From Eubacteriales bacterium (GTDB lineage: Bacteria; Bacillota; Clostridia; Oscillospirales; CAG-382), in contig JAZSFD010000050.1 in NCBI GenBank assembly GCA_045532035.1, positions 6,751 through 70,750 on the forward strand: a DNA stretch of 64,000 nt. Direction: 5' to 3'. A model generated the notes under the pieces. The model saw nothing but the letters and a program-made list of their open reading frames with translations. It made no database searches and was not told the DNA's origin. Each line of letters opens with the position of its first letter. Position 1 is the first letter of the stretch. The position numbers and the translations under genes were made by a program. Shown piece after piece: positions 1 to 64,000 of this stretch.

Positions 1-711
1 GCCGTCGGGATAAAAATAGTTTGTGGAAACCGCGTCGAAGTTACAACCCTCATAATAGATGATGCCCGACGAAGAAAGCTTTTCGGGAAGGCCAAAGAGA
101 TGGGATACCATGTCAACATCATGGATGTGCTGGTCAAAGATGGCTCCGCCTCCAAGCTCCTTTTTGTGATACCAGTCGTTGTAGGACCACACGGGAGTTG
201 CGCCTCCGCGGTAGAAATAAGCACAAAGTACCTTTCCGAATCTGCCCGAATCAACACAATCCTTGAGATATTCATACTCGGGCCAGAATCTGAGGCATTG
301 ACCGATCATGAGACGCTTGTCTGCCTTTTTCGCGGTATCGATCATCTTCTGACACTGCTCAAGATTGAGAGCCATCGGCTTTTCGCAGAAAACATTGATT
401 CCGTGCTCAAGGCACTTGCAGGAGATCTCACAGTGGAGATAGGTCGGCACAATGACCGAAACCATGTCAAGCTCCGTTTCCTTTTCAAGCATTTCTTCAA
501 CATCTGTGTAGCAACGGAATTTCGAAAAATCGAACTCACCGACAGCCATTCCTTCAAGATTGAAGTCTGCCTTGTAATTCTTAAACTTGGCTTGGTCTAT
601 ATCGCAGATTGCCACAAGCTCAATTCCCTTTTTCTCTGCCATGAACTTGATGTAGTTGTTGAGATGGCCTCTGCCCATCGAACCGATACCGATTATTCCT
701 GCTTTAATCAT
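1..711 (-). CDS. Gfo/Idh/MocA family NAD(P)-dependent oxidoreductase (N-terminal 237 aa; 3' end runs off the window)
   Basis: Not in the ORF track because it is edge-truncated. The minus strand from the ATG at 711 reads MIKAGIIGIGSMGRGHLNNY...VFCEKPMAL...FDQHIHDVD. It has a Rossmann GxGxxG and the EKP motif typical of this family. The frame stays open to base 1. Confidence 0.85.
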   Translation of the reverse strand, partial: MIKAGIIGIGSMGRGHLNNYIKFMAEKKGIELVAICDIDQAKFKNYKADFNLEGMAVGEFDFSKFRCYTDVEEMLEKETELDMVSVIVPTYLHCEISCKCLEHGINVFCEKPMALNLEQCQKMIDTAKKADKRLMIGQCLRFWPEYEYLKDCVDSGRFGKVLCAYFYRGGATPVWSYNDWYHKKELGGGAIFDQHIHDVDMVSHLFGLPEKLSSSGIIYYEGCNFDAVSTNYFYPDG

Positions 712-784
712 TTCAAAACGCCTCTCTTTATTTTACGAAAATTTCTTTATACGCCTGTGCCGCCTTGTAAGCCGCGTCAAAGTC

Positions 785-1546
785 TCATTCTTTGTCTGAG
801 GGAATAACCTCGGCGGTGCAAAAATCGTCGTATCCTGCCCTTCTGAGAGCCTCAAGCGCCCTTTCGAAGTTCACATCCCCCTTGCCGATATCGCAAAAGC
901 CTGCAAGGGTTCTGACCTCGCGCACATAATCCTTGATGTGTATCTTGCAGATGTGGCTTCTGAGAATGTCTATCCACTGCTCGGGCCAACCCTCATAAAC
1001 CACATTTCCCACATCAAAATATGCCTTTACATAAGGTGAGCCGACCTTGTCGATGAAATCGCGGTATTCAAGGGGAGAAAGCAAGAACTTATTCCAGACA
1101 TTTTCAACGCCGATGATAACACCGCATTCCTTTGCGTATTCCGCACCATGGCGCATGGCTTCAAGGGCTCTGTCATAAACGACATCGTAAGGTGCTTCCT
1201 CGTCGACCGTCGCGGGAACCACAAGGATGCTGTCGCACGAAAGCAGCTTTGCAATCTCCAGCTGGCGGCGAAGAATTCTCTTTGCCGTCTCCCTTACCGC
1301 GGGATCGTTTGAAGCAAAGGAATACCGCCAGCAAAGTCCCGTTGCAACACTGTACAGCTCGATGCCGTGTTTTTTTGCAAGAGCGCCTATTTCAAGAACC
1401 TTTTCATCGGAGGTATCAACGGTAAGCTCGCCATCCCCGTCAAGAGTCACCTCTACTCCGTCAAAGCCCTGTTCTTTTGCATAGCTGAAAGCTTCTTCAT
1501 AGCTTTTGTTTCGGAAAGCCCAGTAGCTTATTCCCTTTTTCAACAA
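785..1546 (-). CDS. Sugar phosphate isomerase/epimerase (xylose isomerase-like TIM barrel, UlaE/hexulose-type)
   Basis: 253 aa. Contains GFDGVE, IGVENVWNKFL and HIKDY-type motifs. The antisense ORFs on this stretch are low quality. Confidence 0.85.
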   Translation of the reverse strand: MLKKGISYWAFRNKSYEEAFSYAKEQGFDGVEVTLDGDGELTVDTSDEKVLEIGALAKKHGIELYSVATGLCWRYSFASNDPAVRETAKRILRRQLEIAKLLSCDSILVVPATVDEEAPYDVVYDRALEAMRHGAEYAKECGVIIGVENVWNKFLLSPLEYRDFIDKVGSPYVKAYFDVGNVVYEGWPEQWIDILRSHICKIHIKDYVREVRTLAGFCDIGKGDVNFERALEALRRAGYDDFCTAEVIPSDKE

Positions 1547-1662
1547 AATCTCTCCTTTCGGATATTGATTTTTCTTTAATTTTATGATACACTTTTTTCG
1601 GAAGATATCGAGCGTTTATATTTCGAAAAACTGACAATATCGTTCACTTTTTTTGTAAGGTT

Positions 1663-2532
1663 TTGAAAATGAAAGATAACTATAAAAAACACCGTTTATC
1701 CGACACGCTGAAGATCGAAAAGCTTGTGACCATCTATTACAACGAGTTTTCCAACAATGCTGTTTTTACCGGGGAAAGCCACGATTTCTGGGAGCTTGTT
1801 TATGCCGACAAGGGATCGGCGATCGTTACGGCTGAAAAAGAGCAGTTTGTGCTTGCTCAGGGCAGCATTGTTTTTCACAAGCCCAATGAGTTTCATGCCA
1901 TTCGCTCGGTCAACAATGATCCGCCAAATGTGGTGGTGATCACATTTACAGTTTCGAAAGACACCGACATGAGCTTTTTCTGCAACCGTACTGCCGTCTT
2001 ACCCGAGGCTTTGCGTTTCCATGTCACCGAGATATTGGAAAATGCAAAGAGGACCTTTGTCATTCCGATGGTCGGAGGAGTTCTCACTCTTGCAGAAGCT
2101 CCTGTCATCGGCGGCGAACAGATGATAAAGACTCACCTTGAGCAAATGCTCATCGAGCTTATGAGGCAGGACGCCGAAAACGCTTTTTCGACAAGCAAAG
2201 CCATCGAAAACAATACAACAGTCGGCAAATGCATCGAACTTCTTACTGAAAATATTTACGGAAATGTCTCCATAGATGAAGTGTGCTCCAAGACTAATTA
2301 CAGCCGCACATATATTTGTACCCTTTTCCGTGCTGTCACCGGAAAAACGATAATTCAGTATTACAACGAACTGAAAATCGATGAAGCAAAAAAGCTGATA
2401 CGAAAAAACAAGCATACCTTTGCCGAGATCTCGGGGCTTTTGGGGTTCAACACTCCTACTTATTTTACACATATTTTTTCAAAGATCACAAAGATGGCTC
2501 CCGGTCAGTACAAGAAATCAGTATACAAATAA
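1663..2532 (+). CDS. AraC family transcriptional regulator (cupin sensor plus C-terminal HTH)
   Basis: 289 aa. The N-terminal cupin-like part reads GSIVFHKPNEFH. The C-terminal AraC double HTH reads SIDEVCSKTNYSRTYICTLFRAVTGKT...GFNTPTYFTHIFSKITKMAPGQY. Confidence 0.9.
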   Translation: MKMKDNYKKHRLSDTLKIEKLVTIYYNEFSNNAVFTGESHDFWELVYADKGSAIVTAEKEQFVLAQGSIVFHKPNEFHAIRSVNNDPPNVVVITFTVSKDTDMSFFCNRTAVLPEALRFHVTEILENAKRTFVIPMVGGVLTLAEAPVIGGEQMIKTHLEQMLIELMRQDAENAFSTSKAIENNTTVGKCIELLTENIYGNVSIDEVCSKTNYSRTYICTLFRAVTGKTIIQYYNELKIDEAKKLIRKNKHTFAEISGLLGFNTPTYFTHIFSKITKMAPGQYKKSVYK

Positions 2533-2544
2533 CAGGAGGAAAAT

Positions 2545-3531
2545 ATGCCAAAATCAGCAAATCAAAAGCTCAAGCTTCTTTATCTTCTGAAAATACTTCT
2601 CGAATACACCGACGAGGAGCATCCGCTGACTGTCGCCGAGCTTATCACCCACCTTGCGGGATATGATGTTGCCGCCGAAAGAAAGAGCATCTATTCGGAC
2701 ATCGAGCTGCTCCGCGAATACGGCATTGATATCGAAGCGGTCAAGTCAAAATCCTATGGCTACTATGTGGCAAGCCGTGATTTTGAGCTGCCTGAGCTGA
2801 AATTGCTTGTGGATGCGGTGCAATCCTCAAAATTCATCACAAGAAAGAAAAGCTCCGAGCTTATAAGCAAGATCGAAGGCTTTGCCAGCCGTTATCAGGC
2901 AAAAAATCTTGAGCGCCAGGTATTTGTTGCCAACCGCATCAAGACCATGAATGAAAGCATCTATTACACGGTGGACTATATCCACACAGCCATTTTCTCT
3001 GATTCAAAGATAAGCTTCAAATACTTTGAATGGACAGCACAAAAGGAAAAGGTGCTCAAGCACGACGGCAAGGAATACATCATAAGTCCCTGGGCGCTGA
3101 CCTGGGACGATGAAAACTATTATCTTGTCGCATACGACTCGGAAGCGAGCATTATCAAGCATTACAGAGTCGATAAGATCACCAGAATAAGAATACTCGG
3201 AGAAAAACGAGAGGGTGCCGAAAGCTTCAGGGAGTTTGACATGGCCATCTATTCGAAATCGGTCTTCGGTATGTTCGGAGGATATGCAGAATATGTCTCG
3301 CTGCTCTGCCACGAAAGCCTTGCGGGAATAGTTATTGACCGTTTCGGATCGGATGTGGTATTTGTAAAACGCGAAAACGGATATTTTGAGATAAATGTCA
3401 GTGTCGTTCTGTCCTCCCAGTTTTATTCCTGGGTGTTTGGCTTTGGCGACAGAATGCAGATCCTATCTCCTGAAAAGGCGCGTTGCGGCTTTCTTGAACA
3501 GCTTGAAAAAGCCCGCAAATCCTATATATAA
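2545..3531 (+). CDS. WYL domain-containing transcriptional regulator (wHTH-WYL-WCX architecture)
   Basis: 328 aa. The N-terminal wHTH reads LKILLEYTDEEHPLTVAELI. The central WYL-type block reads ISPWALTWDDENYYLVAYD...HYRVDKI. It starts 12 nt after the AraC stop. Confidence 0.85.
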   Translation: MPKSANQKLKLLYLLKILLEYTDEEHPLTVAELITHLAGYDVAAERKSIYSDIELLREYGIDIEAVKSKSYGYYVASRDFELPELKLLVDAVQSSKFITRKKSSELISKIEGFASRYQAKNLERQVFVANRIKTMNESIYYTVDYIHTAIFSDSKISFKYFEWTAQKEKVLKHDGKEYIISPWALTWDDENYYLVAYDSEASIIKHYRVDKITRIRILGEKREGAESFREFDMAIYSKSVFGMFGGYAEYVSLLCHESLAGIVIDRFGSDVVFVKRENGYFEINVSVVLSSQFYSWVFGFGDRMQILSPEKARCGFLEQLEKARKSYI

Positions 3532-3619
3532 AACAAACACACTTTCGGTCGGTCGCAGCTGTCCCCTTCTTGCCTTCTTGCCTTATTGTTATTATTATCT
3601 TTATTATCTTTATTTAATT

Positions 3620-3695
3620 ATTGTCGATGATTTGTCGACGATTTGTCGATGATTTGTCGATGATTTGTCGACGATTTGTCATTTCCTTTGTCGAC
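3620..3695. repeat. Tandem 11-bp direct repeat array, unit GATTTGTCGA(T/C): about 5 full copies plus partial copies, with one more copy at 3766-3775
   Basis: Read directly as ttgtcgat|gatttgtcgac|gatttgtcgat|gatttgtcgat|gatttgtcgac|gatttgtc..tttgtcgac. A roughly 40-nt tract at 3583-3622 with only three G/C precedes it. Confidence 0.9.
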
Positions 3696-3848
3696 AACTG
3701 AGGCTTATCCCCACAAAAGCCATGCATTTTCGGGGGCTTTCAGAGGTTTGATCGTTTATCGCTTCATTTGTCGATTTCAGGCAATTCATCGCCGCCGGAC
3801 ATTTCTTGGTAACATCTTTTCATCACCCCGCTGTTTTGTTCCTCATAC

Positions 3849-3881
3849 AAAAAAACCTGCACTGTCATTAAACAGTGCAGG
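3849..3881 (-). terminator. Rho-independent terminator of glyQS
   Basis: A 9-bp stem cctgcactg/cagtgcagg (3856-3864 and 3873-3881) is followed on the minus strand by a T-run, which is the A-run at 3849-3855 on the plus strand. Confidence 0.8.
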
Positions 3882-3895
3882 GTAATTTATTCGGA

Positions 3896-5293
3896 TCAGA
3901 ATGCAACCTTTTCTTCGATATATGCCTTAAGGTCTTCGATCTTGATGCGAACCTGTTCCATGGTGTCGCGGTCACGGACTGTTACACAGCCGTCTTCTTC
4001 GGATTCGAAGTCATAGGTGATACAAAGAGGTGTGCCGATCTCGTCTTCGCGGCGATATCTCTTGCCGATACTGCCGGCATCGTCAAAGTCGACATTGAAG
4101 TATTTCTGGAGATCGTGATAGATGGCGGTTGCCTTTTCGGAAAGCTTCTTCGAAAGAGGAAGCACAGCCGCCTTGTAGGGTGCAAGGAAAGGATGGAGAC
4201 GAAGAACAGTTCTCACATCGCCCTCGGCGATTTCTTCTTCATCATATGCATCGCAAAGGAATGCAAGGAACGCTCTTTCAACACCGAGAGAAGGCTCGAC
4301 AACATAAGGAATGTAGTGAGAGTTTGTCTCCTGGTCGAAATATGTCATGTCCTTGCCGGAGGTGTTCTGATGCTGGGTAAGGTCATAATCTGTTCTGTCA
4401 GCAACGCCCCAGAGCTCGCCCCATCCGAACGGGAAGAGGAATTCGAAGTCTGTGGTTGCCTTGGAATAGAAGCAAAGCTCTTCGGGATCGTGGTCACGAA
4501 GACGAAGATTTTCTTCCTTCATGCCGAGCGAAAGGAGCCAATCGCGGCAGAATGCGCGCCAGTATTCAAACCATTCAAGGTCTGTGTCGGGCTTGCAGAA
4601 GAATTCAAGCTCCATCTGTTCGAATTCACGCACGCGGAAAATGAAGTTGCCGGGAGTGATTTCGTTACGGAAAGACTTACCGATCTGGGCAATACCGAAG
4701 GGAAGCTTTCTTCTTGATGTACGCTGAACATTCACGAAGTTTACGAAAATACCCTGAGCTGTTTCGGGGCGAAGATATACCGTGTTCTTTGCATCCTCGG
4801 TTACACCCTGGAAGGTCTTGAACATGAGGTTGAACTGACGGATGTCGGTGAAGTTGTGCTTTCCGCAGGTGGGACAGGGGATGTTGTTGGCTTCAACGAA
4901 ATCCTTCATTTCCTGCTGGGAGAAAGCATCGATGGGCTTATCAAGGGTTGCGCCGGTCTGTGCGCACCAGTCTTCGATGAGCTTGTCCGCGCGGAAACGC
5001 TCGTGACATTCGCGGCAGTCCATGAGAGGATCGGAAAATCCTCCGAGATGACCCGATGCCACCCAGGTCTGGGGATTCATGAGGATAGCTGCGTCAAGAC
5101 CTACATTGTAGGGGTTTTCCTGAACGAACTTTTTCCACCATGCCTTTTTGACATTGTTTTTGAATTCAACACCGAGGGGGCCGTAGTCCCAGGTGTTTGC
5201 AAGGCCGCCGTAGATCTCACTGCCTGCATAAACATAACCTCTGCCTTTGCAGAAAGCTACGATTTTTTCCATTGATTTATCTGTGTTTTTCAT
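3896..5293 (-). CDS. glyQS: Glycine--tRNA ligase (homodimeric class II GlyQS type)
   Basis: 465 aa. Reads [23 protein letters not shown]...[21 protein letters not shown]...[25 protein letters not shown]. Confidence 0.97.
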
Positions 5294-5395
5294 TTGGAAA
5301 TTCCTCTCTGAATATACAATAATAATTTATTATATACCATTCCTTTTGATTTTTCAAGTGTTTTTGACTTTTTTATCACAATGTTTGCCTGTTTA

Positions 5396-5424
5396 TTGCA
5401 TTTCGACGGGAAATGTGCTATAAT
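5396..5424 (+). promoter_or_regulatory. Sigma-A type promoter for the HAD hydrolase/rlmH unit
   Basis: TTGCAT (5396-5401), a 17-nt spacer, then TATAAT (5419-5424), with an extended -10 TGC just before the hexamer. Confidence 0.65.
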
Positions 5425-5468
5425 CGTGTCATCGGCAAATCACAAACACATATTTTTTCGAGGGTAAA

Positions 5469-6293
5469 ATGAACAAATACAAGCTTATTGCCTCAGATCT
5501 TGACGGCACCTTACTTGACAGCTCGGCTCGCATCAGCCGCCAAAACCTTGATGCCATAGACAAGCTTTCAGAAATGGGAGTTCACTTTGTCCCCTGCTCG
5601 GGCAGAACCTTTTCGGAGCTTCCCCAAGAGCTCAAGGACAACAAAAATATAAGATATGTGATCCATTCCAACGGCGCTGTTGTGTTTGACCGAAAGACAG
5701 GGAAACGCATACTTAACTGTATTCCAGGAGATCTTGTGTGCAAAATCCTTGATGCTTTACATTCCTTCAAGACCCACATCACATATCGGCTGAACGGCGA
5801 ATGCTTTGTGGATGCACGCTTTCAGGATGAGGCATCTTGGGACTATTACAATGTCTGCAAAGCTCACCGCACTGTGGTTCGTGATTTTGCCGTCTATCTT
5901 GAGGACTTCGATGAAAAAAGCTATGCCGCCGACAATGTGGAGGTTTTTGCCGCCTTTTTCCATGATTACTCCGAAAAGCTTGCCTGCATAAAACAGCTTG
6001 AAAAAGAGCCTCTTCTTCGTGTGGTCGAGCTTGATGAAAACAACATTGAGGTGATGAGTGCTTCTGCAGGAAAAGGAAACGCTCTTATGGCTCTTGCAAA
6101 AATGCTCGGCATTGATATTTCCGAAACCATGAGCCTTGGCGACAGCAGAAATGATATCAGCATCACACAGACCGCAGGGCTCGGTCTTGCCATGTCAAAC
6201 GCCTGGGAAACTCTGAAAAATCTTGCCGACAAGATCATCTGCTCAAACGACGAGCACGCCATAGCTTATGTTCTTGAGCACTATTTTTCATAA
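5469..6293 (+). CDS. Cof-type HAD-IIB family hydrolase (sugar phosphatase-like)
   Basis: 274 aa. Has the DLDGTLL motif I, a SGR motif, and the C-terminal GDSRNDISI motif. Confidence 0.9.
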   Translation: MNKYKLIASDLDGTLLDSSARISRQNLDAIDKLSEMGVHFVPCSGRTFSELPQELKDNKNIRYVIHSNGAVVFDRKTGKRILNCIPGDLVCKILDALHSFKTHITYRLNGECFVDARFQDEASWDYYNVCKAHRTVVRDFAVYLEDFDEKSYAADNVEVFAAFFHDYSEKLACIKQLEKEPLLRVVELDENNIEVMSASAGKGNALMALAKMLGIDISETMSLGDSRNDISITQTAGLGLAMSNAWETLKNLADKIICSNDEHAIAYVLEHYFS

Positions 6294-6305
6294 AGGAGAA
6301 CCATA

Positions 6306-6788
6306 ATGCTTTCAGTCGATCTCATATATCTCGGAAACGAGAAGGAAAAATACTACAACGAAGCCGCCGACGAATATATAAGAAGGCTTTCGGCGTTCTG
6401 CTCTTTCAAGCAAAAGAATATCAAGGATGAGCGGCTTTCAAATGAACCGTCGCAAAACGAGATCAATGCCGCCCTTGAAAAGGAGAGCAAAAAAATATCC
6501 GAGGCTCTTCCCGAAAGAAGCTATAAGATTGCCATGTGCGTCGAAGGAAAGCAGATGTCGTCGGAGGAGCTTGCCGCTCTTTTCGAATCGTTGCCGTCAA
6601 GAGGATACTCGGGTGTTTCTTTTGTCATCGGAAGCTCCTGCGGACTTGCGGAAAGTGTGAAAAAATCCTGCGATCTGCGCCTTTCGGTGTCAAAAATGAC
6701 TTTTCCCCACAAGCTTTTCCGCGTGATGCTGCTCGAACAGATCTATCGCGCTTTCACCATCAATGCGGGAAGCAAGTATCATAAATAG
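6306..6788 (+). CDS. rlmH: 23S rRNA (pseudouridine1915-N3)-methyltransferase RlmH (SPOUT)
   Basis: 160 aa. The C-terminus reads FVIGSSCGL...LSVSKMTFPHKLFRVMLLEQIYRAF, characteristic of RlmH. Confidence 0.93.
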   Translation: MLSVDLIYLGNEKEKYYNEAADEYIRRLSAFCSFKQKNIKDERLSNEPSQNEINAALEKESKKISEALPERSYKIAMCVEGKQMSSEELAALFESLPSRGYSGVSFVIGSSCGLAESVKKSCDLRLSVSKMTFPHKLFRVMLLEQIYRAFTINAGSKYHK

Positions 6789-6795
6789 CAATAAC

Positions 6796-6829
6796 ATACC
6801 CCATGTTTTCATGCGAAAACATGGGGTAT
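6796..6829. terminator. Strong hairpin between convergent rlmH and the GH31 gene (likely a bidirectional terminator)
   Basis: A perfect 15-bp stem ataccccatgttttc/gaaaacatggggtat has a 4-nt loop. The flanks are AT-rich but neither side has a long T-run. Confidence 0.6.
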
Positions 6830-6840
6830 AATTATATCTT

Positions 6841-8370
6841 TCATCGTCTTTCAAAATAAGGAAGAACAGATATGGGCGCGTCGACTGTAACAGTCTGTCC
6901 GCCCTCATATATTTTTTCGCCAAAGAGCGCCCATCTGCCCGCAGGAAGCTTTACTTCACGGGAAGTTTGCCCTTTTTTCAAAACAGGAGCCACAAGTATC
7001 TTGTCACCGAGCATAAACTGGTCGGTCACCTTTTCAAAGCCCTCTCCCGGGAATTCATATTCCATATATCTTGCAATAGGCTCACCTGTTTTGCCGGCGT
7101 TTTCGGCAAGGGTGAGGATGTAATAGGCGTACTGGGTGTGAAGTCGGGCTGCGCGCAGACAAAGGATGGCGTTTTCCTCCGAAAGCACACGCCAGGGAGC
7201 CACCGAAAACTGCATCATCGGCATGAGTGCCGCACACTGCGCATATCTTACCACAAGCTCTTCGTCGATTCTGTTCTCAAATCCCTCATTCGCAAAGAAA
7301 GAATACTCTCCCCCGCCGATCATGTCGGGGCAGGTATAGGCATAGCCCATAATACCCTGGGTAAGAGTGTTGGGAACAAGGCTCGCAAGTCCGTTTTTGT
7401 CCCAGGTGTGGAGCTTGTCGGAAAGCCTTTGCACAAGAGGATAACCCTGACAGCCGACACAGGCGCGGTATTCGTTGTATTTATAATTAAGTCCGAATTT
7501 TGCCCAAAGCTCCGAAAAAACATTCGGATCTGCCATGCCAAGAGATATCTTGTCGTTCACATAAAATTTTGCATCTCCCGCGTCAAATTTGAAGCCGTCG
7601 ATGCCGTATTTGTCACAAAGAGTGCGAAGCTTCACATCATACCAGAGAATGGCAAGAGGATTCGTCAGGTCAAGAGTCGCCGAATAACCGTCCCACCATT
7701 CGTGAAGCGATATTTTGCCGTCCTCGGTCTTGGTGAGAAGATCCTTGTCGCGAAGCTCTCTGAACTCGGCACTGTCGGGAGAAATATACGGGCACGACCA
7801 AAGCATGACCTTAAAGCCCATCGAATGAAGCTCCTCCACCATAGCTTTCGGGTCGGGGAATCTTTCGCGCTCAAATTCCCAGCAGCCGTAATATTTCTGC
7901 CAGCAGTCATCGATCATGAGAATGCCCGCAGGATATCCGTTATCGATAAGACCGTGGGCATATTTCAAAACATCCGCCTGATTCTGATTATATATCAGCT
8001 CGATCCAGGTATTATACTGGGGAGTTTCGAAAAACTCGCGGGGAGGAATACCCCTTTGAGGAAGAAAATGCTCTTTTGCCGCCGCAAGAAAAGCTTCCTT
8101 GAGCGTCTCGCCTGCTTCGATAAGCTCCACTGCGCTTTCGGTGGAAATTGTAAGCTTTCCGTCACGGGCGCAGATTGCAAAACAGCTGTCGCTGTAAATA
8201 TATCTTCCCTTATTGGAAATAAGTATGGGACAGACCTGGTTTCCCGTACTGTTCACGGTAAAATCTGCACAGTAATCGGAATCGGTTGTGATCGGAAAGC
8301 TTGTGCCGTCGTTGGCACAAAGGCCGTACCAGCTCTCGTTTTCTCTGAAATCCACATTATATGTATACAT
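6841..8370 (-). CDS. Glycoside hydrolase, family 31-like
   Basis: 509 aa. Contains ILMIDDCWQ, GIDGFKFDAGD and CPDMIGGG blocks that I associate with a GH31 subgroup. The exact specificity is unknown. Confidence 0.65.
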   Translation of the reverse strand: MYTYNVDFRENESWYGLCANDGTSFPITTDSDYCADFTVNSTGNQVCPILISNKGRYIYSDSCFAICARDGKLTISTESAVELIEAGETLKEAFLAAAKEHFLPQRGIPPREFFETPQYNTWIELIYNQNQADVLKYAHGLIDNGYPAGILMIDDCWQKYYGCWEFERERFPDPKAMVEELHSMGFKVMLWSCPYISPDSAEFRELRDKDLLTKTEDGKISLHEWWDGYSATLDLTNPLAILWYDVKLRTLCDKYGIDGFKFDAGDAKFYVNDKISLGMADPNVFSELWAKFGLNYKYNEYRACVGCQGYPLVQRLSDKLHTWDKNGLASLVPNTLTQGIMGYAYTCPDMIGGGEYSFFANEGFENRIDEELVVRYAQCAALMPMMQFSVAPWRVLSEENAILCLRAARLHTQYAYYILTLAENAGKTGEPIARYMEYEFPGEGFEKVTDQFMLGDKILVAPVLKKGQTSREVKLPAGRWALFGEKIYEGGQTVTVDAPISVLPYFERR

Positions 8371-8430
8371 ATCGTTCTCCTTTTGATAGAAAAACGGTCC
8401 GACGGAAAAACCTGCGGACCGTAAGCTTTT

Positions 8431-8874
8431 TTAGTTCTTTGCCTTGAGAAGATCGCGGATCTCTGTGAGAAGCTCTTCTTCCTTGGAGGGCTTGGGAGGC
8501 TCTGCAGGCTTCGCCGGTTCTTCTTCCTTCTTTTTGAGAGCTTCTGCCTTTTTGCGGATAGACGCAACGACCTTGACCATCATGAAAATGCAAATCGCAA
8601 TGATGAGAAAATCTATTACGGACTGGATAAACATACCGTAATTAAGGGTAAGTGCAGGGGTCACGACCGCTCCCGCTTCATCAAGCACTTCGGGCTTGAG
8701 TATTGCCTTGGCTTCGCTGAAATTGATTCCGCCTGTGACAACACTGATGAGAGGGGTGATGATGTTGTTGACAAGAGCTGTGACGATCTTGCCGAAAGCC
8801 GAGCCGATGATCATACCGACTGCCATGTCAATAACATTGCCTTTGGAAATAAACGCTTTGAAATCCTTGAACAT
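8431..8874 (-). CDS. mscL: Large-conductance mechanosensitive channel MscL
   Basis: 147 aa. The N-terminus reads MFKDFKAFISKGNVIDMAVGMIIGSAFGKIV, typical of MscL. Confidence 0.95.
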   Translation of the reverse strand: MFKDFKAFISKGNVIDMAVGMIIGSAFGKIVTALVNNIITPLISVVTGGINFSEAKAILKPEVLDEAGAVVTPALTLNYGMFIQSVIDFLIIAICIFMMVKVVASIRKKAEALKKKEEEPAKPAEPPKPSKEEELLTEIRDLLKAKN

Positions 8875-8909
8875 AATTATACTCCTTTATTCAAAAAATA
8901 TGGACTTTA

Positions 8910-9470
8910 TTATTCGTAGTATTCTCTCTTGAGAATGCCGACATAAGGAAGATCACGGTAAAGCTCGTCAAAATCGAGACCGTAGCCGATAACATATTCA
9001 TCGGGAATCGTAAAACAACCGAAATCGACCGAAATGGGCTTTTCGCGTCTGTCGGGCTTGTCAAGCAGAGTGCAGATCTTGATATCCCCTGCGTTGTGCT
9101 CTCTCTTTAAGTAGTCAACAAGCCAGAAAAGGGTGTTTCCGGTGTCAAGAATATCCTCGACGATAAGTACATTGTAATCTGAAAGATCCTTTTTCTCAAG
9201 GCCTGCCTTGATAACGATCTCTCCCGATGAAACAGCGCTTTTTCCGTAGGAGGAAAGACGCATGAAATCGACCTCCATGGGAAGGCGCACCGCCTTCATG
9301 AGATCTGCCATGAAGACCACCGAGCCCTTGAGTATTCCGAGCAGAAGCAGCTTCTTTTCGGAATCTCCGTAATAAGCCTCGATATCACGGGCAACCTCTG
9401 CCACCCTTGTTTTTATTTGTTCTTCGCTGCACAGTATTCTTTCAACTGCCCTTTCGTAATTACGATCCAT
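8910..9470 (-). CDS. hpt: Hypoxanthine phosphoribosyltransferase
   Basis: 186 aa. Has the PRPP-binding loop VLIVEDILDTGNTL and LLGILKGSVVFMADL. Confidence 0.95.
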   Translation of the reverse strand: MDRNYERAVERILCSEEQIKTRVAEVARDIEAYYGDSEKKLLLLGILKGSVVFMADLMKAVRLPMEVDFMRLSSYGKSAVSSGEIVIKAGLEKKDLSDYNVLIVEDILDTGNTLFWLVDYLKREHNAGDIKICTLLDKPDRREKPISVDFGCFTIPDEYVIGYGLDFDELYRDLPYVGILKREYYE

Positions 9471-9484
9471 AATAGCTCCCCGAA

Positions 9485-10252
9485 TTATTTATTTTCATTT
9501 GAAAGTCTTTCGTTGCGCTCGCGCTCTGCCTGCGAAAGGCGCAGATAAAGCGGAGAGAGTGCGCTTCCGCTGTATTCTTTTGCGTCAAAGGATGAGGATT
9601 TTATAATTTCATATCCTGCGCGCGCCACCGAAAAGCCGTCCTGCAAAAGATCTCCCGGCAAAGCCGGCGAAACATTCAGGCTTTTTCCGTCAAGATACTT
9701 TTCATAAAGGCTGTAAAAGAGTGCCGCTCCGTCGCCGCAAAGAACTATCTTCTTTTTGGGGTATTTTTCGCAAAGCTCATCTACAAGCTCCTTTGCCGTA
9801 ACAACGCGATCCTCGCACAGACGCTTTGGATGCTTGCTTTTCAGGCTGAAAAGCGCGTTGTAAAACTGCTCACGCCGTGCATCCATCAAAGGGCAGACAA
9901 GCGTGTTATCGCCGTAGGCGCAAAGATTCAGCGCCAGACAATAGAGTGTTGAAAGCGGGATGCAGGGCACGCTGTCTTCGCGCGAGAAAGCAAGACCTTT
10001 CACGGTTGAAACACCGATGCGCACTCCCGTAAACGAGCCGGGACCCGAGGTTATGGCAAAAGCATCCACCTGCGACAAAGAAACTCCTGCCAGAGACAGA
10101 GCCTCTCCTATCATGGGAAGAAGGCTTTCGCTGTGTGTCACTGTGCTGTTGAGCACAAGGCGCGAAACGGGCACAAGACCCTGAAGCGAGTCTTCTTTTG
10201 CAAGACAGACAGCGGCGGTTTTTGCAGTCGTATCGACCGAAAGTATATACAT
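9485..10252 (-). CDS. tsaB: tRNA threonylcarbamoyladenosine (t6A) biosynthesis protein TsaB
   Basis: 255 aa. Reads MYILSVDTTAKTAAV...ITSGPGSFTGVRIGVSTVKGLA (YeaZ/TsaB family). Confidence 0.9.
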   Translation of the reverse strand: MYILSVDTTAKTAAVCLAKEDSLQGLVPVSRLVLNSTVTHSESLLPMIGEALSLAGVSLSQVDAFAITSGPGSFTGVRIGVSTVKGLAFSREDSVPCIPLSTLYCLALNLCAYGDNTLVCPLMDARREQFYNALFSLKSKHPKRLCEDRVVTAKELVDELCEKYPKKKIVLCGDGAALFYSLYEKYLDGKSLNVSPALPGDLLQDGFSVARAGYEIIKSSSFDAKEYSGSALSPLYLRLSQAERERNERLSNENK

Positions 10253-10306
10253 GAAAATTCCTCTTGATAAGATCTTTTTAACTGTGCTTGACGCGGTAAC
10301 AAAACA

Positions 10307-10335
10307 ATTATACTATGCTTTGCGGCTTTTATCAA
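10307..10335 (-). promoter_or_regulatory. Sigma-A type promoter upstream of tsaB
   Basis: On the minus strand: TTGATA (10335-10330), a 17-nt spacer, then TATAAT (10312-10307). Confidence 0.6.
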
Positions 10336-10372
10336 GCGATTTTTTCAAAATTCGGCAAATTTCGCCGAAATT

Positions 10373-11386
10373 TTATTCGCTCTTCATTTCTGACAAAAGG
10401 ACATCGCGGTCTTTTGTCTGCATGACCTTGATGATGCCGTTGGCAACACAGTCAAGCGGGTCCTTTGAAACATAAACATTAAGGTGTGTCTTTTCGGCAA
10501 TAAGGGTATCTATTCCCGAAAGAAGAGCCCCTCCCCCCGTGAGCATGATGCCGTTGTCGTAAATATCCGAGCAAAGCTCGGGGGCTGTTGCCTCAAGGGT
10601 CGTTCTGATGACATCGATAATGGCGTTCAGCGGCTCCTCAAGGGCCTCTCGGATATCGCTGGAATAAACATTGAGTGCCGCAGGAAGTCCTGTCAGGATA
10701 TTTTTTCCCCTCACCTCGATAACGCCAAAATCGGTTGACGGATGTGCAGATCCGATGGCAATCTTAACATCCTCCGCGGTGGCATCACCGATGACGACAT
10801 TGAATTTTTTTCTGATATAGGAAGAGATCGCCTCGGTGCATTTATCTCCCGCAATGCGAAGGGATGCGGAATTTGCAATGCCACCCAGAGATATGACTGC
10901 AACCTCTGTGGTTCCGCCGCCGATATCCACCACCATACAGCCGCAGGCGGCTTTTATGGGAAGCCCTGCGCCAATGGCGGCCGCCACCGGCTCTTCTATC
11001 AGCGCAACGCTTTTTGCTCCCGCCTCAAGTGCTGCCTCCTGCACCGCTTTCTTTTCAACATCTGTCACTCCGTAAGGAATACAGATGATGATATTCGGTT
11101 TTGAGATGAGAATGCTGTTGCCGACGGCTTTTTTGATAAAGACCTTGAGCATTTCGCTGGTCAGCTCAAAATCGGCAATAACTCCCTCGCGCAAGGGGCG
11201 CATGGCGTTGATGTAAGGAGGGGTTTTGCCATACATGGTCTTTGCTTCGTCACCCACCGAAATGACATGGTTTGAGCGCGAATGATAGGTGACATAGGAG
11301 GGCTCGCGAATGATTATCCCGCCGTGCTTTGTGCAGACGAGAGTGTTCGCGGTTCCCAGATCTATTCCGATATAGCTTCCCGTCAT
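10373..11386 (-). CDS. mreB: Rod shape-determining actin-like protein, MreB/Mbl family
   Basis: 337 aa. Reads IGIDLGTANTLV...RPLREGVIADFELTSEMLKVFI...VVDIGGGTTEVAVISLGG. No mreC or mreD follows it. Confidence 0.93.
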   Translation of the reverse strand: MTGSYIGIDLGTANTLVCTKHGGIIIREPSYVTYHSRSNHVISVGDEAKTMYGKTPPYINAMRPLREGVIADFELTSEMLKVFIKKAVGNSILISKPNIIICIPYGVTDVEKKAVQEAALEAGAKSVALIEEPVAAAIGAGLPIKAACGCMVVDIGGGTTEVAVISLGGIANSASLRIAGDKCTEAISSYIRKKFNVVIGDATAEDVKIAIGSAHPSTDFGVIEVRGKNILTGLPAALNVYSSDIREALEEPLNAIIDVIRTTLEATAPELCSDIYDNGIMLTGGGALLSGIDTLIAEKTHLNVYVSKDPLDCVANGIIKVMQTKDRDVLLSEMKSE

Positions 11387-14300
11387 GCTTTTTCCTCCTC
11401 AAGCTTTCTGATCTTGTCAACGACCTTGGCAGGGTTCATGACAATATCGGTTTTGTCAACAAACAGTGTGTCATATCCTGCTCTTTTCAGTCTTGCTCTT
11501 TCATATGCCGCACCCGCAAGCACATTTTCGGTTATCACCGCATATTCGCACTCTCCCACAGTCACGACAGCGGTTTTTCTGTTCTCGGAAACTCTGACCT
11601 TGATACCGTTTTCCGACATGAGGCGACAGAATTCGATAAGGTAAATATCATATACAGTATAGGAATGCTCCTTTTCACCGCGGATAAGCCTTCCGCCGAC
11701 ACGAGCCGAGCTTAAAAAGGCAAAAAGATTAAGCGCACCGCTTGCCGCCACGGTCTCGGGATGTTTGTCGCAGGATGCCGACGACACGACAACTGTACGC
11801 TCGGCACCGCTTTCAAGCACAGCGTTCGAAAGCTCAAAGCCGCGGGCACAGCCTCTTTCTCTGTCGTCAATGACTCCGCAGGTCATACAGCCGCCCGTGA
11901 TGTCATCCTTGCCATAGACCGTCGAAACATAAAGAATGTCACACATTCCCTTAAGCTTTCCGCCGGCGTAAGAAATCTCGATCATGCCCGATTCATAGGC
12001 CTTTGCCACAGCCTCGCTCTTTTCCGCCACCGCAGACAAAACCTCAGCTATAGCACGGCACTGGTTTTCAGAGAATGTCACAACACCGATGCGAAGTCCG
12101 CTGTCAGCCTCAAGCTCCTTCATTATTTCAAGTCCCACCGTCTGCGCCTCAAGCACATTTGTGTGGCGTTCCTTGTCAAAGGAGGAAAGGGGTGATCTTA
12201 AAAATTCAAGCTTTCTGTTTCCTTCATACGAAGGGCTGTAGGCGGTGTTTTGATCATGAAGACTGTATATCGGAATACCCGCTCTTATGCAGTCAGAAGC
12301 AAAGCTGTCGTTTGCTTTTGACATTTCTCCGGCAAATACCAGCTTGTGTCTTGCCGCATTAAGTATCGGAAGAATTCGGGCAGTCGGAACAAAATGCGCC
12401 GAGCAGACGATCATGTTTTCAAAATCCGAAAGAATACCTGCATAATAAGGCTCGGCAATGATAATGGGGAAAAGTATTTTCACCGTGTCGCTGTGACGCA
12501 GGATCAGCTCCTGCGCCGAAACTCTCGGATCATCAAGTCCTGTCGAGAACGCCTTTGATCTTTCGGTGTTGGAATTGATGTGTCCGACACAGCTTTCAAC
12601 ATATGCAAGCTTGCGGGCATTGAGATTGCGCACAGCCTTTTCCTTTGAAAGCAGCGCATAGCGTGCGGCATCGCCGGAATAGTCATTCATCAAATAGAAG
12701 GTCTTGTCGTTGAGGGATATCTGCTTGAGCGCCAGAAACAGAAGCGAACGGGTGAATATTTTTTCGGTGTTCGCAGTGTATCGGTTGGTCTCAAGATATT
12801 TCACAAAGCAGGAAAGACCGCGCTTTTCACATTCGGCGGCGCATTTGTTATATTCAGCCACATCGGCAATCTGAGCCGACGCGCCTTTCCAATCGGAAAG
12901 CATTTTTCCGATTCCCTTTTCCGAAAAGATGCCTTCGTCAAAATTCATGTTGTAAAGGTCGGCGCCCAGCATCTTTGAAAGAGAAACAAAGCCTCCGTCA
13001 TCAGAAAACATTCTGTCAAAAACACCGGCGGTTCCTATCACCGACGCAAGATTCAGCTTGTCCGAGCAGAACCGGTGAGCCGACGGGAATTTTTCGGCGG
13101 CATCATGACGCGCCTTTGAATCGGTGCCGTAGATCTTTTTGAGAAGCACATCCGCCATCTTGACGAAATCCACAAGCTTTGCAATTCTGCTCCAGTCCGA
13201 AAGGACTCCTTTCCAATAGCCTGCAAAGAGCTTTTGCATTTCTTCTTCAGCCACGGAAAATTCCGCAATCATTTTTTCACGCTCCGCAAGCACGCTCAAA
13301 GCCTCGGGAACGCTCTTTTTCACAATATCGGACGAGACGGCGGCAGTGCGGAAGGCGTTCAGCTTCTTTGTTATTTCGGAATGGCTCATTTCTCCTCTGC
13401 TTGTCCATTCCACGAAAAGCTCGCCCGCGGGCAGTTCATAAATGCCCTTGTCAAACTCACAAAGCTCTCTTTCACATTCAGCAATCTTTGAGGACAAAGC
13501 TCTTAGATTTGCAACATTTTTTGATACCGAATAAATATCCGAACAAAGAAGCTCGGGCGTTATTTCGCTGTTGTATTCCTTCGAAATGAGCACATTCAGC
13601 GAAAGATATGCATGAACCGACGGAAGATTCTTCAATGAGTCGATATCAAAGCCTGTGTTTTCGGCAATGCTTTTGCATCCGCGCGCAAGCTCCGAAAGGT
13701 CGGCTCCACACTTTTCGGCAAGATGGATAAATGTACGGCTGTCGGGAATCTCTCCCGTAAGGTGCGCTCTGAAAAGAGGATGCTTCGAAAAGCCCTCCTT
13801 CAGCGACAGCCTTGATGCCGCACGGCAAAGAGCCAGCTGAGATGCGAAAATCGCCTCGGTGCTTTCCCCTGAAAGATCGGGGAAAAACACCGTTTCGGGT
13901 TCAAGGCAGATTTCTTTTTCCTGCGCCGACAAGCCTGCGCCTGCATTTATATAAGCCCTTGCCGCCTCGTCAAACGAGAAGGCAAAGCTGTAATGCTTGT
14001 TTTTGGCTGCATAGTATTTTACAAATTTATCACGCAGCTGAGAAATGTCGCCGTCGTCCGACTCTATGTTCAGCGGAACAGGTATCTGAGAAAGGGAGAT
14101 CAGCTTGCTTCTGATGCTCTCTTTTATGTCGGTGTCCGACGAAAGAACAAGCACCGCGTTGTCAAGACCGAGTTTTTGGAATTCGCGCAGTATCGCACGC
14201 CTTTCGTCACGGTTTTCCGAAACGATGACGGCGGGACCTGCCTGTTTCAGACAGTCACAGGCAACAGCTGTTGAGATACGGCACTGCTTTATAAAATCGG

Positions 14301-16092
14301 CTCCCGTGACCATGACATCACGGTCCTTTGCATATGATGCGGCAAAAAGCTCCTTTGCCGAAAAAAGATCGGGCGCACCGAAAGCTGCCGCCCCCGCGTC
14401 GCTTGTGTTTTCGGCGGGAAGATACTCGTTTTCTTTTTCCCCGGGGTCAAGAATTGAACAGGAAAGCGGATCTGCCATGATCCTTTCATATCGGTCGATC
14501 ATGTAGAACGAAATCAGGCTGTCCTTGCACTCAAATCTGCCAAGCATCGTATCGCGGGAAAGGGTATATTCACCGCCGGTCAACTTGCAGAAGCTTTCAA
14601 AACAATCGATAATGTTGTCAAGATTTCCTGCAGGAAGTCGGTATTCATCAAAAAATTTCTTTCCGTCCGGGGTCGACCTCAGCTTTTCGCAGACAAGACG
14701 GTTGATATACGGCTTTGGAGACAAAAATTCAAAATATATAAGACTGTCGGTGACAGAAAGCTTTACCGGATAAAAAGCAAGCGGCGCATTGAAGAAGCCC
14801 GAACAAAGCTTTCCGCAGGCAAGATACAGCTCTCCCCTCTTTTCGCGCACAAGAGCCTTTGCCAAAGCTGACACCTCCGAAAAATCGGCAGAATGCTGAT
14901 CGAGCGCATCGGCAACAATGATCCTGTCTCCAAAGAAAGCGCTTTCGGTCACCTTTGAAAGCTCCGAAAAGCCCACGGGAATTCCGCCCGAGAATTTCAG
15001 AAGCGACGAATTTTCCGAATCACAAAGGCTTTCGGCAAGCTCCGAAAGATTTTTGTGTTTTCTTTTTTTCTTTTCGCGCAAGGGGGAGATGAGCTTTTCT
15101 GTCTTTTCTTCAAGCTCTCTGTCGGCACAGGCAACAGCAATCCCCTGCGAATATGCCGCGCAGATATCAACGGCATACACCGTCTCTTCCTCGGTTATTT
15201 TTTCATATGCGTCTCTCACCGCATCGTCAAGCTCAATGCTGTGACCGGTGAAAAGGCAGGAAACATCAAAAAGTGTCAGCTCTCCGGCATCGTATGCCGC
15301 ACGAAGCTTTTCGCCCGAGGTGCAAACGGGAAGACCGAAGACATTCTTTTCCCGGACAACTCCGCAGAGTATTCTCGGTGCTTTTTTGCCCTTAAGAACG
15401 GCAAGAGCAGGAAAAAGACCTGCGCGAAGAGCGCATGAGCAGTATATCAGAGCCATTTCAAGGGGAGATACCATGGCAGAGCGTTTTGTGAGCAGCGTTC
15501 CTATATCTTCAAAAGCCACATCGTGCGAAACAAAATCGCATTCGCGCACCGAATACACAATGCGTCGGCTGCGCAAAGCGTCATAAAGTCCCGAAAGATC
15601 GCGGCATTCGGGAAGAGTTGCTATTTTTTCGATCTCGGGATGGCAGGGAGAGAGAACAGATGCAAAAACGACAGGAGATGCGCAAGACGGAAAAACATTC
15701 GCAGGCAAAAGCTTCATCGGCGCATCGCCCATGTATTTCGTCCCGTCGACCGTCACTTCAACGCAGAGCTTTCCGGGAACGGGCGCCTTGAGATTGCGGA
15801 AAAAGTCAGTTTTCACCGCAAGGGGTGCGAAGGAAAAATCCAAAAAGGCCATGTCAAGCCCTTTTTCGCAAATTATCTCGCCCGAAAAAGCAGGTGTTCT
15901 TTCAATAAAGAATCCCGCCTTCGAAAGTCCGTATATATTGACCGTCACATTATACACCCTCGGCTCTGTCAGTCCTCCGATGCGAAGCTGTGCCAAAGGT
16001 GCACCGCCTGCCGCAAGGACAGCCAGCGAAAAAACCGGGCAGACAATGGGAGTCACGGTTATTTTGTTTTCTGTTTCTGTCAAATTACTCAT
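11383..16092 (-). CDS. Very large (about 1569 aa) DUF4011/Upf1-like SF1 helicase-nuclease homologue with degenerate catalytic motifs; function unknown
   Basis: The ORF is open from 11383 to 16134. I prefer the ATG at 16092 (MSNLTETENK) because AGAGGA lies 9 nt upstream. The stop overlaps the mreB start as ATGA at 11383-11386. Colinearity with helicase families is judged by eye. There is no GxxxxGK[ST] anywhere in the protein. Confidence 0.8.
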   Translation of the reverse strand: MSNLTETENKITVTPIVCPVFSLAVLAAGGAPLAQLRIGGLTEPRVYNVTVNIYGLSKAGFFIERTPAFSGEIICEKGLDMAFLDFSFAPLAVKTDFFRNLKAPVPGKLCVEVTVDGTKYMGDAPMKLLPANVFPSCASPVVFASVLSPCHPEIEKIATLPECRDLSGLYDALRSRRIVYSVRECDFVSHDVAFEDIGTLLTKRSAMVSPLEMALIYCSCALRAGLFPALAVLKGKKAPRILCGVVREKNVFGLPVCTSGEKLRAAYDAGELTLFDVSCLFTGHSIELDDAVRDAYEKITEEETVYAVDICAAYSQGIAVACADRELEEKTEKLISPLREKKKRKHKNLSELAESLCDSENSSLLKFSGGIPVGFSELSKVTESAFFGDRIIVADALDQHSADFSEVSALAKALVREKRGELYLACGKLCSGFFNAPLAFYPVKLSVTDSLIYFEFLSPKPYINRLVCEKLRSTPDGKKFFDEYRLPAGNLDNIIDCFESFCKLTGGEYTLSRDTMLGRFECKDSLISFYMIDRYERIMADPLSCSILDPGEKENEYLPAENTSDAGAAAFGAPDLFSAKELFAASYAKDRDVMVTGADFIKQCRISTAVACDCLKQAGPAVIVSENRDERRAILREFQKLGLDNAVLVLSSDTDIKESIRSKLISLSQIPVPLNIESDDGDISQLRDKFVKYYAAKNKHYSFAFSFDEAARAYINAGAGLSAQEKEICLEPETVFFPDLSGESTEAIFASQLALCRAASRLSLKEGFSKHPLFRAHLTGEIPDSRTFIHLAEKCGADLSELARGCKSIAENTGFDIDSLKNLPSVHAYLSLNVLISKEYNSEITPELLCSDIYSVSKNVANLRALSSKIAECERELCEFDKGIYELPAGELFVEWTSRGEMSHSEITKKLNAFRTAAVSSDIVKKSVPEALSVLAEREKMIAEFSVAEEEMQKLFAGYWKGVLSDWSRIAKLVDFVKMADVLLKKIYGTDSKARHDAAEKFPSAHRFCSDKLNLASVIGTAGVFDRMFSDDGGFVSLSKMLGADLYNMNFDEGIFSEKGIGKMLSDWKGASAQIADVAEYNKCAAECEKRGLSCFVKYLETNRYTANTEKIFTRSLLFLALKQISLNDKTFYLMNDYSGDAARYALLSKEKAVRNLNARKLAYVESCVGHINSNTERSKAFSTGLDDPRVSAQELILRHSDTVKILFPIIIAEPYYAGILSDFENMIVCSAHFVPTARILPILNAARHKLVFAGEMSKANDSFASDCIRAGIPIYSLHDQNTAYSPSYEGNRKLEFLRSPLSSFDKERHTNVLEAQTVGLEIMKELEADSGLRIGVVTFSENQCRAIAEVLSAVAEKSEAVAKAYESGMIEISYAGGKLKGMCDILYVSTVYGKDDITGGCMTCGVIDDRERGCARGFELSNAVLESGAERTVVVSSASCDKHPETVAASGALNLFAFLSSARVGGRLIRGEKEHSYTVYDIYLIEFCRLMSENGIKVRVSENRKTAVVTVGECEYAVITENVLAGAAYERARLKRAGYDTLFVDKTDIVMNPAKVVDKIRKLEEEKA

Positions 16093-16138
16093 CTGCAACA
16101 ATCCTCTAAACCATTGATTTACATACTTATACAATTAT

Positions 16139-16167
16139 AGTATAACAAATTTCAAGGCGTATTTCAA
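16139..16167 (-). promoter_or_regulatory. Sigma-A type promoter of the large-protein/mreB unit
   Basis: On the minus strand: TTGAAA (16167-16162), a 17-nt spacer, then TATACT (16144-16139). It lies just downstream of a terminator. Confidence 0.6.
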
Positions 16168-16179
16168 CTGTTTTGCGCG

Positions 16180-16213
16180 AAAAAATACAGAAACGCGTCG
16201 ATTGCGTTTCTGT
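16180..16213 (-). terminator. Rho-independent terminator (ends the upstream decarboxylase operon or a small RNA)
   Basis: A 10-bp stem acagaaacgc/gcgtttctgt with a 7-nt loop is followed on the minus strand by ATTTTTT. Confidence 0.8.
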
Positions 16214-16513
16214 CAGTTTATAGATAAGGTATTTTTCAAACAATTTTGAGGGAAACCCCCAGCGAGGGTTTCCCTCTTGCACTGCGTGCAATTCACCCTT
16301 CCTGCGCTTTCTGTAGCATAAAAAAGATGTTTCGCTCTCTGCGGAGAGCGACCAAAGGCGCCGCGGAAGTTTGCATACAAACTTCTAAAGTTGCTACGCA
16401 ACTTCCACTTTGGAAACCGAAACCTTTTTGAAAAAAGGTTTATCGAAAACTTTCATTAGGTTTGCAACTCGCTCACAGAACCGCATTGGTGCGTTCCTGT
16501 ATTTTCACATATT

Positions 16514-17863
16514 TCATTCTTCAACAACTTCGATCTCAAAAATTCCGTATTTTTTGAAAAGCTTTACCGAATTTTCGGTTATCCTCTCGCCGCTGATGAC
16601 AATGGGAATGGCAGGAGGGCAGGACACCGCAGGACATCCGCAGACCTTGCCGCAAGCCTCATCAACCGGAACCTTTTTCCTCGGTGCAAAGATCGCCTCT
16701 CTTATCGACATCACCTTTTCGCCGGCTTGTGTCGTCATGCTTTCGGATCTGCCGGGCTCTTTTGCCAAAAGGCTTTCAAAAGCCTTTTCCAGACGGCAAA
16801 AATCCTCTTCGGAATTGTGAACCGCCGCCATCAGCACAAGGTGATCCTCGTCACAGAATTCGATCTCGATGCCCATTGTGCGCAGATGCTCCTCAAGCTC
16901 TTGCGAAAGATACCCCGATTTTTTTGTATCAACAACAAGCTTCAAGGCTTCGTTTCCCGAAAGGGCAAAGCCCTTTGAGCGCAGAAGCTTTTTCACTTTC
17001 TCAAGTCTTTTCGCCGCAATTTCAAGCTTTTGTGTGAAACCGTCAGCAAGAAACGCGTTACAGCTGTCAAGCGATTGCAGGATAAGATACGACGGGCTTG
17101 TGGAAGCAAAAACCGACAGCATATTGCGGGCATTCCGCAAAAAAGCATTCTCTGCCTTTTTTGATATGTGAAGATAAGCACCGCCCGTAAGGACAGGCAA
17201 GGTCTTGTGCGCCGAATCACAGCACATCCGGGCGCCGAGCGTTATGGGGTGAATATCCTCTTTCAGAAATTTCAGATATGCTCCGTGGGCATTATCCACA
17301 AGAAGCGGAACACCAAAGCTGTCGCAAACCCTTGCAATACCCGAAATGTCGGCAATGTTTCCGAGATAATCGGGAGAGGTCAGATATACGGCACAAGGCT
17401 TTTCCGAAAGATTTTCCAACACCTCTTTCACATCGTCGGCGTCTATGGGGCAGGAGCAAAGCTCTCCGCCGTCTTTAGGATAAAGCCAGATAACATCAAT
17501 ATCAAGCAGTGCACAGCTGTAAACAAACGCCTTGTGAGCGTTGCGGGCGGCAAGAATCGTCTTTTTTCCCTTTTTTCCGTTCACCGCAAGTGCAAGCATT
17601 CCTTTTATGGCAAGGGATGACCCTTCTGTCGAATAAAAGGTGTGGGCGGTGTCGAAAAGCCTTGTGGCGTTTTCTTCGCTTTCGGCGATGATGCCGTCGG
17701 CGGAATACAAAACATCCGCACCCGAAATTTCGGTTATATCAAGCTCTTCGCAACCCAAAACATTTTTTCCCTTGTGTCCCGGCATATGAAAACGGGAAAA
17801 GGAGCTGTCCTTATAGCTCGCCACAAAATCGCAGATGGGAGTTGTGACCTTTTTTTCGTTCAT
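16514..17863 (-). CDS. Orn/Lys/Arg decarboxylase family PLP-dependent enzyme (YaaO/SpeA-like fold-I)
   Basis: 449 aa. Reads FHMPGHKGK...STEGSSLAIKGM...DSAHKTLPVLTGGAYLHI. The start is 1 nt after the scfB stop. Confidence 0.9.
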   Translation of the reverse strand: MNEKKVTTPICDFVASYKDSSFSRFHMPGHKGKNVLGCEELDITEISGADVLYSADGIIAESEENATRLFDTAHTFYSTEGSSLAIKGMLALAVNGKKGKKTILAARNAHKAFVYSCALLDIDVIWLYPKDGGELCSCPIDADDVKEVLENLSEKPCAVYLTSPDYLGNIADISGIARVCDSFGVPLLVDNAHGAYLKFLKEDIHPITLGARMCCDSAHKTLPVLTGGAYLHISKKAENAFLRNARNMLSVFASTSPSYLILQSLDSCNAFLADGFTQKLEIAAKRLEKVKKLLRSKGFALSGNEALKLVVDTKKSGYLSQELEEHLRTMGIEIEFCDEDHLVLMAAVHNSEEDFCRLEKAFESLLAKEPGRSESMTTQAGEKVMSIREAIFAPRKKVPVDEACGKVCGCPAVSCPPAIPIVISGERITENSVKLFKKYGIFEIEVVEE

Positions 17864-17864
17864 A

Positions 17865-19244
17865 TCATTCTTCGTCGCCCGACTGCGCCACCTGCATCAT
17901 GACGGCACACTCAATTCGCTTTTTGAAAAGCTCGCAACCGTATTCATAAATGCCGTTCACGCTGCCTGTGGCATGGTACGCGTTGGCGGCGCATCCGCCC
18001 GAGCAATAAAGGCGTGCCCAGCAATCCTTACATTCTTCTCTGGCGTAAGCGTTGCATGAGCGGAACTCGTCCTGAACCTTTTTGTTGGTGACTCCGTCCC
18101 AGATGTTTCCAAGACTGTATTTTTCGTCGCCGACAAACTGATGACAGGGATAAAGCTCGCCCCAGGGGGTGACCGCCATATATTCGGTGCCCGAGCCGCA
18201 GCCGGTGATGCGCTTGTAGATACAGGGGCCGTTTTTCAGGTCAAGCATATAGTGATAGAAGGTGAAGGGTCTTCCCTCTTTTTTGCGCTTTATCATCTCT
18301 TTTGCAAGTATTTCATACTGCTCAAAGAGCTTGGGAAGATCCTCATCCGTCAAAGCATATGGGTCATCGGGAGGACAAACGACAGGCTCCATCGAAAGCT
18401 CTGTGAATCCGAGGTCTGCCATATGGAAAATGTCGTTTGTAAAGTCAACATTCTGATGGGTAAAGGTTCCGCGCATATAATAACCTTTGCCGCCGCGGGC
18501 ATCCACAAGCTTTTTGAACTTGGGAAGTATTCTGTCGTAGCTTCCGTTGCCGGCATAGTCTTTTCTGAAATGGTCATGTACCTCGCGGCGTCCGTCAAGG
18601 CTGAGAACCACATTGCTCATCTCTTTGTTGAGAAAATCGATGACCTCGTCGTCGATAAGCAAGCCGTTTGTGGTAAGGGTAAAGCGGAAATTCTTGTTAT
18701 GCTCCTTTTCGACACTTCTGGCATATGCCACAAGCTGTTTTACCGCATCCCAGTTCATAAGCGGTTCGCCGCCGAAAAAGTCGACCTCGAGATTGCGGCG
18801 GTTGCCGGAATTGGCAACAAGAAAATCAAAAGCCTGCTTTCCGACCTCAAAGCTCATGACTGCCCGATCGCCCTGATATTTTCCCTGGCTTGCAAAGCAA
18901 TAGGAGCAGTTGAGATTGCAGGTGTGCGCCACATGAAGGCACATCGCCTTTATAACATTCGAATTGTTCTTGTAATTATAGGCAAGCTCTTCATATTCAT
19001 CCTTGGAAAAAAGCTTTCCTCTTTCCTCAAGAGCTTCGATATCTCCGATGCATTCGAGAATCTCTTCGCGCGTCACATCGGTAAGCTCCTTGTATTTTTC
19101 AAGCATAGCGGACACGATCTCTTCCTGCGACGAAGTCTTATACATCGAAATGATGTCATACGCCACCTCATCCACCGTGTGCACCGAGCCCGAGCAGGTG
19201 TCGAGCACGATATTGTAGCCGCCAAGTTTATACTGATGTACCAT
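17865..19244 (-). CDS. scfB: Radical SAM/SPASM thioether cross-link-forming SCIFF peptide maturase
   Basis: 459 aa. Has the CNLNCSYC radical SAM cluster motif and a C-terminal SPASM Cys-rich region (CGSG...CHQF...CKDCWARLYCSGGCAANA). It sits immediately downstream of a SCIFF precursor gene. Confidence 0.9.
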   Translation of the reverse strand: MVHQYKLGGYNIVLDTCSGSVHTVDEVAYDIISMYKTSSQEEIVSAMLEKYKELTDVTREEILECIGDIEALEERGKLFSKDEYEELAYNYKNNSNVIKAMCLHVAHTCNLNCSYCFASQGKYQGDRAVMSFEVGKQAFDFLVANSGNRRNLEVDFFGGEPLMNWDAVKQLVAYARSVEKEHNKNFRFTLTTNGLLIDDEVIDFLNKEMSNVVLSLDGRREVHDHFRKDYAGNGSYDRILPKFKKLVDARGGKGYYMRGTFTHQNVDFTNDIFHMADLGFTELSMEPVVCPPDDPYALTDEDLPKLFEQYEILAKEMIKRKKEGRPFTFYHYMLDLKNGPCIYKRITGCGSGTEYMAVTPWGELYPCHQFVGDEKYSLGNIWDGVTNKKVQDEFRSCNAYAREECKDCWARLYCSGGCAANAYHATGSVNGIYEYGCELFKKRIECAVMMQVAQSGDEE

Positions 19245-19329
19245 GATTACCTCTTAAAAATGTATGTAATAATACGAAACGCTGTCCTTTCGTCAAAAAA
19301 GACAGCGTTCTTATCAGAAAAACCAATAA

Positions 19330-19476
19330 TTATTTATTCTGATTTTCGCATTGCTGGTTTGCAACGCCGCAAGAAGTCTTGCAAGCCGACTGGCAGGATG
19401 TCTGGCATTCGCCGCAGCCGCCGTTCTTAACAGTCTTTGCAATGTCCTTTGTTTCGATGGTCTTGATTCTGCTCAT
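19330..19476 (-). CDS. scfA: SCIFF (six-cysteines-in-forty-five) ribosomal peptide precursor
   Basis: 48 aa: MSRIKTIETKDIAKTVKNGGCGECQTSCQSACKTSCGVANQQCENQNK. The GGCGECQTSCQSACKTSC core is the SCIFF signature. GGAGG lies 8 nt upstream of the ATG at 19476. The track ORF (from 19518) carries a 14-aa false extension. Confidence 0.92.
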   Translation of the reverse strand: MSRIKTIETKDIAKTVKNGGCGECQTSCQSACKTSCGVANQQCENQNK

Positions 19477-19600
19477 GGATAAAACCTCCGTTTCATAATT
19501 TGTATAAGCAAAAAACACTTATCATCATGGCTTATTATATCACAACAAAAATCGCTTGTCAATAGGAATAAAAGCTGTGACAAAACTTTTTGCGGTATAT

Positions 19601-20410
19601 TTATTCGCTCTCTTTTCCGAGCCTTCTGCCGAATTCAAAGCCGATTATGGCGCAGGTGGAGGCTGTGGGAAGCGAGAACTTTGCGTCAGAAAAATAGGGG
19701 ATGCTGACGATGTCGTCACAGTTTTTCACAAAATCGGGAGAAATCCCACGCTTTTCACCGCCCACAAAAAGAACTGCAGGAAAGGTCGGTTCAAAATCAA
19801 AAAGCTCTGTGCAATCGGCAGTTTTTGCGGCACAAACTGTCGAAAAGCCCGCCTTTTTAAGCATTTTCATGAAATCGACATGGTCTTTTTCGCTCGTCAT
19901 CTCGGGCATGACCGCAATGTCGCACATTTCTGTTGCTCCTGCCGATGACCTTGCGCAGACTCCTGCCGCCGACATCCAGTTTCGGCGCGGGACAATGATA
20001 CCCGTCGCCCCTGCCGCATAAAGATTTCTGACCGAATATCCGAAATTGAAAGGATCCTCGACCCCGTCAAGAAGTGCGGCAAATCCGCCTTTTTTGGCAA
20101 TTTTTGCAAGAAGCTCGTCAATCGGTGTGAAGCGTCTTTCTCCGCAGACCGCGGCGATTCCCCCATGGGAGGAGCCTGCGTCATCGTTTTTTTCAAGGAA
20201 AGCGTCAATGACCTGTCTTTCGCATATTTCGGCGGTGATTCCCTCATCCTTCAGAAGCTTCAGGAAGGACAAAACCTTTCTGTCACGCTTTCTGACCTTT
20301 TCGGCATCCACATAGCAAAGATCTATCCTGCGGCTTTTATACTTTATTGCAGCGCTTACAGAGATGATTCCCTCAAGGATACAAACGCCGTCATTTCCGG
20401 AGAAAGTCAT
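19601..20410 (-). CDS. TrmH/SpoU family RNA 2'-O-methyltransferase
   Basis: 269 aa. Reads LDGVEDPFNFGYSVRNLYAAGATGIIV...LFVGGEKRGIS...IPY...SLPTASTCAII. Confidence 0.85.
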   Translation of the reverse strand: MTFSGNDGVCILEGIISVSAAIKYKSRRIDLCYVDAEKVRKRDRKVLSFLKLLKDEGITAEICERQVIDAFLEKNDDAGSSHGGIAAVCGERRFTPIDELLAKIAKKGGFAALLDGVEDPFNFGYSVRNLYAAGATGIIVPRRNWMSAAGVCARSSAGATEMCDIAVMPEMTSEKDHVDFMKMLKKAGFSTVCAAKTADCTELFDFEPTFPAVLFVGGEKRGISPDFVKNCDDIVSIPYFSDAKFSLPTASTCAIIGFEFGRRLGKESE

Positions 20411-21228
20411 TGCTGGTTCTCCGTTTCGGGAGCTTCCGCGGAGGGCTCTTCAATAAAGATCACTCCGTCGCGGAAGGTACCCTCATATTTTCTTGCGTTA
20501 GGCGCAGGCCATGTATAAACGCCCTTGCCATGCTTCTTGTTGTTTTTGAATTCACCCACATAGGTTTCGCCGTTGGCATAAACATATGTACCCGAACCCT
20601 CACGCAGATCGTTTACAAATTCGCCTGTGTATTTATCACCGTTTGCATAGGTGATGCTTCCGGTGCCGTTTTTCATATCGTCGGCATATTCTCCGACATA
20701 TGTCGTGCCGTCAGCGCTTTTGTAAGTGCCCGAGCCGTGCTTTTTGTTGGCAACAAAGCCACCTGTGTATACCGAGCCGTCGCTCCAGGTAAATGTGCCC
20801 TCGCCTTCTTTTTTGCCGTTTACGAAATCGCCCTCATAGGTGTCGCCGAATGCAGTCTTGAGAAAGCCTTTTCCGTTTATGATATCGTTTTCAAATTCAC
20901 CGTCATAAACCTCGCCGTCGACAAGAGTAAGAACTCCTTTTCCGTGGCGGTAAAAGCCCGAAAACTCACCGTAATAGCTGTCTCCGTTTTCGTATTCAAT
21001 GGTGCCGAGCGTTCTGTCGAGCTTTGCTTTTTTGCCGTCGGGAAAGACAAGCGTTCCACTGACCACAATGCCGTCGGAGGTCTTCCCGTAAAACTTTGTG
21101 CCGTTATCGGCAACGATATATCTGAAGCCGAGAATATTGATGACAATGCCTGCCACGGCAAGCAGCACAAGAGCCGCCGCAATCACTGCAAGCCAGATAT
21201 TCAGCTTCATTTTTACACTTCTTCTCAT
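20407..21228 (-). CDS. Membrane-anchored MORN repeat protein
   Basis: 273 aa. An N-terminal TM helix is followed by about 8 tandem YxGEFxxxxxxGxG MORN-type repeats, for example YEGDFVNGKKEGEGTFTWSDGSVYTGGFVANKKHGSG. Confidence 0.85.
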   Translation of the reverse strand: MRRSVKMKLNIWLAVIAAALVLLAVAGIVINILGFRYIVADNGTKFYGKTSDGIVVSGTLVFPDGKKAKLDRTLGTIEYENGDSYYGEFSGFYRHGKGVLTLVDGEVYDGEFENDIINGKGFLKTAFGDTYEGDFVNGKKEGEGTFTWSDGSVYTGGFVANKKHGSGTYKSADGTTYVGEYADDMKNGTGSITYANGDKYTGEFVNDLREGSGTYVYANGETYVGEFKNNKKHGKGVYTWPAPNARKYEGTFRDGVIFIEEPSAEAPETENQQ

Positions 21229-21857
21229 TTTTCCTCACTCTCCGGAAGAGCTTCTTCCGTCCGTTCATTCTCCGGATCTGCTTTTTCCTCGGCCTCGGGA
21301 AGAGCCGGCTGTGTATCCTCAACATATCCGTAATCATCGGTGAGCTCTTCTTTTTCGCCGCCCGTACCCATGAGCGAATTATATTTGTCAATAAACCAGG
21401 GCAGGAACGAAACTATGAGTATCGCAGCCGCAAGAAGCGCGGCTGTCGCAATAGCAAGGGTCTTCAGATCCGTTCCCTTGCCGTCGTATCTTACCTCAGC
21501 AACGATACGCTTGTCCTCGGGGACATAATATCTCTGCTCTGTCTCTGCCGCCTCAGCCTTCACAAAAAGCTGGTCACGGTGCTTTTTTTCAACCTCTTTT
21601 TCCTCATATACCGCAAAGATGTGCTTGCGAAGACCCGAGCCTTTGCGCAGAGCAAAGCTTGCAAAGGAGCGCTTCAGCTTTGTGCCGTATCCGATCTGCG
21701 AAAGGGCTTTCGCGCTGTTTTCGTCCTGTGCCTCCTGCGAGATAAAAGCCCGCAGGATATCTCCGAGCAATCTTCTCTGATAATAGGCATAAAACGAACC
21801 GAACAGCACACCGAAAAATACCACCCAGACAATGACCGACAATGTCTCTTGTGTCAT
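21225..21857 (-). CDS. Hypothetical membrane protein (two TM helices, acidic C-terminal tail)
   Basis: 210 aa. The hydrophobic segments are VIVWVVFFGVLFGSFYAY and LAIATAALLAAAILIVSFL. It has a 4-nt overlap with the MORN gene and starts 23 nt after parB. I recognise no family. Confidence 0.6.
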   Translation of the reverse strand: MTQETLSVIVWVVFFGVLFGSFYAYYQRRLLGDILRAFISQEAQDENSAKALSQIGYGTKLKRSFASFALRKGSGLRKHIFAVYEEKEVEKKHRDQLFVKAEAAETEQRYYVPEDKRIVAEVRYDGKGTDLKTLAIATAALLAAAILIVSFLPWFIDKYNSLMGTGGEKEELTDDYGYVEDTQPALPEAEEKADPENERTEEALPESEEK

Positions 21858-21880
21858 GTTTTCCGCCTCCGAAAATTTTA

Positions 21881-22828
21881 TCAGTCCTCAAAAATATCGC
21901 CGCAAAGTGCGCCTATCAGCTTTTCAAGGTCTGTGTTGTCGTAATATTCAAGCTCAAGCTTTCCGCCCTTTTCGCCCTTTTTGTTCATGACGATCTTTGC
22001 CTTTCTGCCAAGCTTTGAACTCATATTTTCCTCAAGCTTGCCGATATATGCCGCGGCAGACTTATCGACAGAAGCTTCCTTTTTCTTTGTCTTGGGAGAG
22101 TTGAGCTGGGCATAGATAAGCTTTGCCAGCCGCTCGGTCTCTCTTACCGAAAGGCATTTTGACACAACCGTCTGCGCCGCATCATCGATCTCTTTTGCGT
22201 TTCCGATTGAAAGCAGAGCTCTTGCGTGTCCTGCAGAAATCTCACCCTTTTCGAGAAGAGAAAGGGTTTTTTCGGGCAGTGCCAGAAGTCTCAGCGAGTT
22301 TGTGAGCGCGGGACGGGAAATGCCGACGATCTGCGCCGTTTCCTCCTGGGTAAGCTCAAATTCTTCAAGAAGTCTTTTGAGACCGCGCGCCTGCTCGACC
22401 GAGTTCAGATCCTCTCTCTGCAGATTTTCGACAAGCATGATCGCCGCCGCCTCGTGATCTGTCATTTCCTTGATGATAACAGGAACCTCAGTAAGCCCCG
22501 CCATTTTCGCCGCGCGCCATCTGCGCTCGCCCGCAACGATGCGGTACTTGTTTCCGAGTATTTTGGAAACAGCATCACCGTCATCGGTCACACCCTCAGG
22601 CTTTCTTACCACGATAGGCTGAAGAATGCCGTGGGTCGATATGGAATCGGCAAGCGAGGACAGAGCCTCGGGCTCGAAGGTTTTTCTCGGCTGATTCTTG
22701 TCGGGCTCGATGTCCGAAAGTCTTAATGTTACGATATTTCCTGCCTTTTCCTGTGCGCCAGCCGCGTCGAACTGAGCTTCGCTGAAAAGTGCGTCAAGTC
22801 CCTTTCCGAGACCGCCTTTTTTTGCCAT
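21881..22828 (-). CDS. parB: ParB/Spo0J family chromosome partitioning protein
   Basis: 315 aa. Reads MAKKGGLGKGLDALF...LQPIVV...YRIVAGERRWRAAKMAGL...LVENLQREDLN. The HTH reads ELTQEETAQIVGISRPALTNSLRLL. There is no parA in the window. Confidence 0.93.
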   Translation of the reverse strand: MAKKGGLGKGLDALFSEAQFDAAGAQEKAGNIVTLRLSDIEPDKNQPRKTFEPEALSSLADSISTHGILQPIVVRKPEGVTDDGDAVSKILGNKYRIVAGERRWRAAKMAGLTEVPVIIKEMTDHEAAAIMLVENLQREDLNSVEQARGLKRLLEEFELTQEETAQIVGISRPALTNSLRLLALPEKTLSLLEKGEISAGHARALLSIGNAKEIDDAAQTVVSKCLSVRETERLAKLIYAQLNSPKTKKKEASVDKSAAAYIGKLEENMSSKLGRKAKIVMNKKGEKGGKLELEYYDNTDLEKLIGALCGDIFED

Positions 22829-23029
22829 ATTTCGTCTGCCTTTCCGTGTATGTCGACGGCGTTCCGCAAAGCCTGAGCGCCGTTGTGGATGAATATACTT
22901 ACATATTTATAGAAGTATATCATGCATTTATGAACTTGCTGTTAAAATAAGCGCGTCGGACAAGCTCATCGGAATTTTTTATAAAAAGATATTTTTGGGT
23001 AATAATTATGTTAAATAACGAACGAAAGG

Positions 23030-23497
23030 ATGATATTTACGGACAAACGCAATTACAGCGAGAAGGAGAAAAAACAGTTTCGGAAATTTGCCGATTCCCA
23101 CGCGCCGAAAAGAAATCTTTTTGCCGACTGCGCCATAGCTTTCCTTGCGGGAGGCGCCATATGCACGCTGGGTCAAGGGCTCTTTGGGCTTTACTCGTCA
23201 TATATTTCGGAGGATAACGCCAAAGCCCTTGTTTCGGTCAGCCTCATTTTTCTGGCCTGCCTTTTTACGGGATTGGGGGTTTATGACACCATTGCCAAAA
23301 AAGCAGGTGCAGGAACTCTTGTCCCCATAACAGGCTTTGCCAACGCCGTCTGCTCTCCCGCCATCGATTCAAAAGCCGAAGGTTTCATATTTGGCACAGG
23401 CTCCAAAATGTTTGTTATCGCAGGGCCTGTTATCGTTTACGGCACGGCGGCAAGCGTAGTCTACGGAGTAATATACTGGGCAAGCACCGCTCTTTGA
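23030..23497 (+). CDS. spoVAC: Stage V sporulation protein AC
   Basis: 155 aa. Reads AFLAGGAICTLGQGL...GAGTLVPITGFANAVCSPAID...GPVIVYG. The RBS spacing is poor, so the start is slightly uncertain. Confidence 0.88.
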   Translation: MIFTDKRNYSEKEKKQFRKFADSHAPKRNLFADCAIAFLAGGAICTLGQGLFGLYSSYISEDNAKALVSVSLIFLACLFTGLGVYDTIAKKAGAGTLVPITGFANAVCSPAIDSKAEGFIFGTGSKMFVIAGPVIVYGTAASVVYGVIYWASTAL

Positions 23498-23543
23498 TGG
23501 AAGAATTTCTTGCTTTGACAAATAATATTCACAATAGATGTAA

Positions 23544-23572
23544 TTGACAAGCGGCAGAAAATGTGATAGAAT
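23544..23572 (+). promoter_or_regulatory. Sigma-A type promoter of the hemolysin III family gene
   Basis: TTGACA (23544-23549), a 17-nt spacer, then TAGAAT (23567-23572), with an extended -10 TGA just before the hexamer. Confidence 0.65.
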
Positions 23573-23611
23573 GATACCGACAAAAGATTACGGAAAGGAG
23601 AAAAACTCCAA

Positions 23612-24304
23612 ATGCTTCTGAAACGCACAAAGCTTTCCGACAGAGTCCTTCCCGATTATACCCGCGGCGAGGAGATCTTCAACATGGTATCGCACATTGT
23701 CGGCGGAGCGTTGGGTATTGCAATATTTGCGCTGTGTGTCGTCTTTTCTTTTATCGGTGGAGATCCGTACAGCATAGTTTCCTCTTTTATCTACGGCTTT
23801 TCGGTGGTACTTCTTTTCACCATGTCAAGCATTTACCACGGGCTCACCACCGACACTTCAAAAAAGGTCATGCAGATACTTGACCACTGCACTATTTTCA
23901 TTCTCATTGCCGGCACATACACCCCCTTTTCGCTTGTTTCCATCCGCGAGCAGAACACGGCGGTGGGCTGGGTTCTCTTCGGTATCGTCTGGGGAGTTGC
24001 CATCATCGGCATTGTGCTCAACGCAATCGATCTCAAGAGCTTCAAAAAGTTCTCGCTCATTCTTTATGTGGCGCTGGGCTGGTGCATCATCTTCACCCTC
24101 AAGCTTCTGATCAAAGGCATCGGCATCAGCGGCTTTATCTATCTCATCACCGGCGGTATCGCCTACACTGTCGGCGCCGTCATCTATGGTGTTTCGGGCA
24201 AGGGAAAGCACAAAAAATATATGCACTCGATCTTCCACCTCTTTGTGGTGGTGGCGGCGGTGCTTCAGTTTTTCAGCATTTTCTTCTATGCCATCAACCG
24301 CTAA
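23612..24304 (+). CDS. Hemolysin III / PAQR family membrane protein
   Basis: 230 aa with seven predicted TM helices. Has the SSIYHG...LDHCTIFILIAGTYTPF...HSIFHLFVV signature. Confidence 0.92.
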   Translation: MLLKRTKLSDRVLPDYTRGEEIFNMVSHIVGGALGIAIFALCVVFSFIGGDPYSIVSSFIYGFSVVLLFTMSSIYHGLTTDTSKKVMQILDHCTIFILIAGTYTPFSLVSIREQNTAVGWVLFGIVWGVAIIGIVLNAIDLKSFKKFSLILYVALGWCIIFTLKLLIKGIGISGFIYLITGGIAYTVGAVIYGVSGKGKHKKYMHSIFHLFVVVAAVLQFFSIFFYAINR

Positions 24305-24319
24305 GCTTCAAAAGACTTC

Positions 24320-24356
24320 TCCCGGAAAAGCATTCTTGCTTTTCCGGGATTTTTTT
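24320..24356 (+). terminator. Rho-independent terminator
   Basis: A 13-bp stem tcccggaaaagca/tgcttttccggga with a 4-nt loop is followed by T7. Confidence 0.85.
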
Positions 24357-24423
24357 GCGCTTGATTTTTTATCATAATTATGATATAATCAGTTAGTTAT
24401 TATGTGCAAAAGGAGGCAATTCA

Positions 24424-24804
24424 ATGGCTCTTCAGGAATCGGGAGAAATGTATCTCGAAACGATATATGTCCTTTCAAAAGAAATGTCCGGGGTGCGCTC
24501 TGTTGACATCGGAGCTCACATGGGATATTCAAAGCCCAGCGTCAGCCGCGCTGTGGGACTTTTGAAAAACGGCAGCTTCATCAATGTTGACAAGGATGGA
24601 TATATCACTCTTACCGACAGCGGAAAAGAGATTGCCGAAAAGATCTATGACCGTCACACCACTCTCACAAGACTTCTCATGCTCATGGGTGTGGACAAAA
24701 AAATCGCAACCGAAGATGCCTGCAAGCTTGAGCACGACCTCAGCGACGAATCCTTCAAGGCCATAAAAGCACATCTTCTGAAATACGAGGAAGCAAAAAA
24801 CTGA
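24424..24804 (+). CDS. DtxR/MntR family metal-dependent transcriptional repressor
   Basis: 126 aa. Reads MYLETIYVL...VRSVDIGAHMGYSKPSVSRAV..L...G......D.....LT..G. Confidence 0.9.
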   Translation: MALQESGEMYLETIYVLSKEMSGVRSVDIGAHMGYSKPSVSRAVGLLKNGSFINVDKDGYITLTDSGKEIAEKIYDRHTTLTRLLMLMGVDKKIATEDACKLEHDLSDESFKAIKAHLLKYEEAKN

Positions 24805-24823
24805 TTTTTGAGAGGATAAAAGA

Positions 24824-25717
24824 ATGGAAAAAATCAACATTCTCTACAATCCCCACGCCGGTAACGGAAACGGCGAAAGCTTTGCAAAAAATCTTCTTGA
24901 ATTCTATGACGGAAAAAAGCTTGATTTTGTCGACATGACAAAGATTGCAAGCTACAAAGATTTCCTTTCCTCGCTTGATGCCGACGAAAAGCTCGTCGTG
25001 GCAGGCGGCGACGGAACTCTCCACCGTTTTGTCAATGACATCTATGACATCGAACGCAAAAACGACATATATTATTACGCCGCAGGCAGCGGAAACGATT
25101 TTCTTGTTGACCTCGGTATGAGAAAGGGCGCAGAGCCATTTCTCATCAACAAATACATAGAAAAGCTGCCCCTTGCGACTGTCGGCGGCAAAAGCTTCCG
25201 ATTTCTTAACAACATGAGCTTCGGAATCGACGGCTATTGCTGTGAGGAGGGCGACAGGGTGCGCCAGAAAACCACAAAGCCTGTCAACTACACTTCTATT
25301 GCCATCAAGGGTCTGCTTTTCAAATACCGCCCCACAAACGCAAGGATAACTCTTGACGGCGTGACATATGAATACGAAAAAGTCTGGCTTGCCCCCGCCA
25401 TGAACGGAAGATTTTGCGGCGGCGGAATGATGCTGGCTCCCAATCAGGACAGGCTGGCACAGGACAGAAAGCTTTCATTTCTTATCATGTACGGTGCAGG
25501 CAGTCTGAAAACCCTTACCATGTTCCCCTCTGTTTTCACGGGAACTCAGGAAAAATACAAAAAATATGTCAAGATCGTCACCGCCAAGAGCATTTCTGTC
25601 GAATTTGACCGTCCCGTGGCGGCGCAGATCGACGGTGAGACAATTCTTAATGTCACAAGATATGACGCTGTCACCCACGATCTTGTGCCGAAAGCGCAGG
25701 CACAGGCGACAAGATGA
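24824..25717 (+). CDS. Diacylglycerol/lipid kinase family protein (YegS/DagK-like)
   Basis: 297 aa. Reads ILYNPHAGNGNG...VVAGGDGTLHRFVN...AAGSGNDFL. Confidence 0.88.
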   Translation: MEKINILYNPHAGNGNGESFAKNLLEFYDGKKLDFVDMTKIASYKDFLSSLDADEKLVVAGGDGTLHRFVNDIYDIERKNDIYYYAAGSGNDFLVDLGMRKGAEPFLINKYIEKLPLATVGGKSFRFLNNMSFGIDGYCCEEGDRVRQKTTKPVNYTSIAIKGLLFKYRPTNARITLDGVTYEYEKVWLAPAMNGRFCGGGMMLAPNQDRLAQDRKLSFLIMYGAGSLKTLTMFPSVFTGTQEKYKKYVKIVTAKSISVEFDRPVAAQIDGETILNVTRYDAVTHDLVPKAQAQATR

Positions 25718-26424
25718 CAGCCGACAAAAATGCGGTGTGCGAAAAAATCCGACAACAGCTTTTTTCGATGCGGGATGAAAAATATCGCAGCTTTCACTCG
25801 CACCTCATTCCGACTGTGGAAAAAGAACTTGTTATCGGAGTGCGCACTCCCAAGCTGCGCGCTTTTGCAAAAAGTCTTTCGGGCACCGATGACAGAACCC
25901 TTTTTGTGGAGGCTCTTCCTCACAAGTATTATGACGAAAACAATCTCCATGCTTTTTTCATCGAACAGGAAAAGGAAGTTTCAAAATGTATTTCTCTGAT
26001 AGATGAGTTTCTCCCCTTTGTCGACAACTGGGCAACCTGCGATATGATGAATCCGAAAGCCTTGAAAAAAGACAAAGCCCTGCTTCTTGAAAAAATCAAA
26101 GAATGGCTTGCATCAGACAGAACTTATACGATAAGATACGGCATAAGAATGCTGATGGCACATTTTCTCGATAAAGATTTTTCCGAGGAACATCTTTCTC
26201 TTACAGCAGCGGTTGTCTCCGAGGAATACTATGTAAACATGGCAGTAGCGTGGTTTTTTGCCACAGCGCTCACAAAGCAGTATGCTTGCGCAGTAAGGTA
26301 CATCGAAGAAAAGAAGCTTTCCCCTTTTTGCCACAACAAGGCAATATCAAAGGCGTGCGACAGCTTTTGTGTAAGCGTTGAACGAAAAGCTTATCTTAAA
26401 ACCTTAAAAATTTCGGAAAAATAG
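25714..26424 (+). CDS. DNA alkylation repair protein (AlkD-like HEAT repeat family)
   Basis: 236 aa. Reads DEKYRSFHSHLIPT...IGVRTPKLRAFAK...FVDNWATCDMM...IRYGIRMLM. It has a 4-nt overlap with the upstream gene. Confidence 0.85.
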   Translation: MTADKNAVCEKIRQQLFSMRDEKYRSFHSHLIPTVEKELVIGVRTPKLRAFAKSLSGTDDRTLFVEALPHKYYDENNLHAFFIEQEKEVSKCISLIDEFLPFVDNWATCDMMNPKALKKDKALLLEKIKEWLASDRTYTIRYGIRMLMAHFLDKDFSEEHLSLTAAVVSEEYYVNMAVAWFFATALTKQYACAVRYIEEKKLSPFCHNKAISKACDSFCVSVERKAYLKTLKISEK

Positions 26425-26507
26425 TTTTTTGTGCGAAAAATTGCAAAAATAGGTGTTTTACGGTATACAGAAGCTTTCTGAATAAAACACAAAAAGGAGA
26501 CATTATT

Positions 26508-27077
26508 ATGTTTAACCATCCCGGCAGAAGCCTTAAAACCTTTGCAACTTCTCTGTTTTGGATTATTTCGATCACTTTCTCAGGTTTTTGGTTGTATAAC
26601 TATGTAGACAAGCTTCGGTTATATTGGGACTATCTTGAAGATGCTCCGACCGAATTTGTTCTTGAAGTCATTTTTTCACCCATTCTTGTATATGCCTTCA
26701 CAATTCTTCTCATGGTGCTTTGCGCTCTTTTGTTATGCAGCATCGGCGAAGCGGCAAACAAGTCTGCGGAAAATGCATACTATGCCCGCATGATACTTGA
26801 AAAAATGAATGATTCCGAAAAATCACCGAAATATATCCCTGATGTAATTGCAAATTCTGTTTCTGAGCAATCATCTGCGCAGGTTCCCGAGACCCCCGTC
26901 GAGCCCAAGCCTGAGCCCAAGCCTGAGCCCGAACCGGAACCCTCCGACGATTTCGAAAAGGCTCAGCCCGACACCCCTGAAAACACTCACGGGGCATCCG
27001 CAAAATTCTGCATCATCTGCGGAAAAAAGGTTCCCTCCGTCGCTGCTTTCTGCCCTGATTGCGGAAACAAATTCTGA
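26508..27077 (+). CDS. Membrane protein with a PEPK-repeat linker and a C-terminal zinc ribbon
   Basis: 189 aa. Two TM helices are followed by PVEPKPEPKPEPEPEP and then CIICGKKVPSVAAFCPDCGNKF. An AGGAGA RBS is present. Confidence 0.7.
   Translation: MFNHPGRSLKTFATSLFWIISITFSGFWLYNYVDKLRLYWDYLEDAPTEFVLEVIFSPILVYAFTILLMVLCALLLCSIGEAANKSAENAYYARMILEKMNDSEKSPKYIPDVIANSVSEQSSAQVPETPVEPKPEPKPEPEPEPSDDFEKAQPDTPENTHGASAKFCIICGKKVPSVAAFCPDCGNKF
26901..26943 (+). repeat. In-frame 12-nt tandem repeat encoding (E/K)P repeats
   Basis: Read directly as gagcccaagcct gagcccaagcct gagcccgaaccg gaaccc. Confidence 0.85.
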
Positions 27078-27133
27078 TTTATTCCAAACACTCGACATTC
27101 TTTGATGTGTCTGTAACTTTTTGGAATAAAAAT

Positions 27134-27177
27134 TCCTCCTATGATATTTCCATTATATCATAGGAGGATGTTTTTTT
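27134..27177 (+). terminator. Rho-independent terminator
   Basis: A 14-bp stem tcctcctatgatat/atatcataggagga with a 7-nt loop is followed by TGTTTTTTT. Confidence 0.85.
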
Positions 27178-27192
27178 GATTTCAGCTCTTTA

Positions 27193-28464
27193 TCAGACTC
27201 CGTATACCAACCAGATATAAATATAGGCAGGCACAATAGCGCCGAGAGTAAAGGGGATTCCGATTTTGAAGAAGTCACCGTTTTTAACCTCAAAGCCTGC
27301 CTTGCGCAGGATTCCGATACCCGTAATATTGGCAGAGGCACCAATGGGAGTGCAGTTTCCGCCAAGCGTTGCGCCCGAGAGAAGTCCGAAATAAAGGGGG
27401 GTTGCATCGATATTGAGGGTTGCCGCAAGACTTGCGATAACAGGTATCATTGTGGCAACATATGGGATATTGTCGATAAATGCCGAAATAACGACCGAGC
27501 CCCAGACGATAATGGTATAGAGCAGGAAAACATTTCCGCCGCCCGCCTTTGCAAGAAGTGCGCCCGCAGCATCAATAACACCTGCTTCGGTGATTCCGCC
27601 TATCATAAGGAAGAGTCCCACAAGAATACCGATAGTGGTGAAATCGATCCCCTTAAGAGGTGCCGTTATTGACGAAAGCTTTTTTGTTTTGATAAAGGTG
27701 TATACAAGACCGACAACAAGCAAAGCACAGCAGATAAGGCCATTAGTCTCATCAGGCTTTTCGGGAATAAACGACACTCCGATAAGAAGCACCAACATCA
27801 AAAGCAAAAGGGCTGTCGGCACAAAATCGGTGACCTTTGTTCTTTCGGCAGCTTTCGGTATGGAGTTTGTTTCCTTTTTGAAAATGAACAGGAGAATGAT
27901 TGCCGAAACAACAGCTCCCAGCTCGACCGCGAAGAATATACTCGGTTTTCCAAGATACAGGAAGAAATCAAGAAAGCTCAGATCAAGGGCAGAACCAAGC
28001 ATGATGGCGGTGGTATCACCCACAAGGGTTGCCGCTCCCTGGAGATTTGACGAAACGGCGATAGAGATAATAAACGGAACAGGGTTTATTTCAAGCTTTT
28101 TGCAGATGGCAAGTGCCACGGGTGCTACCATAAGCACTGTCGCCACATTATCAACAAATGCGGAAATCACTCCTGCAAAAAGCGAAAGCGACACCGCCGC
28201 CCATTTGATATTCGGAACCTTTTCCATGATAAGATCGGCAAGGAATGCGGGCATTTTGCTTTCGGTGAAAAGCGAAACAAGCCCCATGGTTCCCGCTATC
28301 ATAAGTATCACATTGAAATCGAGCGAGCCAATAATCTTGTCAAGCGGAAGAATGCCCGAAGCAACAAAGAGCACTCCCGACGCAAGTGCGATATAAGGTC
28401 TGAATTTTCCAAACACAAGCATTAAAACATAGGTTATCGCAAAAATCACAATGGCAGGTATCAT
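27193..28464 (-). CDS. ArsB/NhaD superfamily anion permease (CitMHS-like)
   Basis: 423 aa and polytopic. Reads NVILMIAGTMGLV...AFVDNVATVLMVAPV...SSNLQGAATLVGDTTAIML. Confidence 0.85.
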   Translation of the reverse strand: MIPAIVIFAITYVLMLVFGKFRPYIALASGVLFVASGILPLDKIIGSLDFNVILMIAGTMGLVSLFTESKMPAFLADLIMEKVPNIKWAAVSLSLFAGVISAFVDNVATVLMVAPVALAICKKLEINPVPFIISIAVSSNLQGAATLVGDTTAIMLGSALDLSFLDFFLYLGKPSIFFAVELGAVVSAIILLFIFKKETNSIPKAAERTKVTDFVPTALLLLMLVLLIGVSFIPEKPDETNGLICCALLVVGLVYTFIKTKKLSSITAPLKGIDFTTIGILVGLFLMIGGITEAGVIDAAGALLAKAGGGNVFLLYTIIVWGSVVISAFIDNIPYVATMIPVIASLAATLNIDATPLYFGLLSGATLGGNCTPIGASANITGIGILRKAGFEVKNGDFFKIGIPFTLGAIVPAYIYIWLVYGV

Positions 28465-28498
28465 TGGTTCCCCTTTTTTGAAAAATTATGATATATTT

Positions 28499-28527
28499 AT
28501 TATACAATCACAATAAATATATGTCAA
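28499..28527 (-). promoter_or_regulatory. Consensus sigma-A promoter of the permease gene
   Basis: On the minus strand: TTGACA (28527-28522), a 17-nt spacer, then TATAAT (28504-28499). Confidence 0.7.
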
Positions 28528-28607
28528 GCAAAATAAAATATCGGTTTTCTGCGAAAAAATTTCATCAAATCCGTTATACTTTTCAAAAGAGATTTTTGTC
28601 TTCGATG

Positions 28608-28636
28608 TTGACAAAATATGTAAACCGATGTATAAT
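28608..28636 (+). promoter_or_regulatory. Consensus sigma-A promoter of the triple zinc-ribbon gene
   Basis: TTGACA (28608-28613), a 17-nt spacer, then TATAAT (28631-28636). It shows that the track ORF start at 28628 is false. Confidence 0.7.
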
Positions 28637-28696
28637 GTATATGCACAAATAAATACGCACAAAGTCGCGTATTTTTACCAAAAGGAGGATATGAAA

Positions 28697-29371
28697 ATGG
28701 GATTTTTTGACGGTCTCGAACAGAAGATGAAAAATGCTTCCGAAGCATCAAACCTCAACGGACAAATCCGCGAAAACGAAAAGCTTATCGAAAAGCATTA
28801 TTACGATCTCGGCAAGCTTTACTTTGAAAAACACGGAAGCTCTCCTTCCGCGGAAACCGAGGAAGTCTGCAAAGCGATCGCTTCATGTCTTGAAAAGATC
28901 GATAGCCTGAAAAAAGAACTTGTCATCGTCAAGGGTCTCAAGCTTTGTCCCTCCTGCGGTGCCGAATGCCCTGTTGATGTTCCTTTTTGCAGTGCCTGCG
29001 GTACCAAGCTTCCCATGCCCGAGCCTGAAGTGCACAAAGAAGCGCAGTCAGTCGCCTTTTGCGGAAAATGCGGCAACAAGCTTACTTCAGATGCGGCTTT
29101 CTGCCCCTCCTGCGGAACACCTGTAACACAGACAGCACCGGCACCCGAAGCGGTTGAAGAGTCTGCGATCGAAGAGCCTGACATCAAGCTCCCCGAGGTA
29201 GAAGAGCCCGATATCAAGCTCCCCAAGGTAGAAGAACCTGTGGTTGAAGAACCTGTGGTTGAAGAGCCTGCTGAGGAGCCTGTTCCCGAGGGAATGAAAA
29301 AATGTGCCTCCTGCGGAGCATTTGTGGTGGAAAAGGCAATCTTCTGCGGCAACTGCGGCTTGAAATTCTGA
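28697..29371 (+). CDS. Soluble protein with three zinc ribbons and an acidic repeat linker
   Basis: The start at 28697 (or 28691) follows AAGGAGG. The zinc ribbons are CPSCGAECPVDVPFCSACG, FCGKCGNKLTSDAAFCPSCG and CASCGAFVVEKAIFCGNCG. Confidence 0.75.
   Translation: MGFFDGLEQKMKNASEASNLNGQIRENEKLIEKHYYDLGKLYFEKHGSSPSAETEEVCKAIASCLEKIDSLKKELVIVKGLKLCPSCGAECPVDVPFCSACGTKLPMPEPEVHKEAQSVAFCGKCGNKLTSDAAFCPSCGTPVTQTAPAPEAVEESAIEEPDIKLPEVEEPDIKLPKVEEPVVEEPVVEEPAEEPVPEGMKKCASCGAFVVEKAIFCGNCGLKF
29171..29275 (+). repeat. In-frame tandem repeats (2 x 30 nt, then 2-3 x 15 nt) encoding EEPDIKLP(E/K)V and EEPVV units
   Basis: gaagagcctgacatcaagctccccgaggta and gaagagcccgatatcaagctccccaaggta match at 27/30. 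gaagaacctgtggtt occurs twice exactly. Confidence 0.9.
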
Positions 29372-29478
29372 TCTGTATCTACAGCTCAAACAAAAACATT
29401 TTTCGGACATATCCGCTGACAGCGAAATCTTTTGCAAGCAAAGCGGTTTGTTAATATATTTTATAAGGAGAATTTATT

Positions 29479-30051
29479 ATGTTCTGTAACAAATGTGGCA
29501 ATCAGCTTGATGATAACGCTGTATTCTGCGCAAAGTGCGGCAACCGCGTTGACGGCGGTGCTCCCGCTCCCAAGTCTGCTCGCCCTGTAAAGGTATCCAA
29601 GCCCGTATCGGCGGCAACCCTCGGATATCTCCGTATATCCTCGTTTGCTCTCTTCGTTCTCGGTCTTATTCTCTGGTTCGGCGGAGCTCCTATTTCGTTT
29701 AGCTACATGGGCGTAGCGACTGCAATGCCCGGTCTTCTCACCCAGTGCGACGGCACCTTCTGCACAGTTCTTGCAGTTATCTTTTACAGCCTCGGCATCG
29801 TTGCTTCTGTTCTTCCTTTCCTTGGCGGAATCATCGGCAATTATCTTCCCGAAAATGTAAAAGACCTTCTTTGCAAAAAGACCTATGTTCAGCTGCTCTG
29901 CGCTTTCGTTGCATTTGTTTTCTACATCGTAGCGTTCAGCATCATCCTTTCCAAGGGCGGATGTGGCATCACATTCTACTGCATTTTCAGCCTTCTTCTT
30001 CAGATCGCACACATGGGAATGCTTTATTACATCAACACAAAAATCAACTGA
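29479..30051 (+). CDS. N-terminal zinc-ribbon, multi-TM membrane protein (paralogue 1)
   Basis: 190 aa. MFCNKCGNQLDDNAVFCAKCGNRV is followed by about 4 TM helices. An AAGGAG RBS is present. Confidence 0.75.
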   Translation: MFCNKCGNQLDDNAVFCAKCGNRVDGGAPAPKSARPVKVSKPVSAATLGYLRISSFALFVLGLILWFGGAPISFSYMGVATAMPGLLTQCDGTFCTVLAVIFYSLGIVASVLPFLGGIIGNYLPENVKDLLCKKTYVQLLCAFVAFVFYIVAFSIILSKGGCGITFYCIFSLLLQIAHMGMLYYINTKIN

Positions 30052-30079
30052 TCCAACTACTTACTAAGGAGACTATATT

Positions 30080-30661
30080 ATGTTTTGCAAAAAATGCGGA
30101 AATCAGATTGCCGACACTGCGGCCTTCTGCAACAAATGCGGTGCTCCCGTAGACAGCACAGTTTCTGCTGCTCCCGCCGCAGCTCCTGTTGCAAATTTCA
30201 ACCTCAAGGCTCTTATCCTCAAGGGTGTTTCTGCACTCTTCTTCCTGCTCACTCTTATCTTCTATTCCGGCAACACAATTTCGGTATCGTATTGGGGTCA
30301 GTCCCAGTCCGGTCCTATGGCACAGGTACTTGAAGGTGCTGAAGGCGGATTCATCAATGTTATTGCAACTATTCTTTATATTATTTCACTCGTCCTTTCC
30401 ATCCTTGCCCTCGCAATGCCCTTCATAAAAAGCTTTGTTCCTGAAGCAGTATCGAAGCTTTTCGGCAAAAAGGTCGTTTTTCTCATGATCCTCACGATCC
30501 TTTCGCTTGTTGTTTATCTTATCGGTTTCTTGGCTTGCCTCGGTCTCGGAAGCGGCATGAATGTCAGCTTCTCCGGTCTTGGAGCTTTCAACCTTATTCT
30601 TCATATTGCACAGATAGTTCTCCTTGTTCTTATCTCCAAGGAAAACAAAAAGAGCAAATAA
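30080..30661 (+). CDS. N-terminal zinc-ribbon, multi-TM membrane protein (paralogue 2)
   Basis: 193 aa. MFCKKCGNQIADTAAFCNKCGAPV is followed by about 4 TM helices. The architecture matches the preceding gene. Confidence 0.75.
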   Translation: MFCKKCGNQIADTAAFCNKCGAPVDSTVSAAPAAAPVANFNLKALILKGVSALFFLLTLIFYSGNTISVSYWGQSQSGPMAQVLEGAEGGFINVIATILYIISLVLSILALAMPFIKSFVPEAVSKLFGKKVVFLMILTILSLVVYLIGFLACLGLGSGMNVSFSGLGAFNLILHIAQIVLLVLISKENKKSK

Positions 30662-30680
30662 GATTTGATTAAAATGATAA

Positions 30681-30711
30681 AACCACTCGCCTTATTGCGA
30701 GTGGTTTTTTG
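30681..30711 (+). terminator. Rho-independent terminator
   Basis: A 10-bp stem aaccactcgc/gcgagtggtt is followed by a T-run. Confidence 0.85.
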
Positions 30712-30874
30712 TTGCCATTATGCGCCTTTTTGTCATTTGATGTTGATCTTTAGAACATTACAATATATCTTCAATTTCAAAAAACCATAATTCTTTTGCA
30801 ATAGCTTACAGCCCATCTGCTTTCACCAGCTTATATCTGTTTATCGGCAACATTGCCAATTGCAATTCTGCACA

Positions 30875-30912
30875 TAAAAAACGACCTTGCACAATTTCTT
30901 CTGCAAGGTCGT
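30875..30912 (-). terminator. Rho-independent terminator of ppdK
   Basis: An 11-bp stem acgaccttgca/tgcaaggtcgt is followed on the minus strand by TTTTTT (30880-30875). Confidence 0.8.
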
Positions 30913-30978
30913 AATTTTATTTTGTTAAAACTTTTGTGTTATAAGGCTGTGCCTTTCACACACAAAGCCGAACTGTGA

Positions 30979-33603
30979 TTAGTCCTTGAGAGCTGCCTGA
31001 GCCGCTGCGAGTCTTGCGATCGGAACACGGAAAGGCGAGCAGGAAACATAATCAAGACCGATGCTGTGGCAGAATTCTACCGATGTGGGGTCACCACCGT
31101 GTTCGCCGCAGATACCAACATGGAGATCCTTGTTAGCAGGTCTGCCGAGTGCGAGAGCTGTCTTCATGAGACCGCCGACACCAACCTGGTCAAGCTTAGC
31201 GAAGGGATCGTTTTCGAAGATCTTTGTATCATAGTAAGCGTTGAGGAACTTACCTGCGTCATCTCTCGAGAAGCCGTATGTCATCTGTGTAAGGTCGTTT
31301 GTACCGAAGCAGAAGAAGTCAGCTTCCTTTGCGATAGCGTCAGCAGTTACACAAGCTCTGGGGATTTCGATCATTGTACCAACTTCGTAGTCAAGCTTAA
31401 CGCCGGCAGCAGCGATTTCAGCATCAGCTGTTGCAACAACGACATCCTTAACAAACTTGAGTTCCTTGATTTCGCCAACAAGGGGAATCATGATCTCAGG
31501 CTTAACTGTCCAGTCAGAATGCTTCTTCTGAATGTTGATAGCAGCACGGATAACAGCTGCAGTCTGCATCTTTGCGATTTCAGGATATGTTACCGCAAGA
31601 CGGCATCCTCTGTGACCCATCATGGGGTTGAATTCGTGGAGAGAAGCGATGAGAGCCTTGATGTCTTCAACAGTCTTGCCCTGTGCATCAGCAAGAGCCT
31701 TGATGTCAGCTTCTTCTGTGGGAACGAACTCGTGGAGAGGAGGATCGAGGAAACGGATGCAAACGGGTGTACCTTCGAGAGCTTCATAAAGAGCTTCGAA
31801 GTCGTTCTGCTGATAAGGAAGGATCTTTGCAAGTGCGGCTTCTCTTGCTTCAACAGTGTCGGAGCAGATCATTTCGCGGAATGCAGCGATTCTTTCAGCT
31901 TCAAAGAACATATGCTCTGTACGGCAGAGACCGATACCTTCAGCACCGAGCTCTCTTGCCTTCTTAGCATCAGCGGGAGTGTCGGCATTTGTTCTTACCT
32001 TGAGCTTTCTGTACTTGTCAGCCCAAGCCATGATTCTGCCGAATTCGCCTGCGATTGTAGCATCAACTGTGGGGATAAGTCCGTCGTAGATGTTACCTGT
32101 TGTACCGTCGATGGAGATGCAATCGCCTTCAACGAAGGTCTTGCCTGCAAGAGTGAACTTCTTGTTTTCTTCGTCCATCTTGATTTCGCCGCAGCCGGAT
32201 ACACAGCAAGTACCCATACCACGAGCAACAACGGCTGCGTGAGAAGTCATACCGCCGCGTACTGTAAGGATACCCTGAGCAGCCTTCATACCGGTGATAT
32301 CTTCGGGAGAAGTTTCAAGACGAACAAGAACTACCTTTTCGCCCTTTTCCTTCCAAGCAACTGCGTCATCAGCAGTAAATACGATCTTACCGCAAGCAGC
32401 TCCGGGAGAAGCGCCGAGGCCCTTGCCCATGGGAGTTGCAGCCTTGAGAGCCTTTGCATCAAACTGAGGATGGAGAAGGGTGTCAAGGTTTCTGGGGTCA
32501 ATCATAAGAACAGCTTCCTGTTCTGTTCTCATGCCCTCGTCAACGAGGTCACAAGCGATCTTAAGAGCAGCCTGAGCTGTTCTCTTACCGTTACGGGTCT
32601 GGAGCATGAAGAGCTTGCCGTGTTCAACGGTAAATTCCATGTCCTGCATATCTCTGTAGTGATCTTCGAGTGTCTTGCAAACAGTCTGGAACTGAGCAAA
32701 AGCTTCGGGGAACTTTTCTTCCATCTGAGCGATGGGCATGGGAGTACGAACGCCTGCAACGACGTCTTCACCCTGTGCATTTGTGAGGAATTCACCCATG
32801 AGCTTCTTTTCACCGGTTGCGGGGTCACGTGTGAACGCAACACCTGTACCACAGTCGTCGCCCATGTTACCGAATGCCATCATCTGTACGTTAACAGCGG
32901 TACCCCAGGAGTAAGGGATATCGTTGTCGCGGCGGTAAACGTTTGCTCTGGGGTTGTCCCAGGAACGGAATACTGCCTTGATAGCGCCCATAAGCTGTTC
33001 CTTAGGATCGGAGGGGAAATCTTCGCCGATCTTGGACTTGTATTCAGCCTTAAACTGATTTGCGAGCTCCTTGAGGTCGTCAGCTGTAAGCTCAACGTCC
33101 TGAGTAACGCCCTTTTCTTCCTTCATCTTGTCGATGAGTTCTTCGAAGTACTTCTTTCCGACTTCCATAACAACGTCGGAGTACATCTGGATAAATCTTC
33201 TGTAGCAGTCCCAAGCCCATCTGGGGTTGTTGGAGCTCTTTGCCATATATTCAACAACTTCTTCGTTGATACCGAGGTTGAGGATGGTGTCCATCATACC
33301 GGGCATCGAAGCGCGCGGACCGGAACGAACCGATACAAGAAGGGGATTTTCCTTATCGCCGAACTTCTTGCCGCAAACAGCTTCCATCTTTGCAATGTAT
33401 TCATTGATTTCAGCCTGGATTTCGGGGTTGATCTGGCGTCCGTCTTCATAGTACTTTGTACAAGCTTCTGTAGAAACTGTGAAGCCCTGAGGAACGGGGA
33501 GACCGATCTTTGTCATTTCAGCAAGGTTAGCGCCCTTACCGCCGAGGAGTTCACGCATGTCTGCGTTGCCCTCAGAAAAGAGATACACATACTTTTTGCT
33601 CAT
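30979..33603 (-). CDS. ppdK: Pyruvate, phosphate dikinase
   Basis: 874 aa from MSKKYVYLFSEGNADMRELLGGKGANLAEM, with GGAGG 8 nt upstream. The phospho-His region reads GGMTSHAAVVARGMG and the PEP-utilising C-terminus reads RTEHMF. The 10-aa extension in the track is not supported. Confidence 0.97.
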   Translation of the reverse strand: MSKKYVYLFSEGNADMRELLGGKGANLAEMTKIGLPVPQGFTVSTEACTKYYEDGRQINPEIQAEINEYIAKMEAVCGKKFGDKENPLLVSVRSGPRASMPGMMDTILNLGINEEVVEYMAKSSNNPRWAWDCYRRFIQMYSDVVMEVGKKYFEELIDKMKEEKGVTQDVELTADDLKELANQFKAEYKSKIGEDFPSDPKEQLMGAIKAVFRSWDNPRANVYRRDNDIPYSWGTAVNVQMMAFGNMGDDCGTGVAFTRDPATGEKKLMGEFLTNAQGEDVVAGVRTPMPIAQMEEKFPEAFAQFQTVCKTLEDHYRDMQDMEFTVEHGKLFMLQTRNGKRTAQAALKIACDLVDEGMRTEQEAVLMIDPRNLDTLLHPQFDAKALKAATPMGKGLGASPGAACGKIVFTADDAVAWKEKGEKVVLVRLETSPEDITGMKAAQGILTVRGGMTSHAAVVARGMGTCCVSGCGEIKMDEENKKFTLAGKTFVEGDCISIDGTTGNIYDGLIPTVDATIAGEFGRIMAWADKYRKLKVRTNADTPADAKKARELGAEGIGLCRTEHMFFEAERIAAFREMICSDTVEAREAALAKILPYQQNDFEALYEALEGTPVCIRFLDPPLHEFVPTEEADIKALADAQGKTVEDIKALIASLHEFNPMMGHRGCRLAVTYPEIAKMQTAAVIRAAINIQKKHSDWTVKPEIMIPLVGEIKELKFVKDVVVATADAEIAAAGVKLDYEVGTMIEIPRACVTADAIAKEADFFCFGTNDLTQMTYGFSRDDAGKFLNAYYDTKIFENDPFAKLDQVGVGGLMKTALALGRPANKDLHVGICGEHGGDPTSVEFCHSIGLDYVSCSPFRVPIARLAAAQAALKD

Positions 33604-34068
33604 GTATTTTTTCCTCCGTTTTAATATTTGCATAATTTCGCAACAATTATTATATCACAAATATTTCCAATTTTCCATAGTATTTTGCGAATTTTCGGAT
33701 ATTTACACATTTTTTACAATCATTAACAAAAAAGAAGACATCTCTTTTGATGTTTTCCACAAAAAAGCTCCGCAAAAGCAAATTTTCACCCTCCTGCCGT
33801 CAGCTTTTTGCTTATTTTACTCGGAAAACGCCACATTGTTTTTGAAAAACATCCCCTGCCCCGTCATGAAAACCGCCAAGAGGAAACTTGAGCTTACAGA
33901 CAAGGTGTATTGTAATAAGCTGAAAAGGCTCATTGCTTGAGGAAGAAAGCGATACAACCGAGGCTGTCGAACTATCGACGCGGATAACATTAGTGAAACA
34001 GCCCCGTTTTTGTATTCCTCCCGCATAGCTTGCAAAAAATATTTATATACTATTATGGAACAAATCTG

Positions 34069-34097
34069 TTGCAAAAACTGTCAAAATATGATACAAT
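34069..34097 (+). promoter_or_regulatory. Sigma-A type promoter of the 34186 gene
   Basis: TTGCAA (34069-34074), a 17-nt spacer, then TACAAT (34092-34097), with an extended -10 TGA just before the hexamer. Confidence 0.6.
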
Positions 34098-34185
34098 ACC
34101 ACATATATAAGTTTTGCATGGCAAGCCTCGCTATCCGCTGTTTTGCGCGAGGGTTTATGTGATATAAAGCGGAAGGAGTAAAAAA

Positions 34186-35217
34186 ATGTCTTCAACCAAA
34201 CAATTCATTCTCTCTTTTCTGATATGCCTTGCGGCGTTTTCTTTCATTGCCCTGGGACTTTCCCGATTCATGACAAAGGATGATGAAAACAACGGCCCCG
34301 TCCAAAGTGAGGTTCAAGGGCAGCAGGGCACAAAAACCGATGACGAAAAGCTCGAAAATATGCTTACAACAACAGGTAAATCCGTCTGCGGTCTTGTGGT
34401 GGGGCTTGATCCCGTTGATACCGAAAACCCCGAGATCGACGCTCTTATCGTTGTCAAAGCCGATGTTTCGAACAAAAAGCTTTATGTTTGCTCGATTCCC
34501 ACAGATACAAAATATGAGATCTCGGGAACATATCTTGTTGACGGCGAAAAGCAGGATTATACATATACCATGAGCTTCAAGGAAACTGTCATCAACAGAA
34601 GCGAGAACCTTTCGGATTATACCGACGGACTTGAATATCTTACCGGAAAGGTAAGCGCACTGACAGGACTTGACATCGAATACTACATCGCCCTCACAGG
34701 TAATCAGGCGGCAGGTGTGTTCAATGTGTTCACCGGAGGCGGAATCAAGGACTATATCGTCCCGGAGGCCATGAAATATGATGCCGACCCGAAATATGAT
34801 CCGGAGACAGACGAGGTCATCTATGACTATTCGGGAGCACTTGACATCAATCTTTACGAAGGCAAGCACGAGCCGCTGACAGGTGCAAAAGCTGTCGGGC
34901 TTTCGCGATATCTTGACTATAAGACAGGCGACGGTCAGACAAACCGCTGTACCACCCAGGTAGAGCTTATCGAAAGCTTTGTTAAGACAGCGCTAACCGC
35001 CGACAACAGCCTTAAAGCAACACTGCTTACCATGAAGGATCCCCTGACCACCTTTGCCATCAACAAGAAAAACACCAACATAACCACCGCTGATATCATC
35101 AAGCATCTTGATCTTGCTTTTTCTCTTTCGGAGTATGAATTTGTTTCTGTTCCGTTCCGTTACAACAACATCGTCAGAAACGATAAGGTTTCTACTCTGC
35201 GCGAACATTTTCAATAA
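34186..35217 (+). CDS. Membrane-anchored protein with a divergent LCP (LytR-CpsA-Psr)-like domain
   Basis: 343 aa with an N-terminal TM helix. GLVVGLD...IDALIVVKADVSNKKLYVCSIPTDT...LTGLDIEYYIALTG aligns by eye to LCP blocks, but the SIPRD arginine is replaced (SIPTD). Confidence 0.5.
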   Translation: MSSTKQFILSFLICLAAFSFIALGLSRFMTKDDENNGPVQSEVQGQQGTKTDDEKLENMLTTTGKSVCGLVVGLDPVDTENPEIDALIVVKADVSNKKLYVCSIPTDTKYEISGTYLVDGEKQDYTYTMSFKETVINRSENLSDYTDGLEYLTGKVSALTGLDIEYYIALTGNQAAGVFNVFTGGGIKDYIVPEAMKYDADPKYDPETDEVIYDYSGALDINLYEGKHEPLTGAKAVGLSRYLDYKTGDGQTNRCTTQVELIESFVKTALTADNSLKATLLTMKDPLTTFAINKKNTNITTADIIKHLDLAFSLSEYEFVSVPFRYNNIVRNDKVSTLREHFQ

Positions 35218-35279
35218 AAAATAATCTTACACCTCTGCATATATTTTCACTTCACGGAAAAAATATATGCGGAGGTGTT

Positions 35280-36149
35280 TTGATATTGAAAAATAAAAAC
35301 AACAGCGAAAGAAACATGAAAATAAAGCGACAGCTCATAAGCGCAGGGGTTTACATAGCCCTGGCGGTAACTGTTCTTCTCATCACTTCAAACAGTGTGA
35401 AAAAGATCATGAACAGCACCAACGGCTATGAGCTTCCCAAGTTTGACACAACACCGCAAAAGGTGATCTTCCCCTCTCTTGACGAAGAAAACGGCAACAA
35501 AAAGGAAGAGCAAAGCAAAGAGGATTCCCCCTCTGCCGTGCTGCCCGAACAAAAAGAGATAATCCCTCAGGATATCATCGTTTCGGATGCGCCCGGGGAT
35601 GTTTCGGCGCAGATAGATGAGTCTGCAGCTGAACTTTCTGCAGAAAATGTACCAATTTCGGGGGAGCCCGATGATGAACCGATCCCCGAAAACATTCCGC
35701 AGGACGATCTCTCCCGCTTTGACAGCAATGTCATCCCCGATGTGCGTGTGAAACCAACCTCGGGATATATCAGCCGCGAGTATTCAAGGGACGAGCTGAT
35801 ATATACCCCCACCATGAACGATTTCAGAACCCACGACGGCATCGACATAACGGGTGATATCGGAAGTCCCGTTGTCGCCTTTGCCGACGGAGTGATAGAA
35901 GATGTCTACAATGATCCTTTCATGGGAACGACCGTGGTCATTCGTCATTCGGGAGGGCTTGTTTCGTGCTATTCGAATCTTTCCGAAAATCTGCCTCAGA
36001 ATGTGAGGGTAGGTGCTGTTGTTGCTGTCGGCTCGACCATCGGCGGCATCGGAGAATCCGCCATTGTGGAAAGTGCCGAGGTGCCTCATGTCCATTTTGA
36101 GCTTTATAAGGATGAGCTTTGCATTGATCCCGAGGAATATCTCGGTTGA
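35280..36149 (+). CDS. Membrane-anchored M23 (LytM) family metallopeptidase, SpoIIQ-like architecture
   Basis: Contains the HDGIDI (HxxxD) and HVHFE (HxH) zinc motifs, with an N-terminal TM helix. The start is uncertain: TTG at 35280 or 35286, or ATG at 35316. Confidence 0.85.
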   Translation: MILKNKNNSERNMKIKRQLISAGVYIALAVTVLLITSNSVKKIMNSTNGYELPKFDTTPQKVIFPSLDEENGNKKEEQSKEDSPSAVLPEQKEIIPQDIIVSDAPGDVSAQIDESAAELSAENVPISGEPDDEPIPENIPQDDLSRFDSNVIPDVRVKPTSGYISREYSRDELIYTPTMNDFRTHDGIDITGDIGSPVVAFADGVIEDVYNDPFMGTTVVIRHSGGLVSCYSNLSENLPQNVRVGAVVAVGSTIGGIGESAIVESAEVPHVHFELYKDELCIDPEEYLG

Positions 36150-36161
36150 TGCTATGATAGA

Positions 36162-36196
36162 AAAAAGGATCGGCGGTGCCGGTCCTTTTGTTTTTT
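36162..36196 (+). terminator. Rho-independent terminator
   Basis: The stem aaaaggatcgg/ccggtcctttt has one mismatch and is followed by GTTTTTT. Confidence 0.6.
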
Positions 36197-36276
36197 ATCA
36201 AACATATTGTTTCATTTCAGCAAATCAAATATATTTATTACCCGTTTTTTATTATGCAATGCAAATGACATCATTA

Positions 36277-36293
36277 TAAGGCAATTTGCCTTA
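36277..36293. promoter_or_regulatory. Perfect 17-bp palindrome, candidate operator upstream of the XRE regulator gene
   Basis: TAAGGCAA-T-TTGCCTTA was read directly, about 45 nt upstream of the XRE start. A second palindrome, ataagg-N7-ccttat, follows it. Confidence 0.45.
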
Positions 36294-36336
36294 AAAGTCA
36301 ATAAGGTATATTCCCTTATGATAATATTCACATGAG

Positions 36337-36567
36337 GTGATTTTTTTGAAATACCGTATAAGAGACCTTCGGGAAGACAAAGATCTGCGCCAAAAAGAAA
36401 TTGCCGATCTGCTTCATATACACCAAACCACCTATTCCGACTATGAACTGGGAAATCTCAACATTCCGATTTCGGTCTTGTCACAGCTTGCGGATTTTTA
36501 TGAAACCAGCATCGACTATCTTGTGAGCAGAACAGACGAGAAAAAGCCATATCCAAAAAAGAAATAA
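36337..36567 (+). CDS. XRE family HTH transcriptional regulator (small, stand-alone)
   Basis: About 73-76 aa. Reads LREDKDLRQKEIADLLHIHQTTYSDYELGNLNIPISVLSQLADFYETSIDYL. The start is GTG at 36337 or TTG at 36346. Confidence 0.85.
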   Translation: MIFLKYRIRDLREDKDLRQKEIADLLHIHQTTYSDYELGNLNIPISVLSQLADFYETSIDYLVSRTDEKKPYPKKK

Positions 36568-36575
36568 GACAAGAA

Positions 36576-36603
36576 ACAGCACTCCTCACCGAGTGCTGTT
36601 TTG
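36576..36603 (+). terminator. Rho-independent terminator
   Basis: A 9-bp stem acagcactc/gagtgctgt is followed by a short T-run. Confidence 0.6.
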
Positions 36604-36654
36604 ATTTCAGCATTATTTAATGTTGCACCAAATTTGCACCAAATCAAAAATCAA

Positions 36655-36699
36655 GACAAAAAGAAAACCTCGAAAACGCTTTGTTTTCGAGGTTTTTTG
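36655..36699. terminator. Bidirectional terminator (serves rpsI on the minus strand)
   Basis: The stem aaaacctcgaaaac/ttttcgaggtttt has T-runs on both strands. Confidence 0.8.
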
Positions 36700-36720
36700 A
36701 TAACTCCCATTCGGGACAAA

Positions 36721-37122
36721 TTATCTCTTGCTGAACTGAGGAGCACGACGAGCTGCTTTGAGTCCGTACTTCTTTCTTTCCTTCATTCTGGGGTCACGAG
36801 TGAGGAAGCCTGCCTTCTTGAGAACCGAACGATAGTTGGGATCTGCCTGAAGGAGTGCTCTTGCGAGACCGTGACGGATAGCACCTGCCTGACCGGAAAC
36901 TCCGCCGCCCTTAACGGTGCAGATGAGGTCAAATGTGCCAGCTGTATTTGTGGATTCGAAAGGCTGGTTAACGATGAGCTTGAGTGTTCCGAGACCAAAA
37001 TAGTCACCGATGTCTCTGCCGTTGATGGTGATAACACCTGTACCGGGCATAATGCGAACACGGGCGATCGAGCTCTTTCTTCTTCCTGTGCCGTAGAAAT
37101 AAGGCTTTGCGCTTGTATACAT
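36721..37122 (-). CDS. rpsI: 30S ribosomal protein S9
   Basis: 133 aa. Reads [14 protein letters not shown]...[19 protein letters not shown]...[27 protein letters not shown]. Confidence 0.98.
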
Positions 37123-37144
37123 AGTTTAGTTACTCCCTTCTCGA

Positions 37145-37570
37145 TTATTCAAGCACGATAGGCTTCTGAGCAGCGTTATCGTGTTCTGCGCCGGCGTAAA
37201 CATGAAGTCTTGTAAAGCTCTTGTCGCCGATCTTGTTGTGGGGGAGCATACCCTTAACTGCAAGCTCCATTGCCATTTCAGGCTTTGTCTGCATGAGAGT
37301 TCTGTAATCAACAGTCTTGAGACCGCCGATGTAACCTGTGTGGTACTGGTGTACCTTGTTTTCAAGCTTCTTGCCTGTGAGAACAGCCTTGGAAGCGTTG
37401 ATGATGATAACGAATTCGCCACAGTCAACATGGGGTGTGAATTCGGGTCTGTGCTTGCCGCGAAGAATGTCGGCAGCCTTAACAGCTGTTTTTCCGAGAG
37501 GCTTGCCGGCTGCATCGATAACATACCATTTGCGTTCGATGGTCTCGGCTTTTGCCATAAATGTAGACAT
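37145..37570 (-). CDS. rplM: 50S ribosomal protein L13
   Basis: 141 aa from [25 protein letters not shown] lies 10 nt upstream. The 10-aa extension in the track would begin too close to the promoter. Confidence 0.97.
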
Positions 37571-37615
37571 AATCCTAAGTCCTCCAAAATATTTTTTCAT
37601 TAGTCAACGAGTATT

Positions 37616-37643
37616 ATTATAACACAAACTTTTGGTTTGTCAA
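37616..37643 (-). promoter_or_regulatory. Sigma-A promoter of rplM-rpsI
   Basis: On the minus strand: TTGACA (37643-37638), a 16-nt spacer, then TATAAT (37621-37616), with an extended -10 TGT just before the hexamer. Confidence 0.7.
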
Positions 37644-37934
37644 TACCTTTTTTCAAAAAAATACCTCAAAATGTCGTTTTTTTGCCTGTTTTCTTCGATT
37701 TTCTTTCGATTTCTCGGTGGCGAGGAACATTTTTGCACATTTTCAGAAGCTATGACGATATTTTTCCATCGATATCGCAAAAAGCTCGCCGTTTGTCGGA
37801 GGGGTATAGGTTATGTCATTGGCACCTGCGGCAATGGTTGCAAAACACCTCTTTTTTGTACATATATATTATAAATGTGTTTTTGGAAAAAAGTGCCGTA
37901 TTTTCACAAAAAACAATCTTTGGATTACTAATTA

Positions 37935-37960
37935 CAAAAACCGCCGGTCGGCGGTTTTGT
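37935..37960. terminator. Terminator after the AbrB-like gene
   Basis: The GC stem ccgcc/ggcgg is extended by A/T pairs and flanked by A5/T4 runs. On the minus strand it is followed by TTTTTG. Confidence 0.65.
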
Positions 37961-37986
37961 AATAATGTCGTGGATGAGAAAATATA

Positions 37987-38241
37987 TTAGAGGTAGTCAC
38001 AAAGCTCGGTGAGCTTCTTTGCACAATCGGCGCAGACGAGCTTGTCCTTGTATTTCACGGTGTTTTCACCCGATCCACAGAAAAGGCAAGCAGGGTTATA
38101 TTTCTTGAGTATGACCTTATCCTCGTCAACGAAGATCTCAAGAGGCTCGTCAACCCCGTATCCCATTCTTTTTCTCAGATCGGCAGGTAAAACGATTCGT
38201 CCCAGGCGGTCAACAGTGCGAACAATTCCCAAAGCTTTCAT
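37987..38241 (-). CDS. AbrB/SpoVT-type DNA-binding protein with a C-terminal CxxC...CxxC module
   Basis: 84 aa. GIVRTVDRLGRIVLPADLRKRMG is a SpoVT-AbrB swapped-hairpin motif. The C-terminus reads CLFCGS...CADCAKK. Confidence 0.85.
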   Translation of the reverse strand: MKALGIVRTVDRLGRIVLPADLRKRMGYGVDEPLEIFVDEDKVILKKYNPACLFCGSGENTVKYKDKLVCADCAKKLTELCDYL

Positions 38242-38394
38242 AGTCAGGCTCCCCCTTTGTTTTACAATTTTTGAAATTAATTAAGTCTCTTATTATTATT
38301 TATTATACAACATTTTTTGCCCAATGTCAACATTTTTTGTGATAAAAAATGTAATTTTGGCAAGTTTTGTCAAATAATTGTCAAGAAAGGTCGG

Positions 38395-38979
38395 ATGCGG
38401 ATGATATCGAAGGTTTTTTCGGTGCTGGTCAGCGCTTCTTTTGTCTTTGCGCTTCTTAATGGGCGGATGGAAGAATTGGGAGCAGCCATCATTTCGGGTG
38501 CCGCCGACGCAGTCAGCATTTCGGTCTCCATGCTCGGAATGCTCTGCCTTTGGAAAGGGGTAATAAACATTCTTGACTATGCGGGAGCCACAAAGCTTAT
38601 CTCAAAGCTTGTACAGCCTGTACTGAAGCTGATATATCCGGTTGCATTTTCGAAAAACTGCGGTGCCGATGAGATATGCGCAAATTTCGCCGCAAATTTT
38701 CTGGGACTCGGAAATGCCGCTCTTCCAATGGGTCTTTCGGCGATGGAAAAGCTTTCCCGCCTTGAAAACGGAGAAAATGATATGCTGACCTTTGCGGTGC
38801 TTGCCACAGCACCGATACAGCTTATTCCAACGACCCTCATCACCCTGCGCTCCGCCGCAGGATCGGTCTCTCCCTACGCCATCATTCCGCCCATCCTCAT
38901 CTGCTCTGTTGCAACCACAATTTTTGCAGTTATGCTCTGTAAGGTGTGCGCACTTTTTAATAAAAGGAGAAGAGAATGA
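38395..38979 (+). CDS. spmA: Spore maturation protein A (nucleoside recognition domain)
   Basis: From MRMISKVFSVLV. Reads AADAVSISVSMLGMLCLWKG...NFLGLGNAALPMGL. The track ORF start at 38317 has no RBS. Confidence 0.85.
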   Translation: MRMISKVFSVLVSASFVFALLNGRMEELGAAIISGAADAVSISVSMLGMLCLWKGVINILDYAGATKLISKLVQPVLKLIYPVAFSKNCGADEICANFAANFLGLGNAALPMGLSAMEKLSRLENGENDMLTFAVLATAPIQLIPTTLITLRSAAGSVSPYAIIPPILICSVATTIFAVMLCKVCALFNKRRRE

Positions 38980-39497
38980 CAAATCTTGCCTCTTTTTTTC
39001 TTCCGTCGGTCTTTTTATGTGTCGCTGCAATTTTGTTTTTTTCAAAAAAAGATCTGTTTCCCCTTTTCCTCTCGGGGTGCAAAGAAGGAGCAAGGCTGAC
39101 TTATGAGCTTCTGCCCACCCTGATTCTGCTTATAGTTTCGGTGAGAATGTTCTCGGCAAGCGGAGGGATGCAGGCGCTTTGTGCCGCCATATCTCCTTTG
39201 TGCAAAACCCTCGGTATCCCGACAGAGCTTCTGCCCGTGGCGATAATGCGTCCCATATCGGGAAGCGGTGCCACCGCCATGATAACCGAGCTTTTTGCCA
39301 CATCAGGTCCCGACAGTCGTGCGGGAGCTGCGGCATCGGTGCTGATGGGCTCGTCGGACACGATACTTTATACCCTTTCGGTCTATTTTTCTCATATAAA
39401 AGCGAAAAAGACAGGGTACGCCCTGCCTGTTTCGTTTGCAGTTATGATATTTTGTCTTGTTTTCTCAAGCTTTATCGCAAAGCTAATGCTTAGCTGA
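38976..39497 (+). CDS. spmB: Spore maturation protein B
   Basis: 173 aa. Reads AIMRPISGSGATAMITELF...LMGSSDTILYTLSVYF. It has an ATGA overlap with spmA. Confidence 0.85.
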   Translation: MTNLASFFLPSVFLCVAAILFFSKKDLFPLFLSGCKEGARLTYELLPTLILLIVSVRMFSASGGMQALCAAISPLCKTLGIPTELLPVAIMRPISGSGATAMITELFATSGPDSRAGAAASVLMGSSDTILYTLSVYFSHIKAKKTGYALPVSFAVMIFCLVFSSFIAKLMLS

Positions 39498-40428
39498 CCT
39501 GCGCTCCGCCCCATTCGACCACAGTGAATCCTTCTCTTTCGGGGGAAGAAAGCTCCTGGGCAGGTATTTCAACAGGCGATGACACAGGCTTTGTTGCCAT
39601 AAAAACTCTGATAAAAGTGTCGGGGGCAGGAGTTATGTCAAGATGTGCGTTTTCGGTATATACCTCGCTTTGGAATGAGATGAGATTATATTCATTTTTC
39701 TCCATACAAGGCAGCCAATAAACGATGAATTCGTTTGCCTCGCGGCGGGAAAGACCGAGCCTTGAAAGAGCATCTTCAAGAAATTCCGCAGAATCGGCAC
39801 CTTTTATGCAAAAGCCCTCCGAAAAGTCATATTCCACAGGACTTGTGCCCTCCCAATAGAGATAATTATACTCTTTTCCGTCCTTGTCAACAAGCGTTCC
39901 GTCGGGATTCGCCGTGACTTCCCATCCGCCGTCATATTTCGGATAGGTGCAAAAAAGCTTGCCCTTATAGTCAAGCTTTACGCTCACCTGTGTCGGTTTT
40001 TCGGGGTAAAGATAGATAACAGGCTTTTCATCGACGGCATAATAGACCTCATTGACGCGGTTTACCGTGATCTTTTCGGCATAATACCAACCGCTGACAC
40101 AATCGTCAAGCGAGCTGTCGGCGCTTTCTGCCGCATCTCCCGCAACAACGGTAACTGTCATTGCACCCGAAAGAAAATCAAAGTCGAATTCATCCTCGGC
40201 GATTCCCAGGAAATCAAGAACTCCCTTATCTTCGACCACAAGCTCGGTCTCTTCGGTAATGCGGAAAGCGATGTTTTCATCCTCGCAGACAAGCTCAAAA
40301 TACATATTTTCGCCGTTCTCGTCCTGACCGAAGGTGGCAATCTCCCCCTTTTTCAGCTTTCCCGAGTCACAACCCGCAATAATAGCCGAAACCAATAAAA
40401 TTGTCAAAAACGCTGTCAGCTTTTTCAT
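39490..40428 (-). CDS. Hypothetical lipoprotein
   Basis: From MKKLTAFLTILLVSAIIAGC, which is a signal peptide plus lipobox, with GGAGG upstream. I recognise no family for the roughly 290-aa mature part. Its 3' end overlaps the spmB 3' end by 8 nt. Confidence 0.75.
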   Translation of the reverse strand: MKKLTAFLTILLVSAIIAGCDSGKLKKGEIATFGQDENGENMYFELVCEDENIAFRITEETELVVEDKGVLDFLGIAEDEFDFDFLSGAMTVTVVAGDAAESADSSLDDCVSGWYYAEKITVNRVNEVYYAVDEKPVIYLYPEKPTQVSVKLDYKGKLFCTYPKYDGGWEVTANPDGTLVDKDGKEYNYLYWEGTSPVEYDFSEGFCIKGADSAEFLEDALSRLGLSRREANEFIVYWLPCMEKNEYNLISFQSEVYTENAHLDITPAPDTFIRVFMATKPVSSPVEIPAQELSSPEREGFTVVEWGGAQVS

Positions 40429-40516
40429 ATGGATCAATCCTCCTTTTGCTTTTTTAGACGGCAAAATGAGATGAAAGTTCCGATATCTCCAAAATCATTT
40501 CTTGTCTCTGTTTCTG

Positions 40517-40545
40517 TTGATTTTTCGGGTCGGATATGTTACAAT
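40517..40545 (+). promoter_or_regulatory. Sigma-A promoter of the metallophosphoesterase gene
   Basis: TTGATT (40517-40522), a 17-nt spacer, then TACAAT (40540-40545), with an extended -10 TGT just before the hexamer. Confidence 0.6.
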
Positions 40546-40588
40546 ATAATATAAATGAAAAAAGACAGCAAATGCGAGGTAGATATAA

Positions 40589-41713
40589 ATGCTTAAAATA
40601 TTCCACACCGCCGACATTCATCTTGATGCACCCTTCTCGCTTTCAGATCCCGTTGAGGCGGAAAAGCGCAGAACGGGTCTTCGAAGCACCTTTTGCTCGA
40701 TGATCCACGCGGCAAAGCGCATGGAGGCGGATGTTTTTTTGATCGCGGGAGATCTTTTTGAAGAAAGCTTTGTGACAAAAGACACGGCATCGGCAGTTCT
40801 TCGCGAGATAGAATCTTTCCCCTCCTGCCATTTCTTCATTATCCCGGGAAATCACGATCCTTACAGCGAAAGCTCTCCCTATGCGCTGCTCTCATGGCCC
40901 GAAAACGCCCATATTTTCAAGAGCACCGAGGTTACATATTTTGATCTTCCCGAAAAAAACGCGCGCATCTACGGACACGCTTACACCTCGAAGGAGCTGT
41001 CAGATGGAATCTTTGACGGCTTCCGCGTTGAGGACGAAAGCAAGATCAATATTCTTCTCGCCCACGGCTTTGTAAATATGCCCCAGTCGTCCTGCAATGT
41101 GCTCATGAAAAGCGACATTGAAAAAAGCGGGCTTGACTATGTGGCTCTCGGACACGTCCACGCAGGCACCGAATTTGAAAAAGCAGGCGATACATACTAT
41201 GCCTTTTCGGGCTGTGCCGTCGGACGAAGCTTTGACGAATGCGGCTATAAATCGGCGATCATAGGCGCAATTTCAAAGGAAAACGGCAAAGCTGATGTAA
41301 AACTCGGCAGATTCAAATGCTCCGGCCGCCGATTTGAAATTCTGAAGATAGATCTGACAGGCACAAAGAGTGAGGCTGAAGCGCTTTCGGCGATTGCCGA
41401 AAAAGGCGCAGAATATGGCGAGGACACCTCTTTGCGCATCATCATCGATGGCGCTGTGGCACCCGATATTTCAATTGATACCGAAAAAGTCAAAAAAGTT
41501 CTGAAAATGCCCGCATACATTGAGATCATCGACAACACCCTGCCCCTTTTCGATGCAGAAAAGCTCAAAGCCGACAAGACAGTCATCGGCGCTTTTTACA
41601 GAAGCCTTGAGGACAAGCTCGGCTCAAGTGACCCGAAGGTCAGAAAGACCGCCTTTCTTGCCCTGAAATACGGCCTTGCCGCCCTTTGCGGCAGAGACAT
41701 CGGGGCAGAATGA
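40589..41713 (+). CDS. Calcineurin-like metallophosphoesterase, SbcD/Mre11/YhaO-like DNA repair exonuclease
   Basis: 374 aa. Reads FHTADIHLD...LIAGDLFE...IIPGNHD...LLAHG...ALGHVH. Confidence 0.85.
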   Translation: MLKIFHTADIHLDAPFSLSDPVEAEKRRTGLRSTFCSMIHAAKRMEADVFLIAGDLFEESFVTKDTASAVLREIESFPSCHFFIIPGNHDPYSESSPYALLSWPENAHIFKSTEVTYFDLPEKNARIYGHAYTSKELSDGIFDGFRVEDESKINILLAHGFVNMPQSSCNVLMKSDIEKSGLDYVALGHVHAGTEFEKAGDTYYAFSGCAVGRSFDECGYKSAIIGAISKENGKADVKLGRFKCSGRRFEILKIDLTGTKSEAEALSAIAEKGAEYGEDTSLRIIIDGAVAPDISIDTEKVKKVLKMPAYIEIIDNTLPLFDAEKLKADKTVIGAFYRSLEDKLGSSDPKVRKTAFLALKYGLAALCGRDIGAE

Positions 41714-41835
41714 GTATTTGATTTTGTCATTTCACACAATATCGGATATTATCCAATATTGCGAAAACACGAAAAAACATTATAATATTTACCGTACCCC
41801 TGTGCGGTAAATATCCGACAACAGAGGACATAAAA

Positions 41836-42591
41836 TTGCAGGAACAACCCAAACTTGAAAAAGTGACCGACACCCTTTCGGTCTATCAGCAAAAAGGGGT
41901 CTTCTTCTATGGCACAGATGCCGTTTTGCTCTCGGCATACGCCTCGTGCGCCGTCAAAAGAAACTCTCAAAGCCGAGGGATTGAGCTCTGCTCGGGCACA
42001 GCCTTTGCGGCTCTTTCTCTCATTGACAGATTTCCGTATCTCTCAATGTCGGCACTTGAAATAAACGAAAAAGCGTGCGAGCTTTCAAGAATGAGTGCGC
42101 AGGTAAGCTCTCTTTCCGAAAGATTTTCGGTGACTTGCGGAGATGTAAAAAATGTCCGCTCGCTTTTCACCTCCGAGCGCTTTGATTTTGTCATCTGCAA
42201 TCCGCCGTATATGACGGCGACCAGCGGAAAAATGTGTGCCGACGATTATAAAACAGTGGCACGACACGAAATTCTTTGCAACATCGGCGATATATTTGCC
42301 GCCGCATATTTCCTTTTGGGAACCGGCGGAAGCTTATTCATCGTCTACCGTCCCGACAGGCTTTCATCGCTTTTCTCGGCGGCAAAGGAGAACGGGTTTG
42401 AGATAAAAAAGATGACCTTTGTTTTTTCAAAACCCGACCGCGAACCTCCGCTTGTGCTTTGTGAGGCAAAAAAGCAGGCAAAGGAGGGGCTTGTGATGAC
42501 AGCGCCCTTCTTCATTTACGGTCCTGACGGACAATATACCGAAAATATGCGCCGCGCCTGCGAGGAAGGAGAGATCTGCTTTGGCAAATGA
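41836..42591 (+). CDS. SAM-dependent methyltransferase, tRNA1(Val) m6A37 TrmN6/YfiC-like (YabB-like)
   Basis: 251 aa with a TTG start after AGAGGA. Has the NPPY motif (FVICNPPYM). It sits upstream of rsmI, as yabB-yabC does in Bacillus. Confidence 0.8.
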   Translation: MQEQPKLEKVTDTLSVYQQKGVFFYGTDAVLLSAYASCAVKRNSQSRGIELCSGTAFAALSLIDRFPYLSMSALEINEKACELSRMSAQVSSLSERFSVTCGDVKNVRSLFTSERFDFVICNPPYMTATSGKMCADDYKTVARHEILCNIGDIFAAAYFLLGTGGSLFIVYRPDRLSSLFSAAKENGFEIKKMTFVFSKPDREPPLVLCEAKKQAKEGLVMTAPFFIYGPDGQYTENMRRACEEGEICFGK

Positions 42592-43414
42592 GATAGAAAA
42601 GGGCGCCCTTTATGTGGTCGCCACCCCCATCGGAAACCTTTCGGACATGACCGAACGTGCAAAAAAAGTCCTCTCCGAGGTCGATTTCATCGCCGCCGAG
42701 GACACAAGAGTTTCGGGTCTTCTGCTTTCAAGATTTGATATCAAAAAAAGCATCATAAATTATTTCGAGCACAACAAAAAGACTGCGGGTGAAAAGATAA
42801 TCTCCGAGTTGCTTTTGGGAAAAAGCTGTGCTCTTGTAACAGATGCGGGAACTCCCGCCATCTCCGACCCGGGCACCGAGCTTTGCGAAAGCGCAAGAGC
42901 ACAAGGGATAAAAGTCATCCCCGTCCCCGGAGCCTGCGCCGCCATATGCGCTCTTTGCGCCACAGGCTTTGACAGCAGAAGATTCATCTTCGAAGGCTTT
43001 CTGCCTCAGGACGGAGAAAAGGAAGAGGTGCTGACAAGTCTTGTCAACGAACGGCGCACCGTCATTTTTTACGAAGCGCCCCACAGGCTGAAAAAAACCC
43101 TCTCGGAGCTTTATTCGGCTCTCGGCGACAGAAAGCTATGCCTTTGCCGCGAGCTCACAAAGATAAACGAGGAGTTTATCATAACAACTCTTGCCGATGC
43201 CATAAAGGTATATGAAGAAAAAGAACCCCGGGGCGAATATGTTCTTGTGCTCGGCGGAAAGAGTGAAACAGAAGAAGTCTTCTGGGAAAAGCTTTCGGTT
43301 AAAGAGCACGTGGACTTTTATATCGACAAGGGGCTTTCGAAGATGGACGCCATAAAAGCGTGCGCAAAGGACCGCGGTGTCGCCAAAAACAGCATTTACA
43401 AGGAAATGCTTTGA
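42581..43414 (+). CDS. rsmI: 16S rRNA (cytidine1402-2'-O)-methyltransferase
   Basis: 277 aa. Reads LYVVATPIGNLSDMTERA...IAAEDTR...SDAGTP-like TDAGTPAISDPG. Confidence 0.95.
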   Translation: MANEIEKGALYVVATPIGNLSDMTERAKKVLSEVDFIAAEDTRVSGLLLSRFDIKKSIINYFEHNKKTAGEKIISELLLGKSCALVTDAGTPAISDPGTELCESARAQGIKVIPVPGACAAICALCATGFDSRRFIFEGFLPQDGEKEEVLTSLVNERRTVIFYEAPHRLKKTLSELYSALGDRKLCLCRELTKINEEFIITTLADAIKVYEEKEPRGEYVLVLGGKSETEEVFWEKLSVKEHVDFYIDKGLSKMDAIKACAKDRGVAKNSIYKEML

Positions 43415-43415
43415 T

Positions 43416-44342
43416 ATGATATATCCAAATAACAAACGCTACAACACTCTCGACGGTTATCTGAAGCAAAAATTCAGCTGCAAGGTGGCAAAGGTCAGCC
43501 TCAACGCAGGCTTTTCCTGCCCCAACCGCGACGGAACAAAAGGCTATGGCGGATGCATATATTGCTCGCCCATGGCAAGCGGAGATTTTGCAGGAAACTG
43601 CAAAAAGTCGATTCGCGAACAGTTTGATGAGATCTCGGCGCAGATGTCAAAAAAATGGAAGGACGCAAAGTTCATGCCCTATTTTCAAGCAGGCACAAAC
43701 ACCTACGCTCCCCTTTCAAGGCTTAAAGAGGTATATGAGCAAGCCCTTGCCATTGAAGACATTGTGGGCATAAGTATCGCCACACGCCCCGACTGCATCT
43801 CAAACGAAACACTTTCGTATCTTGAAGAAATCTCCAAAAGAACATATCTTTCGGTGGAGCTTGGACTTCAGAGCATTTTTGACAAAACGGGAGAGATAAT
43901 CCGACGCGGCACGACTTTCGCGGAGTTTTGCGACTGCTTTTCAAGGCTTAAAGAACGCAAAATCAATGTCTGTGTCCACCTGATCAACGGACTTCCGGGA
44001 GAAGACCGGAACATGATGCTTGAAAGCGTGCGCACAGTGTCCGAAATGCATCCCCATTCCATAAAGCTTCATATGCTTCATATTCTTGAAAACACCGATT
44101 GCGCCGATATGTACCGCAAGGGTGAGATAAAAGTTTTCGAAAAGGACGAATATGTGGAGCTTGTCTGCGATGAGCTTGAGATCATCCATCCCGAAATCGT
44201 CATCCAGCGCATCACGGGAGACGGCGCCCGAGACAGCCTGATCGCACCCCTTTGGAGCATCAAAAAATTTGATGTGATAAACGGTGTTGACAAAGAACTT
44301 TTAAGACGAAATTCATATCAGGGAATCGGAATATCAGAATAA
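43416..44342 (+). CDS. TIGR01212 family radical SAM protein (YtqA-like)
   Basis: From MIYPNNKRYNTL. Reads KVSLNAGFSCPNRDGTKGYGGCIYCS. The start was chosen just after the rsmI stop. Confidence 0.9.
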   Translation: MIYPNNKRYNTLDGYLKQKFSCKVAKVSLNAGFSCPNRDGTKGYGGCIYCSPMASGDFAGNCKKSIREQFDEISAQMSKKWKDAKFMPYFQAGTNTYAPLSRLKEVYEQALAIEDIVGISIATRPDCISNETLSYLEEISKRTYLSVELGLQSIFDKTGEIIRRGTTFAEFCDCFSRLKERKINVCVHLINGLPGEDRNMMLESVRTVSEMHPHSIKLHMLHILENTDCADMYRKGEIKVFEKDEYVELVCDELEIIHPEIVIQRITGDGARDSLIAPLWSIKKFDVINGVDKELLRRNSYQGIGISE

Positions 44343-44356
44343 AAGGAGAAAGAAAA

Positions 44357-45880
44357 ATGGTACTTTCAAAAAAAGCTTATTATGACAAAGTCCGCGGCTG
44401 CTGGCTCGGAAAAAACATCGGCGGAACACTTGGCGCACCCTTTGAGGCATATCGTCAGGCGTTTGATGTGGAGTTTTACACTCACAACTACGAAAAGGAC
44501 GGCGTGCTTGCCAACGACGACCTTGATCTTCAACTTTCCTGGCTGAATGCGGCAGAGCGCTTCGGTCCTGCCGTCAATTCAAAGATACTTGCCGAATATT
44601 GGATCTCGACCATCATCCCCAACTGGGCAGAATACGGCGTTTCAAAATCAAATATGCGCATGGGGCTCACACCTCCTGTTTCGGGCGGCTTCCAGAACGC
44701 CTTCAAGGATTCCAACGGCGCATGGATCAGAAGCGAGCTTTGGGCTTGCCTTGCTCCCGGACATCCCGAGATCGCCGTGAAATACGCTTATGAGGACGCA
44801 TCGGTCGACCACGCAGATGAGGGCGTTTATGCAGAAGTCTTCACCGCAGCCATCGAGAGTGCTGCCTTTGTGGAATCGGGACTTTATGAGCTTGTGGAGA
44901 TCGGACTTTCCTATATTCCCAAGGATTGTGGCGTCGCAAAGGCGGTAAAGATCGCCCTTGATTGCTACAAGAGCGGCCTTTCCTGGAAAGAGGCAAGGAT
45001 CAAACTTCTGACAGAAGTGCCCGACTCATTCGGTGCCCAGCGTCCCGACTCCCCCAATCCCGACAATCTTCCCACGGCTCCCTGGGGCTATGATGCACCG
45101 TCAAATGTCGGTCTTGTCATTATCGGTTGGCTTTACGGCGAAGGTGATTTCGGCAAGAGCATCTGCATCGCCGCAGGCTGTGCCGAAGACGGCGACTGCA
45201 CAACGGCAACACTTGGCGCAGTTCTCGGTATCATCAACGGCGAAAAGAACCTCCCCGAAAAGTGGATCAAGCCTATCGGAGACGAGATCAAGACAGTCTG
45301 CCTCAACCTCAAGACAGGCTTCATCAAGGTTCCAAAGACTGTCACAGAGCTCACAAACAGAACCTGTGCTCTCATGCCTGCTTTTCTTCACAAATATTAT
45401 GATTTCATGACAGGCGGCATCACCGTCAAAGAAGGCAAGGAGCTTTTCGACAGCCCCACCGAAGAGTGGATGATAACACCTTACAACTTCAGCGATCATT
45501 ATAATGAGTGCCTTTGCACCTTCACGGCAGACCATCCCCTTTTCAATGTCAAGGTTTCTCTCCCCGAGGGAATCGAAGCAAGACCGGGCGATGTGAAGAC
45601 CGTGAAGATCCACGCAGAGAACATGACCACTTATATGGGCGTCCAGCAGTGGCTTCAGTTAAGATGGCTTTTGCCCGAGGGCGAAGGCTGGAGTGTTTCG
45701 ACAGGAAACCGTTCGGCGCTCTTCCTCAACACCTATCATTGCGGCACCGGACACGCGCAAACAGAGCTGACTCTGACAGTAGGTGAAATGCGCGAGCCCA
45801 GAACCACCGTTGTTCTCGAGATCGCACCCCACGACAGACCCACAAAGGTATATGTGCCCATCGAAATCGTTTGCATTTAA
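44357..45880 (+). CDS. ADP-ribosylglycohydrolase family protein with a roughly 170-aa C-terminal extension
   Basis: 507 aa. YDKVRGCWLGKNIGGTLGAPFE and DDLDLQL match the ARH/DraG-type N-terminal signature. The C-terminal part is unassigned. Confidence 0.8.
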   Translation: MVLSKKAYYDKVRGCWLGKNIGGTLGAPFEAYRQAFDVEFYTHNYEKDGVLANDDLDLQLSWLNAAERFGPAVNSKILAEYWISTIIPNWAEYGVSKSNMRMGLTPPVSGGFQNAFKDSNGAWIRSELWACLAPGHPEIAVKYAYEDASVDHADEGVYAEVFTAAIESAAFVESGLYELVEIGLSYIPKDCGVAKAVKIALDCYKSGLSWKEARIKLLTEVPDSFGAQRPDSPNPDNLPTAPWGYDAPSNVGLVIIGWLYGEGDFGKSICIAAGCAEDGDCTTATLGAVLGIINGEKNLPEKWIKPIGDEIKTVCLNLKTGFIKVPKTVTELTNRTCALMPAFLHKYYDFMTGGITVKEGKELFDSPTEEWMITPYNFSDHYNECLCTFTADHPLFNVKVSLPEGIEARPGDVKTVKIHAENMTTYMGVQQWLQLRWLLPEGEGWSVSTGNRSALFLNTYHCGTGHAQTELTLTVGEMREPRTTVVLEIAPHDRPTKVYVPIEIVCI

Positions 45881-45890
45881 TTAAAACAAA

Positions 45891-45930
45891 AAGAGGCTGT
45901 AAAAAACTTGGTTTTTTACAGCCTCTTTCT
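45891..45930. terminator. Bidirectional terminator between convergent genes
   Basis: A 16-17-bp stem aagaggctgtaaaaaac/ttttttacagcctctt has a 4-nt loop. Confidence 0.8.
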
Positions 45931-45932
45931 AT

Positions 45933-46832
45933 TTAACCCATAAGCTCGTCGGTGAGCTTTCTCACCTTGTCCATGTGCTCATCCCAATGATCCTTGTACT
46001 CCAAAAAAACCTTCGCAATATGCTTATGATAATCGGTGGGAGCGCGGTCTTTTGCAAGATATTCTCTGACTATCCTTTCGTTTTCCGCGTCATCAAGATC
46101 ATATTTTCCGATGACATTGATCTTTGCCGAAAGGATGTCGCGCAATATCATTGATTCTTTGATAAGCTCTGAAAATTCCTCTGGTAACGGCTTTTGCTCG
46201 CCGATATCAAGCCCCTGAAATTCGAGGAAGCATTTTGCAATATAATACTGACCGCGGTCATTCGGGTGAACATGGTCATCGTTATAAAACGCCTCGGTCT
46301 GAAGCTTTTTTGTAAGATAGCTGTGATAATCGCAAAGAGGATAGGAGCGCTCTTTTGCCAGCTGTCTGCAAAAATCCGCATAGGCTGCCACAAGGGCATA
46401 TCCTCCCTTGAGAGCAGGACTCGGACTTTCCTGATATTCGGCATAAGGCGCAGGTGTGCAAAGTATTATCTTCGCACCCGCCTTTTCAAGGGCATCGCAA
46501 AGGGCGGGAAGATCCTTCTTATACCTTTCATATGCACCTTCAAGATGCATATAGCGTTCTTCTGTCTTTTCCTGATTCAGAAGCCATCTTGCCGAGTCAT
46601 TGACGCCAAGCATCACGACCGCATGGGTGGGATTATGAACAAGAGTGTCCTTTTCAAGAAAGGAGAGCTGGTAAGCTGCTCTGCCTCCCGCCACACCGCA
46701 GTTATATATGCGGATCTTTGACTCTCTGAAATTGTCTCGATAAAATGCAGCGATTCTTCCTTCATAATTGAAGGTTGCCGTTATGCTGTCGCCCACAAAA
46801 CAAACGCGGGCACCGTCGGGAAATCTTTCCAT
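45933..46832 (-). CDS. SGNH/GDSL family hydrolase (esterase)
   Basis: 299 aa. Has block I FVGDSIT, block III GVNDS, and block V DHVHPN. Confidence 0.85.
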   Translation of the reverse strand: MERFPDGARVCFVGDSITATFNYEGRIAAFYRDNFRESKIRIYNCGVAGGRAAYQLSFLEKDTLVHNPTHAVVMLGVNDSARWLLNQEKTEERYMHLEGAYERYKKDLPALCDALEKAGAKIILCTPAPYAEYQESPSPALKGGYALVAAYADFCRQLAKERSYPLCDYHSYLTKKLQTEAFYNDDHVHPNDRGQYYIAKCFLEFQGLDIGEQKPLPEEFSELIKESMILRDILSAKINVIGKYDLDDAENERIVREYLAKDRAPTDYHKHIAKVFLEYKDHWDEHMDKVRKLTDELMG

Positions 46833-46849
46833 GATTTTTCCTCCGTAAA

Positions 46850-48281
46850 TTAAAGTGTTCTGCCTGCAAGCTCTTTTTCAAGAAAGCCTGCCTTTTCATA
46901 TTCACCCTCAGCGGGAACACATCGTCTCACATTATACGAACAATAAAGGGTGTATTCCTGATCGGTCAGAGGCTGCATGTTGCCCCACATTCTGTCCGAA
47001 ATAAAGGGTATCAGCCACTGCATCTCCGAAAGGGTGTGCCAGGTGGTGCCCAGAACGCCGAAAAGGTTGTTGTTTTTTGTTGTATCCACTGCTGCCGACA
47101 CATTTTTTCTCGAATTCCACGGACAGGTCACCACATCAAATCCGTCCTTTTCAAGGTCGCGGGAGGTGGCAAATTCCTCGAAAAGATTATACTGCCAGTC
47201 GGCCATGATTATCTCGCGGGGAAGAGAAGGTCTTATCTTATATTCCTCTTTTCCGTAGATCTCATAGGAGCTGTCAAAATCCGCCTTGTTGAAGAGCATA
47301 TCCGCCCACATTATCGGTCGTCTGCCGTATTTTTTGAGATCCTCGGTGATATTTACAAGATGCTCGAGCATAAGCTCATTTCTGCCTCTTTTTGAGCATT
47401 TGTCACAGCTTCCGAAGGTATATGCCTCGTCACAGCCGATATGGAAATATTTTCCTTGTCCGCAAAGCTCGATAAGCTCCTTTCGGCACTGCGCCAGAAG
47501 TGTCAATGTTTCGGGATTGGAGGTGCACCACGACCAGCCATCCTCCTATACGGTGCAAGAGAAAGGTCGTTGTCGAGTGCTGAATGCTTGCCCGAACAGA
47601 TACGCGCCTGCGATGCATGACCGAGATGGTTGAGCATCGGGATCACTTCAAGTCCCAGAGAATTTGCAAGATCAATGATGGGTTTTATCTGTTCTTTGGT
47701 GTAGGCTTCTTTCCACGAAAGGGAGGGGCAGCATTCATAGCGGTACATTCCCCAGAATTCAAGCACCACATGGGAGCATTTCATGATACCGCAAAGCGAA
47801 ATTGCCTTTTTGAGAAAATCAAGGCTTGTCTGATGAAAAACGCAAAGGTGGATTGCCCGGAAAGCCATGTCGGGCGTATCCTTTATGGTATAGCAAGGCA
47901 CGCGAAAGCTCACACTCTCCCCTGTCCGCTCAATACGGATAAGCTGAAGAAACTGACAAAAGAGTGAGCAAAGCCGAGACGATCCGAAAAAACAAGCTTT
48001 ATGCTTTCGGTGCCGCAATGCAATTCATAATCGTTTTCAGTCGAAATCGAAAGTATGCCGTCATACGGCTTTTCGGAAATAACAGCCGAGCCCGAAAGCT
48101 TTTCGGATATGACAAATTCGGCCTTTGTCCTGCCTGCCGTGTAACCCGACACAAGCTCACAAAAACAGTCGGCAGAAGTCTTGTCAAGTATTCCTTGCGG
48201 AAGAGTGACAAAAAGCTTTTCACCAAAAACAAAATCACCCTTCGCTCTTTCATGAAATTTTGGCATTGGAAGCATGAACAT
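46850..48281 (-). pseudogene. GH20 (hexosaminidase-D-like) glycoside hydrolase gene disrupted by two frameshifts
   Basis: Three consecutive minus-strand ORFs in three different frames (47910-48377, 47503-48018, 46850-47506) read as one colinear protein: N-terminal domain, then CYTIKDTPDMAFRAIHL...LEVIPMLNHLGHA, then FHIGCDEAYTFGSCDKC. The span from 48281 to 46850 is 1432 nt, which is 2 nt short of 478 codons. Confidence 0.7.
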
Positions 48282-48446
48282 AACAAATCCTCCATAAGTA
48301 AAAACGGCGGCAGAGAAATGCACTCCTGCCGCCGCAAATTCACAAATAACATTTTTCGCCACCTGCGGCAGCAACAAAATTATATCATTGTCAAAAGCTT
48401 TTCACAATAAGAAAACGAATCTTTTTCAATTTTTCATAACCAAATA

Positions 48447-49913
48447 TCAGAATTGTGCCTCAGGGTCGACGGTTTCTCCCTTTGCAAGCTTTTCGGCATC
48501 CGAAATAAGCTTTTCGATATCAGAGATATCCACATAGAATTCGCCTTTTCCGTTTACCGTATAATAACATTCACGCTCGGAGGTGTGATAGAATTTATAT
48601 TCATATATCTTTCCGCCGACAGTTTCGATGGTAAAGGTGAATTTCGGGTTTTCCTCCTGTGCCTTTGAGGCATAGCCCTTCATTTCAAGCATGAGAAGAT
48701 CGCGGTAATAGTTTCTGAAATTCTGAGTTTCGATCGCCTCTCCGCTTGTTTCATCGGTAACGGTAAGAGCCTCGTTTTTGCCCGAAAGGATGTAGCTTTC
48801 GGAAAAATCCTTGCCCGACAGTGTGACACGGGAAATGTAATTGATGTTCATTCCGAAGAGATAGGGATTTATAAAGTCCACAAGCTCATAGTCGAGGAAA
48901 GGAAAATGCTCGGAGATAACGGCAAGACCGATAAATCCGTAGTCAGACATGACATAGATCATTCCGTCGCCTGTGCGGTTGCCGAAATAAAGCTTGTTTG
49001 TCTTGCCGTCAAGGGTATATTCCACCTCATACGACGGCTTTGCAAAGCCATACTTTTCGATATTTTCAGCGGTAAGCTCTGTGGTAACAACACTGTCCGC
49101 CATAGGACATATAAGGCTTCTGAGCGCCTTGTCGTAGTTTGAGTCGGAGGGAATGTATTCGCCGGGATAGACCATCTGATAGTATCCATAGGCGTTTCCG
49201 CTCTCACGCTCCTCCTCAGGGACAAAGCGTATCTCGACAAAAGGCATCATATCCTTATACAGCTTGAAGCTTTCGGTGTAATGATATTTCGCGCTGTCCA
49301 AAGGATCCTGAAGCTGGGTTGAAAGAAGCGAGTTTTTGTCGGTGAAAAGCTTTGACACCGAGTTGTTCACATAGAATATTCTGTCCTCGTCCGCAAGCTT
49401 GCAGTAATATCCCGCCCCCGAAAGAAGCGCAGAGCCTATATACAGGATGTCCTGCTTTCCGTTTTTGTCTGTGAGCATCACCGTATATTCGGCGGTGTCG
49501 GGAGAAACGCAATATTCCTCCTGCGAGATGGGATCGGCTATTTCTTCTTTTATTTCAAGGGCGAAGACTGCCGGAACGATCTTGCCGAAATCGGTGTCAT
49601 AAAGCATATGCTCATAGCCGTCAAGCAAAAATCCGTCAATGGTGCTGTTGTAGGTGATACCGTACTTGAGCTCCTTTCCCTTGTATACCGCAAGCTTCGA
49701 AATATCCTTTTCTTCCTTAAGCTCGGAGAAAACAAGCTTGGGCTTTGCATTTTCGTCGATGGCAGGAGTTGTTATGTCCCCGTTTCCGTGGGGAGCGGGA
49801 GGGTTTCCGTCATCCTTTTTTTCTCCGCCGTTTGCAACAAGCAGCACAATGGCAAGCACAAGAATAACGGCAAAGCCCACGGCAAGCACCGTCAGATTTT
49901 TCTTATTTATCAT
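48447..49913 (-). CDS. Membrane-anchored protein, probably DUF4340-type accessory of the GldG/ABC system
   Basis: 488 aa with an N-terminal TM helix. It has a 4-nt overlap with the GldG-like gene. The family call rests mainly on position in the operon. Confidence 0.55.
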   Translation of the reverse strand: MINKKNLTVLAVGFAVILVLAIVLLVANGGEKKDDGNPPAPHGNGDITTPAIDENAKPKLVFSELKEEKDISKLAVYKGKELKYGITYNSTIDGFLLDGYEHMLYDTDFGKIVPAVFALEIKEEIADPISQEEYCVSPDTAEYTVMLTDKNGKQDILYIGSALLSGAGYYCKLADEDRIFYVNNSVSKLFTDKNSLLSTQLQDPLDSAKYHYTESFKLYKDMMPFVEIRFVPEEERESGNAYGYYQMVYPGEYIPSDSNYDKALRSLICPMADSVVTTELTAENIEKYGFAKPSYEVEYTLDGKTNKLYFGNRTGDGMIYVMSDYGFIGLAVISEHFPFLDYELVDFINPYLFGMNINYISRVTLSGKDFSESYILSGKNEALTVTDETSGEAIETQNFRNYYRDLLMLEMKGYASKAQEENPKFTFTIETVGGKIYEYKFYHTSERECYYTVNGKGEFYVDISDIEKLISDAEKLAKGETVDPEAQF

Positions 49914-51433
49914 AATCTCTTTCTCCTCACATAAACGAACACGCCTGCCGCCGCCACAAGTCCTGCAGGAAGGAAGGTCAGAATGAGAGTGATCTTTTTG
50001 GCATCGTTTTCTTTCATGGTTTCAAGCTTTGTGTCCACAAAAAGCTTGGGCTCGATGTCGGTGGTCACGCTTTGGGTTCCGACCAGCGAAAGAATGTTGC
50101 GCACAAGAGCACTGTTGCTGTTGGTCTCGTCAAGATCCGAATGAATAAAGGCAGTGGAGCCCGAAACGATGACATGGGCAAACTTTGTTTCCTGAACGCC
50201 CGTCTTGGGGTTTACGGGATATGCCTCAAGGGTAGAGACCATCATGAGAGGAACATTCTTTGCCGAAACCGACTCTTTTCCCTTGTAAATTACCGCCTTG
50301 TCAGAGGTGGTAAGAACCGGAGACACGACCTTTCCCGTCGATTTTCCGGAGGCTTCAAGGGGAATGCACGAACCCATGACCACGGTATATGCATCAAGAT
50401 TCTTTACGATGTGCTGAGCGATATAGTCATCTCCGCTGTCGGAGGTATAGTATACCGGCTTGATCTTGTCCGGGTCTGAGGCAGAGGAGTTTTCCCTGTC
50501 CTCCACTGCGCTTGCAGTCTGATAGGTGATGCCCCATGTAGTCGAAAGATAATCGCGCAGAGCAGGCAATTCCTTCGTTTCGTGGTCAATGCTGACAAGA
50601 AGATTGCTGTAATTGTTTTTCAGATAGCTATCAAGCTTTTTTATCTCATTCACATTGCCCTTCAGCTCCGATTCATAGCCGTGGAAATCAAGGGCAGGGG
50701 CATTTATGATGATAAGTCTTGTGTTTTCGGGAATATCCTGCTTTGAAAGATCAACAACCTCGATCTGTCCGTCAAGATATCCTGCCCCCGCAAGCACTTC
50801 TTTGAGCTTTGTGGGATTGGTATTCTCGCGGTGTCCCGCAAGAAACACGACCTTGTCGTTCGAGGCGTTGAGCGCCATGAGTATAGATTCGGTGAAACGC
50901 CTTTCGCCGTCAAAGCCCACATAGCTGTAGCCTGTGCTGTCAGACACAAAAAATGCTCCGTATTTGAGAAGTCTTGCTCTTTCGGAATCGACAGCGCGGA
51001 TGATAACATCGGTTTCGGTGGGATTTTCACCTCCCGCAAGACTTGCAAGATTCTTTGCTTCCTTGAGATCGCGCTTCAGATTCAGAAATCTTACAGAAAT
51101 ATTCGGGAAGGTGGTCTCATATTTTTCGGCAAGAGTAACGATCATGCCCATGACCTCATTGCCGACGAGAATGTCGCGGTCGGCACAGAAAACGATCTCT
51201 ATCCTTTCGGTAATGCCCGAAAGCTTTTCGACCGTTATGTCGCCTATATCATATCTCTGCTCGCCGGTGGTGTCAATGTAAAGTCCGTTTCTTGCATCAA
51301 AAACCGTAACAAGGGCATTGAGCAAAAGCACGATGACAACAAACATCACAGTAAAAGCAAGGGCAACGGAGCCGAACTTGAACTTTTTGCTTTTGAGAAG
51401 TCTTCTTAAGCTTTTTTGAAAATTGTTTGCCAT
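49910..51433 (-). CDS. GldG-like ABC-type uncharacterized transport system auxiliary protein
   Basis: From MANNFQKSLRRL, with GGGAGG upstream. It has N- and C-terminal TM helices and a large extracytoplasmic domain. It lies downstream of the ABC-2 permease. Confidence 0.75.
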   Translation of the reverse strand: MANNFQKSLRRLLKSKKFKFGSVALAFTVMFVVIVLLLNALVTVFDARNGLYIDTTGEQRYDIGDITVEKLSGITERIEIVFCADRDILVGNEVMGMIVTLAEKYETTFPNISVRFLNLKRDLKEAKNLASLAGGENPTETDVIIRAVDSERARLLKYGAFFVSDSTGYSYVGFDGERRFTESILMALNASNDKVVFLAGHRENTNPTKLKEVLAGAGYLDGQIEVVDLSKQDIPENTRLIIINAPALDFHGYESELKGNVNEIKKLDSYLKNNYSNLLVSIDHETKELPALRDYLSTTWGITYQTASAVEDRENSSASDPDKIKPVYYTSDSGDDYIAQHIVKNLDAYTVVMGSCIPLEASGKSTGKVVSPVLTTSDKAVIYKGKESVSAKNVPLMMVSTLEAYPVNPKTGVQETKFAHVIVSGSTAFIHSDLDETNSNSALVRNILSLVGTQSVTTDIEPKLFVDTKLETMKENDAKKITLILTFLPAGLVAAAGVFVYVRRKRL

Positions 51434-51449
51434 TTTTCGCACCTCCCTC

Positions 51450-52163
51450 TCAGTTCCAGCGGCGCATCTCATAAACGCGCGCAGTCAGGAAAAGGAAAAT
51501 TATAACAAGGCTGACAAAATAGATTATTGCGGGAAGCGAAAAAATTCCGCGGGTGAAAAGAGCATATCTGTCCACCACCGAAAACCACTTGAGAACACTG
51601 CGTATAAGCGCATTTCCGATAAGGGAGATAACAAAATTCACCACCATCATGAGAAGTATAACGCCAAAGGTGGCAACGGCAGACACAATCTGATTTTCGG
51701 TGATCGCCGACATGAATACTCCGACTGCAATAAACGCCGCACCAAGGAAAAGAATGCCGATGAAATTACCGAAAAACTGCGAAAAAACGGGGGATTTTCC
51801 CGAAACCGACGAAAGCACCGAATAGTTGATAAGGCAGGATGCCGTCATGGTCGATGCATATACGGTGAATGCCGCAAGAAACTTTGCGATAACGATGCCG
51901 AAAAGACTTACGGGGGCTGTGAGCAGTATCTGCTCGGTCTTTGTTTTTCTTTCCTCAGAGAAGAGCTTCATGGTAAGCAGCGGAATAAGCACCGTGAACA
52001 TAAAGATCATGAGGGTAAAATAGGTCGCAACATCGGCTGTTTCCATCCATGCGGTGGTCAGCGAGAAAAGTCCGCCCGACACCGCAAGGAAAACAGCAAT
52101 GAAGGTATATCCGACGGGAGAAATGAAATATGCTCGCATTTCGCGTTTGAATATCGGGAACAT
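51450..52163 (-). CDS. ABC-2 type transporter permease
   Basis: 237 aa with six predicted TM helices. Reads MFPIFKREMRAYFISPVGY, typical of GldF-like permeases. Confidence 0.85.
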   Translation of the reverse strand: MFPIFKREMRAYFISPVGYTFIAVFLAVSGGLFSLTTAWMETADVATYFTLMIFMFTVLIPLLTMKLFSEERKTKTEQILLTAPVSLFGIVIAKFLAAFTVYASTMTASCLINYSVLSSVSGKSPVFSQFFGNFIGILFLGAAFIAVGVFMSAITENQIVSAVATFGVILLMMVVNFVISLIGNALIRSVLKWFSVVDRYALFTRGIFSLPAIIYFVSLVIIFLFLTARVYEMRRWN

Positions 52164-53107
52164 TATACATTCTCCTTTCTTTTGTTTTCGATAAGGGCAA
52201 TAAAAACATCCTCAAGGCTCATCTGCACATCGGTCAATCCGCAAAGAGGAAGGTTTGCTCTTGAAAGCGCATAGAACAGCTGTCTTTCTACACCGGATGA
52301 GTGCTGCTCGATGATGTAGTTGTTACATCCGTCGGAGGCAGGACTGTCAAATCTTACATCCTTTACACCGTCAACTGCGCCGACAATGTTAAGAACCTCC
52401 TGCACATCTCCCGAAATCTTTGCCGAAAGCTTTCTTACCCCTCCCACAAGATTTCCGAGCTCGCTTGTTTTTTCATCGGCGACAAGCTCGCCCTTGTTGA
52501 TAACGATGATCCTGTCGCAGACCGCCTGCACCTCTGAAAGGATATGGGTGCTGAGTATCACCGTATGCTTTCTGCCGAGAGCGGAGATTAGATTGCGTAT
52601 CTCAATTATCTGCTGAGGGTCAAGACCTACGGTCGGTTCGTCAAAAATAAGCACAGGCGGATTTCCCACAAGCGCTTGGGCTATTCCCACGCGCTGACGG
52701 TAGCCCTTTGAAAGATGGCTGATGATGCGGTTATAAACATTGCCTATCTTCACCACCTCGCAGATCTCCGAAAGATGTTTTTTGCGGTCAAGGGTACAAT
52801 GCTTGAGATCATAAACAAAATTCAGGTATTCCTTCACGGTCATGTCAAGATAAAGGGGCGGCTGTTCGGGAAGAAAGCCTATGCGACGCTTGGCGGCAAT
52901 GGGATTTTCAAGAATATCTATGCCGTCGATCATGGCAGTGCCCGAGGTTGCCGAAAGATAGCCTGTGAGAATATTCATGGTGGTACTCTTTCCCGCACCG
53001 TTAGGACCAAGGAAACCAACGATCTCGCCTGTTCCTATGGTGAAAGAAATATCCCTTACGGCATAAAGGCTGCCGTATTTTTTCACAACATTTTTTATTT
53101 CGATCAT
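52163..53107 (-). CDS. ABC transporter ATP-binding protein
   Basis: From MIEIKNVVKKYG. Walker A is GPNGAGKST, the signature is LSKGYRQR, and Walker B is LIFDEPT. The 22-aa extension in the track is not supported. Confidence 0.93.
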   Translation of the reverse strand: MIEIKNVVKKYGSLYAVRDISFTIGTGEIVGFLGPNGAGKSTTMNILTGYLSATSGTAMIDGIDILENPIAAKRRIGFLPEQPPLYLDMTVKEYLNFVYDLKHCTLDRKKHLSEICEVVKIGNVYNRIISHLSKGYRQRVGIAQALVGNPPVLIFDEPTVGLDPQQIIEIRNLISALGRKHTVILSTHILSEVQAVCDRIIVINKGELVADEKTSELGNLVGGVRKLSAKISGDVQEVLNIVGAVDGVKDVRFDSPASDGCNNYIIEQHSSGVERQLFYALSRANLPLCGLTDVQMSLEDVFIALIENKRKENV

Positions 53108-53270
53108 GTTTTTTGATCTTCCTTTCGGATTTTTTGAAGTCGGAAAAGCTCCGTTTTTTCCGAAAACACACACTTATGCATTATAATAATGAAGATTATA
53201 CCATCCATTTGTTACCTTGTTTTGAACAACGCCGAAAAAGTTTCGCCGCCTTGTGTGATAAGGCGGTGAA

Positions 53271-53301
53271 AAAAACAGAGGGGACCGTGATGGTCTCCCC
53301 T
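53271..53301 (-). terminator. Probable terminator of the SLH-protein gene
   Basis: An imperfect GC stem (ggggacc / ggtctcccc, with a bulge) is followed on the minus strand by TGTTTTTTT. Confidence 0.45.
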
Positions 53302-53309
53302 ATTGCTTT

Positions 53310-55961
53310 TTATTTCACTCTCTGCGCCACAAGAACTCTCACAACACCTGTCAAGTCATAATAGCCCCTGATTTCATATTCATTTCCTGCAAGCAAGGTC
53401 TTGATATAGTCGACAGAGGTTTTTGCAATGATATCGCTCTGCTTTGCATCGCTGTCCTTTGTTACGGTATATGACTTCTGCTCCATAACAAAGCATTCGG
53501 CATAATCCCAGAGAGTATATGACTTTGCGGCAGATCTTACCGATGCGCCGTCTATATTCATGACATCGATTTCAGATAGCGCCTTGATGCTGTCTGCCTC
53601 GTTGTTATACTTCACCTGCACCGCGCCTGCGGGAGCTGTCAGATAATTGCCGATGCCGCTGTTTTTGGAGGAGGTAAGATAATTATAATTGCCCTTGAAT
53701 TTGAGGATAACGCCATAGGAATGACAGTCACCGGTGGCATCCTTAAGCACAAGATAGTCGATATATCCGTCTGGATTTATATTATAATACGCTACATTTC
53801 TGGAAGTAAGCGTTATCTGCGCCAATCGGTTGGGGTAGATTGTCGCAAAGCTCTTGCCGTAATAGTCCACAAGCACGGCATCAGAGGTTATCTTTCCTGC
53901 TTTGATTGCAGTTTTGAGAGCAGAAATGTTCGAGTCGGAATACTTGATCGCAAATTCCTTCACTCTCATTTCTCCGTCGGTATAGCTCACATAAACAAGC
54001 ACTCCGGTATCGAAATCGGAATCTCCCGTTCTGATGCTGTAAATCTTGCCGTCAAAGGAGGAAACATTCACGAAATAATCTTCATAAACCATTCCGTTTG
54101 CCGCGGTATATTCCTTCTTTTCGACCGAAGTCGAAATTCCGAGAAAATCGGAGGCAATATCCGACGGCTCCACCGCCGCCGCAACACCTGCTGCTCCCAG
54201 AAGAAGAGTTGCCGTGTCGCCGACGGCAAAGGTGCCCTTGCCGCTGAAAGAAAGCACTGCCTTTGACGATTCAAGGGAATACTTGTTTCCTGCCACAGTT
54301 GCCGAGGTGGGAGCAACAACATTCGGTTCTATCGCCTCAATAACGCCTGTCACCTTTTCTGAATATATCCACACAGTCTTAAAGGTGGGGGAATAATAGA
54401 TGACATCATAATCGTGCAGGGTGCTCATTTCGACCTTGCGACCGTCAAGATAATATTCGGCGGTGTCTGCATCAAAGCCTATCTTTTCTTTCCAGGTTTG
54501 CCCCACTGCGATCTCGGGACCTTTAAGCGTTGCCGCCACAAGTGTTTCATACGAAAGGCCGTTGTCCTCATAGATCTCGGTATCATAAATATCGGCGTGC
54601 TCGGCATATTCCACAAGTCCGTTTTTGCCGAAATACAGGGTGATAAAATCGTTTTCGGCAAACTCGGCTTCATTCTTGAAAAGCTGCTTTACCGACGACG
54701 AAAGGTTATAATTCTTTGAATTTACGGTAATACTCTTGGGATTCTCCTTTGAGGGAGAGAATGCCGAAAGGATACCGCTGGCATTTGTCCCATACGCAAA
54801 TGAGCTTGAAAGCGCCTCGCAGGAATATACAAGCGAGTCTTCGGTTATATTGTTGGTTTCAGAATAAACATCGTTGACATAAAGCTTTTCTTTTCCCGAA
54901 GTGAGCTCTTCCTTTGACGAAGCAATATATGCATCTGTTGCCGCATACGCCTCGACTGCACAGCCGTTTTCTCCGAGAAGCAGAACGACAGCACTGTCAA
55001 CCGCAAACTTTCCGTCAGAGAGTTCTCCCGAAAAATCGGCTCTGTCGGCAAGCTCATAGGACACGCCCGAAACAGTCACGCTTTGGGGAGAATTTCTGTC
55101 GGGAGAATAGCCCTCCACAACACCTGCGGTCTTGTCGTCATAAATCCACACCGAAGAAAACTCGGGACAATAGTAGAGCACATCATAAAGACCTACGGCA
55201 GAAGCATCCACTGTCTTTCCATCCTTGTGATATACTGTCTTTTCGTTGACCCCTGCGACACTTTGCCACGAATCAAGAGAGGTTACGATATACGGACCTT
55301 CTTTTTTGCTGTCCATAAGCGCCGAATAGTCAATGTTTCCGAAAGCATCCGCCCTCTCGCCTATGGTAACAGCATAGCTTTGTCCTTGCTTTGTATATGT
55401 ACAGAGCATATTGTAGACAAGATACATACACTCACGGCGTGTAAGCTCTGCTCCCTGCTCTGCAGAAATGCCTGTGTTAAGCTTCAGCGAGCGGTATTTT
55501 GCCATCTGTCCGTCAGGGTATGAGCCGACAAAGTCGGAGGAGGTATAGCCGAGAAGCTTGAGCACAATGTTTGCCGCCTCTTCAAGCTTCACATTTCCCG
55601 AGGGACGGAAGGTGCCGTCAAGATAACCGTTGATCCAGCCGTTATTCACCGCCACTCTGATATATCCCGCTGCCCAGTGGGAGGCTCCCACATCGGGGAA
55701 AATGGAATATGCGGTTCTCACATCGGCATCGTCCTTGTAATTTGAAGCGCAGACCGCCATTTTCACAAACTCGGCGCGGGTGACGCCCTTGTCAAGATTG
55801 AGATTTCCGTTCTCGTCGCCGCGCATTATGCCAAGCGCACCAACGATCTCGATTATCTTTTCCTCACCAAGCCCTGCGCTTTTTTCGACAGCAAAAACCG
55901 ACGGCGCGGCAAGAGAAAGAAGTGTTATTGCCGCAAGAAGCGCACACATGATCTTTTTCAT
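53310..55961 (-). CDS. Secreted SLH-domain cell-wall protein with three internal repeat modules
   Basis: From MKKIMCALLAAITLLSLAAPSVFA, a signal peptide. The SLH motifs are GDENGNLNLDKGVTRAEF and FPDVGASHWAAGYI...GYLDGTFRP. A repeated module appears as YDV(L/I)YY.P.F..VWIY..K..GV(V/I)E... three times. Confidence 0.85.
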   Translation of the reverse strand: MKKIMCALLAAITLLSLAAPSVFAVEKSAGLGEEKIIEIVGALGIMRGDENGNLNLDKGVTRAEFVKMAVCASNYKDDADVRTAYSIFPDVGASHWAAGYIRVAVNNGWINGYLDGTFRPSGNVKLEEAANIVLKLLGYTSSDFVGSYPDGQMAKYRSLKLNTGISAEQGAELTRRECMYLVYNMLCTYTKQGQSYAVTIGERADAFGNIDYSALMDSKKEGPYIVTSLDSWQSVAGVNEKTVYHKDGKTVDASAVGLYDVLYYCPEFSSVWIYDDKTAGVVEGYSPDRNSPQSVTVSGVSYELADRADFSGELSDGKFAVDSAVVLLLGENGCAVEAYAATDAYIASSKEELTSGKEKLYVNDVYSETNNITEDSLVYSCEALSSSFAYGTNASGILSAFSPSKENPKSITVNSKNYNLSSSVKQLFKNEAEFAENDFITLYFGKNGLVEYAEHADIYDTEIYEDNGLSYETLVAATLKGPEIAVGQTWKEKIGFDADTAEYYLDGRKVEMSTLHDYDVIYYSPTFKTVWIYSEKVTGVIEAIEPNVVAPTSATVAGNKYSLESSKAVLSFSGKGTFAVGDTATLLLGAAGVAAAVEPSDIASDFLGISTSVEKKEYTAANGMVYEDYFVNVSSFDGKIYSIRTGDSDFDTGVLVYVSYTDGEMRVKEFAIKYSDSNISALKTAIKAGKITSDAVLVDYYGKSFATIYPNRLAQITLTSRNVAYYNINPDGYIDYLVLKDATGDCHSYGVILKFKGNYNYLTSSKNSGIGNYLTAPAGAVQVKYNNEADSIKALSEIDVMNIDGASVRSAAKSYTLWDYAECFVMEQKSYTVTKDSDAKQSDIIAKTSVDYIKTLLAGNEYEIRGYYDLTGVVRVLVAQRVK

Positions 55962-56010
55962 ATATATTGAGATCCTTTCCGATTTTTGAAATACTGATTG
56001 AACCCTTTTA

Positions 56011-57201
56011 TCAGTCATAACGCAGAGCGTCGATGGGATTGAGCTCAGACGCTTTCTTTGCGGGAAGATATCCGAACAAAACTCCGATGAAAACCGAAAT
56101 TCCGACAGAAAGCATCACAGAACCGATCGACGGAACAGCGTTGATATCAAGCAGAGGTCCAATCTTTTGCGCACTGACAACACCAAGCACTATTCCCAAA
56201 ACTCCTCCTATAAGACTTGTGGTCATGGCTTCAATGACAAATTGCATTTTGATATCGGCACGCTTTGCACCGAGAGCTTTTCTGATACCTATCTCACGGG
56301 TGCGTTCTGTAACAGATACAAGCATGATGTTCATGATTCCGATTCCGCCTACAAGCAGAGAGATTCCTGCAATACATGCAATAACAATAACCATAGTATC
56401 CATAACTCCCGTTGCAATATCCATAATATCCGCAAGAGCAAGGATATTGTATGCATCCTCATCTTCGTATACTCTGTACAATGCATTTGTCAGCACCTGC
56501 TTTGCCGTCTGAACATTATCATCATCAGACGCAACCACCGCATAGGTGGTAACTGTGTCCTGCCTTGCAAGCTTTCGCATAGCTGTCGTATATGGAATAT
56601 AAATAAAATTGTCCGAACCTGTTTCGGAAGTTGCATCGGTTATTTCAGAACATACTCCGATTATTTTGTATACATCTCCGTTTATTTTTATGTTGCTTCC
56701 CACAGCATTTCCGTCATACACCTCGGCACCGTCAAGATAAGCTCCGACAAAGCAAACCTTTTGTCTGGTTTCGCAATCGATATATGTGAAAAACTCACCT
56801 TTTTCGACATCATACGATTTGACATCAAGATATTCTTCTCCGACACCTGTTATGGTTGTGGAAAGTTCCTCGTTCCAGCCGGTCGGTCGGACAGAAGCTC
56901 TTTGAACAGACACTTCCGGGGAAAAATACGGTATGATATTGCGGTTTTCTTCGATGCACTCAAACATATCTTCTTCGGTAAACTGTCTTGTGGATCCGCG
57001 TCCGATGACAGTCACGGTAATTCCCCGTGCACCAATTGACTCAAAAGCGTTGTTGACCTCGGTCGTGACACCATTTCCGAGACTCATTATAAGTATGACA
57101 GAACCCACACCGATGATGATACCGAGCATGGTGAGAAACGCCCGCATCTTATTGTTGAGAAGGCTTTTTATTGCAAGAATGAAGGATTGAAAGATACCCA
57201 T
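56011..57201 (-). CDS. MacB/FtsX-type ABC transporter permease
   Basis: 396 aa. It has an N-terminal TM helix, a large extracytoplasmic domain and a C-terminal FtsX domain (IRKALGAKRADIKMQFVIEA). Confidence 0.9.
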   Translation of the reverse strand: MGIFQSFILAIKSLLNNKMRAFLTMLGIIIGVGSVILIMSLGNGVTTEVNNAFESIGARGITVTVIGRGSTRQFTEEDMFECIEENRNIIPYFSPEVSVQRASVRPTGWNEELSTTITGVGEEYLDVKSYDVEKGEFFTYIDCETRQKVCFVGAYLDGAEVYDGNAVGSNIKINGDVYKIIGVCSEITDATSETGSDNFIYIPYTTAMRKLARQDTVTTYAVVASDDDNVQTAKQVLTNALYRVYEDEDAYNILALADIMDIATGVMDTMVIVIACIAGISLLVGGIGIMNIMLVSVTERTREIGIRKALGAKRADIKMQFVIEAMTTSLIGGVLGIVLGVVSAQKIGPLLDINAVPSIGSVMLSVGISVFIGVLFGYLPAKKASELNPIDALRYD

Positions 57202-57968
57202 TATTGATCTTCGCCTCCTTTTTCTTTGCCGTCATTTCTTTGCAGCTCGTGGGGAATATCAGGATTCACAAGCGCCTCGGGCGCATGGGAAGAACCGTCA
57301 TACACGACCTTTCCGTCCTGAAGTCTGATGATTCTTTCAGCCTTGACAGCAATGGAATTGTCATGGGTGATAAGCACAATGGTGTTGCCCTCCGAATGAA
57401 GCTGCTGCAAGAATTCCAGCACCTCACGGCCTGTGCGTGAGTCGAGAGCTCCCGTCGGCTCGTCGGCAAGAATGACCGAAGGATTTCCCGCAAGGGCTCG
57501 GGCAATCGAAACCCTTTGCTGCTGACCACCCGAAAGCTGGGACGGCAGATTTTTCGCCTTGTCGGTAAGGCCCACCCTTTCCAGCGCCTCAAGAGCCATT
57601 TTTCTGCGGTCTTTTTTGGAATATCCCGCGTAAAGGAGAGGCAGTTCCACATTTTCAAGCACCGTAAGCTTTGGGATCAGATTGTATTGCTGAAAGATAA
57701 AGCCCAGCATCTCATTTCGGATGGCAGCAAGCTTGTTATCGTTCATGGTGCTGACATCGACACCGCCCAGATAATAGCTTCCGTCGGTGGGCACATCAAG
57801 CGCTCCGATTATGTTCATGCAGGTGGATTTTCCCGAGCCCGACTGACCGACGATGGCAACAAATTCGCCCTCTTTTATCGAAAAAGAGATATCGTCGGCA
57901 GCGCGAACCTCGGTATCGCCCATCTGATATATTTTGTATATGTGTTCAAAAACTATAAGTCCGTCCAT
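57201..57968 (-). CDS. MacB/LolD-type ABC transporter ATP-binding protein
   Basis: From MDGLIVFEHIYKIY. Walker A is GQSGSGKST, the signature is LSGGQQQRVSIARAL, and Walker B is ILADEPTGALD. The start lies 13 nt after the adaptor stop. Confidence 0.93.
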   Translation of the reverse strand: MDGLIVFEHIYKIYQMGDTEVRAADDISFSIKEGEFVAIVGQSGSGKSTCMNIIGALDVPTDGSYYLGGVDVSTMNDNKLAAIRNEMLGFIFQQYNLIPKLTVLENVELPLLYAGYSKKDRRKMALEALERVGLTDKAKNLPSQLSGGQQQRVSIARALAGNPSVILADEPTGALDSRTGREVLEFLQQLHSEGNTIVLITHDNSIAVKAERIIRLQDGKVVYDGSSHAPEALVNPDIPHELQRNDGKEKGGEDQ

Positions 57969-57981
57969 CAAAGCACCTTTC

Positions 57982-59865
57982 TCAACGGCCGCCAAAGCTT
58001 CCTGCGCCGCCAAAGCCGCCCGAGTTTCCTCCGCGGTTTCCACCTCCGAAGTTTCCGCCACTGAAGTTTCCGCCGGACGGCATTCCACCGGACATTCCGC
58101 CGGGCATTCCACCATGCATTCCGCCCATCATCGAGAAGATATCGGTCGGCTGCACAGCCACATTCTTGACCTCATAAACAATGATATCTCCCACCGAAAG
58201 ACCCGATCTGATCTCGATATATTCTCCGTCTGTGGCACCTATCTCAATATTCACCTTTTCGGTCTCGGGCTTTTCCTCAAAGGTTCCCATGGGTCGGCCA
58301 ACCGCAGCCTTTGTTATCTCAACAACATTTCCGCGTCCCACAGCAGAAACAGGAATTGCAGGAACCTCACCTGTGCTCGAAAGGATTATCTCCGCATTGA
58401 TGTTCATGCCGGGAAGCAGATAATCGTTGCCCTCGATCTCGACAGTGACGGGATATACCGTCGTTCCGCCCGATGAGCTTCCGACGATGCTCTTTTTTGT
58501 GATAACTCCCTCAAAGACCATGTTGTCGATCGAATCGGAGGTGATGTTCACCTTTTGTCCCACCTCGATGAGCGAAAGGTCAAGCTCGTCGATGTTGAGG
58601 TCGAAGGTAAGCTTTGACATATCGTAGATTATGGCAAGGGTCGTGGTGGACGACATTGAGCTTGAACCGATGGTGTCAAGCTCCTTATAGTTCTTCTGAA
58701 CCACAGTTCCCGAAATTGGCGCTGTGATGGTGTAATCCTCCAGCCTTTCCTCAAGATCCTCAAGGGCTTTGACCTGATTGTCATACGCTTTCTGAAGAGA
58801 TTCAAGCTGGTTGTCAAGGTTTTCGGAGGAAATCTTTGCCACAAGATCTCCTTTTTTTACATAATCGCCGTCATCAAAAAATACAGCCTCAATCTCACCT
58901 GAGCCTTCGGCTTTTATTGTTTCCTCCTCGTTGTACTTGAAGGTTCCCTCGCCCGAGCAGTCATAGGTGACTCCGTTTATGCCCACCGCGCCGGCATATG
59001 CCTTCATACCAAAGGTGATACCACCAGGATTTTTGACAGAAACGGTGATATTTCTGACGATGGAATTATATTGGTTGACACTTGTTATGTTGGATATCTC
59101 GGTGACTATTCCCGAAAGCTGCTCGCCCGTCGACGAAAAGGTGACGGTAGCGGAAGAACCTTTGGCAAGATAGTCTGTGTTTGCGGCAAAGAAAGGAACC
59201 TCAAGGAGCATTGTGTCGCTGTCTACCACATAAGCAATGGAAGTTCCCTCGGAAACTCTGTCACCCTCCTCGACATACACCTCGCGTATTTTTCCCGAAT
59301 AATCGGAATAGACATTGAGATCTTCATACTCCTCATAAAGGTCGTTTATGTCCTCAAGAGCATCTGCCACATCCTCTTTTTTATCGGCAATGTCCTCCTC
59401 AAGGTCGGAGGAATCAATGACAAAAAGCACATCGTCCTCAAGCACCTCGTCCATTTCCTCAAAATCAGCGCTGAGAATGTCTCCCGAGACGGTGGCGGTG
59501 ATATTGTAGGAATCATATGCCTGAAGCGTTCCCGTTCCCGTAAGGCTTGTGGTGATATCACGGGTGGTGACGGTGTAGTAGTTGTATGTACCGGTGCCCT
59601 GTATCTGAGGCTTGCCCTGTGGAAGGATTCTGTTTACTCCCGGCATCTTTCTTCCGAGATTAAGGGCGGAATTTCGCAGCCCCGGGAAAAGAACAAGCAA
59701 AAGAGCAATAACAACTATCGCAATGATAATTATTTTGCCCACCGAAAGCTTTTTCTTTTTCCCCGGAGAACGCTTTATTTTCACATCCACTGCCTTCTCC
59801 TCGGGTTTTATCTCGATTCCCGACACATTCTTTTCGTTTTCGCTCATGTTTTCCTCCGTTGTCAA
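57982..59865 (-). CDS. HlyD/MacA-type periplasmic adaptor (membrane fusion) protein with a Gly/Met-rich C-terminal tail
   Basis: 627 aa. It has an N-terminal TM helix, a coiled coil (LESLQKAYDNQVKALEDLEERLEDYTITAPISGTV) and beta-barrel domains. The tail reads GGMHGGMPGGMSGGMPSGGNFSGGNFGGGNRGGNSGGFGGAGSFGGR. Confidence 0.85.
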   Translation of the reverse strand: MTTEENMSENEKNVSGIEIKPEEKAVDVKIKRSPGKKKKLSVGKIIIIAIVVIALLLVLFPGLRNSALNLGRKMPGVNRILPQGKPQIQGTGTYNYYTVTTRDITTSLTGTGTLQAYDSYNITATVSGDILSADFEEMDEVLEDDVLFVIDSSDLEEDIADKKEDVADALEDINDLYEEYEDLNVYSDYSGKIREVYVEEGDRVSEGTSIAYVVDSDTMLLEVPFFAANTDYLAKGSSATVTFSSTGEQLSGIVTEISNITSVNQYNSIVRNITVSVKNPGGITFGMKAYAGAVGINGVTYDCSGEGTFKYNEEETIKAEGSGEIEAVFFDDGDYVKKGDLVAKISSENLDNQLESLQKAYDNQVKALEDLEERLEDYTITAPISGTVVQKNYKELDTIGSSSMSSTTTLAIIYDMSKLTFDLNIDELDLSLIEVGQKVNITSDSIDNMVFEGVITKKSIVGSSSGGTTVYPVTVEIEGNDYLLPGMNINAEIILSSTGEVPAIPVSAVGRGNVVEITKAAVGRPMGTFEEKPETEKVNIEIGATDGEYIEIRSGLSVGDIIVYEVKNVAVQPTDIFSMMGGMHGGMPGGMSGGMPSGGNFSGGNFGGGNRGGNSGGFGGAGSFGGR

Positions 59866-59905
59866 GAAATGTTTATCGATGTCTGTCAGACTAACACACT
59901 TTCCC

Positions 59906-59946
59906 TGTTACTGCCATATTATCTCATGTCAATGTGTTCCTGCCAT
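59906..59946 (-). promoter_or_regulatory. Two 12-nt direct repeats flanking a TTGACA hexamer upstream of the efflux operon (candidate regulator site)
   Basis: On the minus strand, ATGGCAGGAACA (59946-59935) and ATGGCAGTAACA (59917-59906) match at 11/12 and are 29 nt apart start to start. TTGACA lies between them. Confidence 0.3.
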
Positions 59947-60067
59947 GTGATTAAAGTGAAAAGCATCTGTTTTTTTATTGTATATTTTTTGAACTGAAAA
60001 TTAAAATTAAATTAAACTCGTCCCAAAGATGCCGAAACGCCGCCTTGCGCCGCCGTTTTTATTGATA

Positions 60068-61441
60068 TTATCCGACAATTTCCGACAAATATGCGATCTG
60101 CTTTTCGACAGATGCAAGACCTGTGCCTCCTGCGGAAATTCTCTTTTCAACACAGGTTTCAAGCGAGATCTCTCCATAAAGGTCCTCGTCAAAAAGCTCG
60201 GAATGGCATCTGTAATCCGAAAGGAGAAGCTGATCAAGCACCGTGTTCTTTTCGATACATTCTGCCACAAGCTCGCCCACAACCTTGTAGGCTGTGCGGA
60301 AAGGCATTCCCTTCTTCACAAGGTAATCGGCAAGGTCGGTGGCGTTGATAAAGCCGCGGCCCGCGGCATTATACATATTCTCGGGGATCGCACGCATGGT
60401 CTCTACCATGGGAGCGAAGATGTCAAGGCAAAGCTTTACCGTGTCAATGCTGTCAAACATAGCCTCCTTGTCCTCCTGCATATCCTTGTTATAGGCAAGA
60501 GGAATTCCCTTCAAAGTCGTGAGAAGTGTCATGAGATCACCGTAAACTCTGCCTGTCTTTCCGCGAACAAGCTCTGCCATGTCGGGGTTCTTTTTCTGAG
60601 GCATGATACTTGAGCCTGTGGTAAACGAATCGTCAAGCTCAACAAATTTGAATTCCCACGACGACCAGAGAATGATCTCCTCCGAAAAACGCGAAAGGTG
60701 CATCATGACAATAGCAAAGGCGCTCATGAGCTCAAGACAGAAATCACGGTCGGAAACACCGTCAATGCTGTTGAGGGTGATATCGTCAAAGCCAAGCTTT
60801 TCTGCTTCAAAGTATCTGTCTGTGTCATAAGTGGTTCCGGCAAGAGCGCAGGAGCCTATGGGCGACACATTCATACGGCGCACGGCATCTTTGATTCTTG
60901 TGATATCGCGGGACAGCATCATGCCGTAGGCAAGAAGCTGATGGGCAAAGGTTATGGGCTGAGCACGCTGAAGATGGGTATATCCTGGCATGATGGTTCT
61001 CTTGTGCTGTTTTGCCTGGACAAGAATTGCACTGATGAGCTTTTTGATAAGCGTGATTATCTCGGCTGCTTCATCGCGCAGATAAAGGCGGATATCAAGA
61101 GCTACCTGGTCGTTTCTGGAGCGCGCAGTGTGAAGCTTTTTGCCCACATCGCCAAGACGCTTTGTGAGTACCGATTCGACAAACATATGGATATCTTCGG
61201 CTTCCATGTCAATGGCAAGCTTGCCTTCGTCGATATCGGCAAGTATTTCCGAAAGACCCTCGATTATTTTTTCGCTTTCTTCTTTTGTGATTATGCCCTG
61301 TTTTCCGAGCATGGCGGCGTGCGCCATAGAGCCTGTGATGTCCTGTCGGTACATTCTGCAATCCACCGAGATCGAAGAATTGAAATCGTCTGCCTTTTTG
61401 TCAAGCGCTTTAGAAAAGCGGCCTGCCCACATTTTTTCCAT
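60068..61441 (-). CDS. argH: Argininosuccinate lyase
   Basis: 457 aa. Reads MWAGRFSK...TGSMAHAAML...GSSIMPQKKNPD (fumarate lyase signature). Confidence 0.97.
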   Translation of the reverse strand: MEKMWAGRFSKALDKKADDFNSSISVDCRMYRQDITGSMAHAAMLGKQGIITKEESEKIIEGLSEILADIDEGKLAIDMEAEDIHMFVESVLTKRLGDVGKKLHTARSRNDQVALDIRLYLRDEAAEIITLIKKLISAILVQAKQHKRTIMPGYTHLQRAQPITFAHQLLAYGMMLSRDITRIKDAVRRMNVSPIGSCALAGTTYDTDRYFEAEKLGFDDITLNSIDGVSDRDFCLELMSAFAIVMMHLSRFSEEIILWSSWEFKFVELDDSFTTGSSIMPQKKNPDMAELVRGKTGRVYGDLMTLLTTLKGIPLAYNKDMQEDKEAMFDSIDTVKLCLDIFAPMVETMRAIPENMYNAAGRGFINATDLADYLVKKGMPFRTAYKVVGELVAECIEKNTVLDQLLLSDYRCHSELFDEDLYGEISLETCVEKRISAGGTGLASVEKQIAYLSEIVG

Positions 61442-61531
61442 GATTTATGATTCCTTTTCCAAAAATTAAATTCAACGTATAAAGTATATCACAAGACGGG
61501 CGAATATGCAACAACCTTTTTTGCCAAACCC

Positions 61532-61560
61532 TTGAAAAAATCAAAGGAAAGTGATACAAT
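61532..61560 (+). promoter_or_regulatory. Sigma-A promoter of the YmdB-like gene
   Basis: TTGAAA (61532-61537), a 17-nt spacer, then TACAAT (61555-61560), with an extended -10 TGA just before the hexamer. Confidence 0.65.
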
Positions 61561-61596
61561 ATAAAAAACACATTGCGAAAGGCAGACCAACTTTTA

Positions 61597-62385
61597 ATGG
61601 AAAACAACAATCTGCGACTCCTTGCGGTAGGCGACGTCGTCGGGAAAAGCGGTCTTGAATATATAAAAAGCAATCTCTGGAAGATAAGAAAAGCCGAAAA
61701 CTGTGACATCGTCATCGTCAACGGTGAAAACTCCGCCCCCGGCAACGGCATCACAAAAATGTCTGCCGACACCCTTTTTATGTCGGGCGCCGATATTATC
61801 ACCACGGGAAATCATGTTTTCAGACGAAACGAGGTCTATTCATACCTCGACGACAACGAAAAGGTGCTTCGTCCCGCAAACTATCCGAAAACAGTCCCGG
61901 GCTTTGCTCACGGAGTTTTTGACTTTTTTGGAGTAAGAGTTCTTGTCATGAATCTTTTGGGCACGGTTTATATGGAAAGTCTCGAAAGCCCCTTTGAGGC
62001 GGCAGAACGGATACTTGCCCGCGAAAAGGACGGTTTTGACATAGCTGTCTGCGACATTCACGCAGAAGCAACCAGTGAAAAGATGGCTTTCGCTCACCAT
62101 TTTGACGGGCGCATCCACATCGTTTTCGGCACCCACACCCATGTGCAGACCGCTGATGCAAAGATTCTGGCACAGGGTACGGGATATATCACCGATCTCG
62201 GCATGACAGGTCCCTATGACTCGGTGCTGGGAGTGAAAAAAGAAACGGTCATAAAAAAATTTGTCGAAAAAATGCCCGTTCGCTTTGATGAGGCCGACGG
62301 AAAGGCGTTTTTCAACGCCGCGGTCTTTGATATTGACACAAAGACAAAAAAAGTAACGAATGTGAAATCGATTCAATTATTCTGA
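61597..62385 (+). CDS. ymdB: TIGR00282 family metallophosphoesterase (YmdB-like 2',3'-cyclic-nucleotide phosphodiesterase)
   Basis: From MENNNLRLLAVGDVVGKSG. Reads VNGENSAPGNGIT...TTGNHVF...RPANYP. The TTG start at 61573 in the track lies too close to the promoter. Confidence 0.88.
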   Translation: MENNNLRLLAVGDVVGKSGLEYIKSNLWKIRKAENCDIVIVNGENSAPGNGITKMSADTLFMSGADIITTGNHVFRRNEVYSYLDDNEKVLRPANYPKTVPGFAHGVFDFFGVRVLVMNLLGTVYMESLESPFEAAERILAREKDGFDIAVCDIHAEATSEKMAFAHHFDGRIHIVFGTHTHVQTADAKILAQGTGYITDLGMTGPYDSVLGVKKETVIKKFVEKMPVRFDEADGKAFFNAAVFDIDTKTKKVTNVKSIQLF

Positions 62386-62407
62386 AATCACGAAAGGACA
62401 GATTATC

Positions 62408-63253
62408 ATGGTAGATTTTATTCAGATGCTGAAAGTCTTCTTCCTCGGAATCGTCGAGGGTATAACCGAATGGCTGCCCATAAGCAGCACGGGTCATCTC
62501 ATTCTTGTGGATGAGTTTTTACACCTTGCTCACCCCAACAATCCTGCATTCAAGGATATGTTCATCGATGTCATTCAGTTGGGAGCCATCCTTGCGGTGG
62601 TACTGGTGTTTTTCAAGGAGCTCTGGCCTTTCGGTCTTTCGGATTCGAAAAAGCCGATGCTAAAGAAAAACACCTTCTCAATGTGGTTGAAAATAATCGT
62701 TGCCTGCATTCCCGGCGCTGTCGCCGCTTTTGCTTTCAACGATTTCATCGAAGCAAATCTCTCCTCCCCCTACATCATCGCCGCGGCGCTCATCGTCTAC
62801 GGCATCGCTTTCATACTCATCGAAAACTACAACAAGAAACGCACTTCCGTAGTCGATTCGATCGACGACATCAGCTTCAGGCAAGCTCTTCTCATCGGCC
62901 TTTTCCAGGTGTTGTCAATAATCCCCGGCACCTCCCGCTCGGGCTCGACGATAATCGGAGGACTGATCCTTGGCATTTCAAGAAAAGCGGCGGCACAGTT
63001 CACCTTCTTCCTTGCCGTTCCCGTCATGTTCGGTCTTTCGGCACTCAAGCTTTTGAAATACATTATTGAGTTCGGTTTCGGCTTTGCCGATTTTGCACTT
63101 CTCGGATTCGGAATGCTTGTGGCGTTTGCCGTGTCGCTCTTTGTCATCAAGTTCCTCATGAGCTATATCAGAAAGCATGATTTCAAGGTCTTCGGCTGGT
63201 ACAGGATCGTGCTTGGTGCCATCGTCATCGCATATTTTGCGTTTTTCAACTGA
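62408..63253 (+). CDS. uppP: Undecaprenyl-diphosphate phosphatase
   Basis: 281 aa. Reads GIVEGITEWLPISSTGHLIL...PGTSRSGSTIIGGL. Confidence 0.95.
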   Translation: MVDFIQMLKVFFLGIVEGITEWLPISSTGHLILVDEFLHLAHPNNPAFKDMFIDVIQLGAILAVVLVFFKELWPFGLSDSKKPMLKKNTFSMWLKIIVACIPGAVAAFAFNDFIEANLSSPYIIAAALIVYGIAFILIENYNKKRTSVVDSIDDISFRQALLIGLFQVLSIIPGTSRSGSTIIGGLILGISRKAAAQFTFFLAVPVMFGLSALKLLKYIIEFGFGFADFALLGFGMLVAFAVSLFVIKFLMSYIRKHDFKVFGWYRIVLGAIVIAYFAFFN

Positions 63254-63255
63254 TT

Positions 63256-63297
63256 ACAAAAAATCTCCGTGTAGCTTGATGTACACGGAGATTCTTA
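63256..63297. terminator. Bidirectional terminator between uppP and the GH2 gene
   Basis: An 11-bp stem atctccgtgta/tacacggagat has an A-run upstream and a T-rich downstream flank. Confidence 0.75.
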
Positions 63298-63303
63298 TTA
63301 TAA

Positions 63304-64000
63304 TCAGTCCTCGATAGCAGCCTTTCTTGTGTTGATATCATAGAAGATCTTGGGGTCGAACTTGAACTTTCTGTCATATGTCATGAGTCCGTTTACCTCC
63401 TGCTCCACATCATAAAGCTGGGTGTAGCAGAAGCCGATGAAGGCATCGTTGTCAAGAAGAATATCAGTAAGTCTCTTGTAGCGGTCAAGGAATTCCTCGT
63501 CGTCCTTGGGTGCGTTGCCATAGCCCCAGCCTTCCTCCTTGTCGCTCTTGCGGATTCCTCCGTATTCGCTCATGAAGATAGGTTCGCCGTTCCATTTCTG
63601 ACGGTCGGGCTCGCGGCGCCAGATCTGATCCTTGATCTCGCCGTTCTTGGCGTTTTTGTAGTATTCAAAGAACTTTTCGGGATCCTGCTCATAATCATGA
63701 ACATCGAAAATATCGGTGACCACATGATAGTTTCCGCTGACATCAATGCAGGGGCGGGTCTTGTCATATGCCTTTGTGACCTCGTAAACCATGCGCAGAA
63801 CAGCATCGCACTGACGGATATGACGGGGACCATAGTCCCAGGTCTCATTGAAAGGACACCAGCCGATGATGGAGGGATGCGAATAATCTCGCTCAAGCGC
63901 CTCAAGCCATTCGGGCAAAAAGTTTGCAACAGCTCCCTCATAGGTTGTGTTCATGCACCAGTTTGCGTGCTCACCCCAGACGGTGTATCCGAGCTTGTCT
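63304..64000 (-). CDS. Glycoside hydrolase family 2 (beta-galactosidase/glucuronidase-like), C-terminal part; 5' end off the window
   Basis: HPSIIGWCPFNETW (the acid/base NE region) and MSEYGG (the nucleophile E region) are typical of the GH2 TIM barrel. The frame stays open upstream of the track Met to the window edge (..DKLGYTVWGEHANWCMNTTYEG). Confidence 0.8.
   Translation of the reverse strand, partial: DKLGYTVWGEHANWCMNTTYEGAVANFLPEWLEALERDYSHPSIIGWCPFNETWDYGPRHIRQCDAVLRMVYEVTKAYDKTRPCIDVSGNYHVVTDIFDVHDYEQDPEKFFEYYKNAKNGEIKDQIWRREPDRQKWNGEPIFMSEYGGIRKSDKEEGWGYGNAPKDDEEFLDRYKRLTDILLDNDAFIGFCYTQLYDVEQEVNGLMTYDRKFKFDPKIFYDINTRKAAIED

Follow-up and report, generated by a model that had tools for sequence, protein, structure and literature searches.

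A pseudo-enzyme branch of the ProA/Hhe helicase-nuclease family encoded directly upstream of MreB in spore-forming Clostridia

Introduction

Modulators of the bacterial actin MreB, such as YodL and YisK of B. subtilis, are known, and some phages use MreB for genome replication. A precedent of a different kind is RecC, in which a dead SF1 helicase and an inactivated nuclease-like domain still read DNA (PMC1185551).

Here, we describe a gene pair in which an inactive relative of the ProA/Hhe-type helicase-nucleases is encoded directly upstream of an MreB gene. The sequence analyzed, referred to as the window, comprises 64,000 nt of contig JAZSFD010000050.1 (assembly GCA_045532035.1), from a member of CAG-382, Oscillospirales. 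The product of the large gene belongs to a pseudo-enzyme branch of ProA/Hhe proteins in which the multidomain fold is kept. The dead homologues fall into three subfamilies (F1, F2 and F3), and the window protein belongs to F1. The hosts of the family are uncultured spore-forming gut Clostridia, and the surroundings of the pair are a chromosomal housekeeping region. No description of the pair was found in the literature.

Organization of the gene pair

All mapped features lie on the minus strand of the window. The large gene (11383..16092) starts with an ATG served by an AGAGGA ribosome-binding site and encodes 1569 aa, identical in sequence and length to NCBI protein P0001. The stop codon of this gene (TGA, 11385-11383) and the start codon (ATG, 11386-11384) of a gene for a 337-aa MreB-family actin (10373..11386) overlap as ATGA at 11383-11386, just as the original prediction had it. 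The coupling junction (11383..11398) also includes a GGAGG Shine-Dalgarno sequence (11394-11398) within the end of the large gene.

The pair was proposed to have its own promoter after a terminator, and both are found in place. A sigma-A-type promoter, TTGAAA-17-TATACT (16139..16167), matches 10 of 12 consensus positions in a sequence scan and carries an extended -10 TG; TTGAAA...TGTTATACT is kept upstream of every F1 homologue, though the flanking DNA there is unalignable. A terminator-like hairpin followed by a T-run (16187..16213) ends the transcription unit upstream, and a second terminator-like hairpin lies upstream of the pair (16248-16276). The downstream boundary (10307..10369) consists of a weak hairpin (10351-10369), followed by a separate promoter for tsaB (TTGATA-17-TATAAT, 10307-10335, 11 of 12 positions). 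The next gene 3' of mreB is tsaB (TIGR03725), and a test for an MreB-MreC-MreD operon found neither mreC nor mreD directly 3' of mreB, where tsaB and hpt are located instead; the lack of both genes and the separate tsaB promoter had likewise been anticipated.

The downstream gene is a bona fide MreB gene. Its product of 337 aa exceeds the cut-offs of curated MreB models, scoring 452.5 bits against PRK13927 of NCBIfam (cut-off 293) and 418.8 bits against TIGR00904 (cut-off 365.75), and it scores 428.7 bits against the Pfam MreB_Mbl family (PF06723). Its nucleotide-binding motifs are intact (DLGTANT, DIGGGTTE and LTGGGA), and it shares 58% identity (185 of 318 aligned positions, E 8e-103) with the solved Geobacillus MreB (7ZPT). 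The hydrophobic α2-β7 loop, which has a membrane role in MreB (PMC10718530), is also present. A second MreB gene was not found within the 64-kb window.

Homology and overall fold

Pfam yields no match for the 1569-aa protein, with PF13195, PF13086, PF13087 and PF18741 absent even at E-values up to 1, and the homology is seen by profile-profile comparison only. With hhalign, the protein aligns with ~2000-aa ProA/Hhe-type proteins over 1507 colinear columns (probability 100%, E 6.4e-55). An exhaustive profile search (E≤0.001) recovered 2345 proteins; among the 191 that were retrieved at near full length, 136 have intact helicase motifs. The nearest outgroup consists of proteins with DUF4011, AAA_11/12, MTES_1575 and DUF3320 domains, among which P0016, P0019 and P0025 pass the cut-off of the NCBIfam ProA model with 1966-2311 bits.

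The window protein itself is neither of the two named equivalogs. It scores 118.6 bits against the ProA equivalog (NF058533, cut-off 1500), with a match that covers aa 639-1125 only, and 13.4 bits against the Hhe equivalog (NF042953, cut-off 2000), with E 0.009 over aa 1309-1368 only.

An AF2 model of the protein (pLDDT 83.4) contains the two RecA-like domains of the Upf1-like SF1B fold, and a Foldseek search with it retrieves Aquarius, SETX, Dna2, Upf1, IGHMBP2, ZNFX1 and Sen1 with a probability of 1.0. The colinearity with DUF4011/Upf1-like SF1 helicases carrying a C-terminal Vsr-like fold, first proposed by eye, thus finds agreement in both hhalign and AF2/Foldseek, and each block and motif placed by eye is reproduced in the profile-profile alignment. 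Profile-profile and Foldseek searches reveal SF1 helicase homology, and the aligned motif columns contain no intact P-loop or DExx. No membrane segment is predicted in the protein, which would be soluble and cytoplasmic.

Domain organization and lost motifs

The protein begins with an Ig-like β-sandwich (~aa 10-130; 15703..16065), modeled with pLDDT >90 and homologous to the ProA N-terminus; in Foldseek, this domain weakly resembles Ig-like repeats of adhesins and CBM repeats. An α/β domain follows (~aa 136-330; 15103..15687; alignment and AF2). The Pfam matches of this domain in active relatives, to Transglut_core (E 0.021) and DUF553 (E 0.04-0.07), are all sub-threshold, so the assignment of its fold is tentative. 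The window protein matches neither family, and GTCLDL...GHA of the active relatives is replaced by SPLEMA...KAPRILCG (GTC...GHA by SP...KAP). A DUF4011-like domain (~aa 401-560; 14413..14892), delimited by hhalign columns, retains ELYLACG, APLAFYPV and NRLVCEKL; its G427, P437 and N464 are conserved in dead and active proteins alike.

The RecA-like domain 1A is split. In its N-terminal half (~aa 561-655; 14128..14412), the Walker A position reads TGADFIKQC instead of GPPGTGKSQ, and the strand-loop-helix arrangement of the region is still present in the AF2 model. In its C-terminal half (~aa 1208-1300; 12193..12471), placed by alignment columns, the Walker B position reads VCSAHF (DEASQ in active proteins) and the motif III position FAGEMSKAN (GDxKQLPP in active proteins). 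Inside 1A lies an all-helical module of ~550 aa (~aa 656-1207; 12472..14127), defined by the AF2 helices and common to ProA; it matches NCBIfam ProA with E 1.6e-34 (aa 639-1125; ProA positions 713-1195) and the PADLOC model PDC-S37 with E 2.6e-17. The original prediction described this module as a helical insertion of ~450 aa and the first ~330 aa as unassigned. Both descriptions need revision: the module is longer and is an ancestral ProA-family module, not an insertion, and the N-terminus aligns with ProA-type N-termini from residue 9 on. Both parts, to judge from these alignments, are inherited ProA-family modules rather than novelties, an assignment that is new in this analysis.

The RecA-like domain 2A (~aa 1301-1470; 11683..12192) retains TNVLEAQT and IGVVTFSENQ and is matched by Upf1, Dna2, SETX and IGHMBP2 in Foldseek. 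It has lost motif V (VQGDERD; the position reads LKGMCD) and motif VI (GGERRLNVAVTRAR), including the arginine block RRLNVAVTRAR. The C-terminal region (~aa 1471-1569; 11386..11682) is a degenerate PD-(D/E)xK fold of the MTES_1575/Vsr-like type, with the α-β-β-β-α-β order kept in the AF2 model. Its acidic residues are replaced (invariant D by T1511, ECDG by ITEN), in columns that vary among family members. Active relatives continue into a DUF3320 tail, which is missing here.

ATP-binding, ATP-hydrolysis, arginine-finger and nuclease residues have all been lost from the 1569-aa protein, as read from its aligned motifs. A scan of its whole length for G-x4-GK[ST] gave zero matches. The claim that every catalytic signature is replaced can be extended to all family members; the residues found instead differ from member to member, and the Walker A site is variable across the family. 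The canonical P-loop GxxGxGK[ST] together with DEASQ occurs in 0 of 55 long dead-clade proteins, and GDxxQLPP is absent from the dead-clade proteins inspected motif by motif. P0008 has AENVNGKT near the old P-loop position, probably by chance because the match is shifted by 2 residues and has no Walker B to go with it. Active proteins share 112 columns with ≥95% conservation; the dead proteins keep only about one third of these, and none of those kept is catalytic.

Conservation of the family and its linkage to mreB

The large gene is maintained by strong purifying selection, with a dN/dS of 0.086 for the whole gene and of 0.04-0.11 for each of its domains, and ORFs of ~1600 aa are intact in all three dead subfamilies. 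Mean pairwise identity is highest, at 46-47%, in the helical module (46%) and the N-terminal domains.

The dead proteins make up a single clade, divided into three subfamilies that have diverged deeply (~17% identity between them). They group together in 100 of 100 bootstraps (97 of 100 without P0193). Long-branch attraction between rapidly evolving sequences may have raised this support.

In each of the 17 distinct loci examined (F1 11/11, F2 2/2 and F3 4/4), the gene immediately downstream encodes MreB. The F1 junction is an ATGA overlap in 10 of 11 distinct loci and TAATG in the other; the 4-nt overlap is family-wide, not strain-specific. The neighborhood survey thus shows homologues to be consistently mreB-linked, and the pairing first noted in the window recurs in two further subfamilies at ~17% identity. 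No MreB gene was found next to the three active relatives examined, or adjoining the basal dead homologue P0193. The neighbors in most F1 and F2 loci are tsaB and hpt; as these are often syntenic too, part of the linkage could be plain vertical synteny. The wider flanks of F2 and F3 loci differ with MreB adjacency kept, and the adjacency survives where the tsaB/hpt flanks differ (L003, L005 and L018-L021). The proposal of a discrete bicistron is therefore supported, as a two-gene unit with MreB conserved across subfamilies. Given this layout, the dead-clade gene is predicted to be transcribed together with the immediately downstream MreB gene, and, in F1, the overlap predicts translational coupling as well. 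Operon linkage could in general mean co-regulation only.

Proposed role and alternatives

The dead fold and its constant place upstream of mreB suggest a cytoskeletal partner that has so far gone undescribed in bacteria. Based on the gene linkage, we incline to the view that the 1569-aa protein is a non-enzymatic MreB partner, acting as a scaffold or regulator of the membrane-associated filament. In such a scheme, a soluble 175-kDa protein would be made together with MreB and would bind it, serving the membrane-associated actin filament as a non-enzymatic scaffold or regulator. The contact surfaces would likely be the best-conserved non-catalytic parts, namely the N-terminal Ig-like and α/β domains and the ~550-aa helical module, and the process served would likely be cell-envelope growth or morphogenesis. 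An immune-type protein would thus have been domesticated into a cytoskeletal accessory factor. A more specific scenario, which we hold only tentatively, starts from a single inactivation of an immune-type helicase-nuclease, followed by its domestication into a dedicated, stoichiometric partner of MreB filaments in a clade of spore-forming Clostridia. If true, the domesticated partner would represent a previously unrecognized class of accessory protein for the cytoskeleton, giant in size (~175 kDa), and the first bacterial defense protein fold recruited to the cell-shape/morphogenesis machinery.

The large gene might instead merely share its promoter with mreB and have an unrelated structural role. 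The evidence for partnership is gene linkage alone, few residues are conserved across the three subfamilies, and among the 8 columns specific to the whole dead clade no shared candidate MreB-binding motif stands out. However, adjacency in 17 of 17 distinct loci, down to ~17% identity and despite changed flanks, makes co-transcription without partnership unlikely, as do the stop/start overlap and internal Shine-Dalgarno sequence maintained throughout F1 and the active relatives without mreB adjacency.

It is also improbable that the MreB copy is an Mbl-type paralogue and that the pair acts in engulfment or cortex/coat assembly, not in vegetative growth. Such a sporulation role would fit the sporulation genes carried by all hosts, the F3 pairs placed directly after spoIIGA-sigE, spoIIID ~3.5 kb upstream of the pair in L003, and the mreB of the window without mreC or mreD after it. 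It would also fit the synteny of mbl with spoIIID, spoIID and murA, which is ancestral in Firmicutes (PMC8136486). However, with sporulation genes so frequent in these genomes, proximity to them is weak evidence, and tsaB and hpt adjoin the pair in most F1 and F2 loci. The conserved promoter has a strong sigma-A-type extended -10, not that of sigma-E, -F, -G or -K, so sporulation-specific expression is not favored by the promoter itself.

The protein could, with comparably low probability, be a RecC-like adaptor, a dead helicase-nuclease that grips ssDNA or RNA without ATP hydrolysis; that it would thereby tether nucleic acid, such as the chromosome, an origin region or an mRNA, to the MreB filament, resembling ParR/ParM, is equally doubtful. 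Both RecA-like domains, DUF4011 and the N-x-x-E-A and IGVVTF-x-x-Q motifs of 2A are retained, the helicase-derived domains are all under purifying selection (dN/dS 0.04-0.07), and RecC provides a precedent for a dead helicase and nuclease still reading DNA (PMC1185551). However, the old enzymatic cores of helicase and nuclease are the least conserved parts (30-36% identity), and the protein has not retained motifs Ia, III and V, through which Upf1-like helicases touch nucleic acid. The protein (~175 kDa) is also acidic, with a pI of 5.5 overall and 4.7-4.9 for domains 1A and 2A. Since residual nucleic-acid binding of the RecC type is conceivable, so is a role of the large protein in DNA metabolism.

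Least likely of all is a degenerate defense module, for instance one that guards MreB as a sensor or decoy, or enlists it as a partner, against phage: the sole relatives are anti-phage proteins of the ProA/Hhe type and PDC-S37, a PADLOC candidate, and the protein evolves much faster than MreB from the same genomes (32-72% versus 79-96% identity), but the effector chemistry (ATPase and nuclease) is entirely lost, the chromosomal site is stable, by tsaB/hpt/mscL or spoIIGA-sigE and not in a defense island, the plasmid and phage collections searched contain no copies, a dN/dS of 0.09 bears no sign of an arms race, and the distribution is clade-wide and apparently vertical, not patchy.

Comparison with known systems

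The window protein shares with ProA, Hhe and PDC-S37 the N-terminal β-sandwich and α/β domain, DUF4011, a split 1A with the helical module, 2A and the PD-(D/E)xK fold. It differs from ProA/Hhe proteins in lacking the catalytic motifs and the DUF3320 tail; the active members examined are not mreB-linked, whereas the family of the window protein is, at a housekeeping chromosomal locus. Structurally, its best matches are Upf1-like SF1B helicases (Upf1, IGHMBP2, Sen1/SETX, Dna2, Aquarius and ZNFX1; E 1e-6 to 1e-4), which the active relatives match by sequence. However, motifs I, II, III, V and VI are missing from the window protein, and its identity to these helicases is 12-14%.

As in RecC, an SF1 helicase-nuclease architecture has been retained as a non-catalytic scaffold, by the same evolutionary route. 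RecC is UvrD-like (SF1A) rather than Upf1-like (SF1B), with no specific sequence relationship detectable, and its partners are active helicases on DNA, whereas the 1569-aa protein is linked to an actin homologue. Like RodZ and MreC/MreD, the protein is genetically linked to MreB and its proposed role is accessory or regulatory. It is unrelated to the known MreB partners in sequence and fold, however, and is cytoplasmic and ~10 times the size of RodZ.

Family assignment and domain structure

The 1569-residue protein encoded beside mreB belongs to a known family of helicase-nucleases, within which it forms a degenerate branch linked to MreB. Searches with its sequence against Pfam and the PDB returned no match, so that the homology is visible only with family profiles. 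The NCBIfam model of the anti-phage protein ProA matches the middle of the protein (residues 639–1125, E-value 1.6e-34), the PADLOC candidate PDC-S37 matches the same stretch, and the NCBIfam model of the DUF4011 protein Hhe gives a faint match. Only 15 close homologs were found among 5.8 billion proteins (100–32% identity, about 1570–1640 residues), none with a Pfam domain. The next matches to a profile of these 15 are proteins of ∼2000 residues, all of which contain DUF4011, AAA_11/AAA_12 and MTES_1575; they also carry AAA_30 and/or AAA_19 and, in most cases, DUF3320, and several pass the ProA equivalog cut-off. A profile-profile comparison of the dead proteins with these active relatives gives 100% probability (E-value 6.4e-55) over 1507 colinear columns, covering residues 9–1568. 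The AlphaFold2 models are confident (pLDDT of 84.6 for residues 1–420 and 83.4 for residues 400–1569), and the C-terminal model matches the Upf1-like SF1B helicases Aquarius, SETX, Dna2, Upf1, IGHMBP2, ZNFX1 and Sen1 in the PDB with a probability of 1.0. The active relatives match the same helicases by sequence. The family profiles, the 1507-column alignment and the structural matches thus establish that the original prediction, which had proposed a DUF4011/Upf1-like SF1 helicase with a C-terminal nuclease fold, was correct.

Two details of that prediction are revised. The helical segment, described as an insertion of roughly 450 residues, actually comprises about 550 residues (roughly 656–1207) and is the part that best matches ProA, while the N-terminal 330 residues, previously unassigned, are homologous to the ProA N-terminus in the profile alignment. 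The modeled N-terminus consists of an Ig-like β-sandwich followed by an α/β domain, and Foldseek returned only generic Ig-like matches for it. In the active relatives, the α/β domain contains a GTCLDL...GHA motif and has sub-threshold matches to transglutaminase-like Pfam families; ProA proteins, such as the active relatives P0016 and P0019 at their N-termini, may therefore hold an unrecognized cysteine-protease-like domain. A transglutaminase-like fold would be at most a tentative assignment for the equivalent domain of the large protein (window 15103–15687, residues 136–330), in which the motif reads SPLEMA and KAPRILCG, with both the cysteine and the histidine replaced. This candidate protease-like domain thus also appears to be inactivated in the dead clade.

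Mean pairwise identity within the family is highest in the N-terminal domains and the helical module (46–47%) and lowest in the ex-enzymatic cores (30–36%). The large protein is acidic (pI 5.5), with no predicted membrane segment. Net charge, compared domain by domain for the dead and the active proteins, is uninformative, partly because the MAFFT domain boundaries are imprecise.

Loss of the catalytic motifs

The large protein is predicted to be catalytically dead. In the aligned columns, Walker A (motif I) changes from GPPGTGKSQ in the active relatives to TGADFIKQC, Walker B (motif II) from FDEASQ to VCSAHF, motif III from GDxKQLPP to AGEMSKAN, and motif V from VQGDERD to LKGMCD. The WHYRSR block is absent, motif VI (GGERRLNVAVTRAR in the active proteins) is unrecognizable, and the nuclease residues D ... 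ECDG are replaced by T ... ITEN. The claim that every catalytic signature is replaced is thus borne out for both helicase and nuclease motifs, and these positions are not conserved even among the 15 family members. In the active relatives, conservation reaches 95% or more in 112 columns, and about a third of these are kept; the kept ones are mostly framework glycine, proline, leucine and asparagine residues, and include N1312-x-x-E-A and IGVVTF-x-x-Q, the start of domain 2A. In the models, secondary structure elements keep their order in the P-loop region (strand, loop, helix), in both RecA-like domains and in the nuclease core (α-β-β-β-α-β).

When 1.84 billion representative proteins were scanned exhaustively with HMMER, 2345 relatives were identified, including 55 long proteins that lack the pairing of a canonical P-loop with a DEASQ Walker B; those among them that were inspected motif by motif lack GDxxQLPP as well. 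These dead proteins define three subfamilies with only about 17% identity between them, F1 (19 clusters, including the window protein), F2 (19) and F3 (14), and three singletons. A string fitting the Walker A pattern [AG]x4GK[ST] in one homolog (AENVNGKT, about residue 658 of P0008) is probably a chance match, as it lies two residues off the P-loop register and lacks a partner Walker B.

Between two F1 loci with 88% DNA identity (L007 and L011), the dN/dS of the large gene is 0.086 overall and 0.04–0.11 in every domain, and that of the linked mreB is 0.007. The large protein is a helicase-nuclease descendant that has lost its catalytic residues and is maintained by selection. A pseudogene or decaying gene is ruled out by the overall dN/dS value and by intact reading frames across the three subfamilies.

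The gene pair and its promoter

The large gene (11383–16092, minus strand) has an ATG start preceded by AGAGGA, and its product exactly matches the equally long NCBI-derived protein P0001. Its TGA stop overlaps the ATG of the MreB-family gene, as had been noticed, forming ATGA at 11383–11386 (minus strand), and a GGAGG lies 7 nt 5′ of the mreB ATG, inside the large gene. A consensus scan identified a promoter (TTGAAA-17-TATACT, 16167–16139, minus strand) that matches 10 of 12 positions and has an extended −10 TG, together with two terminator-like hairpins (16213–16187 and 16276–16248, minus strand). Downstream of mreB are tsaB, with a separate promoter (10335–10307, minus strand; 11 of 12 consensus positions), and then hpt; neither mreC nor mreD follows mreB, and there is no second mreB within the 64-kb window. 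The pair's own promoter, the preceding terminator, the lack of mreC and mreD and the separate tsaB promoter are all as the original prediction had described them. Rfam gave no match to a regulatory RNA across window 10000–16600.

The arrangement indicates that the large gene is probably co-transcribed with mreB and, in F1, also translationally coupled to it. TTGAAA-17-TGTTATACT is kept upstream of every F1 gene, though the flanking DNA is not alignable, and F2 and F3 have an analogous element, TTGCAA-17-TG(G/T)TAT(C/A)AT. These conserved elements point to σA-dependent transcription. The longer F1 motif, GTTGAAA-N-AAATTTGTTATACT, is nearly invariant (window 16093–16167; L001, L003, L005–L009, L011, L012 and L014), in contrast to the 32–72% identity of the encoded proteins, and is followed ∼8 nt 3′ by a second near-invariant element, GTAT(A/T). 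The region may represent a conserved transcription start or operator.

Linkage to mreB across the dead clade

In F1, mreB is directly downstream in all 11 distinct loci that reach the 3′ end of the large gene (the window counted), with an ATGA overlap in ten, TAATG in one, and an internal Shine-Dalgarno sequence in each. The wider flanks vary (beta-galactosidase, ROK kinase, AspRS and radical SAM genes), and the MreB proteins are 79–96% identical where the large proteins are 32–72% identical. In F2, 67 and 20 nt separate the large gene from mreB, which precedes tsaB, hpt and mscL; in F3, mreB lies a few tens of nucleotides downstream in four of four metagenome loci. Orthologs are thus syntenic with mreB across the F1, F2 and F3 loci examined, and the linkage is not strain-specific. 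No mreB was found near three active ProA-like relatives, used as controls, or near the basal dead homolog P0193. In a neighbor-joining tree, all dead proteins form one group (100/100 bootstraps), and P0193 falls outside the MreB-linked set (97/100), with the caveat of long-branch attraction. Judged from these comparisons, the link to MreB is ancient and restricted to dead proteins, and the simplest history is one inactivation, then capture beside mreB, followed by long vertical maintenance.

P0193 itself (1673 residues; L017, 5001–10022) has lost the helicase motifs and retains a match to the Pfam MTES_1575 nuclease; it is followed by a 139-residue gene instead of mreB. It branches basally among the dead proteins and is a possible evolutionary intermediate. 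A small mobile-element remnant (HTH_17, DUF6291 and an IstB_IS21-like ATPase; L016, 172–2082) lies ∼3 kb upstream of an F2 pair that retains its mreB-tsaB-hpt-mscL context.

Hosts and genomic context

All carriers of the family are metagenome-assembled genomes of uncultured Clostridia or Oscillospiraceae, and those with a stated source are from animal colon samples. F1 is present in 8 of 185,579 GTDB species representatives. The window represents unremarkable chromosomal DNA from a spore-former, with glyQS, rlmH, a HAD hydrolase, a GH31 glycosidase, hpt and tsaB on one side of the pair, and a PLP decarboxylase, the SCIFF maturase, a SpoU methylase, a MORN-repeat protein, a ParB-like protein and SpoVAC on the other. 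The GC content of the locus is like that of the remainder of the window, and the gene has no match in plasmid and phage collections; with the housekeeping neighbors, these results rule out a mobile-element origin.

The SCIFF (six-cysteines-in-forty-five) system upstream of the pair (17865–19476, minus strand) consists of the precursor MSRIKTIETKDIAKTVKNGGCGECQTSCQSACKTSCGVANQQCENQNK (about 19330–19476, minus strand) and, directly 3′ of it, a radical SAM/SPASM maturase (17865–19244, minus strand; TIGR03974, 770 bits). Farther upstream, a ParB-like gene (21881–22828) precedes genes for a 210-residue protein without a Pfam match (21225–21857) and the MORN-repeat protein (20407–21228), all on the minus strand with overlapping or nearly overlapping junctions; no ParA gene was noted alongside. 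An AraC-family regulator (1663–2532) adjoins a WYL/WCX-domain regulator (2545–3531, plus strand). WYL regulators often control defense or DNA-damage genes.

The linked MreB

The 337-residue ORF is a bona fide MreB, with 429 bits to Pfam MreB_Mbl in the family scan, scores of 452 and 419 against NCBIfam PRK13927 (cut-off 293) and TIGR00904 (cut-off 366), and a match to the solved Geobacillus MreB (E-value 8e-103). Its nucleotide-binding motifs are intact, and it keeps the hydrophobic α2-β7 loop, the membrane anchor of Gram-positive MreB (PMC10718530). In one F1 locus, spoIIID lies ∼3.5 kb 5′ of the pair. Since mbl-spoIIID synteny is ancestral in Firmicutes (PMC8136486), the linked MreB may be an Mbl-type paralog.

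In three of the four F3 loci (L019–L021), the pair is directly 3′ of spoIIGA-sigE. The gene order there (about 2100–10000) is spoIIGA, sigE, dead helicase-nuclease, mreB and gpmI (iPGM), such that the pair occupies the usual place of sigG after sigE. A SleB-like gene lies farther upstream on the opposite strand.

Possible function

We propose that the large protein and MreB would bind each other as a complex, in which the conserved non-catalytic modules of the former would serve to scaffold or regulate the membrane-bound MreB filament; this seems somewhat more probable than otherwise. Conservation specific to the dead clade as a whole is limited to eight columns, with no obvious new active site, which fits a scaffold. 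A dead SF1 helicase combined with a dead nuclease has a precedent in RecC (PMC1185551), and the large protein could likewise be a nucleic-acid adaptor linking DNA or RNA to MreB, although we consider this unlikely. It is similarly doubtful that the scaffold or regulator is specific to sporulation; the pair adjoins spoIIGA-sigE in three F3 loci, and its promoter elements are of the σA type. Co-transcription without any partnership of the products is improbable to about the same degree, the pair being kept together amid variable F1 flanks. A residual role in defense, as in the anti-phage relatives, is very unlikely for a protein with every catalytic signature replaced.

As a putative scaffold or regulator, this 175-kDa protein, retained beside mreB over very deep divergence, may be a new partner of MreB. 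Few such partners (RodZ, MreC/D) are conserved over many genera, and a new one would give a handle on actin-like filament regulation in Clostridia, which are important in the gut and whose morphogenesis is little studied. The literature searched contained no mention of DUF4011 together with MreB, and that on MreB, pseudo-enzymes, helicase-like proteins and sporulation yielded no description of such a pair. The evidence for linkage is unusually strong; the function is entirely inferred, and the hosts are uncultured. We hypothesize that ProA/Hhe proteins, including the active defense proteins, may use their non-catalytic modules (the N-terminal domains and the helical module) as protein-interaction surfaces.

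The large protein belongs by homology to the DUF4011/ProA-Hhe superfamily. It differs from the active proteins in the absence of their DUF3320 tail, and falls short of every curated membership threshold and catalytic criterion of the ProA and Hhe families. For the evolution of pseudo-enzymes, it presents an anti-phage helicase-nuclease fold that is kept whole under strong selection with its chemistry gone, in parallel with RecC, and is thus a pseudo-enzyme of the RecC kind.
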